IMG/VR virus record: IMGVR_UViG_3300027816_000051 | Coordinates: 62,001 to 126,000 of that record | Reading direction: 5' to 3' (one strand) | DNA length: 64,000 bases | Part shown: one piece after another, positions 1 through 64,000 of the stretch | How positions within the stretch are numbered: position 1 is the first letter of the stretch | Layout of the letters: every line of letters begins with the position of its first letter | Position numbers and translations under genes: made by a program | Notes under the pieces: generated by a model | The model's input: only the letters and a program-made list of their open reading frames with translations | Database searches by the model: none | What the model was told of the DNA's origin: nothing

Positions 1-2304
1 ATTCTCACAATTCAAAGATGGGGTGAGTATACCAACAATTGGTCTTTTAGTGATGAAGATGGAAATATTAAGTTACCATTTATTGCTGTTGTAAGAAAAC
101 CTGAAGTTCAGTTAGGTACAAACCCATCTATTCAAAGAACTATTCCTGATAGAAGAGACTTTTTTTATGCATCGGTTCCGACTTGGGATGGAAATCAAAT
201 GGGTGCGGACATATACAAAATACCTCAACCAATTGCGGTTGATATTAGTTTTGATGTAACTATTGTTTGTACAAAATTTAGAGATATAAATAAGTTCAAT
301 CAAAAGGTTTTACAAAAGTTTTCATCTCGTCAAGCATACACTCGAGTAAAAGGTCATTATATCCCAATTGTATTAGATAGAATCGAAGATAATACTCCGA
401 TGGATACTTTAGATGGTAGAAGATTCTACATTCAAAATTACGGGTTTACAATGTTAGGATTCTTAATTGATGATGAAGAATTTGAAGTTTCTCCTGCAAT
501 TAACAGAAGTATTACCATGGTGGAACCCGATTTAAGGTCAATTCCATCTATAAAAAAAATTGAAAACTCAATAACAATATCATCAAATTATAGTAGTGGT
601 TCAATCGTTGCGGACTACACCGCAACCGCAACAAATAAGGTAGATAAGACGGTTGAAATTTCATTTACTGACACTTTATTAACTGTGACTGGTAGTTCAA
701 TATCAATTCCTGTTAAAATTTTTATTGAACCAAATCAATTAAGTGGTACTACACAATATACTGTCGATGGTACGTTTAGTAATTTAACTTTGGTTAATAA
801 TTTTAGTTCGGTAGATATTAATACGTCGTCTAAAACAAAATTTAGATATGATTTTACAACACAATCAACTTTTACAATACCAATAACACCGACCCCAACA
901 CCTTCAATAACACCATCTTCATCTGTAACACCATCAATAACCCCAACATCAACACCTACGGTTACCCCTACTTTAACCTCAACCTCTATTATCACCCCAA
1001 CCATAACTGTAACACCTTCAGTTACCCCCTCAGTAACACCGTCAATTACTCCGTCACTTACATCATCGGTTACACCAACCCCTACTTTAACCTCAACACC
1101 CACAGTTACCCCTTCGGTAACAATTGAGTCTTCACCGACACCATCACCAACTCAATCAGTAACACCATCCATTACTCCCAATAGTTCTGTCACACCATCG
1201 GCCACCCCAACACCATCATTGATGGTGGATGATAAACTATTAATTTCTGGTGGATTCTCATTATACAATGGCACATTATATAATGACATAATTAAATTAA
1301 ACTCAAATGGTTCAGTTGATAGTTCATTTAGCGGTGGAACCGGATTTGATAATTTCTTAGAAAATCACATAATATATAATAACAAAATTTACGGTGCGGG
1401 TTATTTTACAACATACAGTGGTGTATCGTCCAATTATATAATTAGATTAAACTTAGACGGTTCAATCGATAATACATTCAGTATCGGAACGGGATTCAAT
1501 AGTATCACAAAATTTGTTGTACCCCAATCTGATGGAAAACTATTAATCGGTGGATATTTTACATCATATAATGGCACGTCGGCGAATAAAATTATTAGGT
1601 TAAATTCTGACGGAACAATTGATAATACATTTAGTGGTTCAACGTCTACTACTTATGATGCAAACTCAACTGTTCAAGATGTTTCTTTACAATCAGATGG
1701 TAAAATGATTCTTTGTGGTAGTATGACCACAAGAAGAATTGAGAGACTTAATTCCGATAAGAGTCACGATTCTAGTTTTACAACTACAGTCGGTACGGGA
1801 TTTAATGCCTACACATACATGTCATCGGTACAATCAGATGGTAAGATTGTCGTTGGTGGAGATTTTACATCATATAGTGGAGTGACATCTAATAGAATAA
1901 TTAGATTAAATTCCGGAGGAACTATCGATGATACATTTATTATTGGAACCGGATTTAATAATAGTGTTTATTTTGTCTCGACTCTTTCAAGTGGTAAAAT
2001 AATGGTCGGGGGAGCTTTCACATCGTATAGTGGTGTAACATCTAATAGGATAGTTAGACTAAATTCTGATGGAACTATTGATAATACATTTAGTATTGGA
2101 ACCGGATTTAATAATCATGTACTCAGTATTGTTGTTCAAACAAATGGTAAAATACTAATTAGTGGTAATTTTACATCATATAACGGCACATCGGTAGGAA
2201 ACATTGTACGTTTATTTTCAGATGGAACTTTAGACACGACACTTAATACCGGTACAGGATTTGGTTCTGGAGCAACAATCACAACAGTAACCCCAATAAA
2301 TTAA
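1..2304 (+). CDS. 5'-truncated tail-completion/terminator-like (T4 gp15-like) protein fused to a Pro/Thr linker and a 7-repeat delta-60-type beta-propeller
   Basis: The frame is open from base 1 ([10 protein letters not shown]...), so the ORF-track start at 199 is internal. The gene lies upstream of the sheath gene. It has a TPS/TPT linker at about 880-1220, then seven repeats of the QSDGK-hhhGG-F-SY-G...RLNSDG-hD-TF type. The gp15-like call rests on position and fold-like pattern only. Confidence 0.6.
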
Positions 2305-2309
2305 ACAAC

Positions 2310-2537
2310 ATGACAATACAAGAATTTTTATACGAAAAAACATTATCTCATATTGAAATATATGAAAATTTAATAATCAATTTGGTTGTTGATAATGACA
2401 TCTATGGTCTTAGTGTTGATACTAGTCATCTTGAATCATTATTGGTTTTAGAAAGAACTGACAATTTTATAATTGATGGTAATTTATTAATTTGTAATAA
2501 CATTACCGTTGATATGACGGAGATTAGTATGTTATAA
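2310..2537 (+). CDS. hypothetical protein (75 aa, acidic)
   Basis: ATG 5 nt after the upstream stop, A-rich leader, TAA stop. Confidence 0.6.
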   Translation: MTIQEFLYEKTLSHIEIYENLIINLVVDNDIYGLSVDTSHLESLLVLERTDNFIIDGNLLICNNITVDMTEISML

Positions 2538-2541
2538 AAAA

Positions 2542-2718
2542 TTAATCTCCATAGATATCTTTTTTCTTAGGTGAATCATTCACCTTTCCTGTTTTACAAA
2601 CTTCATCAATCCATTTCTGAACAACCTTATAAATTTTTAATCCATTTTTGTCGCAATATTCTTTTAACATTTGGTGGTGATTTTCACTAACCTTTATGTT
2701 TTTTAGGGTGTTTTTCAT
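2542..2718 (-). CDS. small ribbon-helix-helix-like DNA-binding protein (58 aa; absent from the ORF track)
   Basis: Manual translation gives MKNTLKNIKVSENHHQMLKEYCDKNGLKIYKVVQKWIDEVCKTGKVNDSPKKKDIYGD*. The pattern is a short strand (KNIKVS), helix, G turn, helix. It fills an otherwise empty gap and has TATTTAT 7 nt upstream on the minus strand. Confidence 0.7.
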   Translation of the reverse strand: MKNTLKNIKVSENHHQMLKEYCDKNGLKIYKVVQKWIDEVCKTGKVNDSPKKKDIYGD

Positions 2719-2725
2719 GATAAAG

Positions 2726-2816
2726 ATAAATATAGATACTAAAGGATAAATTAGTATCCATAAGTGCCATTTTTAAAAAAATCAAGGGAATCTTTGCTAA
2801 AAACAAAGATATTTAT
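2726..2816. promoter_or_regulatory. divergent promoter region with a TATTTAT motif on each strand and inverted repeats
   Basis: TATTTAT on - at 2726-2732 and on + at 2810-2816. Inverted repeats GATACTAA-N8-TTAGTATC (2735-2758) and ATCTTTG-N7-CAAAGAT (2790-2810). Confidence 0.5.
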
Positions 2817-2855
2817 TGATAAAGAAATAAAATTAATTAACCAAACAAATTAAAA

Positions 2856-5711
2856 ATGGCAAATTCAAATAGAGTTTTTGTATCTCCGGGTGTATATACA
2901 TCTGAAAAAGACTTAACATTCGTAGCACAAAGTGTTGGTGTGAGCACATTAGGTTTGGTGGGTGAAACCTTAAAAGGTCCCGCTTTTGAACCTGTATTAA
3001 TAACTAATTTTGACGAATTCAAGTCATATTTTGGGGGAACAAGTCCGTTAAAAGACAACAATAACAATCCAAAATATGAATTACCTTATTTCGCAAAATC
3101 TTATTTAGAAGAATCTAACCAAATGTTTGTAACAAGAATATTAGGTTTAACGGGTTATTTACCTGTCAAAACTTATGGTGTTAAAACAATTGGTGGGGTT
3201 ACATTGGGGGCTCTTAGTGGAACAACCACAAGTTTAACAATGTCAGCATCGACCACAACAATTACAGCAAGTACGATTTATAGTGAACTATCAGATAAAA
3301 TATCTGTAGATGGAAATTATATTACAGAATATATTGTAGCAAACTTTAGTGGTAACACATCATCTAACCATGGACAATGGTTTGTGATGGGTGAAGTACC
3401 AACTTCAGGAACAAGTGGTCAAACATCATCACTTGAAGAAGTTTCTCCTTTAACAGGTTTGAATAACGCAAGTAATTACAACAATAAGGAATGGTTCAAT
3501 AAACTTTGTAACACCACAGGTTCTGAAGTATATTCTTACTTATTTGTTTATAACAGCGGTGCGAGTAGATTTGATGTGACTAAGTACACATACTATGGAA
3601 CATTGAACACGGCGTATGATGGACAAGTGGTTTTAGCGTTCAGACCAAGAGGTTCTTACAATGGACAAACATTAAACTTGGAAACTACCGCAGATGTAAA
3701 TTTTGTGGTTACAGGTTCAGGAATCACTACAAATCCATTAGCTGAATTTACAGTTAATGTTACAGGTTCAACAAGTGGACCAAAATCATTCACTTGTAGT
3801 ATGGACTCTTCGTCATCAAAATATGTAACAAAAGTTTTTGGTACCGATGTTTATGACAAATTAAAAAGTGATGTACCTGTGTATGTTTTTGAATCTTATC
3901 CAAATTACTTACAAAGAGCATATGAACAAGGTTTAATTAGAGGTTTAAGTTTAACAGAAGTTTTCGAACATGTTGGTAACGACTTTAAAACATCTTGGGA
4001 TACCCCAATGACACCAACTGTTGTATCAGAGGTTAGAGGTGGTGAAGTTGATGATTTATTTGATGTAATCACAGTATCAGATGGTGATTCTGCAAACTAC
4101 GAAGTAAAAGTTTCAATTATTAATATTGATGTAAACACTGGTGACTTTGACTTAATCGTTAGAGACTTTAATGATACAGACGATAATTTAGTTGTACTTG
4201 AAAAATTTGGTAGATGTAATATGAATCCAGATTTACCAGGATATGTTGCTAAAAAAGTTGGTACATCTGATGGTGAATATGAATTACGTTCAAGATACAT
4301 TATGTTGTCAATGGCTGATAATCACCCAACCGACGCATATCCTGCAGGATTTAAAGGATTTACAAACAACACATCTTTTGGTTCAAGTACTTTAGGTTCG
4401 GTGATGTACAAGACTACATTCTATAACGCTGGTGATACTACATCTTATCAAGCCGATGGAACACCTGTTTTATCTTCAGGTGACAAAGTAAGAAGAACAT
4501 ACTTTGGTTTATCAAGTCCAACAAACGCAGTAACATACGATAGAGACTTGTTTAAATTCAAAGGAACATCAGCAGCTGGAACAACTAAGGGTTTCCACTT
4601 ATCAACAAACGCATCTACAATCACAGGAACAACCTTCTTAACCACGTCGTATGATTTAGAGGGTCAAACAGGTGGAGCGAATAACGTATTAACAAATATC
4701 AATTATCGTAAATTCACATTCGCAGCGGCTGGTGGATTTGACGGTTGGGATATCTACAGAAATGTGAGAACCTACGGTGATGGATACATCTTTGGTAAAA
4801 ATACTTACACAAGTGGTAACACTAATAATGGTGGTGTATTTAGTACAGTATCAGGAAACTCTGACTACTACGCTTACACTCAAGGTATTGATACCTTCGC
4901 AAACCCTGAAGCTGTTGATGTAAACATCTTCGCAACACCAGGTATCAACTTCTATGACCACAGTTCATTAACATCTTACGCAATTGATATGATTGAAGAA
5001 GATAGAGCGGATTCACTTTATGTGATTTCATCACCAAACTACGGTACAGCGGATGAAGTAATAGACGCTTTGGACGGCGTAGCAATTGATAGTAACTACT
5101 CAGCGGTTTACTGGCCTTGGATTCAAGTTAGAGACGCAGACAACGCTACACAATTATACTTACCACCAACAGGTGAAGTATTGAGAAATATAGCATTAAC
5201 AGATAACGTATCTTTCCCTTGGTTCGCGGTAGCGGGTTATTCAAGAGGTTTAGTAAACTCAATCAAAGCTTATAAGAAATTAACTTTGGATGAGAGAGAT
5301 GACCTTTACAAAGCGAGAATTAACCCTATCGCAACATTTGCGGATACCGGTACAATCATTTGGGGTAATAAAACACTTCAAGTACGTGAATCAGCTTTGG
5401 ATAGAATTAACGTAAGAAGATTACTGTTAAGAGCAAGAAAATTAATTTCAGCAGTAGCGGTAAGATTGTTATTTGAACAAAACGACGAACAAGTTCGTAA
5501 TGAGTTTTTGAGATTGGTTAACCCGATATTAGACGCAATTAAGAGAGAAAGAGGTTTGTATGAATTCCGTGTAACGGTTTCCAACGACCCTGAAGATATT
5601 GACGCTAATACTTTGAGAGGTAAAATTTACATTAAACCAACAAGAGCTCTTGAATTTATCGATGTTGAATTCATAATCACACCAACAGGAGCATCATTTG
5701 ATAATATCTAA
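2856..5711 (+). CDS. contractile tail sheath protein (T4 gp18-like)
   Basis: N-terminal VSPGVYTSEKD and GETLKGPAFEP. C-terminal YWPW, PWFAVAG, INPIATF, IWGNKTLQ, LDRINVRRLL, FEQND and IYIKPTRALEFI motifs, all typical of sheath proteins. Confidence 0.95.
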   Translation: MANSNRVFVSPGVYTSEKDLTFVAQSVGVSTLGLVGETLKGPAFEPVLITNFDEFKSYFGGTSPLKDNNNNPKYELPYFAKSYLEESNQMFVTRILGLTGYLPVKTYGVKTIGGVTLGALSGTTTSLTMSASTTTITASTIYSELSDKISVDGNYITEYIVANFSGNTSSNHGQWFVMGEVPTSGTSGQTSSLEEVSPLTGLNNASNYNNKEWFNKLCNTTGSEVYSYLFVYNSGASRFDVTKYTYYGTLNTAYDGQVVLAFRPRGSYNGQTLNLETTADVNFVVTGSGITTNPLAEFTVNVTGSTSGPKSFTCSMDSSSSKYVTKVFGTDVYDKLKSDVPVYVFESYPNYLQRAYEQGLIRGLSLTEVFEHVGNDFKTSWDTPMTPTVVSEVRGGEVDDLFDVITVSDGDSANYEVKVSIINIDVNTGDFDLIVRDFNDTDDNLVVLEKFGRCNMNPDLPGYVAKKVGTSDGEYELRSRYIMLSMADNHPTDAYPAGFKGFTNNTSFGSSTLGSVMYKTTFYNAGDTTSYQADGTPVLSSGDKVRRTYFGLSSPTNAVTYDRDLFKFKGTSAAGTTKGFHLSTNASTITGTTFLTTSYDLEGQTGGANNVLTNINYRKFTFAAAGGFDGWDIYRNVRTYGDGYIFGKNTYTSGNTNNGGVFSTVSGNSDYYAYTQGIDTFANPEAVDVNIFATPGINFYDHSSLTSYAIDMIEEDRADSLYVISSPNYGTADEVIDALDGVAIDSNYSAVYWPWIQVRDADNATQLYLPPTGEVLRNIALTDNVSFPWFAVAGYSRGLVNSIKAYKKLTLDERDDLYKARINPIATFADTGTIIWGNKTLQVRESALDRINVRRLLLRARKLISAVAVRLLFEQNDEQVRNEFLRLVNPILDAIKRERGLYEFRVTVSNDPEDIDANTLRGKIYIKPTRALEFIDVEFIITPTGASFDNI

Positions 5712-5717
5712 TAAAAA

Positions 5718-5742
5718 GGGGAGGGGAAACCCTCCCTATTTT
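5718..5742 (+). terminator. intrinsic terminator after the sheath gene
   Basis: GGGAGGG-GAAA-CCCTCCC hairpin followed by TATTTT and preceded by an A run. Confidence 0.75.
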
Positions 5743-5743
5743 A

Positions 5744-5759
5744 TGTTCCACGTGGAACA
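5744..5759. promoter_or_regulatory. parS-type centromere palindrome
   Basis: TGTTCCACGTGGAACA is a perfect 16-bp palindrome (18 bp with flanks). It matches the bacterial chromosomal parS consensus TGTTNCACGTGNAACA and is intergenic. Confidence 0.75.
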
Positions 5760-5839
5760 TTATAATATAGTGTGACCTACGGAATTACCAAATATAAAAA
5801 AAATAAAATTATAAATTACCCAGTATATGCACCAGTATT

Positions 5840-5936
5840 CTAGTTCTAGTTCTAGTTTATTTTTATCTAGTTTATTTCTTTATAGTTATTCTAGTTTCTT
5901 TAATCTAGTTCTTAATTTACTAGCATCTAGTACTAG
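5840..5936. repeat. CTAG/TCTAGT short-repeat array in a T-skewed non-coding tract
   Basis: CTAG occurs at 5840, 5846, 5852, 5867, 5891, 5905, 5920, 5927 and 5933 (9 copies in 97 bp). I found no credible ORF on either strand. Confidence 0.85.
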
Positions 5937-5943
5937 TATGGAA

Positions 5944-5972
5944 AAAATACGAAATAATTTTCACAAAATCAA
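5944..5972 (-). promoter_or_regulatory. candidate sigma70-like promoter pointing into the CTAG array
   Basis: The minus strand reads TTGATT-N17-TATTTT (cttgattttgtgaaaattatttcgtattttt). Confidence 0.35.
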
Positions 5973-6059
5973 GTATTGAGAAGATTTTTTTTGTTTTTTC
6001 ATATACAACATATTTATAAGAAAGATTAAAAATAAAAAAATTAAAAAACAAATATTGAC

Positions 6060-6548
6060 ATGGCAGATTTATTAATGAAAATGCCGGTTCCTTACGAACC
6101 GAAGAGAGTTAACCGATTCATACTTAGATTCCCATCATCATTGGGTATTAACGAGTGGTACGTAACCTCAAGTGCAAGACCTAGTGCAAAAATTAACTCA
6201 GTTGCAATTCCTTTCATCAACACATCAACATACGTAGCTGGTAGATTTGAATGGAATGAAATAAGAGTAACCTTCAAAGACCCTATTGGTCCTTCAGCGG
6301 CACAAGCATTGATGGAGTGGTTCCGTCTACACGCTGAATCAGTTACAGGTCGTATGGGTTACGCAGCTGGTTACAAAAAAGATATTGAATTAGAAATGTT
6401 AGACCCAACGGGGGTTGTGGTTGAAAAATGGATACTTCAAGGTTCTTTCATAACCGACTTAAACTTTAACGAACTTGATTATTCAAGAGATGATATTGCA
6501 TCTATCACATGTTCGTTAAGAATGGATAGATGTATATTAGTTTACTAA
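6060..6548 (+). CDS. tail tube protein (T4 gp19-like)
   Basis: 162 aa, directly after the sheath gene. Motifs include EPKRVNRF, YVAGRFEW, YKKDIELEMLDPTGVVVEKW and ELDYS. Confidence 0.92.
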   Translation: MADLLMKMPVPYEPKRVNRFILRFPSSLGINEWYVTSSARPSAKINSVAIPFINTSTYVAGRFEWNEIRVTFKDPIGPSAAQALMEWFRLHAESVTGRMGYAAGYKKDIELEMLDPTGVVVEKWILQGSFITDLNFNELDYSRDDIASITCSLRMDRCILVY

Positions 6549-6573
6549 TCAAATAATAAAAAATCTGTCAATA

Positions 6574-6607
6574 AAAGGTCTCTCAAAAGGAGACCTTTAC
6601 TTTTTTT
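6574..6607 (+). terminator. intrinsic terminator after the tube gene
   Basis: AAAGGTCTC-N7-GAGACCTTT stem followed by a T7 run. Confidence 0.75.
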
Positions 6608-6649
6608 ATAAGTTTTTGTAAATTATACTAGTTATTAAATAAAACAAAT

Positions 6650-7399
6650 ATGGAAGAATTTAGAGTCGACCCAACAATCGCTTATGATGTTGTTGAACTA
6701 CCTTCAAGAGGTATACACTATCAAAATAAAAAGAAATCACTTAAAGTTGCATACTTAACGGCTGCGGATGAAAATATTTTATCCGCGCAAAATTTAATTG
6801 CGACAAATGGTGTAATTGATGAATTACTTAGAAGAAAAATATTAGATAGAGATATTCAAATTGAAGACATTGTTGAAGAAGATAGACAAGCAGTGTTAAT
6901 ATTTTTAAGAAACACCGCTTTTGGTCCCGAATATAAATTTTATTTAACTGACCCAAAAACTGAAAAGGATTTTGAGATTTCTGTTGATATGAGTGAATTA
7001 AAATTCAAAGATTTTAATTTAGAATCAGATTCAAACGGTGAATATCCATATTTTATGGAAAAATCAAAAGTTCAAATCACATTTAAATTTTTAACACCAA
7101 AACAAGAGAAAGAACTTGATGATTTAAGAAAGAGTTGGAATGGTCAAGGTGTTGCACCTGTTGTCACCAAACAATTAGAAATGATGATTAAGTCTGTTGC
7201 CGGCAATAGAGATATGATGAACATACATAATTTTGTTGAGAGATTACCAATTAAAGACTCTCAAGATTTCAGAAAATTTCTAAAAGAAAATAAACCAGGA
7301 TTAGATTTAACAAAAACAGTAAAAACCCCGTCAGGAGAAGACACCCAAGTTGAAATTGGGTTCGGGGTTGAGTTTTTTCGCCCTTTCTATGGCTTATAA
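6650..7399 (+). CDS. baseplate hub assembly / tail assembly chaperone (T4 gp26-like)
   Basis: VELPSRG, LTAADENIL, DRQAVLIFLR and PGLDL motifs with a C-terminal FF(R)P. Located between tube and tape measure genes. Confidence 0.75.
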   Translation: MEEFRVDPTIAYDVVELPSRGIHYQNKKKSLKVAYLTAADENILSAQNLIATNGVIDELLRRKILDRDIQIEDIVEEDRQAVLIFLRNTAFGPEYKFYLTDPKTEKDFEISVDMSELKFKDFNLESDSNGEYPYFMEKSKVQITFKFLTPKQEKELDDLRKSWNGQGVAPVVTKQLEMMIKSVAGNRDMMNIHNFVERLPIKDSQDFRKFLKENKPGLDLTKTVKTPSGEDTQVEIGFGVEFFRPFYGL

Positions 7400-7532
7400 G
7401 AAAGGACAGTTAGACGAAATTTTATTTTTAATCAAAAGAGGTTTTAGTTATGGTGACATTATCACCATGCCAGTTTTCATACGTAGATATTACGTGGAGT
7501 ACATTATTGAATTAGAAAACACTCCTAAATAA
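7389..7532 (+). CDS. small chaperone partner (T4 gp51-like / GT-like C-terminal segment)
   Basis: MAYKKGQLDEILFLIKRGFSYGDIITMPVFIRRYYVEYIIE has the FSY-D---MP---R pattern seen in such chaperones. It overlaps the end of the upstream ORF in the +1 frame, which is open from at least 7350. The ATG is at 7389. Confidence 0.6.
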   Translation: MAYKKGQLDEILFLIKRGFSYGDIITMPVFIRRYYVEYIIELENTPK

Positions 7533-7543
7533 TATTTATTGAT

Positions 7544-9499
7544 ATGACAATTAACGAAGAAGTATCCAAATTAAGAGCAGGTTTAAATTATACTCAATTC
7601 AAAAACGAGTTCTTGAAATTTGAATCCGTGAAGAATAACAGTTCTTTAATGGGTCAAGTAGATACTTATTGGTCATTTTATAATCAAAAAGAACCATCAA
7701 GTGGAGGAAATACAGGAAGTGGTGGTAGTAAAACAGCCGCTTTTGCTACAGACCTACTTAAAACTCAAAATATTGCGGACTTAGGGTATTCAAACCCCGT
7801 TTCATCATTATCATTATCAAAAGATACTGTATTCCAATTTAGTACCATATCTGAAACAATAGGTAAAATTGCAAGAGAATCAAAAAATCTACCTGATTTT
7901 ATGGTTCAATTAGGTGTTAAAGGCGCCAAAGAGATGGTATCTTTTCTTGGTGATGAATTAATAAAAATACAAACACAAGAAGTAGAGTTAAGAAATAAAA
8001 TTAATTCTGAACTTGGATTAACAGGTGAATTATCAAGAGAATTTAGAAACAATATATTTGAAACATTACCAGCCGCTACCGCTATGGGATTTGGATTTGA
8101 GGATGTAAAAGATTATGCGGTACAAATGGTTGAACAAACAGGTAAGATGACAACATTTGGTAGTGATGTTTTACAAGAATCACAAAAAACCGCTAGAGCT
8201 TTTTACGGTGATTTATCTAAATTGGGAGCTGCACTGGATTCGTTTGAAAAAGTAGGTATTGGAGCAAAAGACGCAATCAAAGAAATTGACAGGGCGGGTA
8301 AAAGTTCATTAACTCTTGGTTTAAACGCGAGAAAGGTGGTAGCAGATGTTGGTGCTAATATGGACAAATTAAACACTATTGGATTTAAAAATGGTGTTGA
8401 GGGATTAACCAGAATGGTTCAGAAGTCTATTGAATTTAACATGAACATTGAAAAGGTTAAATCAATGGCGGAGAAACTTTTTGACCCCGACCAAGCAATT
8501 GCGTTGTCCGCAGAATTACAAGCTATAGGTGGAGCGATTGGAGATTTCAACGACCCATTGAAACTAATGTATATGGCAACAAATGATGCCGGTGGTCTAC
8601 AAGATGCGATGATAGGTGTTGCGGGTTCATTAGCGACATATAATTCCGAATTAGGTAGATTTGAAATTACAGGTGCAAACTTAAGAAAATCTAAAGCTTT
8701 AGCTGACCAAATGGGTATGAGTATGGAGGAAATGTCCAAAACCGCAATTAAAGCTGCGGAAAGGTCATCGGCGGCTACCGCGTTATTATCCTCAGGTTTA
8801 CAAATAGATGAAAAAGAAAAAGAATTCTTAACCAATATCTCCAAAATGGAAGGTGGTAGAATGGTTATAGATATTCCTCAATCTTTAGCAGATAAGATGG
8901 GATTAAAAGATACCAAAGTCGCTTTGGATGAACTAAATCCTACGATTGCAAAAGGGTTATTGGAGAATCAAAAAGCGTTTGAAGAAATGTCTGTTGAGGA
9001 TATTGCGAGAGACCAATACACGGTAACTCAAAATATGCAAAAAGACATAAGTGCGTTATTGACGGTTGCTAAAGTACAAGCCGCCGCAGAAATAAGAAAA
9101 CCTCTGGCTGAGTTTGACAAATACATTGAAGGTTTAGAATTATCTAGAAATTTAAAAGAAAAGACAAGTTTAGGTGGTTTACAAAAAACAGACGAAGGTT
9201 TATTTTCCAAAATGGTTAGCGAAGCGGTTGCACCTGCTAAAGCTTTAGTTGCTAAAAGTATGGGTGTGAGTGAATCTGATTTAGAGAACAGATTAAAAGG
9301 AAAAGAATCATCTACCACACCAACAACTTCAACAGTAAATGTTAACCATACACATACTGTTAAATCAGACGGAGCCGTTGTTGATAATGTTGTTAGGGCG
9401 ATTAATAATAGTCCATCATTGGCTAATGATATGTCTCAAAGTTTTATACCATCGGATTTAGATTACACATCTTTTACCTTACCACCTCAATTTAATTAA
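7544..9499 (+). CDS. putative tape measure protein
   Basis: 651 aa, helical and Ala/Gly/Lys/Glu/Met-rich. Follows the chaperone pair and precedes the baseplate genes. Confidence 0.7.
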   Translation: MTINEEVSKLRAGLNYTQFKNEFLKFESVKNNSSLMGQVDTYWSFYNQKEPSSGGNTGSGGSKTAAFATDLLKTQNIADLGYSNPVSSLSLSKDTVFQFSTISETIGKIARESKNLPDFMVQLGVKGAKEMVSFLGDELIKIQTQEVELRNKINSELGLTGELSREFRNNIFETLPAATAMGFGFEDVKDYAVQMVEQTGKMTTFGSDVLQESQKTARAFYGDLSKLGAALDSFEKVGIGAKDAIKEIDRAGKSSLTLGLNARKVVADVGANMDKLNTIGFKNGVEGLTRMVQKSIEFNMNIEKVKSMAEKLFDPDQAIALSAELQAIGGAIGDFNDPLKLMYMATNDAGGLQDAMIGVAGSLATYNSELGRFEITGANLRKSKALADQMGMSMEEMSKTAIKAAERSSAATALLSSGLQIDEKEKEFLTNISKMEGGRMVIDIPQSLADKMGLKDTKVALDELNPTIAKGLLENQKAFEEMSVEDIARDQYTVTQNMQKDISALLTVAKVQAAAEIRKPLAEFDKYIEGLELSRNLKEKTSLGGLQKTDEGLFSKMVSEAVAPAKALVAKSMGVSESDLENRLKGKESSTTPTTSTVNVNHTHTVKSDGAVVDNVVRAINNSPSLANDMSQSFIPSDLDYTSFTLPPQFN

Positions 9500-9527
9500 A
9501 ATTAAAAAGTTTCTATTTATAATATAA

Positions 9528-12500
9528 ATGCCAACATATTTAGATTTTAATAACACCAAAACTTTCAGGGACTTTTTAATTTCAAAAACTCTGAATAGAC
9601 CGAATGGACCTCAAACGTTCACGGATGCGAATTATAGTGTTCAGAATCTAAATAATTTTGCTAATGTCGACCCCGGTGACGTTAAAACAAATTGGGCGGT
9701 TTATTTTGGACAAAATTTTATCAATTTATATGTTCCACCCAATAACACAATTGAAGAATATACTGACACATCTTTACCGTCTTTAGCTTTATTATTAGGT
9801 GGTATAAATCCAGCTGGATATGTAAATTCATTCGAACCCCAAACAACAAATTTAATTAGTATTATGGCGGGCCAAAACTTCGATAGTGATTCGAGGTTAA
9901 TGAAATTCGCCACACAAAACATTAGAGAAAACAAACAAGGACCTGTCTTTGCTAGATTACAACAAAATTTGGAATCCGCAACATTAGGTAGGGTTAGGGC
10001 GTTAGATGCGTTAGGTGGAAATACCGCGACTGCAATTAATATTGTTACAGGTAGAGAACCTTTAGTTGAAAAAAATTATAAGATTACCGTTGCTAAAAGT
10101 TTATTAGGAAAGGGTGTTGATTTTCTTCAAACAGTTGCAGGTATTGAATTCCCTTTTAGTGAAATACCTGGCGATTATTTAACCAACCCAAGAAACCCTA
10201 TTGAAAATAGACCAACACCAAAAACAGAAGCCGGCGCTATTTTACAAGACGTTACTGGTGTTTTAGGAAGTTTAGTTGGTATTCAAAGAAGACCTAAACT
10301 CGGAAGAAAACCTTCCGATTTAATGATTGAATACATGGGAGAGGGTCAGAAACAAATATTATTTGACCAATTAACATATTCAACATATGCTCCAAATTAT
10401 ACAACAACAGCGAGGTCACAACAGTCATCAAAAATTTTCAATTTTGCGAATAGTTTTGCTCAAGGGGTAAAAACTGTTTTAGGATTAGAAGCACCAAAAG
10501 GTGTCGCATATATTGGAGACGATAGAAGTGAAGACGTGAAATATACCATGTCAGACTTTAATGACAACATGGTTAAAAGTAGTTACTTCTTAAGTTTAAT
10601 GTTTGACCCGGTACAAGCCGCGTTATTCGAGAGACAAAGAAATATTTCCCAAGGTGGACCAATTAGTGGTAAACTGACGTGGATTAGTAAGAACTCACAA
10701 AACAAAATTGGATTATGGAACGAGGAATTCCAATCAAGAGAAAGTGATACGTACAACAATTCAATTTCAACAAAATACGGATTTAGAGAAGATTCAATTT
10801 TGGGTAAAACTCAAGAAATCTTGGATTCAATGCCTAAAGATGGTCAAGCCACAAGAACACACGTTGGTAATGTTATTGACCAAACAAGTAGAATTTTTAA
10901 AGAAGGTGACAGTATGTTGTCTCGAGGTTCCGCAATTAAATTTGTTGACAAGTATAAACAAGAAACAGGTGCTGAATATTGTAGGGTGTGGACCAAAGAT
11001 AGGTCTTATATGAACTATTCAGACACAATGAAAAGAACCGCTAATATCAGAAAATTTGATGATAGTGTAATGGGTGGTGAGAGCAGACCTTGGAATATTA
11101 ATATCGCACCAATGTCAAGCGGAAACTATGATGCAAAAAATAGTTTTAAAAACTCATTTGGTGCAAAGAATTCAACAAACATATTTGAATCACCCACAGG
11201 TGATGGATTTTACGCTAAAAAATATATGTTCTCAATTGAGAACTTAGCATGGAGAACATCTAATACACCTGGTTTCACATACAATGATTTACCATTCTGT
11301 GAGAGAGGTAATAATGGAGGTAGGGTTATGTGGTTTCCTCCGTATGATTTGAAAGTTAGCGAGAACAACCAAGCTAGATGGCAAGACAATACGTTTTTAG
11401 GTAGACCTGAACCAATATATACTTATCAAGATACTTCTAGAAGCGGTCAATTATCATTTAAGGTTGTAGTGGACCACCCAAGTATTTTAAATTTATTGGT
11501 TAGAGAATACTTTAAAGGAATGTCCGATGAAGAATCGGAAAATTATATCAACGCATTTTTTGCGGGGTGTGAGGAATTAGATTTCTACGCATTAATCAGA
11601 AGATTCGCTCAATTAGATACAAACGATATAAAACTAATTCAAAGTTTCTTAAATCAAGGACAAGACCCCGAAACTATCAAACAATATAAGGTAACCACTG
11701 AGTATCCAACAGAAACAACACCAACAAACACAACAACACAAGGTAACGAAGCAGATTCTAAAGCTGTTGATGAGGTTATAATTAAATTAAAGTATGAAAA
11801 CGATATACCGGGACCAAGAGATAAAGTTGATACCACACAAAATTATACACAATTATACAAAGCTTACAAAGACCAAAAACAAGCTTATATTAATGAATTA
11901 GGTGCCGCGTTAAATACTTTAACTGGTTTGTCTCAAACAGACACTCAAGTAAAAACAGAAAAATCTTTTATTTTTGGTGATGCTAATCACGTTATAACAC
12001 AATCCGACATTGATGCTCAAAAAACAAAAATCGGTGATTATTTTGATGAAGCCGATGTGTCATTTAATAAATATGAATCTAGTTTAAATAGTTTAATATC
12101 AGACATATCTGGTAAAACAGCGGAAACAATTAGATTTCAAATTTTATCTTCATGTTCATCAGTTGCAACCAATGATTACAACGAAAGATTATCACTAAGA
12201 AGAAGTCACTCCGTAATTCAAGATATTTTTGATAGATTATCGGCTGTCGGAGGAAAAAAAGAATGGCAAATAAAATGGCCAACAAATTTAAATTTAGTAA
12301 ATAAAAATAATTCTGATAACGACAAAGAAATAATTCAAAAAGGAGAACCTATTGTAATTGTAAAAGAATATAGTACAAAAGATTTTGGTTTTGAACATGA
12401 TACTAAAATTATTGTAGAATCGGTCAATTATGGTGAAACATTAACTGGAACCCAACCTGATAAAGATTGTGTTAATAAAGATTTCGTTAGAGTACCAAAA

Positions 12501-14363
12501 TTAAAACAATACTCACCAATTGCGTTCTATTGTAGACAAACTGCAATGTCTTTAAAGTACAATAATAAATCAGAGAAGAAACAACCCGAAACACCCGCAC
12601 CACAACCACCCATAACAAAAATTGAGGAAAATGGACAAGTTGTTGTAAATCCACCAACAAGGAAACCGGCAATTGACCCATTAAAAAGAATCATTGCAAA
12701 AACACTATCTGAATGTTTTTACTTTAAAAAATTAGAAGATAGTGACCCTGTTGTTTTTTCATCACTTAAAGAAAAATTAAAATATTTTCATCCCGCGTTT
12801 CACTCAACAACACCTGAAGGTTTAAATGCGAGACTTACATTTTTACAACAATGTATAAGACCGGGTGATACCATACCAATTAAAGGTATATCAGAAGATT
12901 CGGATGTTAGAGCAAGAAATACCTCTTTTGGTCCACCACCTGTTTGTGTATTAAGAATCGGTGATTTTTACCATTCAAAAATAGTCATTAGAGATGTGAA
13001 CATATCTTTTGATGACGGAGGTCAAATATTGTGGGATTTAAACCCTGAAGGTATTGGTGTACAACCAATGATTGCTTCGGTCACACTATCGATAAACTTT
13101 ATTGGTGGTCAAGGTCTTTCAAAACCTGTTGAACGACTTCAAAACGCTCTATCATCTAATTTTTATGCCAACACCGAAATGTACGATGAAAGGTCAATTG
13201 CAACAAATGAAACAATCGGTGGTAAGAAGGCCGAAGAATTTACTCGTGAATTTTTAGAAGATTTGAACAAAACTTATGGTAATGCCATTAACAAAACCAA
13301 TCAATCTCAAAATACTAAAAATGTAAAAGGTGGAAATTATATGGGAGCCCTTGATGGTAACAGTATAAAATATACGGACATAATTAAATCCGTCTTCGCC
13401 TCAACAGAAAGTTATTTTGATAAGTACCAAGACACGTATAACAAAGTTTATACAAAATACGGTAAAGATATTACCGCTCTTTTATTTAAGGGTGAATATA
13501 GACCAATAAATCAATACGACATTTACACCTCAACATCACCAACACCGGGTAAAACATTATCATTACTTGGTTTATATAAAAAGACACAAGAATTAACAGT
13601 TTACACAACTGGATTAAAAACAGGATTAGCTAATTTTCTTAACAATTCATCATCAACTTATTTAGTTGATATGGTTGGTTTTAATAAAGAAATGACCGGC
13701 TCAATACTTACAGATACGAATGTTAAATTAAAAGATTTTATAACTAAAGAGATAATTGAAAATAAAATAAATGAACTTACCGTTTCCACTCAAATATTAG
13801 ATGAACTTGAAAAATCAAGAAACCAACTAATATCTGATTTAGATAGAGTTAATTTCGTTATTAAAAATGGTAAGGATTCAACAGTACAAGACAGTGTTGT
13901 TAAATCTGTGGCAATTAGTGGATTTACTTCTGATTTATTATATAATGAATATAGTACCTGTATTGATTATATTGAGACAAATGCACCGAAATTAGTTGAT
14001 GGTCTATCTACCAATATTACATTTTTAAATCCAACAATACAATCGGCGGATTTTGAATTTATGATGAAACAATTGTTATACGATAAAGTAGATGCATTTA
14101 TATCAGAGCTAAAAGACCCTTCGTTATATAAAGACCCTCTAAAAAATCAATTGAAAAAGAGATTAAATAAATTTGTTGAAAAACCAGAAGAAAAGAAATT
14201 TAAATTAACCAAATTCAAAAAAAGGAAAAGTGATAAAGAAATTAAGTTTGGAATTTCATCCACAACAGATGAAACAAACCAAACAATAATAGATGAAGCG
14301 AACCAAATCTTTTCAACATCAAACGAAGTAAAAGATAAATTAAATTATTATAGACCACAATAA
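9528..14363 (+). CDS. large baseplate / tail-tube initiator-like protein with an internal OmpA-like domain
   Basis: Tube-initiator-like segments W---FLGRPEPIYTYQDTSRSGQLSF and PPPVCVLRIGD...VQPMIASVTLSINFIG flank YNERLSLRRSHSV...NYGE. Confidence 0.6.
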   Translation: MPTYLDFNNTKTFRDFLISKTLNRPNGPQTFTDANYSVQNLNNFANVDPGDVKTNWAVYFGQNFINLYVPPNNTIEEYTDTSLPSLALLLGGINPAGYVNSFEPQTTNLISIMAGQNFDSDSRLMKFATQNIRENKQGPVFARLQQNLESATLGRVRALDALGGNTATAINIVTGREPLVEKNYKITVAKSLLGKGVDFLQTVAGIEFPFSEIPGDYLTNPRNPIENRPTPKTEAGAILQDVTGVLGSLVGIQRRPKLGRKPSDLMIEYMGEGQKQILFDQLTYSTYAPNYTTTARSQQSSKIFNFANSFAQGVKTVLGLEAPKGVAYIGDDRSEDVKYTMSDFNDNMVKSSYFLSLMFDPVQAALFERQRNISQGGPISGKLTWISKNSQNKIGLWNEEFQSRESDTYNNSISTKYGFREDSILGKTQEILDSMPKDGQATRTHVGNVIDQTSRIFKEGDSMLSRGSAIKFVDKYKQETGAEYCRVWTKDRSYMNYSDTMKRTANIRKFDDSVMGGESRPWNINIAPMSSGNYDAKNSFKNSFGAKNSTNIFESPTGDGFYAKKYMFSIENLAWRTSNTPGFTYNDLPFCERGNNGGRVMWFPPYDLKVSENNQARWQDNTFLGRPEPIYTYQDTSRSGQLSFKVVVDHPSILNLLVREYFKGMSDEESENYINAFFAGCEELDFYALIRRFAQLDTNDIKLIQSFLNQGQDPETIKQYKVTTEYPTETTPTNTTTQGNEADSKAVDEVIIKLKYENDIPGPRDKVDTTQNYTQLYKAYKDQKQAYINELGAALNTLTGLSQTDTQVKTEKSFIFGDANHVITQSDIDAQKTKIGDYFDEADVSFNKYESSLNSLISDISGKTAETIRFQILSSCSSVATNDYNERLSLRRSHSVIQDIFDRLSAVGGKKEWQIKWPTNLNLVNKNNSDNDKEIIQKGEPIVIVKEYSTKDFGFEHDTKIIVESVNYGETLTGTQPDKDCVNKDFVRVPKLKQYSPIAFYCRQTAMSLKYNNKSEKKQPETPAPQPPITKIEENGQVVVNPPTRKPAIDPLKRIIAKTLSECFYFKKLEDSDPVVFSSLKEKLKYFHPAFHSTTPEGLNARLTFLQQCIRPGDTIPIKGISEDSDVRARNTSFGPPPVCVLRIGDFYHSKIVIRDVNISFDDGGQILWDLNPEGIGVQPMIASVTLSINFIGGQGLSKPVERLQNALSSNFYANTEMYDERSIATNETIGGKKAEEFTREFLEDLNKTYGNAINKTNQSQNTKNVKGGNYMGALDGNSIKYTDIIKSVFASTESYFDKYQDTYNKVYTKYGKDITALLFKGEYRPINQYDIYTSTSPTPGKTLSLLGLYKKTQELTVYTTGLKTGLANFLNNSSSTYLVDMVGFNKEMTGSILTDTNVKLKDFITKEIIENKINELTVSTQILDELEKSRNQLISDLDRVNFVIKNGKDSTVQDSVVKSVAISGFTSDLLYNEYSTCIDYIETNAPKLVDGLSTNITFLNPTIQSADFEFMMKQLLYDKVDAFISELKDPSLYKDPLKNQLKKRLNKFVEKPEEKKFKLTKFKKRKSDKEIKFGISSTTDETNQTIIDEANQIFSTSNEVKDKLNYYRPQ

Positions 14364-14689
14364 TGAGTAGACAGTATTTTGATAGATATCAGTTTTTTGT
14401 TGAAGATGGTAAATTTAGGATTGTACCAGGTATTGAAATCCCAATAAAACCTTCTGACAGATATATGTTTTATAAAAAAGGTAGAGATAGATTCGATAAG
14501 ATATCTCAAGATTATTATGGTTCACCAGTATTTGGTTGGTTAATATTACAAGCAAATCCAACCGCTGGTAGTGTTGAATTTCAGATACCTGATAATTTTG
14601 TTATTAGAATACCTTTTCCTCTCACAACGTCTTTACAAGATTATAAAAGAAGTGTAGAATTGTATAACCTATATTATGGCGAGCAATAA
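14363..14689 (+). CDS. LysM-like baseplate protein (T4 gp53 / P2 gpX-like)
   Basis: DRFDKISQDYYGSPVFGWLILQANP...IRIP. Coupled to the upstream gene by TAATG. Confidence 0.8.
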   Translation: MSRQYFDRYQFFVEDGKFRIVPGIEIPIKPSDRYMFYKKGRDRFDKISQDYYGSPVFGWLILQANPTAGSVEFQIPDNFVIRIPFPLTTSLQDYKRSVELYNLYYGEQ

Positions 14690-17600
14690 TGATTACCCAA
14701 ATAATGAAAACATACTTGTAAAAGTTGACCAAAACAATCTTATTTATGTTGACCCAAATAGTGTTGTTGATGCAAACGGAGAAGTTCAACCAAGAGGACA
14801 TAAACAAGAAAACTTAGTCATGTATGTGAACTTGGAAGCTGATTTGATTCCAAGAACGACTCTTATTGCTGACGATAACGTAGGAAATACACTAACTCAA
14901 GTTGCAAAAGGTAATCTCAATTTTTTAAGAAACGCAAGTGGTGATGGGAACTTTGATGCCACATGGACTGACGCTTTTGTTCCCAAACCAATTCAGGGTC
15001 AAGAATCTACATATAAAGATGGATATGACGTAACATTCGGTGAGGACCAATTCAAAGACCCAACAGGACAATCTTTTGGTATTGATTCAATTAATATTGA
15101 CGTAAAAGGTGCCAACTTTGTTCCACAAATCACTATAAACTTTGTTGACGTAAGAGGTAAAACTCTTTTCGAATCTTCTGAAAACTCACCTTATCGAGCT
15201 TTCTTCCATTTACCGTGGCCAATTTTTTATTTAACAGTTAAAGGTTACTACGGTAAAGCCATTCGTTATAGATTACATATGACCGATTTTAAATCGAGAT
15301 TTAATGAATCTAATGGTAATTTTGAAATAACAACAAAGTTTGTTGGTTCAACTTTTGCATGGTTAAACGATATCCCATTGTCTGCAATTATCAACTGCCC
15401 TTATATGTTTTTGGTCGAAGAAAAAGACAATACAAAATTTAATGAAAGTACAGGATTATATGAAAAAAGAGTAAAACAATCATCAAGAGGTTATACGATA
15501 TTAAAATCGGTGTATAGACAATACGAACAAAAAGGTTTAATCCCAAAAGGTTTTCCTGTTCGTACCCTAAAAGAAATTGGTTACATCGCTGAAACTCTTG
15601 ATAAAATACTTGAACAACAAATTTTTAGTAAAGTCAGTATGGATGTCTTTTCTGGTATAAAAGAAATGGACACCCTTCTCAATGATTTTGAAAATTCAAT
15701 TAAGGCTTGGGGTAAACAATATCTATCACAAGAATATACATCATTTACTAAAACTGCAACCAATAATGAAACAATTAGTGATTTATGGTTTTATTTGAAC
15801 GCGAAAGATAAGACAGAGACAAAACATATATTAGGTAACGGAGCGGGTGCTCTTGAACTCCTTTTATCTAGTTTCAATGCCGCTATGGGTAAAACCAAAC
15901 TTTTAACTCAAGAACTATTAAATCAAACAAGTGGAGACTTCAAAAGGATTTCAATTAGGAATGTTAAAAACGTAAGTTCATATTATAAAGTTCTTAATGA
16001 TAAAAAAGTAGTTGTACATATTGATGGAATTTTTGAAGACATTTTTCAAATAAGAAAATCATTTGAGGAACAAAGAAAAAAAGTCGAAGATGATGTTGAA
16101 TCAGAAATGAATAAGGTCATCAAAAGTAAAGAATATGGATTTGGATTCGAACCAACCGTAAGAAATATGTTTGCGGTTTTATTAGCTAATGCTGAGGTTT
16201 TTATTAGGTTAATGAAAGATGTTCATAACAAGGCTTTTGATGCTGCTAATAATAGAAAAAAGACTTTAACAAATTTATCAAAAGAATCAAAAGGTGAAAA
16301 CATATATCCATGGCCTGAAGTAAAAAAACCCCAAGGTGGTGGTAAACAAAATGTAATTGCGTATCCCGGTGATGAAGAATTAGTTCACAAATTAAAATCT
16401 TATGACAAAACCCTTTGGCCTGAAATTGACTTTATTGAAGAGTATATTAAAATTGTAACCAATAGGGTAGAAACAAACGTAAATGGGGAACCCACAAGAA
16501 ATGATGTAAATTATGTTTTTGATTCAAATACTGAAAATCAAAAAATTGAAGACTTATCAGGTATTGACGTTATAAATGAATCTATACCATTTATTGATAA
16601 AAGTTACGCGGGATTTGTTTACGAATTGTACGAAAGAGCACTGTATTCAACATTGTTTGATTCTTTTAATGACCAAATGATTAGACAGTTGGCCAATGAA
16701 GAATTTAAAAATATTCAAGAATTAATAAAAGACGATAACGATATTATTGAGTTAGCAAAAAAAATAACCAATAAAGACCAATTAATTGCTCCTGTTACAA
16801 AAACAGAATTAAGAGAAAACGGTGTTATTCAAAAAAATGAAGATGGGACACCTAAGACCACTACGGTTTATGATGGATATCTACCTGGATTATCACCATA
16901 TGAAAGATTCAATTATTTTAAAGACCATCTACCAACAACCAATTATATATCTTCAGTCATTGACGAACCATTTAAATTTGAAAAATATGACGAGACAGCA
17001 ACTAACCCTACGGGTGATTTAAAAGAAGATGATTTAAATAAAATTTTAATTGATTACGAACCTGAAACATACAGGACAGACATATACCCCTTCAATTCAA
17101 CAACATATTTGAATTATTTAGGTAAAACAAATTTCACAAGAGATAATTTTAAATTTAATGGCATTTTAAAAGTTAACAGTTCTCAAGGTTTTATATGTTC
17201 ACCAATAGAATCTAAATCATGGGTTAAACCATCAGCAGACAGCACTGACTTTTTTAAAAATACGATTAATGTTACAGGAAACACAACCTCAATATTAAAC
17301 ACACCATATTTTCATAATCAATTATTTAATGATTTTAATAAATCAACTTTACGAGGTAAGTACGCTGGTTCATCGTATTTGTTATTAAACTCATTACCTT
17401 TCATTGATTTAGATGAACAAATAACATTTGGAGGTCAGTCAATATTAACATCTTCTTTATTTAGAGAAGTATCGTCTACACATTTTATACCATATCATTT
17501 AATGTTAAAATGGGGTTCAATTTATCATAGATATAAAACACACTTAATAGATGGTTACGATATTTTGAATGGATGTGTAAATTCAAGCTATGTTACAAAA

Positions 17601-20600
17601 CCATTAACAGGTAAAACCCTATTTGATAATAATGGTGCACTAATAACATACACATCAACAAACGCAAGTAGTAGTGGTACTACGATTAATGTACCAAGTA
17701 CAATAGGACTACAAACAGGAATGACCGTTACGGTTATTGCTGGTACAGGACAAACAGCGCCGAATACGTACATTACAAATATTACAAGTACTACAGGATT
17801 TACAATTTCACAAACTCCACTTACAGGACTAACAGGTGCCACAGTATTTGCTGTTTATGATGAATATGTGACCTTTGATATAGTACCAAAAATTTCCACA
17901 TCATCAGGTTCAACTTCAGGTGTTACATATACTGGTTACACTAATGCAGGTATTAGACCGTTCTATCAAACTGTGTACAGTCAAATAGTAAATGACTATG
18001 CAACTTATGATATAACTTTAGGTAATGTTTCATATTCTTCCACAAGTACATCGGGTAAATTATTACATAGGGTTACACAAAAAAGCGGTATGAATTATTG
18101 GGACGTGGTTATGGATAATTCCAAATACATAACCTCAGACAAAAACTACACTTTATTACCATCTCTTGGGGGACATAAAAATAGTGACATATCCAATAGT
18201 AACACATTCACAGTAGCTGAGGAGTTGACATTTAAAACACTTTGGTACCTAAACGACACTCTTTCAACTAGTTTTAGTGGACAAACGTTCCCAAGTCCGT
18301 ACGATTATTTTAGGACAACAGGTAACACATATTCAATATCAACTAATTACAAAAAGGCGTTAGATTTAATCGGTACATTTAGCCCTCAAATACTTGAGTA
18401 TTTTGAAAGTTTCTTTCTTGATTTTGCTAGTGAAAAAATAAATGAAGAAATACCGTATAACATTTTTAGGAATATTAGTTATCCTAAATTCCAAGATATG
18501 TTAAAGAAATTATCCGTTGTTGAAAAGAAAGACGATGATAGTAATGATATTGATTTATTAATTGGTAACACATTAAAAGAAAGACAAAAAAGAAACGCTG
18601 AATCTATCACTACAGATATATTAAGTGCTAACAACTTAATAAAATTTACGTTAGCAAACCCAAAAGAAATTGATGCCAATTCTTTATATGGTTTGACAGC
18701 GGTTCAACCTTATAAGTCTTTGACAACTTATAAACCACAACCTTTCAGTGCTTCAGATTTAACAACCCCAAATCTTAATTTTATTAAATTATATATTGGT
18801 GAAGATATTGATAGTTACTATGTTAATTTCTTTAGTTTATTGGACGTTAAATTAACTGAAGATAACATAAAAAAACATAGGCCGTTGGCTCAAATATATG
18901 GTGGATATCGAAAAGCGGGAGGAACCAACACCAAAGCCGCGTTTTTAACTTATTTACAAGATTCAATAATACTTAAAAATACAGGTGGAACAAATGTTCC
19001 AAAAGGGGCTGAAGCTAGACTTGCTTTGTATTTGAATACACTTTTACCATTATTAGGTAATTTAACGAGTAACGCCACGGGTAATCCTGCTGCTAGTATT
19101 GATATGTTTAGAGGTTACAATTCAACTCAAACAAAGTTAGAATTGTATAACACTTTCAAATCATTTAACGATAAATGGACCGCCGGTAATTCAATTGGTC
19201 AACGTTTGTTACTTGAGGAATTTTTATTCTTAGACAAAGCCAATAGAGACATTGGTGATAAATTTTATTTAAACATAGATAAGTTTACACCTTTATTGGA
19301 CCCAAACAACTCTAAACTTCCTTTGTACAACGCCATTTCTATGATAATACAAGGTACTGGATTAGATATGAGAGCGTTACCTGCCTATATAAATTTTTAT
19401 GGTAATAACTTGACAAATAAGAATAAAATAACACCATCAAAAAAAGTGGCATCAACTTTATTTGGTACATTCTTAGAGGTTGATTATCAAGAGGCGACAC
19501 CAAAAGTTATCATACAATTAGTTGGACAAACATCGAAAAGAATTGATATGTCCAATAGTAAGGCGTATAAGTTTGTTGACGATAGTTTTTATATTGGTGG
19601 ACAAACTCCAAACCCATTATTAATAACATCATTAGAAGGTTTCTCACAAAACGATTTATCAAAATCTAATAGGGTAGTTGCGTTTGAGGTGAGTTTTGGT
19701 GACCAAAATCAAGGTATATTCAAAGGAGTTACATTAGACCAAAGTACACTAAAAAATACATCAGAGTCTTTTCAAGTTTTAGAAAATCTATCAAGGTCGG
19801 CTTCAGGTGCTGGTGTTCATAATGTAGACACAAGTTTATTCGATTATTATAAACAAGCATCATATAAATGTGGTGTAACTGCCATGGGTAACGTTATGAT
19901 TCAACCAACAATGTTCTTTTACTTAAAAAACATACCTATGTTTAGGGGTTCATATTGGATTACTGAGGTTTCTCATCAAATCAAGGGTAATAACATCTCA
20001 ACAAGTTTTTCAGGAACACGAATACCATATACTTCATTACCTGACCCTAAAGACTCATTTGTTGCAAGTTATCGAATTCTATTTGATAAAATTCAAGCAA
20101 AAGCTATTGCTAAAATCAAACAGAGAGCCGCTAACGATACCGACACCGACCAAGAAGTTATATACCAAGGAATACCATATGTTACGGACAGACAAGGTAA
20201 AAATATACAGGGTGAAACGGTTATTCAAGAAGTTGGTATTAACAGATTTGGTGTACCATATAATGGATATAATGAAACTCGTCTAATACAAAAAGTTAGA
20301 AACGGTAATGAGGAATGGTTTAGAACTATTGTATATAAAATGGGTGGAGAAAAATACCCAATAGATGACGCACAAGGATTTAATCTCACAAACGGAATTA
20401 CATGGTCTGACGTTAAGGATTCAAGTTATAAATTCTATAATGTGGATTTTCAATTGTCAAGAACCATTACTAATGATGTTATAAAAACTGCTAAAACAAC
20501 ATTTAAGAACCCTAAAAACAATACTCAATTAACAGTAAATCCTAATTACCAATTAGACAAAACTGTTGGTTCAATAGTGGTTGAAGGTCCAATTAGTAGA

Positions 20601-20699
20601 GGACCGAAGTCTACCGAGATTGGTATGGGTATGTCACCGAAACTTATGTCCGAATTAGGACTATACGATGGAGACGTTGTATACTTTAAAATGGATTAA
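14676..20699 (+). CDS. large baseplate hub protein (gp27 / P2 gpD-like termini) with long insertions
   Basis: N-terminal FGIDSINID...ITINFVDVRG. C-terminal MGNVMIQPTMFFYL...GSYWITEVSHQI...TSFSG, as in hub proteins. Synteny after the LysM gene. Confidence 0.6.
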   Translation: MASNNDYPNNENILVKVDQNNLIYVDPNSVVDANGEVQPRGHKQENLVMYVNLEADLIPRTTLIADDNVGNTLTQVAKGNLNFLRNASGDGNFDATWTDAFVPKPIQGQESTYKDGYDVTFGEDQFKDPTGQSFGIDSINIDVKGANFVPQITINFVDVRGKTLFESSENSPYRAFFHLPWPIFYLTVKGYYGKAIRYRLHMTDFKSRFNESNGNFEITTKFVGSTFAWLNDIPLSAIINCPYMFLVEEKDNTKFNESTGLYEKRVKQSSRGYTILKSVYRQYEQKGLIPKGFPVRTLKEIGYIAETLDKILEQQIFSKVSMDVFSGIKEMDTLLNDFENSIKAWGKQYLSQEYTSFTKTATNNETISDLWFYLNAKDKTETKHILGNGAGALELLLSSFNAAMGKTKLLTQELLNQTSGDFKRISIRNVKNVSSYYKVLNDKKVVVHIDGIFEDIFQIRKSFEEQRKKVEDDVESEMNKVIKSKEYGFGFEPTVRNMFAVLLANAEVFIRLMKDVHNKAFDAANNRKKTLTNLSKESKGENIYPWPEVKKPQGGGKQNVIAYPGDEELVHKLKSYDKTLWPEIDFIEEYIKIVTNRVETNVNGEPTRNDVNYVFDSNTENQKIEDLSGIDVINESIPFIDKSYAGFVYELYERALYSTLFDSFNDQMIRQLANEEFKNIQELIKDDNDIIELAKKITNKDQLIAPVTKTELRENGVIQKNEDGTPKTTTVYDGYLPGLSPYERFNYFKDHLPTTNYISSVIDEPFKFEKYDETATNPTGDLKEDDLNKILIDYEPETYRTDIYPFNSTTYLNYLGKTNFTRDNFKFNGILKVNSSQGFICSPIESKSWVKPSADSTDFFKNTINVTGNTTSILNTPYFHNQLFNDFNKSTLRGKYAGSSYLLLNSLPFIDLDEQITFGGQSILTSSLFREVSSTHFIPYHLMLKWGSIYHRYKTHLIDGYDILNGCVNSSYVTKPLTGKTLFDNNGALITYTSTNASSSGTTINVPSTIGLQTGMTVTVIAGTGQTAPNTYITNITSTTGFTISQTPLTGLTGATVFAVYDEYVTFDIVPKISTSSGSTSGVTYTGYTNAGIRPFYQTVYSQIVNDYATYDITLGNVSYSSTSTSGKLLHRVTQKSGMNYWDVVMDNSKYITSDKNYTLLPSLGGHKNSDISNSNTFTVAEELTFKTLWYLNDTLSTSFSGQTFPSPYDYFRTTGNTYSISTNYKKALDLIGTFSPQILEYFESFFLDFASEKINEEIPYNIFRNISYPKFQDMLKKLSVVEKKDDDSNDIDLLIGNTLKERQKRNAESITTDILSANNLIKFTLANPKEIDANSLYGLTAVQPYKSLTTYKPQPFSASDLTTPNLNFIKLYIGEDIDSYYVNFFSLLDVKLTEDNIKKHRPLAQIYGGYRKAGGTNTKAAFLTYLQDSIILKNTGGTNVPKGAEARLALYLNTLLPLLGNLTSNATGNPAASIDMFRGYNSTQTKLELYNTFKSFNDKWTAGNSIGQRLLLEEFLFLDKANRDIGDKFYLNIDKFTPLLDPNNSKLPLYNAISMIIQGTGLDMRALPAYINFYGNNLTNKNKITPSKKVASTLFGTFLEVDYQEATPKVIIQLVGQTSKRIDMSNSKAYKFVDDSFYIGGQTPNPLLITSLEGFSQNDLSKSNRVVAFEVSFGDQNQGIFKGVTLDQSTLKNTSESFQVLENLSRSASGAGVHNVDTSLFDYYKQASYKCGVTAMGNVMIQPTMFFYLKNIPMFRGSYWITEVSHQIKGNNISTSFSGTRIPYTSLPDPKDSFVASYRILFDKIQAKAIAKIKQRAANDTDTDQEVIYQGIPYVTDRQGKNIQGETVIQEVGINRFGVPYNGYNETRLIQKVRNGNEEWFRTIVYKMGGEKYPIDDAQGFNLTNGITWSDVKDSSYKFYNVDFQLSRTITNDVIKTAKTTFKNPKNNTQLTVNPNYQLDKTVGSIVVEGPISRGPKSTEIGMGMSPKLMSELGLYDGDVVYFKMD

Positions 20700-20744
20700 T
20701 TTTTAAGTTTTCCACTTTTTTAGATATTTATTAAAGAAAATACC

Positions 20745-20951
20745 ATGAACAACGAAAAATTGAATAATACTTTGGATAACTACATGAAAAATCCAAAACA
20801 AGTAAAATCCGTTTCAAAAGACGGAATGGAAACAGAAGAATGCGACCTTCAAACCGGTGAATGTTATGTTATCAGGTCTAAGGATGGTATAGTAGAAAGA
20901 ATAAACAAAAAATTTATAACCGAAGACGGTAGACAACTTTTACAAGACTAA
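20745..20951 (+). CDS. hypothetical protein (68 aa, CDLQTGEC)
   Basis: TATTTAT upstream, clean ATG, tightly packed with the next gene. Confidence 0.7.
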   Translation: MNNEKLNNTLDNYMKNPKQVKSVSKDGMETEECDLQTGECYVIRSKDGIVERINKKFITEDGRQLLQD

Positions 20952-20953
20952 CT

Positions 20954-21583
20954 ATGAAAAAATTAGAAAAATCACTTATGGAAGAACTCGCGAGATACAA
21001 CGCGATTAACAAATATGCAAAAACCTTAATGGAACAAGGTGAAGTACCACCTCCTGTTGGAGATGTACCACCCCCACCACCTGGTGATGTACCACCTATG
21101 GACCCAGCAGCACCGATGCCCGCTGAAGTCCCACCAGCACCGGCAGCACCCGTGGAAGATACCGAAGAAATCGATATCACAGATTTAGTTAATATGACTA
21201 AATCAATTAAAAAGGATTTGGATGATAGCAAATCTAATAACAATGATGTTGTTGGTAAAATGGAAACAGTATTTACTAAACTGACAGATTTGGAACAAAA
21301 ATTATCTCAGATGGATGCGGTAATGAACAAAATTGATGAATTAGGTAGCAAGGTTGAAACCATGAAAGAAAAATCACCACAAGAAAAGTTGGAGTTACGT
21401 TCTTTGGATTCATACCCTTTCAATCTAAATCCCCAAGAGTTTTTTGCTCAAAAACAAGGTGAGATGCAACAAACAGGTAAAAACGAATACGTCCTCACCA
21501 AGCAAGATATTGAAGATTATTCAAACGACACAATAAAAGATAGTTTTAACGCAGAAACAGAGGAAGATGAATTTAAGTTCTAA
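20954..21583 (+). CDS. hypothetical Pro-rich / coiled-coil acidic protein
   Basis: 209 aa with a poly-Pro segment followed by a heptad-like region. Confidence 0.75.
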   Translation: MKKLEKSLMEELARYNAINKYAKTLMEQGEVPPPVGDVPPPPPGDVPPMDPAAPMPAEVPPAPAAPVEDTEEIDITDLVNMTKSIKKDLDDSKSNNNDVVGKMETVFTKLTDLEQKLSQMDAVMNKIDELGSKVETMKEKSPQEKLELRSLDSYPFNLNPQEFFAQKQGEMQQTGKNEYVLTKQDIEDYSNDTIKDSFNAETEEDEFKF

Positions 21584-21941
21584 AGTAAACTTCTTATTAG
21601 GTTTACAATTACAAATGAAAATAAACCATTGGCAAACAAAAGGTATTGCCAGGCACGACGCTTTTGGTAAAACCTATGATGGTTTATCAGACCTTATTGA
21701 CGAATTTGTTGAGGTTGCCATGGGTAAATATGGTAGATTTACACTTGAAGAGGATACAAATACTATTCAGTTAGTAAACCTTTCAGAGGTCAATCCCGTT
21801 GACATGGTCAAAGTTTGTACTGAAGCTCTTGTTGAGTTCTCAGATGACTTAGATGATAGATTAGACACTGATTTGTTAAATTTAAGAGATGAGATGCTTG
21901 GTTTATTGAATAAATTACTGTATCTTTTAACTCTTGAGTAA
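21567..21941 (+). CDS. ferritin/Dps-like four-helix protein (DUF5856-like)
   Basis: HWQT---ARH-AFG--YD-L--LID-FVE---GKYGR and C-terminal NLRDEML--LNKL-YLLTL. Confidence 0.7.
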   Translation: MNLSSKVNFLLGLQLQMKINHWQTKGIARHDAFGKTYDGLSDLIDEFVEVAMGKYGRFTLEEDTNTIQLVNLSEVNPVDMVKVCTEALVEFSDDLDDRLDTDLLNLRDEMLGLLNKLLYLLTLE

Positions 21942-21970
21942 CCCCTTCCCAAAACAATTTTAAAAAAAAA

Positions 21971-22001
21971 GAGAGTCAGATTTTGTAATCTGACTTTTTT
22001 T
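21971..22001 (+). terminator. intrinsic terminator (possibly bidirectional), overlapping a candidate promoter for the SSB gene
   Basis: AGTCAGATT-TTGT-AATCTGACT stem with an A9 run upstream and a T run after. TATACT at 22005-22010 has TTTGTA 17 nt upstream. Confidence 0.7.
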
Positions 22002-22049
22002 GTCTATACTTTACATAGAAACATTTTCTAACTTTTAAAAAACAAACAT

Positions 22050-22907
22050 ATGATGTCAACAACAGAGTCAGTACTGGCACAGTACGAAAAAGACAAACAG
22101 GTCGCAAGCGGCAACACAAACAAGGTATCCCAAGAGGATAGAATGAAGAAGTATTTTACCACACTCCTACCAAAAGGTGAAAGAAGTGGTGAAAGAAGAA
22201 TTAGAATCCTACCTATGAAAGATGGTAGTAGCCCATTTGTTCCCGTGTATTTCCACGAGGTACAGGTTGATGGTAATTGGGTTAAACTGTATGACCCAAA
22301 TCAAGAAGGTAAACGTTCACCATTGAACGAAGTACATGAAGGATTAAAAATGACAGGTGACGAACAAGATGCTATTTTAGCTCGTCAGTATAAATCTAAA
22401 ATGTTCTATATCGTAAAAGTTATTGATAGAGATAGAGAACAAGATGGTGTTAAATTTTGGAGATTTAAAAGAAACACTAAAAGTGAAGGTGTTTTGGATA
22501 AAATTGCACCTCTTTTCAGAAATAAAGGTGATATTACCGACCCACAGAAAGGAAGGGATTTGATTCTTAATCTTAACCTAACTAAGGCGGGTAACGGTAG
22601 AGAATACACAACAATTACATCTATCATCCCTGAAGACCAATCACCACTACACTCTGATTCAGTTATTGCAGATACTTGGATTAATGATGAATTGGTTTGG
22701 TCTGATGTATATTCTAAAAAACCTGAAGAGTATTTAGAAATGATTGCTAAAGGTGAAGTCCCAAGATGGGATACAACAACTGGTAAATATGTTTCAAATT
22801 CCACTCAAGAAATTGAAATGTCTAAACCATCTTCACCAACAAAAACATCAGTTCCTCAAGTTGACCCACAAGAAGACATGGAGGGGGATGACGACCTACC
22901 ATTCTAA
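22050..22907 (+). CDS. single-stranded DNA-binding protein (T4 gp32-like)
   Basis: RIRILP, FHEV, YIVKVIDRD--GVKFWRF and DITDP--GRDL motifs with an acidic DDDLPF tail. Confidence 0.85.
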   Translation: MMSTTESVLAQYEKDKQVASGNTNKVSQEDRMKKYFTTLLPKGERSGERRIRILPMKDGSSPFVPVYFHEVQVDGNWVKLYDPNQEGKRSPLNEVHEGLKMTGDEQDAILARQYKSKMFYIVKVIDRDREQDGVKFWRFKRNTKSEGVLDKIAPLFRNKGDITDPQKGRDLILNLNLTKAGNGREYTTITSIIPEDQSPLHSDSVIADTWINDELVWSDVYSKKPEEYLEMIAKGEVPRWDTTTGKYVSNSTQEIEMSKPSSPTKTSVPQVDPQEDMEGDDDLPF

Positions 22908-22914
22908 TTAAAAT

Positions 22915-22960
22915 GAACTTGGACACATACTTAGACATTGTGTCCAAGTTCTTCTTTTTT
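22915..22960 (+). terminator. long-stem terminator between the SSB and recombinase genes
   Basis: GAACTTGGACACA-N11-TGTGTCCAAGTTC is a perfect 13-bp stem, followed by TTCTTTTTT. Confidence 0.75.
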
Positions 22961-22985
22961 AATTAAAAACAATAGAAAATATACA

Positions 22986-23984
22986 ATGGCAATCAAGAAA
23001 AAAGAATTCGATTATATATCCAAATTCTCATCAAAAACAAAATATAAGGATGAAAACTTTTATTATTGTGGTGAGGCGTTTAACAACGCATGTGGATTAC
23101 CAGGACCCGTGATGGGAGGTATTAATATGTTCTTAGGACATACAAACTCATCAAAAACAACCGCAATGATTTTAGCTGCGGTTGATGCACAAAAGAAAGG
23201 CCATTTACCCGTACTTATTATCACTGAAAGAAAATGGAAATGGGAACACGCAATTGAACTTGGTTTCCAAGCTGAAAAAGATGCGAATGGCGAGTGGACA
23301 GGTGATTTTATTTTCAATGATTCATTTGACTATATTGAACAAGCAACCGATTTTATAAATGACATCATTGATGCTCATGAAAAAGGTGAAATCCCAAGAC
23401 ACATTTTATTTTGTTGGGATTCAATTGGTTCAATACCATGTAAGATGACTTTTGATGGTAAAGGTGGTAAACAACACAACGCAAGTGCATTATCCGATAA
23501 AATTGGTATGGGTATTCACTCAAGAATTACCAAATCAAAAAAAGAAGATTACCCATCTAAAGACTCGTCATATTATTTGACAATGGTTGTGGTGAATCAA
23601 CCATGGGTAGAATTACCTGACAATCCAATGGGTCAACCTGAAATCAAACCAAAAGGTGGTGAAGCATTAAAATTAGCGTCTTCACTTATCTTCTTATTTG
23701 GTAATCAGAAAAAATCAGGTATCAACCACATTGATGCAACCAAAGACGGTAGAAAAATTGTTTACGCTGTTAGAACCAAAATTTCAATCCTTAAAAACCA
23801 CGTTAATGGATTAGGTTACAAAGACGGTAAAGTTATCGTTGTCCATAATGGATATATTGCCGACACCAAAGAAGCTTTGGAGTCGTATAAAAAAGAATAT
23901 TCAAGTTTTTGGAAAGAAAAATTAGGGTCTAGCGACTTTGATTTAGCGGAATCAACAACTTACGATTTCGAAGAAGAAGATTAA
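22986..23984 (+). CDS. uvsX: RecA/UvsX-like recombinase
   Basis: Variant Walker A GHTNSSKTT, Walker B ILFCWDS, VVVNQ and PKGGEAL. The start is placed at ATG 22986 (MAIKKK), downstream of the hairpin. Confidence 0.85.
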   Translation: MAIKKKEFDYISKFSSKTKYKDENFYYCGEAFNNACGLPGPVMGGINMFLGHTNSSKTTAMILAAVDAQKKGHLPVLIITERKWKWEHAIELGFQAEKDANGEWTGDFIFNDSFDYIEQATDFINDIIDAHEKGEIPRHILFCWDSIGSIPCKMTFDGKGGKQHNASALSDKIGMGIHSRITKSKKEDYPSKDSSYYLTMVVVNQPWVELPDNPMGQPEIKPKGGEALKLASSLIFLFGNQKKSGINHIDATKDGRKIVYAVRTKISILKNHVNGLGYKDGKVIVVHNGYIADTKEALESYKKEYSSFWKEKLGSSDFDLAESTTYDFEEED

Positions 23985-24015
23985 TTTTTGTTTAACCCTA
24001 TAAGAGTGATGATTA

Positions 24016-25038
24016 ATGTCTAATGTATTATTGGTAGATGGTGACAATTTACTTACTATTGGTTTTTTTGGATTAAAAAATCACTTTTATAAGGGGGAAC
24101 ATATTGGTGGGATATATCATTTTATAAACACCTTAAGACGAACAATTGAAATCCATCATTTGGATAAGATTGTCGTTTTTTGGGATGGACAAGATGGTTC
24201 TATAACAAGAAAAAGGTTCTACCATCAATACAAAGAGAATAGAAAATCTCGTATCAGGTCTGAAGAAGAATTACATTCTTACGGAAAACAAAGAAACAGA
24301 ATTAAACAATATCTTGAAGAACTATTTGTTAGACAAGGTGAATATGAATTCTGTGAGTCAGACGATTCAATCGCATATTATGTTCAAAACTCACCAAAAG
24401 AAAACAAAATAATTTTTTCTTCAGATGGTGATTTGACTCAATTAGTTTCAGAAAATACCAAACTCTTTAATCCCTCACACAGTAAAATATACCAACCAAA
24501 TGATATGTTCGTTTATGACCATGAACAAATTCTTATACAGAATATAAAATTGGTCAAGATGATTTGTGGTGACCCATCGGATAATATTGCGGGCATCAAA
24601 AATTTAGGTGTCAGGAGATTAATTTCATTAGTTCCTGAAATTAAAACCGAAGAGATTACCGTTGAATTTATTCTTGAAAGATTTAACAATTTATTTGAGG
24701 AAGACAACGATAATCGTCTTGTAAAGAATCTTCTGACAGGTGTTACCAAATATGGGATATTAGGTGAGGAATTTTTTGATGTCAATAGTCGTATTGTAAG
24801 TCTTGATAATCCTTTCTTAACTGATGAAGCAAGGGAATCTATAACTTCATTAATAAACGATTTGATTGACCCTGAAGGTCGGTCATATAAAAACACCATG
24901 AAGATGATGATGGAAGATGGTATATTTTTATTACTTCCAAAATCGGATGATGCGTGGATAAACTTCCTCAATCCATTTTTAAGATTAACAAGAAAAGAAA
25001 AGAATAAAAAATTAATTAAAATCAAAAACAATGAGTAA
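24016..25038 (+). CDS. 5'-3' exonuclease / flap endonuclease (T4 RNase H-like)
   Basis: LLVDGDN, VFWDG, YKENR, ESDDSIA, SSDGDLTQL and GDPSDNIAGIKNLG motifs. Confidence 0.92.
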   Translation: MSNVLLVDGDNLLTIGFFGLKNHFYKGEHIGGIYHFINTLRRTIEIHHLDKIVVFWDGQDGSITRKRFYHQYKENRKSRIRSEEELHSYGKQRNRIKQYLEELFVRQGEYEFCESDDSIAYYVQNSPKENKIIFSSDGDLTQLVSENTKLFNPSHSKIYQPNDMFVYDHEQILIQNIKLVKMICGDPSDNIAGIKNLGVRRLISLVPEIKTEEITVEFILERFNNLFEEDNDNRLVKNLLTGVTKYGILGEEFFDVNSRIVSLDNPFLTDEARESITSLINDLIDPEGRSYKNTMKMMMEDGIFLLLPKSDDAWINFLNPFLRLTRKEKNKKLIKIKNNE

Positions 25039-25474
25039 TCAAGAAGTAACAAAGTTCGAGTTCCTTTTGACATTAGAAGGAAACATTATCTGTCAGCGCT
25101 TCTTCAATGTAAGAGAGCATAACCCAAAGTCGAGACGTTCTATGGATTTACACTATTACGTTAAAAATATTTGTGACGATATTGGTGTAGATTTGAAAAC
25201 AAAAACATTGGATTATCTACATGAAAATCGTGATTATTTTTACGGTTTGGATAGTGCAGAAACCGATGAACAAAATGAAAAAGAGTACTTTTTGCTCGAG
25301 ATTAAGATGGGTGACGATGTATTTATTCAAAGGATGTTTTCCGCTAAAGTCTATCACCCAAAGGTTAGATATACGGTAGACATTCGTCCTTATTTAAAGA
25401 GATATTTGTCAGATTTAACCGACATTTTATCATCTAGAGATTTGGAAACAACTTATTTAAACTATCAATTATAA
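25031..25474 (+). CDS. hypothetical protein in the replication cassette
   Basis: 147 aa, overlaps the exonuclease stop and lies directly before the helicase. Confidence 0.75.
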   Translation: MSNQEVTKFEFLLTLEGNIICQRFFNVREHNPKSRRSMDLHYYVKNICDDIGVDLKTKTLDYLHENRDYFYGLDSAETDEQNEKEYFLLEIKMGDDVFIQRMFSAKVYHPKVRYTVDIRPYLKRYLSDLTDILSSRDLETTYLNYQL

Positions 25475-25488
25475 AAAAATAAAAAACT

Positions 25489-26865
25489 ATGTCAGAAAAA
25501 AATTTTGGTTTTCTCGGAGCGTCATTTCAACAAACGTTAATTAAATCAATTGTAGAGGATAAAAAGTACGGTGAACAGATTATTGATGTAATCGAGAGCA
25601 AATATTTTGATAATAGTTCTTTTAGATTTATTACCTCCCATATCAAAGAGTACTATCAGAAATATGGGAAAATTCCTGATTATCAAAGTTTGTGTCAAAC
25701 TATAATTCTTGAAATGGGTTCACAAGAAACCGCGAGAATACATTTAGATACAATTCACGACATCAAAGAAAATACCGTAGATGACCCAATGGTCAGAGAA
25801 GAGGCTTTGAATTTTTGTAAACAACAAAATTTAAAGAAGGAACTTAAAATGGTAACAACCATTATTGAAAATGGTAAATTCCAAGAGTATCATAAGATTG
25901 AAGGTATTATTCAAAAGGCACTACAAGTCGGATTACCACCTGAAGAATGTATGGATGTTTTTCACAATATCGACGCCGCTTTAGAAAAAGATAATAGACA
26001 ACCAATACCAACAGGTATAGAGGGTCTTGACACCGCTTTAAAAGGTGGTTTGGGTATTGGGGAACTTGGTGTTGTATTAGCACCAACAGGTACGGGTAAA
26101 ACGACCATATTATCATTATTTGCAAATACTGCTTACTTACATGGGTACAATGTTCTTCAAATATTTTTTGAAGACAATCCCGATAACATCAAAAAGAAAC
26201 ATTACACAATTTGGTCAGGAATTGCACCCGATGAACAACCTGAAAATAAAGATTTTGTAAAAGAAAAGATAAACGAGGTTCAAACTCAAAGTAAAGGAAC
26301 CTTGGATATTTTAAAGTTACCAAGTGATTCAGTTTCAATATCTGAGATTAAATCTCGATTGAGAAAAAGAATTTCAGAAGGTAAAAAGATTGACCTTTTA
26401 GTTATTGATTATGTCGACTGTATCAGTCCCGAAAAATCTAATTTCGGTGAAGAATGGAAAGGTGAAGGTTCAGTAATGAGAAGTTTAGAAGCGATGACAA
26501 GTGAATTTGGAATTGTTATATGGACGGCTACTCAGGGTAACAGAGAATCTATTTCATCTGAAGTTGTAAACAGTGACCAAATGGGTGGGTCAATTAAAAA
26601 AGCGCAAATTGCCCACGTAATTTTATCAATAGGTAAAACCATAGAACAAAAAGAACATAACTTAGCAACCATGACTTTACTTAAGTCAAGAATTGGTCGT
26701 GACGGAATTATTTGGCAGAATTGTAAATTTGACAATAGACTGTTAGTCATTGATACTGAGTCTCAAACAACACTCCTTGGTCATAAAGAGGAGAAACAAA
26801 AAAACGCTGCTGACAGGGTGAGAGAAGCTTTCACCAAAAGACAGGAAACTTTAAACAGAAATTAA
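25489..26865 (+). CDS. replicative DNA helicase (DnaB / T4 gp41-like)
   Basis: IPTG---LD--L-GG, Walker A APTGTGKT, Walker [17 protein letters not shown] and KSRIG. Confidence 0.92.
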
Positions 26866-26879
26866 TAATTATTATCACC

Positions 26880-27857
26880 ATGACAGAGAAGATTTTGAAA
26901 GAAAATCCAGGACGTTTTGTCCTTTTTCCAATCGAACACCACGACATTTGGAAACTTTACAAACAACAAGAAGCATGTTTTTGGACTGCTGAAGAAATTG
27001 ATTTAGCTCAAGACATTTATGATTGGGAAAACAAACTAAATGAAGATGAACAACATTTTGTTAAAAACGTATTAGCATTTTTCGCCGCTTCGGATGGTAT
27101 TGTAAATGAAAACATTGCAATGAATTTTGTGAATGCGGTACAATATACGGAAGCTAAAATGTTTTATGGTTTCCAAATCATGATGGAAAATATTCACAGT
27201 GAAACTTATTCTTTGTTGATTGATACATATATCAAGGATAAACAAGAACAAGGTAGATTATTTAATGCAATTGACACAATCCCTGCTGTTAAGAAAAAGG
27301 CGGAATGGGCGTTAAAGTATATTGAAAAGGGTACCTTCGTTGAAAGACTTATTGCCTTTGCTGCTGTTGAGGGTATTTTCTTTTCTGGCTCATTCTGTTC
27401 TATTTTCTGGCTCAAAAAACGTGGTTTAATGCCGGGTTTAACCTTTTCAAATGAGCTTATTTCAAGAGATGAAGGAATGCACTGTGACTTTGCTTGTCAT
27501 TTGTTTAATCACCATATTGAAAATAAATTAAGTGAGAAGAGAATTAAAGACATTATCTGTGGAGCTTTAGAGATTGAAAAAGAATTTATTTTAGAGGCAC
27601 TACCTGTTAAACTAATTGGTATGAATTCAGATTTGATGTCTCAATATTTGGAATTTGTGACCGATAGACTATTAATGTCATTAAATTGTTCAAAGGTCTA
27701 CAATGTTGAAAATCCATTTGATTTCATGCAAAATATTGCTCTTCAAGGTAAGACTAATTTCTTTGAAAAAAGAGTTGCTGAATATCAAAAAGCTGGTGTG
27801 AATAATAACGTTTCCATTGAAGATATGGATACATCATTTGAAGATATAGATTTTTAA
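26880..27857 (+). CDS. nrdB: ribonucleotide reductase class Ia beta subunit
   Basis: [47 protein letters not shown] and NFFEKRV. Confidence 0.97.
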
Positions 27858-27864
27858 TTAGATT

Positions 27865-30297
27865 ATGAAAGTAAAAAAGAGAGATGGCTCATTGGAAGAA
27901 ATGAGATATGACAAAATCACCAGAAGAATACAATATTTCTGTGATGATTTGAATTTAGAATACATTGACCCAACATTAGTGACTCTTAAAGTTACTCAAG
28001 GGATTTACGATGGTATATCTACAACTGAGTTGGACACATTAGCAGCCGAGACGGCTGCGTCTATGGTAACAACACATTCAGACTATGCTAAATTAGCTGG
28101 AAGATTGGCGGTGTCAAATCTACATAAAACGACACCAAAAAAGTTTTCCCAATGTATTAAAGAACTTCACTCATTTATTGAACCAAGAACAGGAAAAGAT
28201 TCATCTTTAATATCAGATGAGGTTTATCAATTTGTGATTCAAAACAAAGAATCTTTAGATGGTGCGATTGTTCAAGAGAGAGATTTTGATTTTGATTATT
28301 TTGGATTTAAAACTCTTGAACGTTCTTACCTTTTGAAAATCGGAAGAAGAATCGTTGAAAGACCTCAATATATGTACATGAGAGTTGCTGTTGGTATTTG
28401 TAATGGTGACTTAGAAACTGCTTTGAGAATTTATGACGATTTATCACAACATTTTTACACTCACGCAACTCCAACTTTGTTTAATGCCGGTACTCGTAGA
28501 CCACAAATGTCTTCTTGTTTCTTAATTGGTAATAAAGGTGATGACATTGATGGTTTGTTTGACACAATTAAAGATGTTGCTAAAATTTCAAAATGGGCTG
28601 GTGGTATCGGACTACATGTTCATGATGTTAGAGCCAAGGGTTCATATATTAAAGGAACAGGTGGTGAATCAGACGGACTACTCCCGATGATGAAAACATA
28701 CAATGAAGTCGCTCGTTGGATTAATCAGGGTGGTAAAAGAAAAGGTTCTTTCGCGATTTATCTTGAGCCATGGCACGCAGATGTTTTTGAATTTATTGAT
28801 TTGAGAAAAAATCACGGTAAAGAAGAATTAAGGGCTCGTGATTTATTCTTAGCGATGTGGACACCCAATCTTTTTATGAAAAGAGTTGAGGAAGACGGGG
28901 AGTGGTCACTATTTTCACCTGATGAAGCTCCTGGTTTGTCAGACGCTTATGATGACCCATTTTCTTTTACTCAAGAATTCACAGAATTGTACGAAAGGTA
29001 TGAGAAAGAGGGTCGAGCAAGAAAAGTTGTTAAAGCGAGAAAATTAATGGACGCAATTTTAACGGCACAAATTGAGACCGGTACCCCATACATGTTGTAC
29101 AAGGATGCTGCTAATTACAAATCAAACCAAAAGAACTTAGGTACAATTAAATCATCTAATTTGTGTACCGAGATTATTGAGTACTCAAGCCCAACAGAAC
29201 AAGCGGTTTGTAATTTAGCGTCAATCGCATTACCAAAATACATCATTAATAAAGAATTTAATCATGAACTACTTTATGATAATGTATATCAAGTTGTGAA
29301 AAACCTAAACAACGTTATTGATTTGAATTTTTACCCTACTGAGGAAACAAAACTTTCAAACATGAAACATAGACCAGTTGGTTTAGGTGTACAAGGATTG
29401 GCGGATGTGTTTTGTATGTTAAAATTACCTTTTGAAAGTGAGGATTCGGACAAATTACAAGTAGAAATATTTGAAACAATTTATTTCGCGGCTCTCACAT
29501 CGTCTAAAGACTTGGCTGTTGAAAACGGGGCGTACTCTTCATTTGAAGGTTCTCCGTTATCTAAAGGTCAATTTCAATACGAGTTATGGGGTAAAACAGA
29601 CAAGGACACAAGTGGAAGATGGGATTGGAAGTCACTAAGAAAAGATGTTGTTAAACATGGTGTAAGAAACTCTCTATTAGTTGCTCCTATGCCAACAGCA
29701 TCTACCGCACAAATTCTTGGTAATAATGAAGCATTTGAACCATTTACATCTAACCTTTACTCAAGAAGAACATTAGGAGGTGAATTTATTGTAATCAATA
29801 AACATCTCGTAAATGAATTACTTGAAAGAGGATTGTGGTCTGACGAATTAAAGAAAAAACTAATCATGGAAAATGGTTCTGTTCAAAACATTCCTGAGGT
29901 ACCTGTTGATGTGAAAGAAGTTTACAAAACAGTTTGGGAAATGTCTCAAAAAAGAATCTTAACCATGGCGGCAAACAGGTCAATTTACATTGACCAATCA
30001 CAGTCTTTAAATTTATTTATTGACAACGCAAACAAAACCAAAGTTTTAGCCGCACATCTTTATGGATGGAAACTTGGTTTAAAAACGGGTATGTATTATT
30101 TACGAACCAGAGCTGCTGTTGACCCATTAAAGGGTTTAGGAATCGACACCTCAACAGCAAAACCCACAGTTGAAGCTAAAGAAGTACAAAATACTTCATA
30201 CAACCAAAATAATCAAAAAGAAGAAGAAGTCGTGGAGATGTCAATACCATCAAGACCAACAGATTCTCCTTTTGAATGTGAAGGTTGTGGCTCGTAA
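27865..30297 (+). CDS. nrdA: ribonucleotide reductase class Ia alpha subunit with ATP cone
   Basis: VKKRDG ATP cone, ATPTLFNAG, SSCFL, SNLCTEI, VCNLAS, APMPTASTAQ, GLKTGMYYLR and C-terminal CEGC. Confidence 0.97.
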   Translation: MKVKKRDGSLEEMRYDKITRRIQYFCDDLNLEYIDPTLVTLKVTQGIYDGISTTELDTLAAETAASMVTTHSDYAKLAGRLAVSNLHKTTPKKFSQCIKELHSFIEPRTGKDSSLISDEVYQFVIQNKESLDGAIVQERDFDFDYFGFKTLERSYLLKIGRRIVERPQYMYMRVAVGICNGDLETALRIYDDLSQHFYTHATPTLFNAGTRRPQMSSCFLIGNKGDDIDGLFDTIKDVAKISKWAGGIGLHVHDVRAKGSYIKGTGGESDGLLPMMKTYNEVARWINQGGKRKGSFAIYLEPWHADVFEFIDLRKNHGKEELRARDLFLAMWTPNLFMKRVEEDGEWSLFSPDEAPGLSDAYDDPFSFTQEFTELYERYEKEGRARKVVKARKLMDAILTAQIETGTPYMLYKDAANYKSNQKNLGTIKSSNLCTEIIEYSSPTEQAVCNLASIALPKYIINKEFNHELLYDNVYQVVKNLNNVIDLNFYPTEETKLSNMKHRPVGLGVQGLADVFCMLKLPFESEDSDKLQVEIFETIYFAALTSSKDLAVENGAYSSFEGSPLSKGQFQYELWGKTDKDTSGRWDWKSLRKDVVKHGVRNSLLVAPMPTASTAQILGNNEAFEPFTSNLYSRRTLGGEFIVINKHLVNELLERGLWSDELKKKLIMENGSVQNIPEVPVDVKEVYKTVWEMSQKRILTMAANRSIYIDQSQSLNLFIDNANKTKVLAAHLYGWKLGLKTGMYYLRTRAAVDPLKGLGIDTSTAKPTVEAKEVQNTSYNQNNQKEEEVVEMSIPSRPTDSPFECEGCGS

Positions 30298-30383
30298 CTG
30301 TAGGTGGCTCCATTGATATTTTATAATTAACCATACATCTACTTTGTTTGATTATACAGGAGCAAAAAAATCAAACAATATAT

Positions 30384-30410
30384 AATCCCAACTTCGGTTG
30401 GGATTTTTTT
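30384..30410 (+). terminator. intrinsic terminator with a cUUCGg tetraloop
   Basis: AATCCCAAC-TTCG-GTTGGGATT followed by a T run. Confidence 0.85.
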
Positions 30411-30447
30411 ATTTATTAGTATTTGTTCTTTAGTTATATTTATTAGT

Positions 30448-30900
30448 ATGGCGATTACATATGGTATAGATTTTCCATTCAGAATTAGTCCTAAGGGTGA
30501 TTTTTTGGTTATGACCGAAACCCCTGAGAGAGAGATTCGTGCAAACTTGATTCACTTGTTATTAACAAGAAAGGGTTCAAGATATTATTTACCTGATTTT
30601 GGGACTAGATTATATGAATTTATTTTTGAACCAAATGACGCTGTAACATGGGGTCAGATAGAAGATGAAATAAGAACTGCGGTGAAATTATACATACCTA
30701 ATTTAGAAATAAAATCAATTAGAGTTACACCCGCTGACCAAGACCCTGAAGAATCTATGAGCCCACAAGAAGATGAGGACTCAAGATTGTTTAGAGTTTC
30801 TGATTATTCAACCAAACCATATACCGCAAAAGTTCGAATTGACTATGACATAAATAACGAACCTTTTGTTTCGTCCGATTTTATAATTATTAACATATAA
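30448..30900 (+). CDS. baseplate wedge protein (T4 gp25-like / gpW)
   Basis: NLIHLLLTRKGSRYYLPDFGTRLYEFIFEP motif. Confidence 0.9.
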   Translation: MAITYGIDFPFRISPKGDFLVMTETPEREIRANLIHLLLTRKGSRYYLPDFGTRLYEFIFEPNDAVTWGQIEDEIRTAVKLYIPNLEIKSIRVTPADQDPEESMSPQEDEDSRLFRVSDYSTKPYTAKVRIDYDINNEPFVSSDFIIINI

Positions 30901-30901
30901 T

Positions 30902-32734
30902 ATGGCTAAAAAAATATCATACGCCGTCAGAGACTTTGCGAGTTTAAGACAGGAACTAGTTAATCTCACAAGGGAATATTATCCCGATTTGATTAAGAAT
31001 ACAAATGACGCATCAATTTATTCTGTTTTATTGGATTTAAATGCCGCTGTGACAGACAATTTACATTTTCACATTGATAGGGTTTGGCAAGAGACAATGC
31101 TAGATTTTGCACAACAAAGACAATCATTGTATCATATTGCCAAAACATATGGTATGAGAATACCAGGTAATAGACCATCGGTTTCTTTGTGTGATTTTAC
31201 AATACAAGTACCTGTTAGAGGAGATAAAGAAGATGAGCGTTATTTGGGGACTATAAAATCAGGTGCACAAGTATCGGGTGGGGGACAAGTTTTTGAAACC
31301 ATCGACGATATTGATTTCTCAAATCCCTTCAATAAAAGAGGTGAACCAAACAGATTAAAAATCCCAAATTTTGATGGTAATAATAGACTCATATCATACT
31401 CAATTGTAAAAAGAGAAGCTGTTGTAAATGGTGTAACAAGAATATATAGAAAAGTTATAACAGAAGTTGACCAAAAACCTTTCTTAAAAATATTCTTACC
31501 TGAACAAAACATATTAGGGGTGAGTGGAGTAATTCATAAAGAGGGAACAAACTTTGTAAATAATCCAACTAACTCTGAATTTTTAAGTTCTGAAAATAAA
31601 TGGTACGAAGTAAAATCATTAATACAAGATAAAGTATTTGTGCCCGACCCAACATCGGCATCTGATAGTGATAATTTCATATCGGGAACATACGTTCCAG
31701 TTACAAATAAATTTATTACAGAATATACTCCCGAAAATTATTTTTCGGTAACATTTGGTTCTGGTAATGTTAATCCATTGGATAATTTGGACAACTATAA
31801 CCAAGGTACTTTAAGAGTAAGTCTTGGAACGTATTTGAATAACCTATCATTAGGTGCTTTACCGAAATCAAATACAACGTTATTCATAAAATATAGAATT
31901 GGAGGAGGTAAGGATAGTAATCTCGGTATTGATATTATTACAAGTGTAGATAATGTTGAATTTTCTATTAATGGACCTAACTCATCAACGAACACTCAAG
32001 TACAAAATTCTTTAACCGTAACCAACGTAACACCAGCTGTTGGAGGTGCGGACCAACCCACAATTGAAGAAGTTAGAAACATGATAGCATATAACTTCTC
32101 TGCACAAAATAGGGCGGTAACTCTTAATGATTATAAATCTTTAATTGAGACAATGCCATCAACATATGGGGCTCCCGCTAAGGTAAACGTGATGGAAGAA
32201 GACAATAAAATAAAAATTAAATTATTGTCATATGATGAGAATGGTAATCTTATTGATACTGTTTCAAACACATTAAAAAACAACATTTTATCTTACTTAG
32301 CCGAGTACCGAATGGTTAATGACTTTTTAGAAGTTCAAAGCGGTGAAGTGGTTGATTTCACACTAGAGATTGACGTTGTTATTGATAAAAATGGTAACCA
32401 AACAGAGATTGTTAAAACTATTATCGAGGATACTGTTAGTTATTTTTCAATTGAAAAAAGAAAAATGGGTGACCCATTATTTGTTGGTGATTTATATAAA
32501 ACAATAGGTGAAGTAAATGGAGTGGTAAACGCTGTCGATATAAGAGTTTTCAATAACGTAGGTGGAGAATATTCATCTTCTGAAGTGTTACAATCATATA
32601 TTGACCCAACCACAAAAGAAATTGCTCAATCCGATATGACTATCTATATGAAATCTAACCAAATATATCAAATAAGATTTCCTCAGAAAGATATAAAAGT
32701 TAGAGTAAAAACATTAGGAACGACTACATTCTAA
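30902..32734 (+). CDS. baseplate wedge protein (T4 gp6 / baseplate J-like)
   Basis: RDFASLRQEL, YRIGGG--SN, AVGGAD and QNRAVTLNDY motifs. Follows the gp25-like gene. Confidence 0.9.
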   Translation: MAKKISYAVRDFASLRQELVNLTREYYPDLIKNTNDASIYSVLLDLNAAVTDNLHFHIDRVWQETMLDFAQQRQSLYHIAKTYGMRIPGNRPSVSLCDFTIQVPVRGDKEDERYLGTIKSGAQVSGGGQVFETIDDIDFSNPFNKRGEPNRLKIPNFDGNNRLISYSIVKREAVVNGVTRIYRKVITEVDQKPFLKIFLPEQNILGVSGVIHKEGTNFVNNPTNSEFLSSENKWYEVKSLIQDKVFVPDPTSASDSDNFISGTYVPVTNKFITEYTPENYFSVTFGSGNVNPLDNLDNYNQGTLRVSLGTYLNNLSLGALPKSNTTLFIKYRIGGGKDSNLGIDIITSVDNVEFSINGPNSSTNTQVQNSLTVTNVTPAVGGADQPTIEEVRNMIAYNFSAQNRAVTLNDYKSLIETMPSTYGAPAKVNVMEEDNKIKIKLLSYDENGNLIDTVSNTLKNNILSYLAEYRMVNDFLEVQSGEVVDFTLEIDVVIDKNGNQTEIVKTIIEDTVSYFSIEKRKMGDPLFVGDLYKTIGEVNGVVNAVDIRVFNNVGGEYSSSEVLQSYIDPTTKEIAQSDMTIYMKSNQIYQIRFPQKDIKVRVKTLGTTTF

Positions 32735-32786
32735 TTTAATTTTTATTTATTTTTCTGGAAATCCATAATTTTCTATTTATAGAATA

Positions 32787-35700
32787 ATGCAGAAACACAG
32801 AATTTCCACAAATATAGGTAAAGACCAAAAAGTTGTTGTCGAATTAAAAAACGACTTTGACTTATTGGAAATATTATCCCTTAAATTCACACAGACGGAG
32901 GTATACTCCTCAATGTGTGCGGACTATGGTGTTGTTTGTGGAAGAATCTTTGTAAACAATGGATTCGGTGTTCCAAATGCTAGAGTTTCTATTTTCATTC
33001 CAATATCCGAAGAAGATTCAAACGACCCCGTAATTTCTGAGTTATATCCATTTACCACGGTAGATAGTAAAAATGATGAAGGATATAGATATAATCTTTT
33101 ACCAAGTCGAAAACAACACGGTGGACACGAACCAACCGGTACATTCCCTGACCAAAAAGATATTTTAACGAGAGAAGAGGTTCTTGAGGTTTATGAAAAA
33201 TATTACAAATACACTGTAAAAACAAACGATGCTGGTGACTTCATGATTTGGGGTGTTCCTGTAGGGACACAAACAATTCATGTTGATGTAGATTTATCTG
33301 ATATTGGGTGTTTTTCACTTAGACCTGACGATTTTATTAGACAAGGTTTAGGTGTTGACAAATTCAAAAATACATATTCGTACAAAGCGTCAAATGATTT
33401 AGACACTTTACCTCAAATAGTTTCTTTTAATCAAACTATAGAAGTTTATCCTTTTTGGGGTAACGAAGATTTATGTGAAATTGGATTAACCAGAACTGAT
33501 TTTGATTTATCAAGTAAAGGGGTTAAAGTAGAGCCAAAAGCGTATCTATTAGGTTCAATATATTCGGATAAAGGTAAAAATACAATAAATAAAAATTGTA
33601 GACCAAGAGGTGAGATGGGTCGAAAATGTGATTTAACCACATTTGATGCTGTTATTGAAATAATAAGGTTTACACCAAATAAAGACAGTAGTGGTCGACC
33701 AATACTTGAGAGATACGAAATACAAGAAGATATCGAGGACGATGGTTCATTTGTGGTCCCATTACCCATGAACATGGATTTTGTGTACACAAATGAATTT
33801 GGTGAAAATGAAACAACAAATGACCCTAACAAAGGAATACCAACATCGGCTTGTTATAGATTCAGAATATCAGGTAAAAATGAAACTTTAGGTAGGGTTA
33901 GATATGTTGCTAGTTATTTGATACCAAACATTAGGGAGTACAATTCCGACGTTGATGGTTCATATGCGTTTTCATTAAATTGGGACGACTACCCAACTTC
34001 AGCCACAAGTTCATCAGTAATATTCAATCAGACTTATGGAAGTTATTATCCTGAGGATTATTTCTATAGATTTACATATAACAAAGTCTACACTGTAACA
34101 TCTTACATGGGTGGGCATTTTAAAGGTGGTAAAGACAACTTTTTAGGTATAAAAGATATTGCACCAAAAGCGGAAGAAGATTGCGAATCAAGTGTTGTCA
34201 CCCCACCAATAAATTATGCGTGGAGAAAGTTTAGTTTTGCAATTCTTTTGGCGATTATTATTAATGCGTTCGAAAGAGTCATATATACCGCCTTTGTTGG
34301 TGCTGTTCAAATTATCATTGCTCCATTTCAATTAATTTATGAAAAAGTTAGAATTGGTCCTTGGAATATTTTAGGATGGACTTTTTATTGGGCACCTTTT
34401 GACGGGTGGGATGAATCAATTATTGAACCATTACAAGCATTGGGAACAGTAAGATTAAGTTTAACAATATATCCCGAATGTGAATCTTGTGATGAAATTC
34501 AAGTTTTTACGGAAGATTCGTCGACTGACACCGACCCTTCTAACATATATCAAAAAGTCGCTAGTGGTACCGCGGTTCGAGACAAACTTACTTTTTTGGT
34601 TAATTGTACAACATACACTTTACCACCACCAACTACTGGCACAACCACCTATACTTGGAGAGATTGTACTAATAACTCAATTCAATCCCAATCAATACCA
34701 TTTAGTGGGTCATCAGTTACAGGTGTTTGCGCTAGAGATGGTTCTATGTCCTACGCTGGTGGAGATGGTGTACCCGTGGTAACAGGAACCTGTGATTCCA
34801 CGGTGACAGATATTTTTATATGTGACTATGACCCAACTGAAAGAGAATATTTTTTAAGTGAATCACCCTCAAGTGGTTTAACATCTTATTATTATACGGG
34901 TTACACGTATGGACAATCATTATCAACAATTATAAACAATATAATAGTAAATCCTAATAGAAATTATTACATAAGGGTTACTTCTTATCTAGCTCATTCA
35001 GGTGCACAAACGGCCGATATTACAGCATTAAGTGGATTAACAACAGGAAATAGTTATACTTTTCTTTACAGAAACTATACTTGTGGTTCAACAACAGGTG
35101 TTTTAGGTAGAGATTTAGCGTCCGCAAATTCGTGGTTACAATGGAACGACCCAACAATCCCAAAAGATTATGTTTGGTCGGGATTCACTTACGAAATATA
35201 CGATTCAAATTACCCGATAACCGGTTCAACAACAAGCTCGTTTGATTCCACATCTTTACCCGAAGGGTGTTTATCTCAAAATACAATATATGACGATAGT
35301 GGTATTGTAAAAATAAGTTACTGTGCAAGCGGTACTACTGCCGATTATAGTGGAACAACGGCAAACCCTGGTACAAATTGTAATAATTTAAACTTAATGG
35401 TAGTTGGACAAGCAGCAGCTAATGACTTGTCCAAAAACCCTTGTTCGATAAAATGTGACACGAGAAGTGGTTTTTCTGAATTTAGATTTGGTGTTTACAC
35501 AGTAATTCCCGCGGCTCATACAGACAATAGAGATGTACAATTTAAATTAATCAGAGAATATGCAAGAAGAAAATTGGTAAATAAAGTTTTCTGCGAAGGT
35601 ATTGCTAATTATTCCTTTTTTGACAACTGGTTAGCGGGTTCTCTTTATATGTTCCCTTTCAAAGCTAGAGTGAGATGGGACAATGAAGAAACTTTAGATT

Positions 35701-36911
35701 TGAACGTCAGAGGGACCAATTACTGTCAAAATTTACTATATTATAAAGTTTCAGAAAAAACATCAAATGACGCAGTAAAAAAATTTTATTACAGGTCCAC
35801 AAAATGGAACGGCTCGATTTTCCAAAAAACAGCATCAGGTTCTGAATTCAGTACCCTAAGACACCCAACAACAATAATGGATTTAGGTCCAAGAGATGAA
35901 TTTATTAAAGAAATTTGTGTAGACCCAACATTAGACCCAAATTGCTCTATTGTTAGAAGTATAGGTTCAACATCGTATCAAAATTTTAAAGAAATGTTGG
36001 GTCTTTACATTAATTACAGACTTGACACAAACGCCAATTATAATTATAAAGATTTTTTCTCTAATAATGGATACACTTCATACTACCCGTTTAACACTAA
36101 TAAAGAAATATTAAATGGTGACGTTTTACAATTAATATCAATTAACAATGAAGCCGGTATTGAGGAATTTGATTTACAAAATAGATATTATGGTCAATAC
36201 AGTCCTGTAATTCTTGACCCTGATGATTATGTTCAATTATTTAAATCACAATCCGGAACAACGAATGGACCAATGCCGATAAATTTTGTTTTAGACGATG
36301 ACGGTTATAGGGTTAGAGTTTGTCTAAATGAACCAGGTAGGTTAACAGAATCGTCACAAATTGTTCCATTTTTTTATTGGGATAAGGACGGACAAGGTTT
36401 TGGTGAAGGATATGGACAATCTTGGGATTATGCCACTGTTGTTTCTCAGAGATTACAAGGAATGACGTATAATTATGCGTTTACGGGTGATTCAACATAT
36501 AATTATGTTTTATTTCCGATGACAAAAACATATTCGGGAGATACATTCACAATCGCAGGTGCTGATGTTAACGATGGTTCGTTTGATGTTGAAGATACAA
36601 ACGACGTGCATCTAAACTACAACAATCAAGAGGAAGGGTTTACTGTTTTACATATAACATCAGGAACCACTTTATCACCGGATGCAGGTACTTTGTGGAT
36701 TAGAGTTGGAGAGGTGGGGGGATGGGCTTCAAAACCGTGGAATAATGATGTTGATTTTATATTAAAACCAACACAAGTAAATTATACTGGTAATAAACAA
36801 ATATTATCAACACCATTCTTATTTTATTTTGGATTAAGACCAGGCGCAACTGCGGTTGATAAATTTATAAAATTATTTGGACCAAAAGGTGCGTTCCCAT
36901 CTCAAGAATAA
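32787..36911 (+). CDS. large putative virion structural protein
   Basis: N-terminal beta-sandwich-like segment (GVVCGRI...VPNARVSIF...KTNDAGDFMIWGVPVGTQTI), an internal hydrophobic segment and a Cys/Thr-rich module. TATTTAT upstream. Confidence 0.65.
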   Translation: MQKHRISTNIGKDQKVVVELKNDFDLLEILSLKFTQTEVYSSMCADYGVVCGRIFVNNGFGVPNARVSIFIPISEEDSNDPVISELYPFTTVDSKNDEGYRYNLLPSRKQHGGHEPTGTFPDQKDILTREEVLEVYEKYYKYTVKTNDAGDFMIWGVPVGTQTIHVDVDLSDIGCFSLRPDDFIRQGLGVDKFKNTYSYKASNDLDTLPQIVSFNQTIEVYPFWGNEDLCEIGLTRTDFDLSSKGVKVEPKAYLLGSIYSDKGKNTINKNCRPRGEMGRKCDLTTFDAVIEIIRFTPNKDSSGRPILERYEIQEDIEDDGSFVVPLPMNMDFVYTNEFGENETTNDPNKGIPTSACYRFRISGKNETLGRVRYVASYLIPNIREYNSDVDGSYAFSLNWDDYPTSATSSSVIFNQTYGSYYPEDYFYRFTYNKVYTVTSYMGGHFKGGKDNFLGIKDIAPKAEEDCESSVVTPPINYAWRKFSFAILLAIIINAFERVIYTAFVGAVQIIIAPFQLIYEKVRIGPWNILGWTFYWAPFDGWDESIIEPLQALGTVRLSLTIYPECESCDEIQVFTEDSSTDTDPSNIYQKVASGTAVRDKLTFLVNCTTYTLPPPTTGTTTYTWRDCTNNSIQSQSIPFSGSSVTGVCARDGSMSYAGGDGVPVVTGTCDSTVTDIFICDYDPTEREYFLSESPSSGLTSYYYTGYTYGQSLSTIINNIIVNPNRNYYIRVTSYLAHSGAQTADITALSGLTTGNSYTFLYRNYTCGSTTGVLGRDLASANSWLQWNDPTIPKDYVWSGFTYEIYDSNYPITGSTTSSFDSTSLPEGCLSQNTIYDDSGIVKISYCASGTTADYSGTTANPGTNCNNLNLMVVGQAAANDLSKNPCSIKCDTRSGFSEFRFGVYTVIPAAHTDNRDVQFKLIREYARRKLVNKVFCEGIANYSFFDNWLAGSLYMFPFKARVRWDNEETLDLNVRGTNYCQNLLYYKVSEKTSNDAVKKFYYRSTKWNGSIFQKTASGSEFSTLRHPTTIMDLGPRDEFIKEICVDPTLDPNCSIVRSIGSTSYQNFKEMLGLYINYRLDTNANYNYKDFFSNNGYTSYYPFNTNKEILNGDVLQLISINNEAGIEEFDLQNRYYGQYSPVILDPDDYVQLFKSQSGTTNGPMPINFVLDDDGYRVRVCLNEPGRLTESSQIVPFFYWDKDGQGFGEGYGQSWDYATVVSQRLQGMTYNYAFTGDSTYNYVLFPMTKTYSGDTFTIAGADVNDGSFDVEDTNDVHLNYNNQEEGFTVLHITSGTTLSPDAGTLWIRVGEVGGWASKPWNNDVDFILKPTQVNYTGNKQILSTPFLFYFGLRPGATAVDKFIKLFGPKGAFPSQE

Positions 36912-38671
36912 TGGATAAAAAAAGGATTATATTACCATCTAAAAAATTTTTTGGTTCAATCAATGAAGACCAAACAATTCGTGTTGGGTTAGAGGAAACT
37001 GAGAATCTTTTAAGAGAAGGTGACAGAACAATTATTCTAAGTAACGCGGAGCTCTTTAATAAAGAAAGGAACGAAAGTAATAGCTATAAAATTCATGGTA
37101 AACTAAAAATGGTTTTTAGAAATCTTTATAGTGGTTCATCTGAATATAATCCATTATTAAAAAGACTGTATTTGGTTGGTGACGGTGGTAATAATGATTT
37201 TACAGGTTTCATACCCTACCAAGAATTTGCTTTTTTAAGAAAAGATGTGGTAAGACAAATAAACACTATACAAACTATTTCATCATTAACAACGTACAGT
37301 CCCATTTTTGCTTATTCAGGAGAAACTGAACACACCTCAATATCGTCCATACAAGCACCATATCACAATTGGAACATATACCTTTCATATGTTTATGGTC
37401 AAGACAGTGCTTATCCGATGAAATATTCATTAAGTGGTGGAACTTATTTTAGTTTTACATCAGGCGATGGAATACCTTTTAGGGTTGAAAGCAATGGTAA
37501 CACATACAAGTTAACAAGTCCTGTAGAACACGGAATGTTATCGGGTGAATTTATTACACTAAGCGGAGGTAGTTTTAATAACGCGGTAAATGTCACGGGT
37601 AAAACATTCACAATTATAAGTGTTGGTGACTCAATATATAATTCTGAAAAATATGTTTTAGAAATATCTAAATCCGAATTACCCTCTGGTTCAACACTTT
37701 CAACAGTTGTTTTTGGTAAACGATGTCTTGACAGAAATGACATAACAGGTTCCACATCTAATTATTACGTTCACAAACACAAAACACTAACAGAAAGGGA
37801 AGATTATATATTAGACAAAATTGGATTTGAGTCATCTATTTGGGAAAACGAAAGAAAATTACTTTTAGAAAATAGTGCTGGTGTTTCTGATGTTTTGGTT
37901 GAAAGGAATATGATGGAATCATTAATTTATGATTTCAAAGAACCATTTGTTCTTACGGGATTAACTAATAATTTAGGTTATTTACCAACTGAAGTTTATG
38001 TAAGTACCATTTTGGCCAATAGAAACGGTTATTTTGAATACCCACCTAAAGTTGGTTGGAAATTCAATTTTCATGATACATGGGTTGACGAACATTTTAA
38101 TGGTACAGGAACTACTGAAACGTCCATATTAACAAGTGGTTTCTCGAGAACGATTAGTGCAACAACCTATAATTTTACAACAGGTGTAGATTTACCTGTT
38201 GGTACAGTTTTACATGGTGCCTTTGTTGAATACAATCGTTCAGAATTAAAAGAAAGAATTATAAGTGAATCATATCACAGATTCTCTAATCCTTTATTTG
38301 TTTTTGATTATGGACAAACGGGTACAACTGTAACCTTTTCAGGTGGTTCAATGACAAACATGTATGGTCTTTATTATCAACCACACCATAGAGTAAAACT
38401 AAGACAATTGTCACCATATATTGAAACTTCAACAACAAATCAAGTATACGGATTACCACAGAATTCAAAATATTTTGAAGACGAGGCGTTATGGAAATGG
38501 AGAGATTTATACGACCATGGATTTATTGACCCTGATGGTTTCGGTACCAACTTTCCTTTTATTAATAATATACATTATGTAAAAAGTGATATTGATTTTT
38601 ATTTACGAAACGAAAATATCTACAGGAATAAACAAGATAAAGTTAAGAACGTAAACAAGTTTAAATGTTAA
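36911..38671 (+). CDS. putative virion structural protein
   Basis: 586 aa, TAATG-coupled, within the baseplate block, Ser/Gly/Thr-rich. Confidence 0.65.
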   Translation: MDKKRIILPSKKFFGSINEDQTIRVGLEETENLLREGDRTIILSNAELFNKERNESNSYKIHGKLKMVFRNLYSGSSEYNPLLKRLYLVGDGGNNDFTGFIPYQEFAFLRKDVVRQINTIQTISSLTTYSPIFAYSGETEHTSISSIQAPYHNWNIYLSYVYGQDSAYPMKYSLSGGTYFSFTSGDGIPFRVESNGNTYKLTSPVEHGMLSGEFITLSGGSFNNAVNVTGKTFTIISVGDSIYNSEKYVLEISKSELPSGSTLSTVVFGKRCLDRNDITGSTSNYYVHKHKTLTEREDYILDKIGFESSIWENERKLLLENSAGVSDVLVERNMMESLIYDFKEPFVLTGLTNNLGYLPTEVYVSTILANRNGYFEYPPKVGWKFNFHDTWVDEHFNGTGTTETSILTSGFSRTISATTYNFTTGVDLPVGTVLHGAFVEYNRSELKERIISESYHRFSNPLFVFDYGQTGTTVTFSGGSMTNMYGLYYQPHHRVKLRQLSPYIETSTTNQVYGLPQNSKYFEDEALWKWRDLYDHGFIDPDGFGTNFPFINNIHYVKSDIDFYLRNENIYRNKQDKVKNVNKFKC

Positions 38672-38672
38672 T

Positions 38673-39506
38673 ATGAAAATTCTTGCTAAAAATAATGACC
38701 AAACAATTATAATTCCATCAAACCAAATGTTTAAAACAGATTTGGGTTGGACTGATAATGCTGAGCAGATGGAGCAAGAGATTTTATATGAAATCATCAA
38801 CCCAACTGAAAATTATGAAACTGTAAGATACATACATACCGCATATGACCAAGTTTCACCGGTAACTGATAATACTTTTAACCAAACGGACATATGGTAT
38901 AATTTTTATTTTTTGAATAGTTTTGGTAATTACTCACAAAATTATGAAGACGTTGGAATAACAATGGAAGAAAATTCTAAAATGTTAAAACAGTCAACAG
39001 AAAGTTTTTTCAGATTAGAGTTTTACAAAACTAATAATGACGCATCACCAAATCAAACGAATAGAAGATTGGTTTTTGCAAAGAATTTATCACTCCCTCT
39101 TGGTGAAAGAATATATTATACAGGCACACCGTCGGGAGCTACGTTACCTCTAAACGATTTTGTTTATGTCCCTGTTTTCACTGGTTCAAACTACAGAAAT
39201 ACGGAAAATATGTACTTTTTTTGGTTTGCGGATGATTCACCATTTGATGAAACAAATATTACGGGAAATACATTTTATATGACCGCCAAGTACTATAATG
39301 CAAAAGACGGAAGTGTTATTGATTTTGTAAATAAATCAAAAAATGTAAATGCAACAACACCGTATGCTGAAGAAGAAGATGTCTACTATAAAGTAATTAT
39401 AGATAGAACAAATTATTCATACATAGTTTATGCGTATAATGGTTCATTAGGTACAAGAAAAGGAATAGTAACCGCACCAATAAATTTTTATGAAAGAAAA
39501 CAATAA
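38673..39506 (+). CDS. putative virion structural protein
   Basis: 277 aa, contiguous within the operon. Confidence 0.65.
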   Translation: MKILAKNNDQTIIIPSNQMFKTDLGWTDNAEQMEQEILYEIINPTENYETVRYIHTAYDQVSPVTDNTFNQTDIWYNFYFLNSFGNYSQNYEDVGITMEENSKMLKQSTESFFRLEFYKTNNDASPNQTNRRLVFAKNLSLPLGERIYYTGTPSGATLPLNDFVYVPVFTGSNYRNTENMYFFWFADDSPFDETNITGNTFYMTAKYYNAKDGSVIDFVNKSKNVNATTPYAEEEDVYYKVIIDRTNYSYIVYAYNGSLGTRKGIVTAPINFYERKQ

Positions 39507-40672
39507 TGGATATTAAATCACCAACAAAATACGAAATACTTAGGAAAAATATTCCTAATGTTAAATTGTATTCAAACGATGGTCCATATTGGTACAATAG
39601 TTTGGGTAGTTTAATATCGTGGTCGGAGTCTCAATATCTTGACCCTTTAGATGGTTTTATAGTGTATAACGTCACTGGTGGTACTGTTAGTAATGGATAC
39701 TACATGTGGACGGGAACCACCATACCAACCAACTCTTACGGAGACGCTGGTTGTGATTTAACTTTAGAACTATATGGTTGGAACAATATTACAAAAGGGG
39801 AGGCGTATGGTGAACACATGTTACCGATATTTTTAGAAACACACGTTGACGAAATGGGTGTAATGGTTGGTTTTGATGGGGAACTTGAACAAGTTGAACA
39901 AATTTGTAACTTTTCTTATACTCAGACCGGTAACACAGTTCAGGTTTACAATACGGTGGACACGAGTAAAGTTTCTGAAATACATTTTATCGATTTTACT
40001 GTCAGTTGGGGAGACGGGACTACAAGTATTCTATCAACAACTGGAATTACCGCAACAAAAACATATTCATCCACCGGCGAAACAACCATATCAATTTCAA
40101 TCAACACACCATGGAGTCAGTTTGAAACTAAAAAGAAAGTACAAGTACCTTCAAATACCACTGTCTCTAACCCATTAGGGACATTCTCCGGGTTCACAAT
40201 ACCATACACCAACATATCGGGTCAAAGTCAAAATTATCTAAACGATTTAGACTATAATGGAACCAACACAGGTTATACCACATTTACATATGCTGCAATT
40301 GGTAAAAGTAAAATTAGCGAATTAAAATTATACGGTTCAAATACATACTCAGGTGTAACTACAGGAGTAACAAATGGTGTGGCTTACAGTGCATACACAA
40401 TTGATAATTTGTATTATCAAGATTTTGAGGATGGAATCACTACAATTACTGGTACAACATCAGGATTTACAAAAGAAGAAGTCATCAATAAGGTTATTAC
40501 AAGAAATGAACATTTCTTAGGATTTATTGATGAACCAGTAATCTATTCTGACATTTTTGTTGAAAGAGGAAAACAAGGTGTAATGGAAAAAACATTACGA
40601 TTATCTGAAATTGACAACACAGGTGAATTATCAATTTATGGAAACGGATATTTTAATATTAGAAAACAATAA
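39506..40672 (+). CDS. putative structural protein with a PKD-like Ig domain
   Basis: FTVSWGDGT...TKTYSSTGETTISI resembles the PKD W-GDG...H-Y---G-Y pattern. Confidence 0.65.
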   Translation: MDIKSPTKYEILRKNIPNVKLYSNDGPYWYNSLGSLISWSESQYLDPLDGFIVYNVTGGTVSNGYYMWTGTTIPTNSYGDAGCDLTLELYGWNNITKGEAYGEHMLPIFLETHVDEMGVMVGFDGELEQVEQICNFSYTQTGNTVQVYNTVDTSKVSEIHFIDFTVSWGDGTTSILSTTGITATKTYSSTGETTISISINTPWSQFETKKKVQVPSNTTVSNPLGTFSGFTIPYTNISGQSQNYLNDLDYNGTNTGYTTFTYAAIGKSKISELKLYGSNTYSGVTTGVTNGVAYSAYTIDNLYYQDFEDGITTITGTTSGFTKEEVINKVITRNEHFLGFIDEPVIYSDIFVERGKQGVMEKTLRLSEIDNTGELSIYGNGYFNIRKQ

Positions 40673-40696
40673 TTTTCATATTTATTATAAAAAAAC

Positions 40697-41614
40697 ATGG
40701 CAGTAGGTAGTTACGGTATAATTAGACCATCAGATGTGTCACCCGAAGACGTTGAAATTTATTTTCATTACGTTGCGGATAGAAATAGCACTTCGACTGT
40801 TACTCTTAAGAAATTAAGTTCAGCTGAAGTATTAACCCCTGTTTATCATAATTCGAACACCACGGATGATACTTCAGCACCTAATGTTGAAATCTTAGGT
40901 GGATTGTACAACTTAAAATTAACCGCATCCGATTTTGCGGATTTAGGTGTATACACACTCCATATAAGACCAAAACAAATAAGAACTTCAATTACTGATT
41001 GTGGAATTTTAGCGTCTCTACCTTCAGTTAGAGGATTGGTCATTGACTTATCCAATGTTCCTGCTGATGATAGAAATAAATTTACACCACAAGGACTTGT
41101 TGGATATAGAATTGAGTACATTAATTCATCTGACAATAAAAAAATTCCAAATTTTTATAGAATCGTAACATCTTCGTTCTACTGTACACCAATTGTTTCA
41201 AATTTAACAAGTACATCACAAAAAGCTATCAGATATCAGTATAGTGAACAGGCAACCAATTTGATGTTTTTAACAGTAACACCATCTTCAGCACCAACAA
41301 ATAAACCAAATACGGTTCCATTTATTGGTGTACCATCACAAAAAATCATATTAACAAACACATATTTAAATCCCACCACAATTGAGGTAGAAATGGTTGA
41401 ACATGATGCTTCAACATTGGCACATGCTCTTTATGGTAATCAAAGTAAAGCGGTTTCACAAGGTATCTATACCATCTATGACAATAATAATAACATCTAT
41501 AGACAATACAATCTTTACGAAGTTAAAGACGAATTTAATGAAACATTATATGAGATTCGTGAAGAAAGAAATGACGTAGACGAAACCTTAAACTTTGATA
41601 CTATAACAGAATAA
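40697..41614 (+). CDS. putative virion structural protein
   Basis: 305 aa, TATTTAT upstream, TAATG-coupled to the next gene. Confidence 0.65.
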   Translation: MAVGSYGIIRPSDVSPEDVEIYFHYVADRNSTSTVTLKKLSSAEVLTPVYHNSNTTDDTSAPNVEILGGLYNLKLTASDFADLGVYTLHIRPKQIRTSITDCGILASLPSVRGLVIDLSNVPADDRNKFTPQGLVGYRIEYINSSDNKKIPNFYRIVTSSFYCTPIVSNLTSTSQKAIRYQYSEQATNLMFLTVTPSSAPTNKPNTVPFIGVPSQKIILTNTYLNPTTIEVEMVEHDASTLAHALYGNQSKAVSQGIYTIYDNNNNIYRQYNLYEVKDEFNETLYEIREERNDVDETLNFDTITE

Positions 41615-44600
41615 TGGCAAGGAGAAAAGTACCGAGTCAAGCGTCAAGCGGAGCGGAAACATTTAATGATTTCTTAGTTGGTAGACAGATAACTGATGGT
41701 TCATCTGCACTAACCAACACCGTATTTGCGCTTGATAAGTCTATCCCTGACAAAGATTCTAAAAATTTTACGAGTAACCCATTCTCTCAATTTTTAACAT
41801 TAGATACGTTAAAAGAGGTTGAGGGTATTCAAACAACATCAGCAACACCAAGAAAAAAGAGAACTGACGAAGTAAGGTTTAAGGGCAACAAAAAATATGC
41901 CGATAAATCTTTATTTGGTTCGTTAACAAGTAGAATTTTAGTTTCATTAACTAGAATTATAAACAAGTTTCCGGGTGGAATTTCAATCTTATCGGACAGT
42001 CCTATAGGTGTTTCTAATTACAGTGCTAGTGGAATAACATATAACGATAGCACCAATACCACAACTTTTTACATCGAAAGAAGTAAAATATTCAATCCTT
42101 TTGATTTAGTTTTTGTTGAGCCTAATTCAGTAGTTAAACCAGAAACTGAAAACGAATTAAGAAATTTTTATTCGTCTTATACAAAATATGTTGTTGTTAC
42201 AAATAACACACCATATCCAATTTTAGAATACAGCGAACCGAATACAAACAATAGAATTTACTTAAAGGTATATGGACAACCATTTACTGGTTCAACATAT
42301 TCAGAAAATTTATTGATAAGACCAAACGATGGTTTAGTTGAAGAATTTTTCGAAGGGTTAGACGATTTAGAGGAATCACTTTTAAATAGAGAAACAAATC
42401 CAATTTATACTTCATCATTTAAAGTACCGAGAGATGTTCAAGACAATTCAAAAACATCTTTGGTTGATGTTGTAATAACTTGGCCAATATCTAATGATGG
42501 TTATAACATACAAATAACCGGTTTTGATTACGATTTATATGTTGGTAAATTAAAAGATATTGCTGATGAGATAGATGTGTATAAATCTAATCTAATGGTT
42601 AGATTTTTAGCCGCACCACAGTTATTTGAATTTGACACCGAAGATAAAAGAGCTGAAAGTGTATTTCAATTATATGGTCAAAGCTTTGATAGTGTAAAGA
42701 AATACATAGACAACATAGCTTATATGAGAAACGTAAGTTATGATGGAATTAATAATTTACCTGATGTACTTTTAAAAAACTTAGCAGAAAATTTAGGTTT
42801 ATCAACATTAAATTTATTCGATGAAAATAGTCTAAATGATGTTTTATATTCAAGATTACAATCAAATTATGACGGAGTATCAACCGGTACGAATTTAATT
42901 GAAGCTGAGTATGAGTTTTATCGAAGATTACTTATAAATCTTGCTCACATTTATAAATCAAAAGGAACAAAATCCTCTATTGATTTCTTTTTAAAATTTT
43001 TGGGGGCACCCGAGCCTTTGATTAGGATTGATGAATACATTTATAAAGTAACGTCAATTCCATCTAGTTTTAATTTACAACAAGACATATACGATGCGAT
43101 TCAAGGTAACAAAAGATATTCTTACGCCACCTTTGATAGTACAGGTTTCACATATTCTAAAGTTTACTACTCAGCGTCAACAACATTTGACAGAGAGGGT
43201 TACCCTGTAGACGAAAAAACTGGACTACCAAGAAGAGCATATAACGAAACTGAAAACATATTCTTTGGTAAAGGTTCAGGATGGTACGATATTACATTAT
43301 CACACCGTACTCCACTCGTTTTAGACAGTAGTAACTCAATACTAACGGGTAACACCAAAACAATTAAAACAAAGAATAAAAACTACACATACGGAGAAGA
43401 ATACTTTGATTTATATAGAACATTACCAGGTTTAGATACCGGTTATGAATTGGTTTCCGCGGTCGATAATAAAGACGGAAAACCAATTGAGGATGATTAT
43501 TTATTAATTTTAAATAGAAAAAACATTGGAATTTATATCTCACCATCACGAGGTATAGATTATGATATCTTTAGACAAAGTAGAGAATTATTAATAAGTT
43601 TTGGTACAAATACTTTATTACCCCAAACAGGTAAAACTTTTGCTGAATTTTTAGACACCTTTATTCATGGACTTGTAACAAATTCTAACAAAATTCGTTA
43701 CAAAAAAAATTATATTCAATTAGAAGATGTCTATAGAGATTATATATCACAAACAACAGGTTTTACACCATATAATCAAATAAATGTTATTGAATTTGTT
43801 AATAAATTATCACCTTATTGGCCACAATTAGTTGAACAATTAGTACCATCAACCACTCAATGGACCGGCGGTAATTTAATAGAAAATAACGTGTTTGGTA
43901 GACCAAAATATCAATATAGATATGATTGTCAACCATTAGAATTTATTGAGGAACTATACCCTGATTTTGAAAATGTAATTGAGGAAGATTTAGAAAATAT
44001 TTTAGGTGAAGAAAATAATTTTAGAGGTTTAATAAACCTTACAGGTGTTACTTACTATCCTGTAATTGAAATTGATGGAACAGTTTATGGTGGGGCCGAC
44101 TACACGGGTCTAACATCCTCTATGTATGTGATTGTTAGTGGAACAAGTAACACTTCAAACAGTGCAAAATTATTTGATGCACAACCATTTACAGGATGTA
44201 CAAGTGGGGTCACCAGTGGTGATACGGTAAATCTTTCCTTAATATGTGATTATAAAGATTATCTTGAACCTGATGTTACTAAAATTAAAGAACTATGGTT
44301 ATCGGCGTTATCTGTATTGATTGATGACGTAACTATTACAAGAAATAGTGCAGGGTATGAACCCTATTCTGCTTTCACGGGAACCACAGGCCAAACATAT
44401 TTTTCAGAAACAATACCATTAATAAAATACACAACATACACTGATGAAAATGGTGTTGAAAAAGTTAAGTTTTCATCCGTAAAATTAGGTCCAAACGAAT
44501 GTTCAGTGGTCGACTATTTTGATTATCGATTTGATGCCGATTACAAAATCACAAAAAATACAAATGGAATCAGTGTTAAAGTTTATACTGATAATACCGT

Positions 44601-45858
44601 TTATTGCGACTCAAACAGTGGATGTACATTAGTGAGTGATGTGTTTTTTGAAGTAATTGGATACAAAACAGGTATCCAACAAGGTTCAACATGGCCATTT
44701 AACATTTATGCTAATTGTGTAAGTGGAACAAATGAAAATGCGGATGTTTACATTCAAAAAGTTAGTGATTGTGTATATAAATTAACTGGTTTTTCAGAAA
44801 ATGATGTAATAGATTTTAATATTGTAGATGCAGCAAATAAAGAAGTAAAATTCAAAATTGAAGGTCTACAACCCAAAATTGAACATGACCCATGTCCAAC
44901 ACCATCAGGAAAAAGTCACGTAGAATTATTTAGTATTGTTGGTTACCAAGGAACAATATCATCCCCAATTTCAGTTGTTTCAGGTGCAACATATTGTGAC
45001 AATTACACAGGTTACACAATACAACCAAAAGTTGAATACAAATCAAACTTTAACTATGGTTTAAAATGTGACTCTATAGTTTTAGTAGTTGATAGCGGAT
45101 TAACCATTGACAACCAAACTACAGATGACAATATTGAAAGTTATATTAGTGGTGGTACGATAAGTGGTAAAAGTGTTTGTGATTTAAATGTTGGGGAATA
45201 TGTTTTATCTGCATCTTACAAACAATGTACAGAATATAGTCACCAACAAATTGTGAATGGACCTGTATCAGGGTATTCATTTACGTACAACTATCAAAAA
45301 CTTGAAATTACAGACATTGAATGTTTAGCATCAATCAAGAAAAGTATCATTACAGGATTAACCCAAAATAATACTTATGAAGTTTTTGAAGTTTTACCAA
45401 CAACACAACTAAGAGTTTATACAAATAGAATCATTGAAAATTTTGGAACACCTACAAATAGTGTTTACTTTTTTGACGATAGGTTCCCAGAGGAATTACA
45501 AAAAAAACCAACAGATTTTATTGAACCTTGTTGTGACCATCCGAAAGAATTATATAACCATGGGGATTATTTAATAAACAAATATGGTAAAACCATAGAA
45601 GTAATTGATGTCGACTTAAATTATTGCGATACAGGATTATACTTCAATCTAAATTTTGAATTAGACAATACACCACTAACTGATGAATTTGTTGTTGTTT
45701 TCAATGGAAATAACAGCGACCAAATTCTGATGAAACACAAATACGATAAACATCCAAATATTGGATTCAACCTCGGTCAATATTATATCGATGCCAACCA
45801 TTGTCCTACAGAACCAACTAATGAGGAATTAAGTAGTTCCATTTTTGATTGTCCATGA
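41614..45858 (+). CDS. baseplate wedge / tail protein (T4 gp7 / P2 gpI-like core) with a Cys-rich C-terminal extension
   Basis: LPDVLLKNLAENLG...YRRLLINLAHIYKSKGTKSSIDFFLKFLG matches the gpI/gp7-like pattern. Confidence 0.65.
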   Translation: MARRKVPSQASSGAETFNDFLVGRQITDGSSALTNTVFALDKSIPDKDSKNFTSNPFSQFLTLDTLKEVEGIQTTSATPRKKRTDEVRFKGNKKYADKSLFGSLTSRILVSLTRIINKFPGGISILSDSPIGVSNYSASGITYNDSTNTTTFYIERSKIFNPFDLVFVEPNSVVKPETENELRNFYSSYTKYVVVTNNTPYPILEYSEPNTNNRIYLKVYGQPFTGSTYSENLLIRPNDGLVEEFFEGLDDLEESLLNRETNPIYTSSFKVPRDVQDNSKTSLVDVVITWPISNDGYNIQITGFDYDLYVGKLKDIADEIDVYKSNLMVRFLAAPQLFEFDTEDKRAESVFQLYGQSFDSVKKYIDNIAYMRNVSYDGINNLPDVLLKNLAENLGLSTLNLFDENSLNDVLYSRLQSNYDGVSTGTNLIEAEYEFYRRLLINLAHIYKSKGTKSSIDFFLKFLGAPEPLIRIDEYIYKVTSIPSSFNLQQDIYDAIQGNKRYSYATFDSTGFTYSKVYYSASTTFDREGYPVDEKTGLPRRAYNETENIFFGKGSGWYDITLSHRTPLVLDSSNSILTGNTKTIKTKNKNYTYGEEYFDLYRTLPGLDTGYELVSAVDNKDGKPIEDDYLLILNRKNIGIYISPSRGIDYDIFRQSRELLISFGTNTLLPQTGKTFAEFLDTFIHGLVTNSNKIRYKKNYIQLEDVYRDYISQTTGFTPYNQINVIEFVNKLSPYWPQLVEQLVPSTTQWTGGNLIENNVFGRPKYQYRYDCQPLEFIEELYPDFENVIEEDLENILGEENNFRGLINLTGVTYYPVIEIDGTVYGGADYTGLTSSMYVIVSGTSNTSNSAKLFDAQPFTGCTSGVTSGDTVNLSLICDYKDYLEPDVTKIKELWLSALSVLIDDVTITRNSAGYEPYSAFTGTTGQTYFSETIPLIKYTTYTDENGVEKVKFSSVKLGPNECSVVDYFDYRFDADYKITKNTNGISVKVYTDNTVYCDSNSGCTLVSDVFFEVIGYKTGIQQGSTWPFNIYANCVSGTNENADVYIQKVSDCVYKLTGFSENDVIDFNIVDAANKEVKFKIEGLQPKIEHDPCPTPSGKSHVELFSIVGYQGTISSPISVVSGATYCDNYTGYTIQPKVEYKSNFNYGLKCDSIVLVVDSGLTIDNQTTDDNIESYISGGTISGKSVCDLNVGEYVLSASYKQCTEYSHQQIVNGPVSGYSFTYNYQKLEITDIECLASIKKSIITGLTQNNTYEVFEVLPTTQLRVYTNRIIENFGTPTNSVYFFDDRFPEELQKKPTDFIEPCCDHPKELYNHGDYLINKYGKTIEVIDVDLNYCDTGLYFNLNFELDNTPLTDEFVVVFNGNNSDQILMKHKYDKHPNIGFNLGQYYIDANHCPTEPTNEELSSSIFDCP

Positions 45859-45977
45859 TAAAAACTGTAAAAATAGACGTTGACAATACCCGAATAAATG
45901 AGTATATTTTTATAATAAAAATAGATATAGATAAGACTGTAGATTTAAATGGCATTAATAAAAATAAACACAGGTAA
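45855..45977 (+). CDS. possible 40-aa bridging mini-ORF
   Basis: ATGA overlap with the upstream stop. [40 protein letters not shown] overlaps the start of the giant gene. Confidence 0.3.
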   Translation: MIKTVKIDVDNTRINEYIFIIKIDIDKTVDLNGINKNKHR

Positions 45978-48900
45978 TTTTGATGGTGAAATTGGTGTTA
46001 TCACATTTTATCCTTGTACTGGCGGTACCTTGAATTTAGGTACTGTCGTGATGCCATATTATTACGACACAAACTACTACTTAGGTACTTACTCAGTTTA
46101 TTTTCCGTCACTTGATAAAACTTGTGTGGCTGAGATTCCTTGCCCTACACCTTCACCTACACCTTCACCAACACTTACACCATCATTAACACCAACACCA
46201 ACAACCTTTACTTCAAATACCCCAACCCCAACAGTTACCAAAACCCCTACTGTTACACCTACGGTTACAAAAACACCTACTGTTACCCCAACCAATACTA
46301 TCACTCCAACAAATACTCCTACGAATACCGTAACTCCGACTAATACTCCAACAAACGAGCCTACAGTTACCCCAACTGAAACTCCTACAGTTACTCCAAC
46401 TAACACAGTAACTCCAACCAATACCCCAACAAATACCCCAACGGTTACCCCAACTGAAACTCCTACAGTTACCCCAACTAACACAGTAACTCCAACCGAA
46501 TCACCAGCCAACACACCTACTGTAACTCCTACGAATACAGTTACACCAACCGAGACACCAACTGTTACTCCGACCGAAACTCCAACTGTAACCCCAACAA
46601 ATACGGTAACCCCAACCAATACACCAACTGAAACACCTACCAACACCCCAACAAATACAGTTACCCCTACCGAAACTCCAACTGTAACTCCAACAAATAC
46701 GGTAACCCCTACCGAAACACCTACCAATACACCAACTCATACAGTAACCCCTACCGAAACACCAACCAATACCCCAACTAATACACCGACTGAAACACCC
46801 ACTAACACCCCAACAAATACTGTTACCCCAACTAATACACCAACCGAAACACCAACCGAAACACCAACCAATACCCCAACCAACACCGTAACTCCAACTG
46901 TTACCCCAACTGTTACCCCAACTGTAACTCCAACCAATACTGTTACCCCAACTAATACACCAACCGAAACACCAACCGAAACACCAACCAATACTCCAAC
47001 CAACACCGTAACCCTAACCGTTACCCCTACCGAAACACCAACCAACACCCCAACTAATACTCCGACTAACACAGTAACACCAACACTGAGTCCAACCGTT
47101 ACCCCTACCGAAACACCTACCAATACCCCAACCAACACCATAACACCAACTAACACTCCGACTAATACCTCAACTGTAACTCCAACCAATACTGTAACTC
47201 CAACCAATACACCCACTGTAACACAAACTGAAACACCTACCCTAACACCAACAAATACTGCAACCGTTACACCAACTCAAACCCCAACCAATACTCCTAC
47301 CAATACTGTTACACCAACGGTTACCCCAACTAACACTCCAACTGTAACTCCAACAAATACGGTAGCTCCAACTAATACACCTACAAATACACCAACCGAA
47401 ACACCAACAAATACCCCCACCAACACACCAACAAATACTCCCACAGAAACACCAACACTTACACCAACCAACACCGTAACCCCTACCAATACAGTCACAC
47501 CAACCAATACTGTTACAGTGACTCCAACAGAAACTGTGACACCAACTAATACACCTACAAACACCCCAACTAATACACCAACAAATACGGTTACACCTAC
47601 GAATACTCCAACCAACACAGTAACTCCAACAAATACTCCAACTAACACTCCAACATTAAGTCCTACCAATACCGTAACTCCTACCAACACCCCAACAAAC
47701 ACACCGACGAATACAGTAACTCCAACTCAGACACCTACAAATACTCCTACAAATACCGTTACACCAACCAATACCCCAACCAATACCCCAACCAACACCG
47801 TAACTCCAACAAACACTCCTACCAACACTCCTACAAACACTCCCACAAATACCGTAACTCCAACCAACACCGTAACTCCGACTAATACACCTACAAACAC
47901 ACCAACGAATACTGTGACTCCTACATTGAGTCCTACGGTAACACCAACTAACACCGTAACACCAACCAATACTCCAACCAATACACCTACCAATACTGTG
48001 ACTCCTACATTGAGTCCTACGGTAACACCAACTAACACCGTAACACCAACCAATACTCCAACTAACACGCCGACCAACACTCCTACTAACACTGTAACAC
48101 CAACATTGAGTCCAACAGTGACTCCAACCAATACAGTTACCCCCACAAACACCCCGACAAATACTGTAACTCCAACCAATACTGTAACTCCAACAAATAC
48201 ACCAAGTGTAACTGTGACGGTTTCACCAACACCAGCACCTTCTTGTGACATTGATTATACAATGTTACCCTCACCAACTCCAACGAGCACCCCAACACCC
48301 ACCAATACTCCAACGGTAACACCAACCAACACTGTAACACCATCCGTTACATTAACCAATACTCCCACAAACACACCAACCAATACAGTAACTCCTACTA
48401 ACACCCCAACTAATACACCAACAAAAACTGTTACACCAACTTTAACTCCAACAAATACTCCAACTAATACTGTAACACCAACCAATACACCAACAAACAC
48501 TCCTACCAATACAGTTACTCCTACATTGAGTCCAACAGTTACTCCTACCAATACTGTTACCCCAACCAATACTCCTACCAATACCCCAACCAATACAGTT
48601 ACACCTACATTGACTCCAACAGCGACCCCAACCAACACCGTAACCCCTACAAATACCCCAACATTAAGCCCCACCAATACTCCAACCAACACCGTAACCC
48701 CTACAAATACTGTAACACCAACGAATACCCCAACCAACACTCCGACAAACACCCCAACAAACACTGTAACACCAACCAACACTCCAACAAACACTGTAAC
48801 ACCGACCAATACTCCAACAAATACCCCTACTAATACTGCTACTCCTACAAATACACCAACTAATACTCCTACCAATACGGTAACCCCTACAAATACACCA

Positions 48901-51900
48901 ACTAACACTCCTACCAATACGGTATCCCCAACACTGACACCTACTAACACCCCTACGAACACCGTAACACCAACAAACACACCAACTAACACACCAACTA
49001 ATACTGTAACACCAACTAACACTCCTACCAACACCCCAACCAACACAGTTACTCCTACCAATACGCCAACTAATACTCCTACCAATACGGTAACGCCAAC
49101 ATTGAGTCCAACAGTGACTCCAACCAATACCGTTACACCAACTCAAACCCCTACAAATACCCCAACTAACACCGTAACACCAACCAATACACCTACGAAT
49201 ACCCCCACTAATACTCCAACAAATACCGTAACCCCAACAAACACGCCTACGAATACACCAACAGTAACCCCTACCAATACCGTAACCCCAACAAATACAC
49301 CGACGGTAACTCCGACCAATACAGTCACACCAACTAATACACCAACCAACACTCCTACCAATACGGCTACCAATACAGTTACTCCTACCAATACACCCAC
49401 AAATACACCAACAAATACGGTTACACCAACTAACACTCCTACTAATACTCCAACAAATACCGTAACACCGACACTGACACCTACAAATACCCCGACAAAC
49501 ACTCCAACCAATACAGTTACTCCAACCAATACTGTAACTCCTACCAACACCCCTACCAACACCCCAACAAATACTCCAACAAATACAGTCACCCCAACTA
49601 ATACTCCAACCAATACTGTCACCCCTACCAATACTCCTACAAACACCCCCACCAATACTGTCACCCCTACCAATACTCCTACCAATACTCCTACAAATAC
49701 AGTAACTCCAACTAACACCCCAACAAATACTCCAACAAATACAGTCACCCCAACCAATACTCCTACCAATACGCCCACCAATACTGTCACCCCTACCAAT
49801 ACTCCTACCAATACTTCTACAAATACAGTAACTCCAACTAATACTCCTACCAATACGCCTACTAATACTGTAACTCCAACCAACACCCCAACTGTAACTC
49901 CTACCAATACTGTTACACCAACAAACACTCCTACTAACACACCAACCAATACTGTTACACCAACAAACACTCCTACTAACACACCAACCAATACGGTAAC
50001 TCCTACCAACACCCCAACTAACACACCAACCAATACGGTAACTCCTACCAACACCCCAACTAACACCCCAACAAATACTGTTACACCAACAAATACTCCC
50101 ACCAATACCCCAACAAACACGGTGACTCCAACAAACACTCCTACTAACACCCCAACAAATACAGTAACACCAACATTGAGTCCTACAGTAACTCCTACGA
50201 ACACAGTAACTCCTACAAATACTCCCACAAACACTCCGACCAACACCGTTACACCAACAAATACCCCAACCAATACCCCGACAAATACAGTAACCCCAAC
50301 TAACACACCTACCAACACTCCAACTAATACAGTAACTCCCACATTAAGTCCAACTGTGACTCCTACTAATACTGTGACTCCTACAAACACTCCTACCAAC
50401 ACACCAACAAATACAGTTACACCTACATTGAGTCCAACAGTGACTCCAACCAGCACCGTAACCCCAACTAATACGCCAACATTAAGTCCTACCAATACTC
50501 CAACCAACACTGTTACTCCTACAAATACCGTTACACCAACCAATACACCTACCAATACCCCAACAAACACCGTAACCCCAACACTAACCCCAACTAACAC
50601 TCCAACCAATACTCCTACAAATACGGTATCTCCAACCAACACCGTAACCCCAACAAATACACCAACTAACACTCCAACCAATACTCCCACCAACACTGTT
50701 ACTCCAACCAACACCCCGACCAACACTCCGACTAATACAGTAACTCCTACCAATACCCCAACAAATACCCCAACAAATACAGTTACACCTACATTGAGTC
50801 CAACGGTGACTCCTACTAATACTGTAACTCCTACCAACACTCCGACCAACACACCAACCAATACTGTTACACCTACATTGAGTCCAACGGTGACTCCTAC
50901 TAATACTGTTACACCCACTAACACGCCAACTAACACTCCTACTAACACTGTAACACCAACTCAGACTCCCACGAACACGCCTACAAATACAGTAACACCT
51001 ACTAACACACCTACTAATACACCAACAAATACGGTAACACCAACCAACACCCCTACGAACACGCCGACTAACACCCCAACCAATACAGTCACACCAACTA
51101 ATACCGTAACTCCAACAAATACGCCAACCAATACTCCTACCAATACGCCAACCAATACCGTAACACCAACTCAGACACCGACAAATACCCCAACAAAAAC
51201 TGTTACACCAACATTGAGTCCGACTGTGACACCAACAAATACTGTTACTCCAACCAATACCCCCACCAATACTCCAACTAACACAGTAACCCCAACCAAT
51301 ACTCCAACTGTAACACCTACGAATACTGTTACACCTACAAATACACCGACGAATACACCAACCAATACGGTAACTCCAACCAACACCCCAACCAATACCC
51401 CAACTAGTACTGTTACACCAACATTAAGCCCGACACTAACACCAACCAATACAGTAACTCCAACATTGAGTCCGACTGTAACTCCAACAAGAACGGTTAC
51501 ACCTACTTTAACACCAACCAATACACCGACAAATACGGTAACCCCTACAAATACTCCCACCAACACCCCAACAAACACTCCAACCAATACAGTCACCCCA
51601 ACAAACACCGTAACACCAACCAACACCCCCACAAACACTCCAACCAATACTCCAACAAACACCGTAACACCAACCAACACACCAACCAAGACTGTAACTC
51701 CAACCAATACCCCAACCAATACTCCAACTAATACAGTAACCCCAACTAATACACCAACCAATACTCCAACGAACACCGTAACTCCAACCAACACCCCAAC
51801 CAACACTGTAACTCCAACAAATACACCTACAGTTACCCCGACTAACACAGTAACACCTACACTGAGTCCGACTGTAACCCCTACGAATACAGTTACACCA

Positions 51901-54900
51901 ACTCAGACACCTACAAATACTCCAACTAACACCGTAACTCCTACCAACACACCAACTAACACACCAACTAACACTGTTACACCCACAAATACACCAACCA
52001 ATACAGTTACTCCTACCAATACACCTACTAACACTCCAACTAACACAGTAACCCCTACCAATACCCCTACGAACACTCCTACTAATACAGTAACTCCTAC
52101 AAACACCGTAACACCAACCAACACACCAACCAATACTCCAACCAACACTGTCACCCCTACATTGAGTCCTACGGTAACTCCTACGAACACAGTTACCCCT
52201 ACTAACACACCGACTAAGACCGTGACTCCCACATTGAGTCCGACTGTGACTCCTACAAATACTGTTACACCAACTCAAACCCCTACGAATACACCAACTA
52301 ATACAGTTACACCAACTAATACACCTACAAACACCCCAACAAATACAGTTACACCTACAAATACCCCAACTAACACTCCAACCAATACAGTAACCCCTAC
52401 ACTGAGTCCAACCGTAACACCAACTAATACTGTCACACCCACGAATACACCAACCAATACCCCTACGAATACTGTAACCCCTACCAACACCCCTACTAAT
52501 ACTCCTACAAATACGGTTACACCAACTAACACTCCAACAAGAACGGTTACACCTACTTTAACACCAACCAATACACCGACAAATACGGTAACCCCTACAA
52601 ATACTCCCACCAATACCCCAACAAACACGGTGACTCCTACATTAACACCAACTGTAACTCCTACAAATACCGTAACACCAACCAATACTCCTACAAATAC
52701 TCCTACTAACACAGTAACACCTACCAATACCCCTACAAACACACCAACAAACACTGTAACTCCAACTAACACCCCTACTAATACTCCGACGAATACGGTA
52801 ACTCCAACCAATACCCCAACAAACACACCTACCAACACCGTAACACCTACAAATACTCCTACTAAAACTGTGACTCCCACATTGAGTCCAACAGTTACAC
52901 CTACCAACACCGTAACACCTACAAATACTCCCACAAATACCCCTACTAACACAGTAACACCAACAAATACACCAACCAACACTCCAACTAATACCGTTAC
53001 CCCAACTAACACACCTACAAATACACCAACAAATACTGTGACTCCTACATTGAGTCCAACAGTTACACCTACCAACACCGTAACACCTACAAATACCCCT
53101 ACCAACACCCCAACAAATACAGTAACACCTACATTGAGTCCGACTGTGACTCCAACTAACACCGTTACGCCAACTAACACACCTACCAACACTCCAACTA
53201 ACACCGTAACCCCTACCAGCACCCCCACAAGAACCGTTACACCTACATTAACTCCAACCAATACCCCTACTAATACCGTAACCCCAACAAATACCCCAAC
53301 CAATACCCCTACTAATACCGTAACCCCAACAAATACCCCAACAAACACTCCAACTAATACCGTAACCCCAACAAATACCCCAACAAACACTCCAACTAAT
53401 ACCGTAACCCCTACCAACACCCCCACAAGAACCGTTACACCTACATTAACTCCAACCAACACACCAACTAATACTGTAACCCCAACCAACACTCCTACAA
53501 ACACTCCAACGAATACAGTTACACCAACCAATACACCAACTAACACCCCAACCAACACTGTAACTCCAACATTGAGCCCTACAGTGACTCCCACTAATAC
53601 AGTTACACCAACTAACACACCAACCAATACCCCAACCAACACCGTAACTCCAACAAACACCCCTACTAAAACTGTAACTCCCACATTGAGCCCTACGGTA
53701 ACCCCAACAAACACTGTTACTCCAACCAACACCCCAACTAATACTCCAACTAATACTGTTACTCCAACCAACACCCCAACCAACACCCCAACTAATACTG
53801 TTACACCGACCAACACACCAACGAATACTATAACTCCTACTAATACTCCTACCAAAACTGTTACACCAACTCTAACCCCAACGAATACACCGACCAATAC
53901 TCCTACAAACACAGTAACCCCAACCAATACCGTAACACCAACTAACACTCCAACCAACACTGTAACTCCAACTAATACACCAACCAACACCCCAACTAAT
54001 ACTCCGACAAACACTGTTACGCCAACCAATACACCAACAAAAACTGTCACACCAACTTTAACCCCAACCAACACCGTAACACCAACCAATACCCCGACTA
54101 ATACACCTACAAATACTGTTACTCCAACTAATACACCTACAAACACTCCAACCAACACCGTAACCCCAACCAATACACCAACTAATACGGTGACTCCCAC
54201 ATTGAGTCCTACGGTAACTCCTACAAATACTGTAACCCCTACTAATACTCCTACCAAAACTGTTACACCAACTCTAACCCCAACGAATACTCCTACCAAT
54301 ACTGTAACCCCTACCAATACTCCTACCAATACTGTAACCCCTACCAATACTCCTACCAATACTCCAACAAATACTGTTACCCCAACTCAGACACCTACTA
54401 ACACTCCAACGAATACAGTCACACCAACCAACACACCAACTAATACTGTAACTCCTACATTGAGTCCTACGGTAACTCCGACCAATACGGTAACCCCAAC
54501 AAACACACCAACTAACACACCAACTAATACTGTAACGCCAACTAATACACCAACAAAAACTGTTACACCAACTTTAACTCCAACCAATACCCCAACTAAT
54601 ACTGTAACACCTACCAATACACCAACAAACACTGTTACGCCAACTTTAACTCCAACCAATACCCCGACCAATACCCCAACAAATACCGTTACTCCAACCA
54701 ACACAGTTACCCCGACCAATACCCCAACTAAGACAGTCACCCCAACTCAGACTCCCACCAATACTCCAACCAATACCCCCACAAACACTGTAACTCCAAC
54801 AAACACTGTTACGCCAACAAATACTCCAACTAATACGGTAACACCGACTAACACTGTAACGCCGACCAATACCGTAACCCCCACTAACACTGTAACTCCA

Positions 54901-57900
54901 ACGAATACAGTTACACCGACCAATACTCCAACAAGAACTGTTACGCCTACCTTAACCCCTACAAATACTCCAACAAATACGGTAACTCCGACCAACACAC
55001 CAACTAACACACCAACTAACACAGTTACCCCGACTAACACCCCAACCAATACGGTAACCCCTACTAACACACCTACTAATACACCAACCAAGACTGTTAC
55101 TCCTACATTAACTCCTACCGTTACTCCAACGAATACAGTTACACCGACCAATACCCCGACTAATACTAATACCCCTACTAATACACCTACAAACACTCCT
55201 ACTAACACAGTAACCCCAACCAATACACCAACAAAAACTGTCACACCAACTTTAACCCCAACAAATACACCGACCAACACACCAACTAATACAGTGACTC
55301 CAACCAATACTGTTACCCCAACAAACACTCCAACCAAGACTGTTACTCCTACATTAACACCAACCAACACTCCGACCAATACGGTAACCCCTACAAATAC
55401 CCCAACTAACACCCCAACAAACACTGTTACGCCAACTAATACACCAACCAAGACTGTTACTCCTACATTAACTCCAACCAATACCCCTACTAATACCGTA
55501 ACCCCAACAAATACCCCAACAAACACTCCAACCAATACTGTAACACCAACGAATACTGTTACCCCAACATTGAGTCCTACTAATACCCCAACTAATACTG
55601 TAACACCCACCAACACACCCACCAACACACCAACAAATACTGTTACACCAACCAATACACCAACAAAAACCGTAACACCTACATTAACACCAACAAACAC
55701 TCCTACAAACACCCCAACAAATACCGTTACTCCAACCAACACCGTAACCCCAACTAACACACCAACTAATACGGTGACTCCCACCAATACCGTTACACCT
55801 ACAAACACTGTTACACCTACTAATACTGTTACACCTACTAATACTGTAACACCAACTAATACACCAACCAAGACTGTAACACCTACATTAACTCCAACCA
55901 ATACTCCAACAAACACCGTAACACCAACTCAGACACCGACTAATACTCCTACAAATACCGTAACTCCTACCAATACACCAACAAAAACTGTCACACCAAC
56001 TTTAACTCCAACAAATACCCCAACCAATACTGTTACACCAACTCAAACCCCTACGAATACACCAACTAATACAGTTACACCAACTAACACAGTCACCCCG
56101 ACCAACACACCTACCAATACCCCAACCAATACTGTTACACCTACCTTAACTCCTACAAATACTCCTACAAATACAGTAACCCCAACCAATACACCAACAA
56201 AAACCGTAACACCTACATTAACACCAACAAACACTCCTACAAACACTCCCACGAATTCCGTTACTCCTACTAATACTGTTACCCCCACTAACACCCCAAC
56301 TAACACAGTAACGCCGACTAATACTGTTACTCCAACCAATACCGTAACTCCTACAAATACGGTAACCCCAACCAATACTGTAACGCCAACTAATACCCCA
56401 ACCAAGACAGTTACACCAACTCAGACACCTACTAATACACCAACCAACACTGTAACACCAACTAACACACCTACCAACACTCCAACTAACACCGTAACTC
56501 CTACTAATACACCAACAAAAACTGTTACACCAACTCTAACACCAACAAATACCCCTACGAACACTGTAACTCCAACCAATACACCAACAAAAACTGTTAC
56601 ACCAACTTTAACTCCGACCAACACGGTAACCCCAACCAATACTCCTACTAATACTCCTACTAATACAGTAACCCCCACCAATACTCCGACCAATACGGTG
56701 ACTCCCACATTGAGTCCTACAGTTACCCCTACGAACACCGTTACACCAACAAATACCCCAACCAAGACTGTAACTCCTACATTAACTCCTACAAATACCC
56801 CTACTAATACTGTAACCCCTACCAATACTCCAACTAATACACCTACTAAAACTGTCACCCCTACAGTTACTCCTACTAATACAGTTACCCCAACCAACAC
56901 TCCCACAAACACTCCTACAAACACTGTAACCCCTACATTGAGTCCTACAGTTACCCCTACGAACACCGTTACACCAACAAATACCCCAACCAATACTCCG
57001 ACAAATACAGTTACACCGACCAATACGCCCACAAATACTCCTACTAATACTGTTACACCCACTAACACCCCAACAAATACTCCAACAAATACAGTTACAC
57101 CGACCAATACACCCACAAATACACCAACAAATACAGTTACACCGACCAACACACCAACAAAAACTGTAACACCAACTTTAACTCCAACCAATACACCCAC
57201 AAATACACCAACAAATACGGTTACACCAACAAATACAGTAACCCCAACTAATACACCGACTAAGACAGTCACCCCAACCAATACCCCAACAAATACTCCA
57301 ACCAACACACCAACTAACACGGTTACCCCAACCAATACTGTTACACCAACAAACACACCCACTAATACACCAACCAAGACTGTAACTCCTACATTGAGTC
57401 CTACAGTTACTCCTACTAATACAGTAACACCCACCAACACACCAACTAACACGGTTACCCCAACCAATACACCAACCAAGACTGTTACACCTACATTAAC
57501 ACCTACTAATACTCCGACCAATACTGTAACCCCTACATTGAGTCCTACAGTTACCCCTACGAACACCGTTACACCAACAAATACTCCTACAAACACCCCA
57601 ACCAAGACTGTTACACCTACATTAACACCTACTAATACTGTTACACCTACATTAACACCAACCAATACTCCAACGAACACTCCTACCAATACTCCTACAA
57701 ACACGGTAACACCAACAAACACTGTTACACCAACAAATACTCCTACAAACACTCCGACCAAGACTGTTACACCTACATTAACACCTACTAATACTCCTAC
57801 GAATACTGTTACCCCAACAAATACTCCAACAAGAACTGTTACTCCTACATTAACACCGACCAATACTCCTACGAATACTGTTACCCCAACAAATACTCCA

Positions 57901-60900
57901 ACAAATACACCTACTAATACAGTTACACCAACTAACACACCTACTAATACAGTTACACCAACCAACACCCCAACCAAGACTGTTACACCTACCTTAACTC
58001 CTACAAACACCCCAACCAATACTCCAACAAACACTGTTACGCCTACTAATACCCCGACTAATACGGTAACTCCTACAAATACCCCAACCAATACCCCAAC
58101 AAATACCGTTACTCCAACTAATACACCAACAAAAACTGTTACACCAACTCTAACCCCAACAAATACTCCAACCAACACACCAACTAATACGGTTACCCCA
58201 ACAAATACTGTTACCCCCACAAATACTCCAACCAAGACTGTCACCCCTACCAATACTCCTACAAACACCCCAACCAATACGGTAACTCCTACAAATACCC
58301 CAACCAATACTCCAACAAACACTGTTACGCCTACTAATACTCCGACTAATACAGTTACACCAACTCAGACACCTACTAATACACCAACAAAGACAGTTAC
58401 ACCAACTTTAACACCGACCAATACAGTTACACCTACATTGAGTCCTACAAATACTCCTACCAATACAGTAACACCAACAAATACACCAACTAACACCCCA
58501 ACAAATACCGTTACACCAACGAATACACCAACTAACACTCCGACTAACACTGTAACCCCAACTAATACCGTAACCCCAACAAGAACACCAGCAGCTACTG
58601 TTAGTCCAACAAATACTCCAACAAATACTCCTACGAATACTGTTACACCAACCAATACACCTACCAATACACCTACTAATACTGTTACACCAACCAACAC
58701 ACCAACTAAAACGGTTACACCTACGTTCACACCAACCAATACAGTAACTCCGACTAACACACCCACAAACACCCCAACCAATACCGTTACACCAACCAAT
58801 ACACCTACTAATACTCCAACCAATACTGTTACACCAACAAATACTCCTACTAATACTGTTACACCAACAAGAACACCAGCAGCTACTGTTAGTCCAACAA
58901 ATACTCCAACAAATACTCCTACGAATACTGTTACACCAACCAATACACCTACCAATACACCTACTAATACTGTTACACCTACTAACACTCCAACCAAAAC
59001 TGTAACACCAACCAATACTCCTACTAATACTGTTACACCCACAAACACCCCAACAAACACTCCAACAAATACAGTCACACCAACTAATACACCTACAAAT
59101 ACACCTACTAACACAGTCACACCCACCAACACACCGACCAATACAGTGACTCCAACAAGAACTCCGGCCGCCACTGTTAGTCCTACCCTTACACCCACAA
59201 ACACCCCAACCAATACCGTTACACCAACCAATACACCAACAAGAACCGTCACACCAACTTTTACACCTACTAACACTCCAACGAATACAGTCACACCAAC
59301 AAATACTCCAACCAATACGCCGACTAATACTGTTACACCAACCAATACCCCAACCAATACTGTTACTCCAACAAGAACTCCGGCAGCCACTGTTAGTCCT
59401 ACCCTTACACCAACCAATACCCCAACCAATACTCCAACAAATACAGTAACACCAACCAACACTGTCACACCGACCAATACTCCTACTAATACACCAACAA
59501 AAACTGTTACACCAACTTTTACACCAACCAATACTCCAACCAATACTGTAACACCAACCAATACTCCTACAAACACCCCAACAAACACCGTTACTCCTAC
59601 CAATACTCCTACCAATACTGTAACTCCTACGAGAACACCAGCGGCTACTGTTAGTCCAACATTAACACCGACTAACACACCAACAAACACACCTACTAAT
59701 ACTGTTACTCCAACAAATACAGTTACACCGACCAACACCCCTACTAACACCCCAACCAACACTGTTACTCCAACCAACACCCCAACTAATACTCCAACAA
59801 ATACGGTAACTCCAACCAATACCCCTACTAATACCGTAACCCCGACAAGAACACCAGCTGCCACTGTTAGTCCAACCTTAACTCCAACTAATACTCCAAC
59901 CAACACTCCAACTAATACAGTCACCCCTACGAATACAGTTACACCTACCAATACACCAACAAGAACAGTTACACCAACTTTAACTCCAACTAATACACCA
60001 ACCAACACTGTAACACCAACTAACACCCCAACTAATACTCCAACAAATACGGTAACTCCAACAAATACCCCAACAAATACTGTTACACCAACAAGAACAC
60101 CAGCGGCTACTGTTAGTCCAACATTAACACCAACAAATACACCTACCAATACCCCAACGAACACAGTAACCCCCACAAATACTGTTACCCCAACCAATAC
60201 CCCAACAAGAACTCCAGCAGCCACTGTTAGTCCTACGGTAACTCCAACAAATACCCCAACAAATACTGTTACACCAACAAGAACACCGGCTGCCACAGTT
60301 AGTCCAACCGTAACACCAACTAACACTCCAACAAATACTGTTACACCAACATTGACACCAACCAAAACAGTAACCCCAACGGCTAGTCCTCAGTATGTTG
60401 CTGCTAGATTTGAATCATGTTGTCCTGGTGACACCAATGTTTATTATGGTCAAGTACCATTAGGTACATTGTTAGGTACGGTATTTTATTTACAAGACAT
60501 TCAGTTATGTGCAACGTATGTGCAACAGGTAGGACCTGGAGGTACGATTTACACTACTGTTCAGACAAGTTGTGCACAATGTTTAGGAGAAACTCTAAAT
60601 TTTTGTCCATCACCAACCCCGACACCAACACCAACCAGAACTGTTACACCTACGAATACGGTAACCCCTACCAATACACCAACAAGAACAGTTACACCAA
60701 CTCTCACACCAACCAATACCCCAACAAATACTGTTACTCCAACAAGAACTCCAGCCGCCACTGTTAGCCCTACGGTAACCCCTACCAATACACCAACAAG
60801 AACAGTTACACCAACTTTAACCCCGACTAACACCCCAACCAATAGTGTTACTCCTACGAGAACACCATCCGTAACCCCTACCAATACACCAACAAAAACA

Positions 60901-62367
60901 GTTACACCAACTTTAACTCCTACATTAACACCAACAAGCACAGTAACACCATCACCATCCTTACAGGTTGGTTATGTTTATTTATTACCATGTTGTGATG
61001 GTGGTATTTTAGGTAATACTATTTCTTATTTAAGTATAACAACTAATTTGACCTATGTTCAAAGCGGTATTTCACAAGGTCAAACTATTGTTATAAATGG
61101 ATGTTGTTATTTTGTTGAAGGTTATAGTCAAACCTACTCACCACCAAACTTTAGTGGGGTTGACGGGTATTATCCACCATCATCATTTAGTGTTGATACA
61201 TGTGAAACATGTATTGGAGCTAACCCATGCGCCACTTGGATTTTCGATTTACAAAGATGTGGATGTTGTGGTACAACAGGACAATATACAATTCAATTTG
61301 GTTGTCAAAATGGATTTAACCCAAATCTTTTAGTAAACCGTTATATATCAATTAATGGTTGTTGTTATTTTGTTACAAACTCAGTCGGACCAGGAGTACC
61401 TGGTTCCGCAATCACTGCGTATGGTACATACAATACATGTACTGAATGTGAAACTTATCACCCTTGTCCTTCACCAACCCCAACAGTTACACCAACAGTT
61501 ACACCAACTTTAACCCCAACAAAAACACCGACAAATACACCAACAAGGACAGTTACTCCAACTTTAACACCAACCAATACTCCTACAAATACACCAACCA
61601 AGACTGTAACTCCAACCTTTACCCCTACAAATACACCAACCAAGACTGTAACTCCAACCTTTACCCCTACAAATACTCCAACCAAGACTGTAACTCCAAC
61701 CTTTACCCCTACAAATACTCCAACAAGGACAGTTACTCCAACTTTAACACCAACCAATACTCCTACAAATACACCAACCAAGACTGTAACTCCAACAAAC
61801 ACTCCAACAAACACTCCAACACCATCTCCGGTTTCAAATCCGTCATCAACCCCAACCCCAACTCCAACTCCGACCCCAACCCCAACTCCACCATGTGTTT
61901 GTGAGTCATATATTATTACAGGATTAGGACCTGGTAATATAGTTAACTATACCACTTGTTGCGGTGGAGGAACACCCACAGAAATACTTGACCCAAATGT
62001 GTACCCAGCAAGTGGTACAATTGAGATATGTTCATGTAGTATTCCAAGTGTATTAGGTCCTTATGGTGGGGAGATAACGTATGATGGTGCTTGTGGTGAT
62101 TGTTTGTGTACAGACTTTTTTGTTGATATTAATGATTTAACAGCCTCAGATGATAATCAAGTATACTTTGCATACCAATGTTGTGATGGTACATTCACAA
62201 CACAAGGTTATAACGCCCCTGGTAATTATAGCGTTTGTCTTATGAGAGTGACAAATGTGTTTATATTGTTTAGAGGAAACTTCGTACCACCAATATATAC
62301 TTCGCAATATACATACGGTACTGGTTGTGGTGATTATTGTAACACATTTTGTGGAGAAGCATGTTAA
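45949..62367 (+). CDS. giant mucin-like Thr/Pro-repeat protein (5472 aa) with Cys-rich terminal modules; putative virion fibre
   Basis: Uninterrupted 16.4-kb frame. It has a unique N-domain of about 65 aa, about 4750 aa of TPTN/TVTP repeats, then Cys-rich modules separated by shorter PT linkers. It lies right after the baseplate block. The function is inferred. Confidence 0.8.
46144..60390 (+). repeat. degenerate coding tandem repeat (12- and 18-nt units encoding TPTN and TPTNTV)
   Basis: ACN-CCN-ACN-AAY and ACN-GTN units with varied third positions. The + strand is extremely A/C-rich and G-poor. Confidence 0.95.
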
Positions 62368-62411
62368 TGATAAAATAATGATTTAAGTATTTATAGAAAG
62401 AATAGTAATAA

Positions 62412-64000
62412 ATGCCAGCACAAATAATAACATTTCAAAATTGTTTAGACCCAGCGTCATACTATGATTTTGTCGTCGATGACAGTTTAGTATTATCGGG
62501 TGACACGATTTTTGCTGATTACCAATGTTGGTCTTCAACAGGAAATGTCGGAGGTGGACCGTCAGGTACGGTTATTTTTAGTGGTTATACAACCTGTGAA
62601 CAATGTAACGACGATTTTAATGGGTGGCAATTTGAACATTGCCAAATACCAGGGGCATTTGTTTACTTTGGTTTAAAAAATTCAGAAGTTAATCAGTATT
62701 TCCAAAGTACAGGTGCAACAATTTCTTATGATGGTACATGTTACAACTATACAGGAGTTTATGAACAAGGCACTGGTAGCACCACTTACAATTATACTGT
62801 TGCACAATTAATTTCTGAAAATGCTCTTTTTACAAATTGTATTGACTGTTTAACACCACCAAGTCCAACTCCTACCCCTACTCCAACACCCACACCAACT
62901 TTATGTTACTCAGGTATAACCGATTCACCAAATTGGTATTATACGGACTGTTGTGGTGTATATCATAGTGGTTCATTTTCACCAACATATGTTTGTTACG
63001 ACCCGAGTTACCCATATGCAGGGATATCTTTCAATGGTTTCTGTACTGTAGTTTGTCCGAGTGTGACCCCAACTCCAACACCCACATTAACACAAACTCC
63101 TTCCGAAACTCCTTCCGAAACCCCAACCCCAACAAATACTGTAACTCCAACAAAAACTCCAAGTCTAACTCCGACACCTTCGGTTACACCAACAAATACA
63201 CCCACAAATACACCGTCAAGTACGTTAGGTTCGACACCTTCGGTTACACCAACAAATACACCCACAAATACCCCTTCATTAACACCTTCGGTAACTGTTA
63301 GTGTAACACCCACAGTAACCCCATCACCTTCACTAGTACCTACAGGATGTACTCAATATACATTCTCATTACACCCAATTTATTTTTTAACGCAAGCCGG
63401 ACCTTATAATATTTCGGGAACAACAACAGGAGGAACTATAGTATTAATTGCAACTGGTGTGACAACATCTCAATTATTATCTGGGTATACCGCACTTGTG
63501 TGTTATTCAATAACAACATTTACAGTTCAAAGTACTGGTACGTGTACTAATTCTGTGAATTTTACATTACCTGTACCTATTGTATCTCCAACCCCGACCC
63601 CAACAAAAACCCCAACACCAAGTCCATCCGGTAATCCAGTTGCGACCCCAAGTGTAACACCTACTAATACCGTAACCCCGACCCTGACCCCAACACCATC
63701 AGGTGGTTGTAGTGATTCAGTTAGAAATACTCTTGCCGCAACGAATTCATATTCTGCCGTTGGTAGACAAGGTATGGTTTATTCATCATCAAATAACAAA
63801 GCATACGTTCTAAACGCATCAAGTGTTGTACAATCTTTTGTCCCAAATTCAACAAGTTTAACAAATGAATTTACATGGTCAGGAAGTAGTTTATTATTAG
63901 GATATAACTCAACTAACAACAAATTATACAGTTGGGAATCATCATTTCCTGTTAAAATGTTAATAAGAAATTTAAACACAAACACAACATCGTCAATATC
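62412..64000 (+). CDS. 3'-truncated Cys-rich / Pro-Thr-linker protein, possibly entering a beta-propeller (absent from the ORF track)
   Basis: Manual translation from ATG 62412 gives MPAQIITFQNCLDP...CEQC...CIDC...TPTPTP...YTDCCG...VYSSSNNKAYV...GYNSTNNKLY, open to the window end. TATTTAT at 62388-62394. Confidence 0.85.
   Translation, partial: MPAQIITFQNCLDPASYYDFVVDDSLVLSGDTIFADYQCWSSTGNVGGGPSGTVIFSGYTTCEQCNDDFNGWQFEHCQIPGAFVYFGLKNSEVNQYFQSTGATISYDGTCYNYTGVYEQGTGSTTYNYTVAQLISENALFTNCIDCLTPPSPTPTPTPTPTPTLCYSGITDSPNWYYTDCCGVYHSGSFSPTYVCYDPSYPYAGISFNGFCTVVCPSVTPTPTPTLTQTPSETPSETPTPTNTVTPTKTPSLTPTPSVTPTNTPTNTPSSTLGSTPSVTPTNTPTNTPSLTPSVTVSVTPTVTPSPSLVPTGCTQYTFSLHPIYFLTQAGPYNISGTTTGGTIVLIATGVTTSQLLSGYTALVCYSITTFTVQSTGTCTNSVNFTLPVPIVSPTPTPTKTPTPSPSGNPVATPSVTPTNTVTPTLTPTPSGGCSDSVRNTLAATNSYSAVGRQGMVYSSSNNKAYVLNASSVVQSFVPNSTSLTNEFTWSGSSLLLGYNSTNNKLYSWESSFPVKMLIRNLNTNTTSSI

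What the first reader, a model, noticed from the sequence alone, without database searches (positions are those of the whole stretch)
5743..5972. Candidate phage origin/segregation locus between sheath and tube genes: parS, CTAG array and inward promoter
Seen: the sheath-tube gap is about 350 bp and non-coding. In order it holds a terminator, the perfect palindrome TGTTCCACGTGGAACA, an A-rich tract, nine CTAGs in 97 bp of T-skewed DNA, and a minus-strand TTGATT-N17-TATTTT pointing back into the array. Established: the 16-mer fits the chromosomal parS consensus bound by ParB, parS sites cluster near bacterial origins, and T4 origins use a promoter plus a downstream unwinding element. Inference: this myovirus may recruit host or its own ParB/SMC at a transcription-primed origin, to position or segregate its genome or to titrate host ParB. 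No parA or parB is visible in the window.
Basis: partly seen in the sequence, partly recalled or inferred. Interest (0 to 1): 0.85.

Follow-up and report, generated by a model that had tools for sequence, protein, structure and literature searches.

The report
Conserved non-coding cassette before tube gene
Between the tail-sheath and tail-tube genes of an uncultured T4-like jumbo phage (probably of Flavobacteria-type hosts) lies a roughly 230-bp non-coding cassette kept in about 95 relatives, holding a parS-like palindrome, a CTAG-rich hairpin and a promoter-like block; it looks more like a control or RNA-stability element for late tail genes than a replication origin or segregation site, though those are not excluded.

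Summary
The palindrome TGTTCCACGTGGAACA (5744-5759) is unique in 64 kb and matches the chromosomal parS of Pseudomonas. Nine of the window's 43 CTAGs lie in 97 bp of a CTAG-depleted genome.

Across 95 distinct relatives the gap has a fixed order: terminator, palindrome, AT-rich spacer, long inverted repeat closed by CCCAGTAT/ATACTGGG and filled with CTAG/CTGG units, a conserved block, then ATATTTATAA and an A-rich leader before the tube ATG. More distant phages (Flavobacterium phage immuto, Microcystis phage Mel-JY01) have only the terminator and ATATTTATA, so the roughly 200-bp cassette is a family-specific addition.

The hairpin shows a sense-strand RNA signature: G·U far outnumber A·C mismatches, as in the terminator. 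The palindrome behaves like a protein site on DNA. One half is near-invariant, the centre is variable, copies are sometimes duplicated, and it is absent in about 20% of relatives.

The window has no ParA or ParB and no skew inflection.

Best reading (about 0.4): a cis-acting regulatory and RNA-structure cassette for late tail-gene expression. Origin and ParB readings remain minority options.

The parts
2856..5711 (+). Tail sheath gene (951 aa), upstream neighbour
   Evidence: phrog_23 tail sheath E=1e-59. Pfam Phage_sheath_1 and Phage_sheath_1C.
5718..5743 (+). Intrinsic terminator of the sheath transcript (stem 5718-5737, then TATTTTA)
   Evidence: Scored on both strands. In relatives the stem sequence changes freely with compensatory pairs. 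It has about 36 G·U against 1 A·C on the + strand, so it is tuned for the + strand.
5744..5759 (.). Perfect 16-bp palindrome TGTTCCACGTGGAACA, a parS-type sequence and likely a protein-binding site on DNA
   Evidence: Unique in the window and identical to Pseudomonas parS. Kept with up to 3 mismatches in 76 of 95 relatives. The left half is near-invariant and positions 9, 10 and 16 are variable. Extra half-sites or duplicated copies occur in L033, L058, L054, L006, L071 and L369.
5760..5818 (.). AT-rich spacer with TATA-type boxes and an A-tract. In most relatives it is a fixed 33-nt spacer with three TATA boxes.
   Evidence: The consensus after the palindrome reads TTTTATAA..ATTATAC..TTTATAC, then CCCAGTAT.
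5819..5941 (+). Long imperfect inverted repeat (hairpin). It contains CCCAGTAT (5819-5826), a second CCAGTAT (5832-5838), nine CTAGs (5840-5936) and the right end ACTAGTATGG.
   Evidence: - RNA fold of the + strand is -23.3 kcal/mol, z = -2.25. The minus strand gives z = -0.70.
- Of 52 relatives, 40 fold better on the + strand.
- 91% of cells are paired in three helices.
- G·U 68 against A·C 15.
- The consensus fold finds the long hairpin only on the + strand.
- It is the only CTAG cluster in the window and in the 12.5-kb loci checked.
5940..5975 (.). Most conserved block (GGAAAAAATACGAAATAATTTTCACAAAATCAAG in the window).
   Evidence: Present in 93 of 95 relatives. On the minus strand, TTGAYW-N17-TAKTTT keeps constant spacing in most, with TTGACA or TTGACT in several.
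5976..6009 (+). Variable T-rich spacer (T8 G T6 at 5985-5999)
   Evidence: It is not conserved in sequence between clades.
6010..6024 (+). ATATTTATAAGAAAG, candidate late promoter of the tube gene
   Evidence: - ATATTTAT lies within 75 nt of the tube ATG in 95 of 95 relatives.
- It is also present before the tube genes of Microcystis phage Mel-JY01 and Flavobacterium phage immuto.
- TATTTAT[AT] occurs 15 times on + and 3 times on -, with 9 copies within 70 nt upstream of gene starts.
6025..6059 (+). A-rich leader without a Shine-Dalgarno sequence
   Evidence: Genes across the window lack Shine-Dalgarno sequences.
6060..6548 (+). Tail tube gene (162 aa), downstream neighbour
   Evidence: phrog_4542 tail tube E=1e-24. 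Weak Pfam T4 gp19 match.

Best explanation
The sheath-tube gap holds a family-specific, self-contained non-coding cassette of about 230 bp. It was inserted between the sheath terminator and the ancestral tube late promoter (ATATTTATAA). I read it as a cis-acting control and RNA-structure module for late tail-gene expression.

**Shown**
- The order of parts is fixed: terminator, palindrome, spacer with TATA boxes, hairpin, conserved block, late promoter, leader.
- The hairpin's pairing is kept, and its mismatches are of the G·U type on the sense strand, as in the terminator.
- The palindrome varies like a protein-binding DNA site.

**Inferred**
- The hairpin is made as sense-strand RNA. It comes either from read-through of the sheath terminator or from a late-like TTTATA box that ends 7-8 nt before CCCAGTAT. 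The second route would place the hairpin at the very 5' end of a long tube transcript.
- As a terminal or intercistronic stem-loop it would stabilise or mark for processing the sheath and/or tube mRNA.
- The palindrome is centred about 41 nt upstream of the hairpin base in most relatives. Together with the TTGAC-N3-GTCAA palindrome, it is an operator for an unidentified phage or host DNA-binding protein that tunes this transcription.
For: - **Fixed architecture.** Seen in 56, then 95, distinct relatives.
- **Family-specific addition.** Distant relatives have only the terminator plus ATATTTATA in gaps of 45-94 bp.
- **Independent modules.** Homing-endonuclease or YkuD gene insertions split the gap only at module borders: terminator | palindrome+hairpin+block | late promoter.
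- **Hairpin pairing and strand bias.** 91% of cells are paired. G·U 68 against A·C 15, or 62 against 6 in the inner helices. The terminator control gives about 36 against 1. RNAalifold recovers the long hairpin only on the + strand. Mean z is -2.88 on + and -2.26 on -, and + is more stable in 40 of 52.
- **Unavoidable sense transcription.** In L027 and L030 the hairpin follows the sheath stop with no terminator.
- **Spacing.** The palindrome-to-hairpin distance is 30-34 nt (mostly 33) in most relatives, with a conserved TTTATA box just before the hairpin.
- **Palindrome behaviour.** Asymmetric conservation, duplicated sites, and C·A 8 against G·U 2 on the + strand argue for a DNA site rather than a sense-strand RNA stem.
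Against: - Covariation is not significant against shuffles, because the paired columns are nearly invariant.
- Single-pair changes at the closing stem include one each of G-C, G·U and A·C.
- The stems are short (4-8 bp) and weak. The two arms gain and lose CTAG units independently.
- In one large clade the two arms are also direct repeats (ACTGGAACTAG). This alone would create the G·U bias.
- The interior is inverted in some clades. Motif identity (CTAG, CCAGTAT) is conserved more than structure, which suits a DNA-binding protein equally well.
- In L041 and L369 a 1.7-kb endonuclease gene separates the cassette from the tube promoter, so it need not act directly on the tube.
- No transcript data are available.
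- No Rfam family matches.
Confidence: 0.4

Rival explanations
1. The locus is a DNA-level protein-binding array. The CTAG/CTGG/CCAGTAT units are tandem and inverted binding sites (an operator or iteron-like array) for an unidentified DNA-binding protein. Hairpin potential is a by-product of palindromic units.
For: - Copy number ranges from 0 to 11 with slippage-like gain and loss, and unit periods are 6 or about 15 nt.
- Interior orientation and AT skew flip between clades without loss of the element.
- Direct repeats ACTGGAACTAG occur in both arms.
- CTAG is concentrated about 50-fold in a CTAG-depleted genome.
- TGGAAC is shared by the arms and the palindrome.
Against: - No cognate protein is identified. 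The neighbouring ribbon-helix-helix repressor gene has AGATAA-type repeats and no CTAG at its own operator.
- The G·U over A·C bias and the + strand-only consensus fold are not predicted by this reading.
- A 6-nt unit spacing does not place sites on one face of the helix.
Confidence: 0.25
2. The conserved block is a leftward promoter firing into the hairpin. It makes a roughly 220-nt antisense-strand non-coding RNA ending at the two-way sheath terminator. This RNA is either a regulatory RNA or, the primer RNA of a T4-type R-loop origin.
For: - Minus-strand TTGAYW-N17-TAKTTT keeps constant spacing in most relatives. This also reads as TTG-N20-TAnnTTT, close to the Flavobacterium-type promoter consensus as I recall it.
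- The predicted start lies 2-6 nt from the hairpin base.
- The sheath terminator scores on both strands.
- In L054 and L055, minus-strand YkuD genes sit exactly between the palindrome and the terminator, where such a transcript would express them.
- The window has T4-like replication genes.
- The cassette is autonomous and single-copy.
Against: - The long hairpin is poorer on the minus strand, with z near 0 in a whole clade and A·C where + has G·U.
- The terminator stems are tuned for the + strand, with about 24 A·C mismatches on the minus strand.
- Such loose promoter matches are common in this AT-rich DNA (26 on the minus strand).
- There is no skew inflection.
- The purine-rich transcript property is not conserved.
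- As I recall, T4 origins need only an unwinding element, not conserved repeats.
Confidence: 0.13
3. The palindrome is a working parS. Host ParB, or a phage ParB encoded outside the window, loads there to position, condense or silence phage DNA, or to be titrated away from the host chromosome.
For: - The 16-mer is identical to known chromosomal parS. The conserved heptamers GTTCCAC and GTTTCAC are the half-parS sites bound by several ParB proteins.
- The consensus parS is also used to find sites in Bacteroidota genomes.
- Extra half-sites or duplicated sites occur in some relatives.
- The exact 16-mer occurs in at least 120 unrelated viral contigs, some with typical double parS.
Against: - Only 5 of 95 relatives are perfect. 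The central CACGTG is often changed to CACGCG, CACGAG, CACATG and others.
- 19 of 95 relatives lack it.
- There is one site and no half-site excess in 64 kb.
- No ParA or ParB is found in the window.
- The fixed 33-nt distance to the hairpin suggests a local transcription-factor role.
- I know of no precedent in a lytic T4-like phage, and the literature searches found only plasmid-prophage cases.
Confidence: 0.1
4. The cassette is a decayed small mobile element (MITE-like, flanked by inverted repeats) or a relic with no present function.
For: - It is an addition relative to distant phages.
- It has terminal inverted repeats CCCAGTAT/ATACTGGG and an AT-rich interior.
- The gap is a hot spot for mobile endonuclease genes.
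Against: - It is single-copy in 64 kb. All 20 exact hits to the arm sequence in the viral collection lie in the same sheath-tube gap.
- Several blocks are strongly conserved across relatives whose tube proteins are 84-100% identical, while the terminator sequence drifts freely.
Confidence: 0.05

Closest known systems
Chromosomal parS of the ParABS system (Pseudomonas putida/aeruginosa TGTTCCACGTGGAACA; half-parS GTTCCAC/GTTTCAC)
   Same: The 16-mer is identical. The most conserved part in relatives is exactly the half-parS heptamer.
   Different: - It is a single site, not clustered, with no ParA or ParB nearby.
- It sits in a lytic-type T4-like phage late region.
- The centre of the palindrome is not conserved, and the element is dispensable in about a fifth of relatives.
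- It lies at a fixed distance from a hairpin.
T4 oriF/oriG-type origins (promoter plus downstream unwinding element; my own knowledge of Kreuzer-lab work)
   Same: The phage has T4-like replication proteins. A conserved promoter-like block faces an AT-rich, easily melted repeat region.
   Different: The downstream region carries conserved sequence motifs and an inverted repeat rather than a generic unwinding element. There is no skew signal, and strand composition flips between clades.
Intergenic mRNA stem-loops: T7 RNase III sites, REP-type intercistronic stabilisers, 5'-terminal stabiliser hairpins such as ompA (my own knowledge)
   Same: It is a long imperfect hairpin on the sense strand between two very highly expressed genes. 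Pairing is conserved with G·U tolerance.
   Different: - It is built from self-complementary CUAG/CUGG tetramers with many internal loops.
- Stems are short.
- Unit number varies.
- There is no cleavage or half-life evidence and no Rfam match.
Short-repeat operator or centromere arrays bound by ribbon-helix-helix or TrpR-type proteins (Arc TAGA boxes, TrpR CTAG operators, R1 parC; my own knowledge)
   Same: It has arrays of a 4-6-bp CTAG/TAGA-type unit in direct and inverted order, variable copy number and two clusters around an AT-rich centre.
   Different: No binding protein is identified. The adjacent ribbon-helix-helix gene uses a different repeat, AGATAA.
PeSL (promoter-early stem-loop) cassettes of T4-type phages (Arbiol, Comeau and Krisch 2010, recalled and not checked here)
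   Same: It is a small promoter-plus-stem-loop module in a T4-like genome, next to sites where extra ORFs are inserted.
   Different: PeSLs are multi-copy and flank hyperplastic regions. This cassette is single-copy and fixed between sheath and tube.

Membership tests
ParABS centromere (chromosomal-type parS) | 16-bp palindrome matching TGTTNCACGTGAAACA or TGTTCCACGTGGAACA | tested here: met
   Exact match at 5744-5759. The sequence is listed as parS of P. putida and P. aeruginosa.
ParABS centromere (chromosomal-type parS) | Cognate ParB (and ParA) encoded by the replicon | tested here: not met
   No ParB, ParA or related Pfam or PHROG hit in any window ORF. About 220 kb of the genome lies outside the window and was not testable.
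ParABS centromere (chromosomal-type parS) | Site sequence kept under ParB specificity in orthologous loci (central CACGTG, both halves) | tested here: not met
   There are 21 distinct 16-mers in 41 loci. Positions 9, 10 and 16 vary most. Only 5 of 95 are perfect and 19 of 95 are absent.
ParABS centromere (chromosomal-type parS) | ParB binding and spreading in vivo or in vitro | not testable with these tools
   Needs EMSA or ChIP-seq.
T4-type R-loop replication origin | Promoter directed into an AT-rich unwinding element | tested here: inconclusive
   Conserved minus-strand hexamers with 17-nt spacing face the AT-rich hairpin. By consensus alone the match is at chance level.
T4-type R-loop replication origin | Replication starts here (skew switch, coverage peak, bubble) | tested here: not met
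   Cumulative GC skew rises steadily through 5.8 kb. Coverage and bubbles are not testable.
Intrinsic terminator | GC-rich stem-loop followed by a T-run after a gene, with compensatory stem changes | tested here: met
   9 of 27 predicted pairs have double compensatory changes, mostly in the terminator.
Structured cis-acting RNA (intergenic hairpin) | Base pairing conserved across relatives | tested here: met
   91.4% of 509 cells are paired, against 26-45% when the partners are slid.
Structured cis-acting RNA (intergenic hairpin) | Significant covariation | tested here: inconclusive
   The covariation score of 0.144 equals the shuffled mean, and the paired columns are nearly invariant.
Structured cis-acting RNA (intergenic hairpin) | Strand-specific mismatch pattern (G·U tolerated, A·C avoided) | tested here: met
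   68 against 15 on the + strand. The terminator control gives about 36 against 1. The minus-strand consensus fold loses the hairpin. The counts are not phylogenetically independent.
Any Rfam family | Score at or above the family gathering threshold | tested here: not met
   Best matches are 25 bits against 48 (IMES-4) and 20 against 55 (STnc50).
Protein-coding small gene | ORF and reading frame conserved in relatives | tested here: not met
   The 50-aa ORF is confined to one clade, its frame differs in the conserved block, and the median longest ORF in gaps is 29 aa.

The most novel reading that the evidence does not exclude
A lytic-type, T4-like jumbo phage of Flavobacteriales carries a working host-type parS next to a repeat array. 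ParB CTPase clamps (host or phage) load on the phage chromosome at the late tail-gene cluster, either to organise or position replicating phage DNA or to gate late transcription. Possibly this is coupled to a transcription-primed origin firing leftward from the conserved block.
Probability: 0.12. Interest if true: 0.8.

Novelty: new variant of a known kind. Interest (0 to 1): 0.5.

Why it matters
- If the cassette is an RNA stabiliser or processing element with its own operators, it gives a defined, testable example of how uncultured Bacteroidota jumbo phages tune late structural gene output. Almost nothing is known about promoters or RNA elements in this host group.
- It also supplies a candidate late-promoter motif (ATATTTATAA) shared across genera.
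- If instead the parS-type palindrome is bound by ParB, this would be a first case of a virulent T4-like phage using the host chromosome-segregation machinery.
- In either case the locus is a compact, single-copy marker. Its repeat number varies between close relatives, so it could be used for strain typing of this abundant freshwater phage family.

Tried and rejected
- **GenBank phages.** Megablast of the locus found no match. Only distant protein-level relatives exist.
- **Rfam.** Nothing near threshold on either strand.
- **Small protein reading of the array.** Rejected because frame and ORF are not conserved.
- **Link to the neighbouring ribbon-helix-helix repressor (2542-2718, -).** Rejected. 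Its intergenic region is rich in AGATAA (25/kb) and has no CTAG.
- **Half-parS enrichment in the window.** None.
- **A shared promoter class CGTAKTTTT.** Not found.
- **Bacteroidota-type TTG-N19-TAnnTTTG promoters in window intergenic DNA.** None.
- **Sigma-70-type scans.** At chance level in this AT-rich DNA.
- **Covariation test on the hairpin.** Not significant.
- **Test for recent inversion of the hairpin interior.** Orientation differs between clades, but no near-identical pair with opposite orientation was found.
- **Collection search with (TCTAGT)3.** Uninformative. It is a common simple repeat in many unrelated viruses, including giant viruses.
- **Literature searches.** Searches for parS in lytic phages and for CTAG arrays in jumbo phages found nothing relevant.
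- **ParB elsewhere in the roughly 290-kb genome.** Not attempted. The tools fetch only about 10 kb around a match.

Full report
**What the window is.** The window carries T4-like tail and baseplate genes: sheath, gp19-type tube, gp25, baseplate J and a T4 baseplate protein. It also carries T4-like replication and recombination genes: gp32, a RecA/UvsX-like protein, a 5'-3' exonuclease, a DnaB/gp41-like helicase and ribonucleotide reductase. GC content is about 33% and all long ORFs are on the + strand. No gene start has a Shine-Dalgarno sequence. The NrdB protein is 72-78% identical to Bacteroidota genomes, mostly Flavobacteriales, in all 80 best genome hits. The host is therefore probably a Flavobacteriales bacterium, which is an inference. 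There is no close relative among GenBank phages. The best tube matches are 37-42% identical: Microcystis phage Mel-JY01, an uncultured 484-kb phage, and Flavobacterium phage immuto. In IMG/VR the tube protein has at least 600 relatives on contigs up to 334 kb.

**Observation check.** The gap 5712-6059 (348 bp) contains, in order:
- a terminator (stem 5718-5737);
- the perfect palindrome TGTTCCACGTGGAACA at 5744-5759;
- an A-rich tract;
- nine CTAGs at 5840-5936;
- the minus-strand hexamers TTGATT (5972-5967) and TATTTT (5949-5944).

The palindrome is unique in the window. CTAG is depleted genome-wide (43 against 119 +/- 10 expected), and this is the only cluster. By consensus alone the promoter is a weak match in DNA where such matches are at chance frequency. 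A 50-aa ORF across the array is not conserved.

**Comparative anatomy.** I extracted the sheath-tube gap from 80 and then 160 related loci, giving 56 and then 95 distinct sequences. The same order of blocks recurs:
1. A terminator whose stem sequence drifts freely with compensatory changes.
2. The palindrome, kept with up to 3 mismatches in 76 of 95.
3. An AT-rich spacer, in most relatives exactly 30-34 nt with three TATA-type boxes.
4. A 60-180-nt inverted repeat closed by CCCAGTAT/ATACTGGG and filled with CTAG, CTGG and CCAG units, with 0-11 CTAGs (median 3).
5. A highly conserved block (consensus GTAAAAAACTACGAAAAATAATTGACATAATCAAG) in 93 of 95.
6. A variable stretch.
7. ATATTTAT within 75 nt of the tube ATG in 95 of 95.
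8. An A-rich leader.

Flavobacterium phage immuto and Microcystis phage Mel-JY01 have gaps of only 45 and 94 bp. These hold the terminator (Mel-JY01) and the same ATATTTATA motif. Parts 2 to 5 are therefore a family-specific insertion of about 200 bp, and ATATTTATA is a good candidate for the late promoter of this wider phage group. In the window the motif TATTTAT[AT] occurs 15 times on + and 3 times on -, with nine copies just upstream of gene starts.

**Modularity.** Some relatives carry extra genes in the gap. These are homing endonucleases in L026 and L028 (+ strand) and in L041 and L369 (- strand), and YkuD L,D-transpeptidase-domain genes in L054 and L055 (- strand). The insertions fall only between the terminator and the palindrome, or between the conserved block and the late promoter. 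The cassette (palindrome, hairpin, block) therefore behaves as one autonomous unit. It is tied neither to the sheath terminator nor strictly to the tube promoter. All 20 exact matches to an 18-nt arm sequence in the viral collection lie in this same gap, once per contig.

**The CTAG array.** The array is not a free-standing run of sites. It is the interior of an inverted repeat.
- The window's + strand folds to -23.3 kcal/mol (z = -2.25). The minus strand gives z = -0.70.
- Over 52 relatives, mean z is -2.88 on + and -2.26 on -, and 40 are more stable on +.
- On an alignment of 33 sequences, three helices are paired in 91% of cells, against 26-45% when partners are slid. Covariation is not above shuffles, because the columns hardly vary.
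- Mismatches are strongly of the G·U type on the + strand: 68 against 15 A·C, or 62 against 6 in the inner helices. The sheath terminator, a known + strand RNA structure, serves as an internal control and shows about 36 against 1.
- RNAalifold recovers the long hairpin only on the + strand.

Some cautions apply. The counts are not phylogenetically independent. In the largest clade the arms are also direct repeats (ACTGGAACTAG), which would by itself give G·U pairs. The arms gain and lose units independently. The interior and its AT skew are inverted in some clades: -0.39 in the window and +0.37 to +0.41 in L030 and L045.

**The palindrome.** It is exactly the parS of P. putida and P. aeruginosa. 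GTTCCAC and GTTTCAC are the half-parS heptamers bound by several ParB proteins (PMC7022226). In the family the left half TGTTCCAC is nearly invariant, while positions 9, 10 and 16 vary, giving centres such as ACGC, ACGA, ACAT, ACAA and ACGG. Positions 5 and 12 vary independently. C·A mismatches outnumber G·U 8 to 2 on the + strand, so there is no sense-strand RNA signature. Extra half-sites or full duplicates occur: L033, L058, L054, L006 and L071, and two copies 48 bp apart in L369. Only 5 of 95 distinct relatives are perfect, and 19 of 95 have lost the element in several separate clades. This is the behaviour of a protein-binding DNA site with one dominant half-site, useful but dispensable. 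Its centre lies about 41 nt upstream of the hairpin base in most relatives. That position fits a promoter-proximal operator or activator site. In the window's clade the distance is 50-61 nt. Half-sites are not enriched in the window, and no ParA or ParB is encoded in it. The exact 16-mer occurs in at least 120 unrelated viral contigs, some next to terminators and some as typical double parS.

**The leftward promoter.** On the minus strand TTGAYW-N17-TAKTTT keeps its spacing in most relatives, with TTGACA or TTGACT in several. It overlaps the palindrome TTGAC-N3-GTCAA. Read as TTG-N20-TAnnTTT, it is near the Flavobacterium promoter consensus as I recall it. A leftward start would fall 2-6 nt from the hairpin base. 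The minus-strand YkuD genes of L054 and L055 sit just where such a transcript would run. Against this, both the hairpin and the terminator are tuned for the + strand, and there is no skew inflection at the locus. I keep this reading, with its origin variant, as a rival at about 0.13.

**Synthesis.** The best-supported reading (confidence about 0.4) is a cis-acting regulatory and RNA-structure cassette added upstream of the tube late promoter. It comprises a sense-strand hairpin that stabilises or marks sheath and tube RNA for processing, flanked by two operator-like palindromes. A purely DNA-level binding array (0.25), a leftward transcription unit or T4-type origin (0.13), a working parS (0.10) and a relic mobile element (0.05) are not excluded. 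Transcript mapping and a scan of the full genomes for ParB would settle most of this.

Noticed in passing
window 45949-62367 (+): A single 5472-aa ORF has GC 0.43-0.45 (against 0.33 elsewhere) and GC skew about -0.7. It is made of degenerate tandem repeats encoding (PTNT/VTPT)n, a giant Thr/Pro/Asn-rich, mucin-like protein. The first and last 1000 aa have no Pfam hit.
   Followed up: partly
window 2542-2718 (-) and 2719-2855: A 58-aa ribbon-helix-helix-type repressor gene (phrog_876 E=3e-5) is the only minus-strand gene here. It is conserved in all relatives and runs divergent to the sheath gene. AGATAA repeats lie in the shared intergenic region. An inverted repeat ATCTTTG-N7-CAAAGAT abuts the sheath's ATATTTAT motif.
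   Followed up: partly
window-wide; e.g. 2809, 6010, 7532, 9514, 30436, 32774, 40678: The motif TATTTAT[AT] is strand-biased (15 on +, 3 on -) and sits just upstream of many gene starts. The same ATATTTATA precedes the tube genes of Flavobacterium phage immuto and Microcystis phage Mel-JY01. It is a candidate late promoter for this broad T4-like group.
   Followed up: partly
L026, L028, L041, L369 (sheath-tube gap): Free-standing homing/HNH endonuclease genes (507-553 aa) are inserted in the gap on either strand and always at module borders.
   Followed up: partly
L054:1040-1738 (-), L055:3308-3991 (-): Genes with a YkuD L,D-transpeptidase catalytic domain are inserted on the minus strand between the sheath terminator and the palindrome.
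   Followed up: no
window 26880-27857 (NrdB): NrdB is 72-78% identical to Bacteroidota genomes, mostly Flavobacteriales, in all 80 best hits. With the lack of Shine-Dalgarno sequences, this points to a Flavobacteriales host.
   Followed up: partly
L082, L084, L120, L132, L143, L186; L115, L170, L190, L196, L197: In unrelated viral contigs (GC 23-50%) the same 16-mer often sits directly beside an intrinsic terminator. In one group it is the core of a 32-bp palindrome (CTGACAGA...TCTGTCAG) upstream of a gene start. L136, L167 and L200 show classic double parS.
   Followed up: no
window 199-2304 (+): A 701-aa protein with six DUF5122 beta-propeller repeats lies upstream of the sheath. A local GC-skew dip (-0.47 at 601-1200) occurs inside it.
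   Followed up: no
window 45880-45908 (+): A good TTGACA-N17-TATATT match lies in the 90-bp gap before the giant ORF.
   Followed up: no

What the first reader, a model, noticed from the sequence alone, without database searches (positions are those of the whole stretch)
5840..5936. CTAG-dense iteron-like array
Seen: 9 CTAG palindromes, with 6-bp tandem units TCTAGT at the left end, 6-7-bp spacing at the right end and 14-24-bp spacing in the middle. They are embedded in a T-rich top strand. Such density is far above chance for a 4-mer. Inference: the array could be a binding platform for an initiator, helicase loader or terminase, or a decoy or modification target for a CTAG-specific enzyme.
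Basis: partly seen in the sequence, partly recalled or inferred. Interest (0 to 1): 0.6.

Follow-up and report, generated by a model that had tools for sequence, protein, structure and literature searches.

The report
CTAG-box array beside phage parS
A real, genome-unique cluster of nine CTAG palindromes lies between the tail-sheath and tail-tube genes of an uncultured 288-kb phage. It is conserved in dozens of relatives, usually next to a perfect host-type parS site, and is most likely a docking array for a small DNA-binding protein, but its function is untested.

Summary
Nine CTAG lie at 5840-5936. The 288-kb genome has only 146 CTAG (observed/expected 0.37), and no other 100-bp window holds three.

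The array sits in the 348-bp spacer between the tail sheath and tail tube genes of a T4-like jumbo phage. Its early promoters are of the Bacteroidota type.

In 62 distinct related loci the same spacer carries 0-11 CTAG boxes, a 23-fold enrichment. The boxes are kept while the AT-rich spacers drift. Copy number and spacer strand bias change between lineages.

The overlapping 50-codon ORF is not conserved, and no RNA signal was found. I therefore read the array as a double-stranded-DNA protein-binding platform.

- An exact chromosomal parS (TGTTCCACGTGGAACA, 5744-5759) is unique in the genome. A parS-like palindrome lies 45-49 bp from the first array word in most relatives.
- A conserved 58-aa ribbon-helix-helix protein (2542-2718, minus strand) resembles ParG and omega, which coat arrays of short boxes. 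It is the best candidate binder, but this is unproven.

Rivals are a P1-pac-like site, origin iterons, an RNA element and neutral repeats. The closest analogue is the TP228 parH/OF tetramer-box array. I rate it a new variant of a known kind.

The parts
2542..2718 (-). 58-aa ribbon-helix-helix (RHH)-like protein gene, divergent from the sheath gene. Candidate binder of the boxes (inferred, not shown).
   Evidence: Weak but concordant hits to three RHH families: RepB-RCR_reg 0.0038, ParG 0.012, Omega_Repress 0.062. PHROG 876 'transcriptional repressor' 3e-5 and Arc-like repressors. The profile against PDB has ParG 1p94 on top and aligns strand, helix and helix over residues 5-43. Present in 47 of 48 related loci with enough flank. 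About 978 clusters in the large protein collection, some carrying PF10723. The late-promoter word TATTTAT on its strand lies at 2726-2732.
5718..5747 (+). Intrinsic terminator after the sheath gene (8-bp stem with 6 G-C pairs, followed by a T run)
   Evidence: A hairpin plus T run is present at this place in most relatives.
5744..5759 (.). Exact 16-bp chromosomal-type parS palindrome TGTTCCACGTGGAACA
   Evidence: Zero mismatches to the parS pattern. Identical to P. aeruginosa parS2/parS3 and the P. putida consensus. Unique in G000, G001 and G002. A parS-like palindrome is present in 43 of 62 related loci, 45-49 bp before the first array word in 34 of 40. The same 18-mer, including the phage's flanking bases, occurs in Bacteroidota and many other bacterial genomes.
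5820..5838 (+). Two CCAGTAT words (5820-5826 and 5832-5838) that open the array. The word is the reverse complement of ATACTGG and is a variant box.
   Evidence: A CC(A/G)G(T/A)AT word is the conserved left boundary in most loci.
5840..5936 (.). Nine W-CTAG-W boxes in AT-rich spacers (the finding), plus one decayed box at 5882-5885
5940..5973 (+). Conserved A-rich box (AAAAAATACGAAA ... TTGACA-like word ... ATCAAG) abutting the promoter-proximal end of the array. Function unknown.
   Evidence: Alignment of 56 distinct upstream regions. The element is not coding. AAAATACGAAA occurs only twice in the genome.
6011..6018 (+). Late-promoter word TATTTATA of the tail tube gene, 49 nt before the ATG
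   Evidence: TATTTAT is 12-fold enriched upstream of genes (44 of 143 upstream regions) and lies 11-50 nt before many start codons, including sheath and tube. It is conserved in all relatives and upstream of the tube gene in Flavobacterium phage immuto and Microcystis phage Mel-JY01.
6060..6548 (+). Tail tube gene (gp19-like), the gene the cassette travels with
   Evidence: Pfam Phage_T4_gp19. tblastn hits to annotated tail tube genes. The cassette stays upstream of this gene where the left neighbour differs (L053/L054, L025/L027).

Best explanation
The CTAG cluster is a cis-acting element of double-stranded DNA. It is an array of short palindromic boxes (W-CTAG-W; clade consensus ATA-CTAG-TAT, with variant words ATACTGG and CCAGTAT) set in AT-rich spacers on a roughly 15-bp lattice.

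I infer that dimers of a small sequence-specific DNA-binding protein coat it cooperatively. The best candidate is the conserved 58-aa ribbon-helix-helix protein encoded 3.1 kb upstream, whose gene carries the late-promoter word. Its nearest recognisable relatives (ParG, omega, CopG/RepB-type regulators) all bind arrays of 4-7-bp boxes.

The array is the variable middle of a single-copy cassette, in this order:
- the sheath terminator;
- a host-type parS;
- the array;
- a conserved A-rich box;
- the late promoter of the tail tube gene.

The promoter-proximal edge of the array is fixed about 80-100 bp upstream of the promoter, and the distal edge grows and shrinks. The likeliest job of the resulting nucleoprotein complex is to set or time transcription from the tube promoter region. 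It may act together with host ParB loaded at the neighbouring parS.

What is shown: the array is real, unique and conserved; its boxes are kept; it is non-coding; it tolerates either orientation; it has the neighbours listed above. What is inferred: that a protein binds it, which protein, and what the complex does.
For: Uniqueness and non-randomness.

The only CTAG triple cluster in a second, complete 310-kb relative (G001) is in the same spacer.

Conservation: 57 of 62 distinct related loci have 2 or more CTAG at -300..-100 from the tube ATG. Density there is 20.7 per kb against 0.91 per kb in the rest of the loci. No other 4-bp palindrome is enriched more than 3.6-fold.

Boxes versus spacers: 87% against 68% identity among close relatives, with six of the nine boxes kept in nearly all of them.

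Flanks of CTAG are essentially never C or G (at most 2%), and the words CTGG and CCAG carry the same ATA/TAT flanks.

Pairwise box distances peak at 6, 15, 30, 45 and 60 bp. Arrays expand as 30-31-bp double units (L072, L029).

The spacer strand bias flips in L025-L029, which argues for function on duplex DNA.

The element is not a gene: the frame through it is open for 10-30 codons in most relatives and often has no ATG.

RHH candidate.

The cassette stays with the tube gene when the left neighbour changes.

Fixed proximal edge and late promoter.

Precedent: the TP228 parH centromere and OF operator are arrays of about 100 bp made of degenerate tetramer boxes in AT-rich spacers. They are coated cooperatively by ParG dimers and tolerate box inversion (PMC3130281).
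Against: The RHH assignment rests on sub-threshold matches. The monomer fold was poor and the dimer test gave no verdict.

The conserved palindrome next to the RHH gene's own start is (A/G)GATA-N6-TATC(T/C), not CTAG, so its cognate site may be different.

Long-tailed RHH variants coincide with large arrays, but this traces to a single branch of the tree and is not evidence.

Box spacing (6 and 15 bp) differs from the regular 8-bp register of ParG sites.

Other late genes have the same promoter word without any array, so it is unclear why the tube gene would need one.

Five relatives (L040, L046, L070, L074, L076) have no CTAG at all and only related words, or none.
Confidence: 0.45

Rival explanations
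1. Packaging recognition site of the P1 pac type. Clusters of hexamers that each hold a 4-bp palindromic methylation site flank a cleavage region. The terminase binds the hexamers, and methylation by a phage methyltransferase times the cut.
For: In the window the layout is four boxes on the left (three contiguous TCTAGT plus one), three on the right and two in the middle. This recalls P1's HEX4/HEX3 hexamers TGATCA/G within 161 bp (PMC10028697). The array is single-copy in the genome. The phage encodes two orphan DNA methyltransferases of unknown specificity, one of the Dam class although the genome has no GATC.
Against: The two-cluster layout is not conserved, and most relatives have only 2-4 boxes. 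The large terminase gene is 44 kb away, at G000 23.9 kb. T4-type phages are generally held to package without a specific site (general knowledge). The element is tied to the tube promoter in rearranged loci.
Confidence: 0.12
2. Iterons of a replication origin, bound by a phage initiator next to an AT-rich unwinding region.
For: The element is single-copy and repeat-rich in an AT-rich intergenic region. [quoted passage not shown] Bacterial parS sites are typically origin-proximal (PMC7022226).
Against: The boxes are 4-10-bp palindromes with variable number and spacing, not oriented repeats of 12-22 bp. No initiator or replication gene is adjacent. There is no change of transcription strand or GC skew at the site. 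The array lies inside the late structural module.
Confidence: 0.1
3. The array works as RNA: a small RNA, a leader or an antisense transcript whose repeated CUAG motifs bind a protein or pair with each other.
For: CUAG is self-complementary, and the left and right clusters can pair. The minus strand of 5700-5960 folds better than shuffles (z -2.45).
Against: The plus-strand fold is not better than shuffles (z -1.3). The minus-strand signal comes from the terminator and the parS palindrome. There is no Rfam match. The array lies between a terminator and a promoter, with no recognisable promoter in front of it on either strand. Spacer strand composition flips between lineages, and spacing is 15-16 nt with no conserved pairing partner.
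Confidence: 0.07
4. No function of its own. It is slippage-prone low-complexity DNA that drifts in a tolerant spacer.
For: Copy number varies from 0 to 11, even among close relatives. Arrays grow by tandem duplication of 6-bp and 30-31-bp units. Large arrays arose at least three times. Several contigs break at or near it, as expected for a repeat.
Against: A tetramer that the genome otherwise avoids is enriched 23-fold at the same place across lineages with 85-100% tube identity. The cores are kept while the spacers change. The boundary words and the distance to parS are fixed.
Confidence: 0.08
5. Decoy, sink or modification target for a CTAG-specific restriction or modification enzyme.
For: CTAG is depleted genome-wide (observed/expected 0.37), and the phage carries methyltransferases.
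Against: A cluster of cleavable sites would be lethal rather than protective. 137 other CTAG sites persist, whereas GATC is absent altogether, so CTAG is not under the same absolute avoidance. Variant boxes CTGG and CCAG occupy equivalent positions, which a strict CTAG enzyme would not read.
Confidence: 0.03

Closest known systems
TP228 parH centromere and OF operator, bound by the ribbon-helix-helix protein ParG (PMC3130281)
   Same: A tract of about 100 bp with 8-12 degenerate 4-bp boxes separated by AT-rich spacers. It tolerates inverted boxes and changes in number, and a small RHH protein is encoded in the neighbourhood. The phage protein's best PDB sequence match is ParG.
   Different: The box is CTAG (palindromic), not ACTC. 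The lattice is 6 and about 15 bp, not a regular 8 bp. No ParA/ParF-type ATPase is encoded in the phage. The element is in a lytic-type T4-like jumbo phage upstream of a tail gene, not in a plasmid partition operon. Binding is untested.
Bacteriophage P1 pac site (HEX4/HEX3 hexamers carrying GATC; PMC10028697)
   Same: Seven to nine hexamers built around a 4-bp palindrome, clustered at the two ends of a tract of about 100-160 bp, single-copy in the genome. The phage has its own methyltransferases.
   Different: The palindrome is CTAG, not GATC. The site is intergenic and far from the terminase gene. The two-cluster layout is not conserved in relatives. No evidence of cleavage or methylation.
Chromosomal ParB-parS, and ParB-family clamps that act with a second operator-binding protein (KorB-KorA of RK2; the latter recalled from memory)
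   Same: An exact chromosomal parS lies 81 bp from the array, at a fixed 45-49 bp in most relatives. A second, distinct set of operator-like boxes sits between it and a promoter.
   Different: The phage has no canonical ParB: no HTH_ParB domain, only a ParB/Srx-fold protein below Pfam's threshold. So a host ParB would have to be used. In 17 of the 19 related loci without a parS-like site the CTAG boxes persist. No functional data.
T4 oriE iterons (PMC3016281)
   Same: A cluster of short repeats at a syntenic place in related T4-type phages, with function still undefined.
   Different: [quoted passage not shown] Here the boxes are palindromic, unevenly spaced and sit in the tail module.
E. coli trp repressor operators (CTAG-centred ACTAGT half-sites; recalled from memory, a lead only)
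   Same: The recognition word is centred on CTAG, and tandem sites are known.
   Different: No Trp_repressor-family protein is encoded in the phage. The spacing differs.

Membership tests
RHH-bound tetramer-box array (TP228 parH/OF type) | Array of about 100 bp made of short degenerate boxes interspersed with AT-rich spacers | tested here: met
   Nine CTAG boxes in 97 bp. Flanks are A or T only, and the spacers are AT-rich.
RHH-bound tetramer-box array (TP228 parH/OF type) | Regular 8-bp register (4-bp box plus 4-bp spacer) | tested here: not met
   Box-to-box distances peak at 6, 9, 15 and 30 bp.
RHH-bound tetramer-box array (TP228 parH/OF type) | A cognate ribbon-helix-helix protein is encoded nearby and binds the boxes | tested here: inconclusive
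   An RHH-like 58-aa gene lies 3.1 kb upstream and is conserved in 47 of 48 loci. All family matches are below curated cut-offs. The fold and dimer predictions were uninformative. Binding is not testable here.
RHH-bound tetramer-box array (TP228 parH/OF type) | Partner ParA-superfamily ATPase (ParF) | tested here: not met
   No AAA_31 or CbiA match in the 288-kb genome at E <= 0.01. All 14 control genomes gave matches.
P1-type pac site | Two clusters of hexamers containing a 4-bp palindrome, flanking a central region | tested here: inconclusive
   The layout is present in the window (4 left, 3 right) but absent in most relatives, which have 2-4 boxes.
P1-type pac site | Lies in or beside the terminase genes | tested here: not met
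   The Terminase_6N match is at G000 23,914-24,654, 44 kb from the array.
P1-type pac site | Mature DNA ends, or the start of a headful series, at the site, with the boxes methylated | not testable with these tools
The methyltransferases are present but their specificity is unknown.
Iteron-type replication origin | Oriented direct repeats of about 12-22 bp at regular spacing | tested here: not met
   The boxes are 4-10-bp palindromes. Number and spacing vary, and the spacer orientation flips between lineages.
Iteron-type replication origin | Adjacent initiator gene, or a strand or skew switch | tested here: not met
   The neighbours are the sheath and tube genes. Gene strand and GC skew do not change at 67.8 kb.
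Chromosomal parS (the neighbouring palindrome 5744-5759) | 16-bp palindrome matching tGTTNCACGTGAAACa | tested here: met
   Exact TGTTCCACGTGGAACA, identical to published parS sites. Relatives vary between the GTTCCAC and GTTTCAC half-sites, both of which are known half-parS words.
Chromosomal parS (the neighbouring palindrome 5744-5759) | A ParB with the parS-reading HTH domain is available | tested here: inconclusive
   None is encoded in the phage. The same 18-mer is found in genomes of Bacteroidota (Chitinophaga, Algibacter, Mucilaginibacter, Bacteroidales) and many other phyla, so a host ParB could read it. The host itself is only inferred, from its promoters.
Protein-coding small ORF (5827-5979) | Open frame, start codon and amino-acid-level conservation in relatives | tested here: not met
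   The frame is open for only 10-30 codons in most relatives, often without an ATG. Box spacing of 15-16 nt breaks any frame.

The most novel reading that the evidence does not exclude
The cassette is a composite phage 'hub'. Host ParB-CTP clamps load at the phage's exact parS. They are then stopped, captured or handed over at the neighbouring CTAG-box array, which is coated by the phage's late RHH protein. This would either couple a host sliding clamp to control of the tail-gene late promoters (a sequence-addressed counterpart of the clamp-activated late transcription of T4; PMC2988020), or recruit host condensin to organise or individualise the 288-kb phage DNA before packaging. A lytic-type jumbo phage using a host chromosome-segregation site together with its own box array would be a new kind of phage-host interface.
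Probability: 0.12. Interest if true: 0.85.

Novelty: new variant of a known kind. Interest (0 to 1): 0.58.

Why it matters
If the array is a protein-coated operator or centromere-like platform, it defines a conserved cis-regulatory cassette in a large, entirely uncultured clade of freshwater jumbo phages. No GenBank phage has the RHH protein, and the best tube match there is 42% identical. It also offers a small protein-DNA pair that can be tested in vitro without culturing the phage.

The neighbouring exact parS raises a wider question that I found no paper addressing in the library searched: why do lytic-type phages carry the host's chromosome-segregation site? The same 16-mer occurs in more than 120 other viral contigs. 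CTAG is among the rarest tetramers in many genomes, so a selected cluster of it is also a useful case for what the tetramer is read as.

Tried and rejected
1. Small ORF 5827-5979 (TCT AGT reads as Ser-Ser). Rejected: the frame is not conserved.

2. Known RNA family. None found: the best Rfam hits are far below gathering scores and lie on the terminator.

3. RNA structure. Not better than shuffles on the plus strand. The minus-strand signal is due to the terminator and the parS palindrome.

5. Similar DNA in GenBank phages. Only a 110-bp tube-gene match. The nearest cultured relatives (Microcystis phage Mel-JY01, Flavobacterium phage immuto) have 45-95-bp sheath-tube spacers with no array.

6. 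AlphaFold monomer of the RHH protein. Poor (pLDDT 64, a single helix), as I would expect for a fold that forms only as a dimer.

7. Homodimer prediction. 'No answer' (0.36 against the mark of 0.42). This is not evidence either way.

8. Correlation of RHH tail length with array size (Spearman 0.67). Rejected as evidence: the long tail arose once on the tree, giving a single independent pair.

9. ParA-type ATPase, TrpR and HTH_ParB in the phage. None found.

10. CTAG arrays next to parS in bacterial genomes or in other viral contigs. Not seen, apart from this clade itself.

11. A Bacteroidota-type promoter on the minus strand of the A-rich box. The match lacks the conserved final G of TAnnTTTG, so it was not adopted (and inspection).

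12. Literature on CTAG clusters in phages or host-type parS in lytic phages. Nothing relevant in the library searched.

Full report
**Context**

The window is bases 62,001-126,000 of a single 288,260-bp viral contig with 33.5% G+C. IMG/VR classes it as linear and 92% complete.

The finding lies in the 348-bp spacer between two genes:
- a 951-aa tail sheath gene (2856-5711; Pfam Phage_sheath_1 and Phage_sheath_1C);
- a 162-aa gp19-like tail tube gene (6060-6548).

A T4-type baseplate gene follows them. The nearest cultured relatives of the tube protein are Microcystis phage Mel-JY01 (42% identity), Flavobacterium phage immuto (37%) and Rhodothermus phage RM378. The phage therefore belongs to an uncultured T4-like jumbo lineage.

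Two promoter classes can be read from the genome.
- Many minus-strand genes at 212-235 kb are preceded by TTTG(G)-N19-21-TAnnTTTG. This is the classical Bacteroidota promoter, as far as I recall it.
- TATTTAT(A) is enriched 12-fold upstream of genes. It lies 11-50 nt before the start codons of structural genes, including sheath and tube.

I infer a Bacteroidota host and take TATTTATA to be the late promoter. The same word precedes the tube genes of the Flavobacterium and Microcystis phages.

**The observation**

Nine CTAG start at 5840, 5846, 5852, 5867, 5891, 5905, 5920, 5927 and 5933.

The genome as a whole avoids CTAG: 146 sites against 399 expected from a Markov model. No other 100-bp window has even three. 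Chance is excluded: the probability is at most 1e-5 genome-wide, even under the most generous null model.

**Conservation**

A scan of IMG/VR with the tube protein confirmed 596 related stretches, and the best 80 (85-100% identity) were fetched. Among 62 distinct upstream regions:
- 57 have two or more CTAG between -300 and -100 of the tube ATG, and 43 have three or more;
- CTAG density there is 20.7 per kb, against 0.91 per kb in the rest of the same loci, a 23-fold enrichment;
- the next most enriched 4-bp palindrome is TATA at 3.6-fold, which reflects AT-richness.

In a complete 310-kb relative (G001), the only CTAG triple cluster in the genome is again in this spacer.

Among close relatives the box positions are kept while the spacers change: 87% against 68% identity. 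This figure has the caveat that the aligner anchors on the boxes.

The bases next to CTAG are A or T, essentially never C or G. The clade consensus is ATA-CTAG-TAT. Equivalent positions sometimes carry ATACTGG or CCAGTAT, which have the same flanks.

Box-to-box distances peak at 6, 15, 30, 45 and 60 bp. Arrays expand as tandem 30-31-bp double units, for example 11 boxes in L072. On a tree built from sheath and tube DNA, large arrays arose at least three times.

The promoter-proximal edge of the array is fixed: the last box lies about 80-100 bp upstream of TATTTATA. The distal edge moves.

**What it is not**

The 50-codon ORF that runs through the array (TCT AGT reads as Ser-Ser) is an accident of the window's lineage. 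In most relatives the frame is open for only 10-30 codons, often with no start codon, and 15-16-nt box spacing cannot keep a frame.

No Rfam family matches. The plus strand does not fold better than shuffled controls (z -1.3). The minus-strand signal (z -2.45) comes from the terminator and a neighbouring palindrome.

The strand bias of the spacers flips between lineages: T-rich on top in the window, A-rich on top in L025-L029. An RNA element would not tolerate that, but a duplex-DNA site made of palindromic boxes would.

GC skew and gene strand do not switch at this site. The large terminase gene is 44 kb away.

**The surroundings**

The spacer is a cassette of five parts.

1. A good intrinsic terminator follows the sheath gene (5718-5747).

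2. At 5744-5759 lies TGTTCCACGTGGAACA.
   - It is letter for letter the perfect chromosomal parS of Pseudomonas aeruginosa (parS2/parS3) and P. putida, and it fits the general consensus TGTTNCACGTGAAACA.
   - It is unique in this genome and in two relatives.
   - A parS-like palindrome (up to 2 mismatches) is present in 43 of 62 related loci. The variation is mainly between the GTTCCAC and GTTTCAC half-sites, both described as half-parS words.
   - It lies 45-49 bp before the first CCAGTAT-type word of the array in 34 of 40 cases, and 75-76 bp in the window's subgroup.
   - The same 18-mer, with the phage's own flanking bases, occurs in genomes of many phyla, including Bacteroidota: Chitinophaga with four copies in 3.6 kb, Algibacter, Mucilaginibacter and Bacteroidales.
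   - The phage encodes no ParB with the parS-reading HTH domain. It has only an early-expressed 251-aa ParB/Srx-fold protein elsewhere in the genome (PHROG 12305, 6e-22; Pfam ParB_N below cut-off). That protein is conserved in G001 at 45% identity.
   - Nineteen related loci lack the parS-like site, and 17 of these still have boxes. So the array does not strictly depend on parS.

3. The array itself, opened by two CCAGTAT words at 5820-5838.

4. A conserved A-rich box at 5940-5973.

5. The tube late promoter at 6011-6018.

Where another gene is inserted to the left (L053/L054, L025/L027), the cassette stays with the tube gene. The distant cultured relatives have 45-95-bp spacers and no cassette.

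**A candidate binder**

Immediately upstream of the sheath gene, on the other strand, lies a 58-aa ORF (2542-2718). The evidence that it is a ribbon-helix-helix (RHH) protein is as follows:
- It gives weak but concordant matches to three RHH families: RepB-RCR_reg, ParG and the omega repressor.
- It matches PHROG 876 'transcriptional repressor' and Arc-like repressors.
- As a profile of 23 homologues, its top PDB match is ParG. The alignment runs through the beta-strand and both helices.
- It is present in 47 of 48 related loci with enough flank.
- Lys6, Asn7 and Lys9 in the putative DNA-reading strand are invariant.
- It belongs to about 978 clusters of unnamed proteins, some with a precomputed PF10723 hit.
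- It has no homologue in GenBank phages.
- Its start is preceded by the late-promoter word on its own strand.

ParG, omega and CopG-type proteins all coat arrays of 4-7-bp boxes. [quoted passage not shown] That description also fits this array.

The caveats are serious:
- All the family matches are below curated cut-offs.
- The monomer model was poor, and the dimer test gave no verdict.
- The conserved palindrome beside the gene's own start is (A/G)GATA-N6-TATC(T/C) rather than CTAG.
- The phage has no ParA-type ATPase.
- The coincidence of long-tailed RHH variants with large arrays reduces to one branch of the tree.

**Verdict**

The array is real, non-random, unique in the genome and under selection at the level of its boxes.

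The best-supported reading (confidence 0.45) is a duplex-DNA docking array for a small dimeric DNA-binding protein. It forms part of a single-copy regulatory or architectural cassette in front of the tail tube late promoter. The RHH protein is the leading but unproven candidate binder, and a host-type parS is a frequent partner element.

It works like an RHH tetramer-box operator or centromere. It is not a member of the ParFG-type partition family: it has no ParA and a different register.

The rivals are a P1-pac-like site (0.12), origin iterons (0.10), neutral repeats (0.08), an RNA element (0.07) and a restriction or modification decoy (0.03). None can be excluded without reads or bench work. 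The remaining probability covers binders or roles I have not thought of.

Noticed in passing
window 5744-5759: Exact 16-bp chromosomal parS (TGTTCCACGTGGAACA) in a T4-like jumbo phage. It is unique in the genome and conserved in 43 of 62 related loci. The phage has no canonical ParB, so a host ParB would have to read it. The same 16-mer occurs in more than 120 other IMG/VR contigs of very different G+C content.
   Followed up: partly
window 2542-2718 (-): Conserved 58-aa ribbon-helix-helix-like protein, divergent from the sheath gene, with the late-promoter word before its start. The family has about 978 unnamed clusters and no GenBank phage homologue.
   Followed up: partly
window 2744-2759 and 2791-2809: Two further conserved palindromes lie in the RHH-sheath spacer. 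GGATA-N6-TATCC sits beside the RHH start. TCTTTG-N7-CAAAGA abuts the sheath late promoter TATTTAT (2810-2816). Both look like operators.
   Followed up: no
window 45949-62367 (+): One 5472-aa ORF, of which about 5,300 residues are [12 protein letters not shown]-type repeats (Thr 45%, Pro 20%, Asn 14.5%). It has a short N-terminal domain and a Cys-rich C-terminal domain of about 170 aa. It explains the GC skew of -0.73 over 14 kb.
   Followed up: partly
whole genome G000 (window = 62001-126000): GATC is completely absent (0 against about 795 expected). Yet the phage encodes a Dam-class (D12) methyltransferase at 150,847-151,572 and an N6_N4 methyltransferase at 166,488-167,213. Relatives do contain GATC, at 1.19 per kb.
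   Followed up: partly
G000:C1:220900-221655 (-) = L084:958-1713: 251-aa ParB/Srx-fold protein with a DGQHR motif. PHROG 12305 'ParB-like partition protein' 6e-22; Pfam ParB_N and GmrSD_N below cut-off. It sits behind a Bacteroidota-type early promoter and is conserved in G001 at 45% identity.
   Followed up: partly
G000 212-235 kb (early genes) and throughout the genome: Early promoters are TTTG(G)-N19-21-TAnnTTTG(TA), which points to a Bacteroidota host. The late-promoter word TATTTATA often lies only 11-14 nt before the ATG, implying very short or absent leaders.
   Followed up: partly
L053, L054, L025, L027 (upstream of the cassette): In some relatives an extra gene or fragment sits between the sheath gene and the cassette. 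In L053/L054 it is on the reverse strand, with its own TATTTATA-like word. It may be a mobile insertion.
   Followed up: no
window 199-2304 (+): 701-aa protein with six DUF5122 beta-propeller repeats and a Thr/Pro/Ser-rich linker, lying just upstream of the tail module.
   Followed up: no

What the first reader, a model, noticed from the sequence alone, without database searches (positions are those of the whole stretch)
45949..62367. 5472-aa mucin-like phage protein, a possible micron-scale tether
Seen: about 4750 consecutive residues are almost only T, P, N and V, with no stop over 16.4 kb. The repeat is capped by a small N-domain and C-terminal Cys-rich modules, has no obvious signal peptide, and lies next to baseplate genes. 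Inference: if extended like polyproline II (about 0.3 nm per residue), the linker would span roughly 1.4 micrometres, far longer than the tail. It could be a flexible capture line, a drag or buoyancy element, or a glycosylated shield. Spending a quarter of this window on it implies selection. Shorter PT linkers with adhesin-like heads in ORF 1-2304 and ORF 62412+ suggest a family-wide linker-plus-head display system.
Basis: partly seen in the sequence, partly recalled or inferred. Interest (0 to 1): 0.85.

Follow-up and report, generated by a model that had tools for sequence, protein, structure and literature searches.

The report
Giant phage tether protein, mostly linker
An uncultured jumbo phage carries a real, selected 16.4-kb gene encoding a small anchor domain, a 4,750-residue threonine-proline thread and fast-evolving cysteine-rich tips; it is most likely a very long, probably sugar-coated, flexible line for catching host cells.

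Summary
ORF 45949..62367 (+) encodes 5472 aa, and residues 66-4813 are a strict Thr-x alternation (T 48.5%, P 21%, N 16%, V 9%).

It is not an assembly artefact. Six contigs from different metagenomes carry the identical 16,419 nt, and no 127-mer is repeated. 85% of codon differences between repeat blocks are synonymous.

The 65-aa N-domain defines a phage-only family of at least 452 clusters. Members have the N-domain, then a Pro/Thr linker (normally 10-150 aa), then Cys-rich or lectin-like modules. This gene is the extreme member. Close relatives have linkers of about 2.0k and 2.5k residues, and probably about 4.6k in a third lineage. An in-frame 5378-aa allele also exists.

Between close relatives the N-domain is 86-89% identical and the C-terminal domain only 32-35%, which is the pattern of a receptor-binding fibre. 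The same phage carries a 15-gene glycosylation operon 29-41 kb downstream.

Best reading: a virion-anchored, probably O-glycosylated, flexible tether that displays binding modules. The 1.5 µm figure is contour length only; the expected equilibrium reach is about 40-170 nm. Virion attachment, glycosylation and ligand are all inferred.

The parts
45880..45908 (+). Sigma-70-like promoter (TTGACA, 17 nt, TATATT), 41 nt upstream of the start codon
   Evidence: 11 of 12 consensus matches. Both hexamers and the spacing are kept in six relatives whose upstream gene is 74-97% identical. Function not shown.
45949..62367 (+). Giant ORF: 5472 aa, 564 kDa, pI 8.8
   Evidence: Identical in 6 independent contigs.
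45949..46143 (+). N-domain (aa 1-65): six-strand beta sandwich, the conserved putative docking module
   Evidence: The profile finds 452 clusters, with the domain nearly always at residues 1-67. AF2 mean pLDDT 85.4. 86-89% identical in close relatives. Only weak Ig/FN3-like fold matches.
46144..60387 (+). Main linker (aa 66-4813): (Thr-x)n with Pro every 4 or 6 residues
48229..48270 (+). Short non-repeat island with the linker's only Cys (aa 761-774, core SCDIDYT)
   Evidence: Conserved in the L031 ortholog at aa 608-620 and absent in L022. Role unknown.
60388..60609 (+). Cys module M1 (aa 4814-4887, 6 Cys)
   Evidence: The same module type occurs in 11 family proteins. 47% identical in orthologs.
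60610..60954 (+). Second PT linker (aa 4888-5002)
60955..61470 (+). Paralogous Cys modules M2 and M3 (aa 5003-5174, 16 Cys)
   Evidence: The M2 profile hits M3. 52% identical in L031 and missing in L022.
61471..61893 (+). Third PT linker (aa 5175-5315)
61894..62364 (+). C-terminal domain (aa 5316-5472, 16 Cys): all-beta, fast-evolving putative binding tip
   Evidence: AF2 pLDDT 86.7, pTM 0.80. No structural neighbour in PDB or BFVD. Only 32-35% identical in relatives whose neighbouring gene is 80-97% identical.
41614..45858 (+). Upstream 1414-aa structural-size protein, syntenic partner of the giant ORF
   Evidence: Found in 74 viral loci at 48-100% identity. An N-domain gene follows it in close relatives. 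Only weak baseplate-wedge leads. No Pfam, PHROG or PDB hit.
62412..64000 (+). Start of an 854-aa protein made of Cys modules and PT linkers, first of four such downstream genes
   Evidence: Full genes of 854, 282, 116 and 973 aa are read in L001. No Pfam hits.
1..2304 (+). C-terminal 767 aa of an 844-aa protein: unknown N-domain, Ser/Thr/Pro linker, DUF5122 beta-propeller
   Evidence: DUF5122 E 1.3e-82. Full gene at L141 6915..9449, just upstream of the tail sheath.

Best explanation
The gene encodes a structural accessory fibre of a jumbo myovirus, built on a modular plan shared by hundreds of phage lineages.

- The 65-aa N-terminal beta-sandwich docks the protein on the virion, probably at the baseplate periphery.
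- The (Ser/Thr-x)n, Pro-rich segment is an unfolded, extended spacer. It is probably O-glycosylated by the phage's own glycosyltransferases.
- The Cys-rich modules at the far end, above all the C-terminal domain, bind a variable ligand on or around the host cell.

In this lineage the spacer has grown to about 4,750 residues. The binding tips therefore explore a volume of roughly 40-170 nm radius at rest and can pay out to about 1.5 µm under tension. That would let the particle make and keep a first, reversible contact with a cell, a colony matrix or a sheath before the baseplate engages.

Shown: the gene is real; selection acts on the repeat's amino acids; the domain family exists; the conserved-N, variable-C gradient; linker length varies; glycosylation genes sit in the same genome.

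Inferred: virion attachment and its site, glycosylation of this protein, disorder of the linker, and binding by the tip.
For: Gene reality and translation:
- Identical 16,419-nt ORF in 6 contigs.
- No repeated 127-mer.
- 0 stops in the + frame against 15-727 in the others.
- 1059 synonymous against 182 nonsynonymous codon differences between repeat blocks.
- Conserved promoter-like site.

Fibre-like logic. Identity to the L022 / L031 phages:
- upstream gene 96.5 / 79.6%
- N-domain 86 / 89%
- M1 47 / 47%
- M2M3 absent / 52%
- C-domain 35 / 32%

Family:
- The N-domain profile hits 452 clusters, almost always at residues 1-67. 106 of the top 150 have a PT linker directly after it.
- Distal domains in 50 members include Laminin_G_3, DUF285, BspA-type LRR, Fib_succ_major, PKD, a DUF5122 propeller and a phage tail Collar domain.

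Position:
- The gene lies after the gp25- and gp6-like baseplate genes and the large structural proteins.
- Other jumbo-size contigs show the same layout.

Linker grammar is kept in four lineages while the x residues differ: Ser/Thr at every second residue in 90-99% of cases, Pro 20-22% spaced 4 or 6, no Gly.

Glycosylation capacity:
- A 15-gene operon has four GT2-type transferases, UDP-GlcNAc 2-epimerase, an NDP-sugar epimerase/dehydratase and two FkbM-type methyltransferases.
- One of its GT2 genes (the one used as the query) is 100% identical on contigs carrying the giant ORF, and 95% identical in the L022 phage.
- Glycosyltransferases lie within 10 kb of N-domain genes in two unrelated phages.

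Length is labile but kept in frame:
- A 5378-aa allele differs by deletions of 84 and 198 nt.
- Orthologs are 2940 and 2737 aa.
- A further lineage has at least 2893 linker residues.
Against: - There are no proteomic, transcript or imaging data, so virion association is inferred from gene order and family logic only.
- The N-domain also occurs in otherwise unrelated phages. It also occurs as a stand-alone 67-aa ORF between terminase and portal. Its partner need not be a baseplate protein.
- No recognised tail-fibre domain is present in this protein.
- The folds of both ends match nothing informative.
- The glycosylation operon is 29-41 kb away. It could instead modify host surface polymers or other virion proteins.
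- Selection on amino-acid content does not prove selection on length.
- A flexible 4.7k-residue chain adds hydrodynamic drag and costs about 2,300 Thr per copy. The capture gain from a larger radius may be modest for free-living small cells.
Confidence: 0.5

Rival explanations
1. The protein forms a virion coat or 'hair'. Many copies make a glycosylated polymer brush that shields the particle from proteases, grazers, aggregation or non-host adsorption, or that alters drag. The distal modules are secondary.
For: The composition is mucin-like, and a large glycosylation operon sits in the genome. Hairy jumbo myoviruses exist, for example CBB with 119-nm tail hairs (PMC5259590). Large DNA viruses glycosylate their surface fibrils with their own enzymes (PMC4691112, listed).
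Against: A shield does not explain conserved distal Cys modules whose tip evolves much faster than the anchor. It also does not explain lectin- and adhesin-type heads in family members. Only one N-domain gene was found in about 115 kb of this phage.
Confidence: 0.15
2. The extreme length has no function of its own. This is an ordinary short-linker fibre gene in which slippage or unequal recombination has inflated the linker nearly neutrally. The protein works as its 300-1700-aa relatives do.
For: The typical first linker in the family is 10-150 aa. Length differs about 2.4-fold among close relatives, and in-frame indel alleles coexist. The x residues of the repeat drift freely between lineages.
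Against: Silent sites between repeat blocks are almost randomised: 48% of same-amino-acid codon pairs differ. Best-match identity is about 78% both near and far. The array is therefore old and has been retained, not a recent burst. At least four lineages keep linkers of 2,000 aa or more. The gene takes 5.7% of a 288-kb genome whose capsid volume is limited.
Confidence: 0.15
3. The protein is not part of the virion. It is made late and released at lysis as a soluble glycoprotein (decoy, matrix former or aggregation agent), or it acts inside the cell.
For: There is no direct evidence of incorporation. The sigma-70-like promoter would suit expression by the host polymerase.
Against: The gene is embedded in the tail/baseplate module, co-oriented with structural genes. 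Its conserved N-terminal module is shared with proteins carrying tail-fibre-type heads, including a tail Collar domain. It has no signal peptide.
Confidence: 0.1
4. The linker is not a random coil but folds, alone or as an oligomer, into a regular rod such as a Thr-faced beta-solenoid with about 14 residues per turn. That would be about 160 nm long, an ordinary long tail fibre in disguise, possibly with a TxT ice- or carbohydrate-binding face.
For: The array has a dominant 42-nt (14-aa) period of 50-86 copies. The strict Thr-x alternation puts all Thr on one face of an extended strand.
Against: Pro makes up 21% and occurs every 4-6 residues in an irregular order. There is no Gly and almost no core-forming hydrophobic or aromatic residue. 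Relatives replace Asn by Ser, Val or Ile without keeping a fixed period.
Confidence: 0.05
5. The ORF is an assembly artefact, or a non-coding satellite array that happens to be open.
For: At least 16 contigs end inside the repeat. Four contigs carry out-of-frame deletions at the longest exact repeat. The JGI pipeline calls minus-strand ORFs there instead.
Against: Six assemblies agree base for base over 16.4 kb. MEGAHIT k141 contigs traverse the array, and no 127-mer is repeated. Third-position scrambling with amino-acid conservation is seen. One frame runs unbroken from a conserved N-domain to conserved C-terminal modules.
Confidence: 0.03

Closest known systems
Pro/Thr-rich ('PT box') interdomain linkers of bacterial and fungal glycoside hydrolases
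   Same: Composition (Pro plus Ser/Thr). Role of connecting folded binding or catalytic modules. Extension by Pro content and by O-glycans (PMC3490864).
   Different: Those linkers average 30-42 aa, with a maximum of 75 in that survey. This one is 4748 aa, more than 100 times longer. It has a strict Thr-x alternation, sits in a phage protein made in the cytoplasm, and has no signal peptide.
Phage tail fibres and receptor-binding proteins (for example T4 long tail fibres)
   Same: Location in the tail/baseplate module. Conserved N-terminal end and rapidly diverging C-terminal tip. Modular exchange of distal domains.
   Different: Known fibres are rigid trimeric beta-structured rods of defined length. 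Here the shaft would be an unfolded low-complexity chain. No fibre-type domain is detectable in this protein.
Whisker or hair appendages of 'hairy' jumbo myoviruses (vB_PcaM_CBB, PhAPEC6)
   Same: A jumbo myovirus with thin appendages of about 120 nm ending in tiny globular structures (PMC5259590). The geometry is like a thread plus head.
   Different: No sequence link was tested or found. The proteins forming those hairs are not assigned in the passages I read. The hosts and the phage lineage differ.
Mucins and lubricin (PTS-repeat, densely O-glycosylated extended polymers)
   Same: Thousands of Pro/Thr/Ser residues in tandem repeats flanked by Cys-rich folded domains. O-glycans expand such chains (PMC11238335, listed).
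   Different: Mucins are eukaryotic secreted proteins glycosylated in the Golgi. Here any glycosylation would be cytoplasmic and phage-encoded, and it is not shown. There is no sequence homology beyond composition.
Virus-encoded glycosylation of virion surfaces (giant-virus fibrils; mycobacteriophage capsid and tail glycosylation)
   Same: The viral genome carries its own sugar-nucleotide and glycosyltransferase genes (PMC4691112; PMC11256854; here).
   Different: The target of the operon in this phage is unknown. The operon is 29-41 kb from the giant gene.
Hoc-type Ig-like decoration proteins (bacteriophage adherence to mucus)
   Same: Small beta-sandwich accessory domains on virions that give weak, reversible adhesion and raise encounter rates (PMC6848219 and PMC6867891). 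The N-domain model has weak Ig/FN3-like matches.
   Different: In Hoc the Ig domains are the adhesin and bind external mucin. Here the phage itself would carry the mucin-like polymer, and the beta-sandwich is the conserved end.

Membership tests
Unnamed phage 'N-domain + PT linker + modules' family (defined here) | About 65-aa N-terminal beta-sandwich with the conserved ITFYPC-GG ... P-Y-Y ... G-Y ... TC ... PC pattern at residues 1-67 | tested here: met
   The profile of 10 sequences finds 452 clusters (226 at E<=1e-10), with the domain at the extreme N-terminus in nearly all of the top 150. The window ORF scores E 3.6e-29 against the 71-sequence profile, which includes it.
Unnamed phage 'N-domain + PT linker + modules' family (defined here) | Pro/Thr/Ser linker directly after the N-domain, then folded modules separated by further linkers | tested here: met
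   106 of 150 members have this layout. The window ORF does too, but with a first linker of 4748 aa against 10-150 aa. M1 and the second half of the C-domain recur in 11 family proteins each.
Phage tail fibre / receptor-binding protein | Encoded in the tail/baseplate morphogenesis module | tested here: met
   Sheath, tube, hub, gp25-like and gp6-like genes lie upstream on the same strand. Other contigs show the same layout.
Phage tail fibre / receptor-binding protein | Conserved virion-proximal end, hypervariable distal end | tested here: met
   N-domain 86-89% identical against C-domain 32-35%, in phages whose neighbouring gene is 80-97% identical.
Phage tail fibre / receptor-binding protein | Recognisable fibre, spike or collar domains, or a fibrous trimeric fold | tested here: not met
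   No Pfam or PHROG fibre family; the only PHROG hit lies on PT linker. No structural neighbour for either end. One of 50 family members carries a tail Collar domain.
Phage tail fibre / receptor-binding protein | Physical presence on the virion and binding to a host receptor | not testable with these tools
   Needs proteomics, imaging or adsorption assays.
Mucin-like domain | Long tandem Pro/Thr/Ser repeats | tested here: met
   4748 residues, Ser+Thr 49.8%, Pro 21.1%.
Mucin-like domain | Dense O-glycosylation | not testable with these tools
   Only capacity is shown: four GT2-type transferases and sugar-nucleotide enzymes in the same genome. There are no N-x-S/T sequons in the repeat (read from the [10 protein letters not shown] units).
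Mucin-like domain | Secretory route (signal peptide) | tested here: not met
   The N-terminus is the folded N-domain and has no basic or hydrophobic leader. This was judged by inspection; no predictor was run.
PT-box linker of carbohydrate-active enzymes | Short (tens of residues) Pro/Thr spacer between a catalytic domain and a CBM | tested here: not met
   Same composition, but 4748 aa against a mean of 30-42 aa. No catalytic or CBM domain was detected.
TxT-type ice-binding / beta-solenoid repeat proteins | Regular solenoid coil presenting aligned T-x-T motifs | not tested
   T-x-T is present throughout. However, Pro spacing is irregular (4 or 6), and Gly and core residues are absent. No structure prediction of the linker was run.

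The most novel reading that the evidence does not exclude
Phages of this lineage carry a new kind of adsorption organelle. It is a phage-encoded, phage-glycosylated mucin-like polymer thread with up to about 1.5 µm of contour, anchored by a portable 65-aa docking domain and tipped with novel-fold Cys-rich binding modules. It works by polymer physics (a large exploration volume, and pay-out under shear) rather than as a rigid fibre. Its reach is tuned in evolution by in-frame gain and loss of repeat units.
Probability: 0.3. Interest if true: 0.85.

Novelty: new variant of a known kind. Interest (0 to 1): 0.72.

Why it matters
If the thread is on the virion, it changes how far from its body a phage can sense and hold a host. 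It would also bring mucin-type polymer mechanics and viral self-glycosylation into phage adsorption.

There is a practical point as well. One widely used annotation pipeline replaces this gene with spurious opposite-strand ORFs, and short-read assemblies usually break inside it. This whole class of proteins is therefore systematically under-reported.

The 65-aa N-domain family (at least 452 clusters, none found in 185,579 prokaryote genomes) and the confidently modelled but unmatched C-terminal fold are concrete new targets for structural and binding studies.

Tried and rejected
- tblastn of the C-terminal 471 aa against 50,697 phage records gave no match.
- Pfam and PHROG scans of both ends gave nothing. 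PHROG 15511 hits fall on PT linker in all three proteins and were dismissed as compositional.
- PDB sequence search gave only a linker-to-linker hit.
- Whole-database word search with the C-terminal region returned 104 giant cellular surface proteins that match only through PT linkers. Their longest T/P/S run was 594 aa, so they are not relatives.
- Searches restricted to the C-domain or the N-domain among proteins of 3,000 aa or more found nothing. This is not evidence of absence, for two reasons. HMMER's bias filter removed the giant ORF itself in a local test. JGI records do not call the gene at all.
- The ESM Atlas gave only viral hypothetical clusters and weak baseplate leads for the upstream gene.
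- Fold searches of both models gave no match below E 0.1.
- The genome-contig scan for the N-domain returned 53 pattern matches, none confirmed.
- No tRNA genes were found in about 115 kb, so there is no sign of a dedicated Thr/Pro tRNA supply.
- No glycosyltransferase lies in the window or within 10 kb upstream or about 29 kb downstream of it. The operon lies further on.
- A first attempt at repeat-block identity was out of register and was discarded, then redone.
- Literature searches for PT-rich phage proteins and for Mel-JY01 found nothing relevant.
- Host and habitat were not determined.


Full report
**What is there.** The window is part of a myovirus genome of about 32% GC. On the + strand it carries a tail sheath, tube, baseplate hub, gp25-like and gp6-like wedge proteins, UvsX-like recombinase, DnaB-like helicase and ribonucleotide reductase. 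The nearest isolate by sheath is Microcystis phage Mel-JY01, at only 33% identity. Contigs carrying the locus reach 288 kb, so this is an uncultured jumbo-size phage. I did not determine host or habitat.

**The ORF.** ORF 45949..62367 is 5472 codons without a stop. The product is 564 kDa with pI 8.8.
- Residues 1-65 are a folded N-domain.
- Residues 66-4813 are a linker of T 48.5%, P 21.1%, N 15.7% and V 8.8%, with no Gly, 5 aromatic and 80 charged residues.
- The rest is Cys-rich modules M1 (6 Cys), M2 and M3 (16 Cys) and a C-terminal domain (16 Cys), separated by PT linkers of 115 and 141 aa.
- The linker is not merely T/P/N/V-rich. 99% of Ser/Thr have Ser/Thr two residues on, and Pro recurs every 4 (621 times) or 6 (357 times) residues, giving TPTN and TPTNTV units.

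**Is it real?** Several lines agree.
- Six IMG/VR contigs from different metagenome ids carry the identical 16,419 nt.
- At the DNA level the array is degenerate. The longest exact repeat is 116 nt, no 127-mer is repeated, and only 2.2% of 55-mers are non-unique. Each 150-nt block is only about 78% identical to its best match, whether near or far.
- Four contigs of one sample series carry 253-430-nt out-of-frame deletions that start and end at or near the two copies of the 116-nt repeat. I read these as misjoins.
- At least 16 further contigs simply end inside the array, as expected for short reads.
- Two ENA records whose names indicate MEGAHIT at k=141 call a 5378-aa gene from the same start. 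Against the window it has two in-frame deletions, 84 nt at ORF nt 2031 and 198 nt at nt 7314, plus one SNP in the first 10 kb, and its last 1,024 nt are identical. These account exactly for the 94 missing residues. No 127-mer is repeated, so a k=141 assembly cannot collapse this array. This is therefore a genuine length allele (inference).
- JGI annotation of the same DNA lists a chain of minus-strand ORFs instead of the gene. This explains why the protein is missing from protein databases.

**Is it translated and selected?** In the linker the + frame has 0 stops in 4749 codons, while the other five frames have 15-727. I compared each 150-nt block with its best in-register match. Of 2400 codon pairs, 1159 are identical, 1059 differ synonymously and only 182 differ non-synonymously; 81% of nucleotide differences are at third positions. 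Thr codons are used at ACA 0.34, ACC 0.28 and ACT 0.32. Silent sites are thus nearly randomised while the peptide repeat is held. That fits an old, maintained coding array and not a recent slippage burst. A sigma-70-like promoter (11 of 12 matches) lies 41 nt upstream and is conserved in relatives.

**Relatives.** The upstream 1414-aa gene is found in 74 viral loci.
- In the phage where that gene is 96.5% identical (L022), the ortholog is 2940 aa. Its linker is about 2,530 aa, rich in Ser and Val, and it lacks M2 and M3.
- At 79.6% identity (L031) the ortholog is 2737 aa with a linker of about 1,990 aa.
- In a third lineage (L134) the linker is open for at least 2893 codons and is then joined by one frameshift to M1, M2, M3 and the C-domain. 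On that contig the N-domain start and the stop are 15.8 kb apart, although 4.6 kb was not fetched.
- All four lineages keep the same grammar: Ser/Thr at alternate positions in 90-99% of cases, Pro 20-22% spaced 4 or 6, and no Gly. The x residues differ.
- Identity falls along the protein: N-domain 86 / 89%, M1 47 / 47%, M2M3 52%, C-domain 35 / 32%.

**The family.** A profile of the N-domain searched against 1.84 billion representative proteins finds 452 clusters (226 at E<=1e-10), with the domain at residues 1-67 in almost all of the top 150.
- 106 of the 150 continue directly into a PT linker, normally 10-150 aa, followed by beads of Cys-rich modules. 20 are the N-domain alone. The longest is 1727 aa.
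- Among 50 members, distal domains include DUF285, Fib_succ_major, a BspA-type LRR, Laminin_G_3, PKD, a DUF5122 propeller, a papain-like peptidase and a phage tail Collar domain.
- M1 and the second half of the C-domain recur in 11 family proteins each, and M2 and M3 are paralogs.
- The N-domain is shared by phages that have nothing else in common with this one. In one lineage it is a stand-alone 67-aa ORF between terminase and portal.
- It was not found in 185,579 prokaryotic species genomes.
- In other jumbo-size contigs the N-domain gene again follows two proteins of 1.2-1.6 kaa.
- In this phage the giant ORF is the only N-domain gene in about 115 kb.
- It is followed by four more proteins built from Cys modules and PT linkers, of 854, 282, 116 and 973 aa. 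One of these also varies in length between assemblies, 973 against 949 aa.
- The window's first ORF is the end of an 844-aa protein with a Ser/Thr/Pro linker and a DUF5122 propeller.

**Structures.** The N-domain model (71-sequence alignment) has pLDDT 85.4 and six strands. PDB matches are only weak Ig/FN3-like sandwiches, with best E 0.32. The C-domain model (12 sequences) is confident, with pLDDT 86.7 and pTM 0.80, and is all-beta. It has no neighbour in PDB (best E 0.73) or BFVD (best E 0.11).

**Glycosylation.** No glycosyltransferase lies in the window or close to it.
- Walking downstream found an operon of 15 co-directional genes on the opposite strand, 29-41 kb beyond the stop codon (L154 331..12440).
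- It holds Glyco_tranf_2_5 (E 2.9e-24), Glyco_tranf_2_4 (3e-15), two Glycos_transf_2, UDP-GlcNAc 2-epimerase, an NDP-sugar epimerase/dehydratase and two FkbM-type methyltransferases. Weak GT1 and GT-D signals are also present.
- One of its GT2 genes, used as the query, is 100% identical on 14 IMG/VR contigs. These include all six contigs that carry the identical giant ORF. It is 95% identical in the L022 phage.
- In two unrelated phages, glycosyltransferases lie within 10 kb of the N-domain gene: a GlcNAc-transferase family with an RXYLT1-like protein, and two GT7-plus-lectin proteins.
- This shows capacity, not that the linker is the substrate.

**How it most likely works.** The conserved-N, variable-C gradient, the tail-module position and the adhesin-type heads of family members point to one model. 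The N-domain docks on the virion and the distal modules bind something variable. From established knowledge of Pro-rich and O-glycosylated linkers (PMC3490864; PMC11238335), the spacer should be unfolded and extended.

Its contour length is 1.47 µm at 0.31 nm per residue. For a worm-like chain, however, the root-mean-square end-to-end distance is 36, 66, 121 or 171 nm for persistence lengths of 0.45, 1.5, 5 or 10 nm. 'Micron-scale' therefore holds only under tension. At rest the tips would sweep a sphere comparable with a tail length. I put 0.5 on this tethered-adhesin reading. The rivals are a shielding brush, a functionally neutral inflation of an ordinary fibre, a non-virion product and a folded rod.

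**Novelty.** PT linkers, modular fibres, hairy jumbo phages (PMC5259590) and virus-encoded glycosylation (PMC4691112) are all known. I found no description of several things seen here:
- a linker more than 100 times the usual length forming 87% of a phage protein;
- the N-domain family;
- the C-terminal fold;
- the pairing with a large phage glycosylation operon.

I class the finding as a new variant of a known kind. There is a 0.3 chance that it is a genuinely new type of adsorption device.

Noticed in passing
window 46098-60365, minus strand; L163 and L165: JGI gene calls replace the giant ORF with a chain of spurious minus-strand Gly/Val-rich ORFs (109-694 aa). As a result the protein is absent from JGI-derived protein sets. 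ENA records call one + strand gene of 5378 aa.
   Followed up: yes
L154 331..12440 (IMGVR_UViG_3300027816_000051, about 153.7-165.8 kb; outside the window): A 15-gene glycosylation operon with four GT2-type transferases, UDP-GlcNAc 2-epimerase, an NDP-sugar epimerase/dehydratase, two FkbM-type methyltransferases and several unannotated 200-270-aa proteins. Thioredoxin and glutaredoxin genes lie next to it.
   Followed up: partly
window 48229-48270: A 14-aa non-repeat island (core SCDIDYT) holds the only Cys of the 4748-aa linker. It is conserved in the L031 ortholog and absent in L022. It could be a cross-link, cleavage or docking site.
   Followed up: partly
L113 3580..3783: In a more distant phage the N-domain is a stand-alone 67-aa ORF that ends exactly where the linker would begin. 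It lies between terminase and portal, next to a 491-aa PT-linked repeat protein.
   Followed up: partly
ORF nt 12607-13386 = window about 58555-59334: Four IMG/VR contigs of one sample series have 253-430-nt out-of-frame deletions at the two copies of the longest exact repeat (116 nt, 288 nt apart). These are probably misassemblies.
   Followed up: yes
L139 4925..7774 against L140 4853..7774: The neighbouring PT/Cys protein is 949 aa in one assembly and 973 aa in another, so linker-length polymorphism is not confined to the giant gene.
   Followed up: no
window 1-2304; L141 6915..9449: An 844-aa protein just upstream of the sheath has an unknown N-terminal part, a linker of about 110 aa rich in Ser/Thr/Pro, and a DUF5122 beta-propeller (E about 1e-82).
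   Followed up: partly
L139 17172..19944; L142 17287..20152: Downstream of the window the phage encodes a ClpP-like protease, its own sigma-70-family factor, a Dam-type methyltransferase, an AAA protein, thioredoxin and glutaredoxin.
   Followed up: no
window 7544-20699 and 32787-45858: Nine large proteins in the tail module (277-2007 aa) have no Pfam, PHROG or PDB sequence match.
   Followed up: partly
window 46001-60000: GC rises to 0.42-0.45, against 0.30-0.36 elsewhere. GC skew is about -0.73 and AT skew +0.4 across the array, which follows from ACN/CCN/AAY codons.
   Followed up: yes
window 20954-21583: A 209-aa ORF has a sub-threshold match to the DEC-1 N-terminal low-complexity family (E 1.3e-6, below the cutoff). 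It is probably compositional.
   Followed up: no
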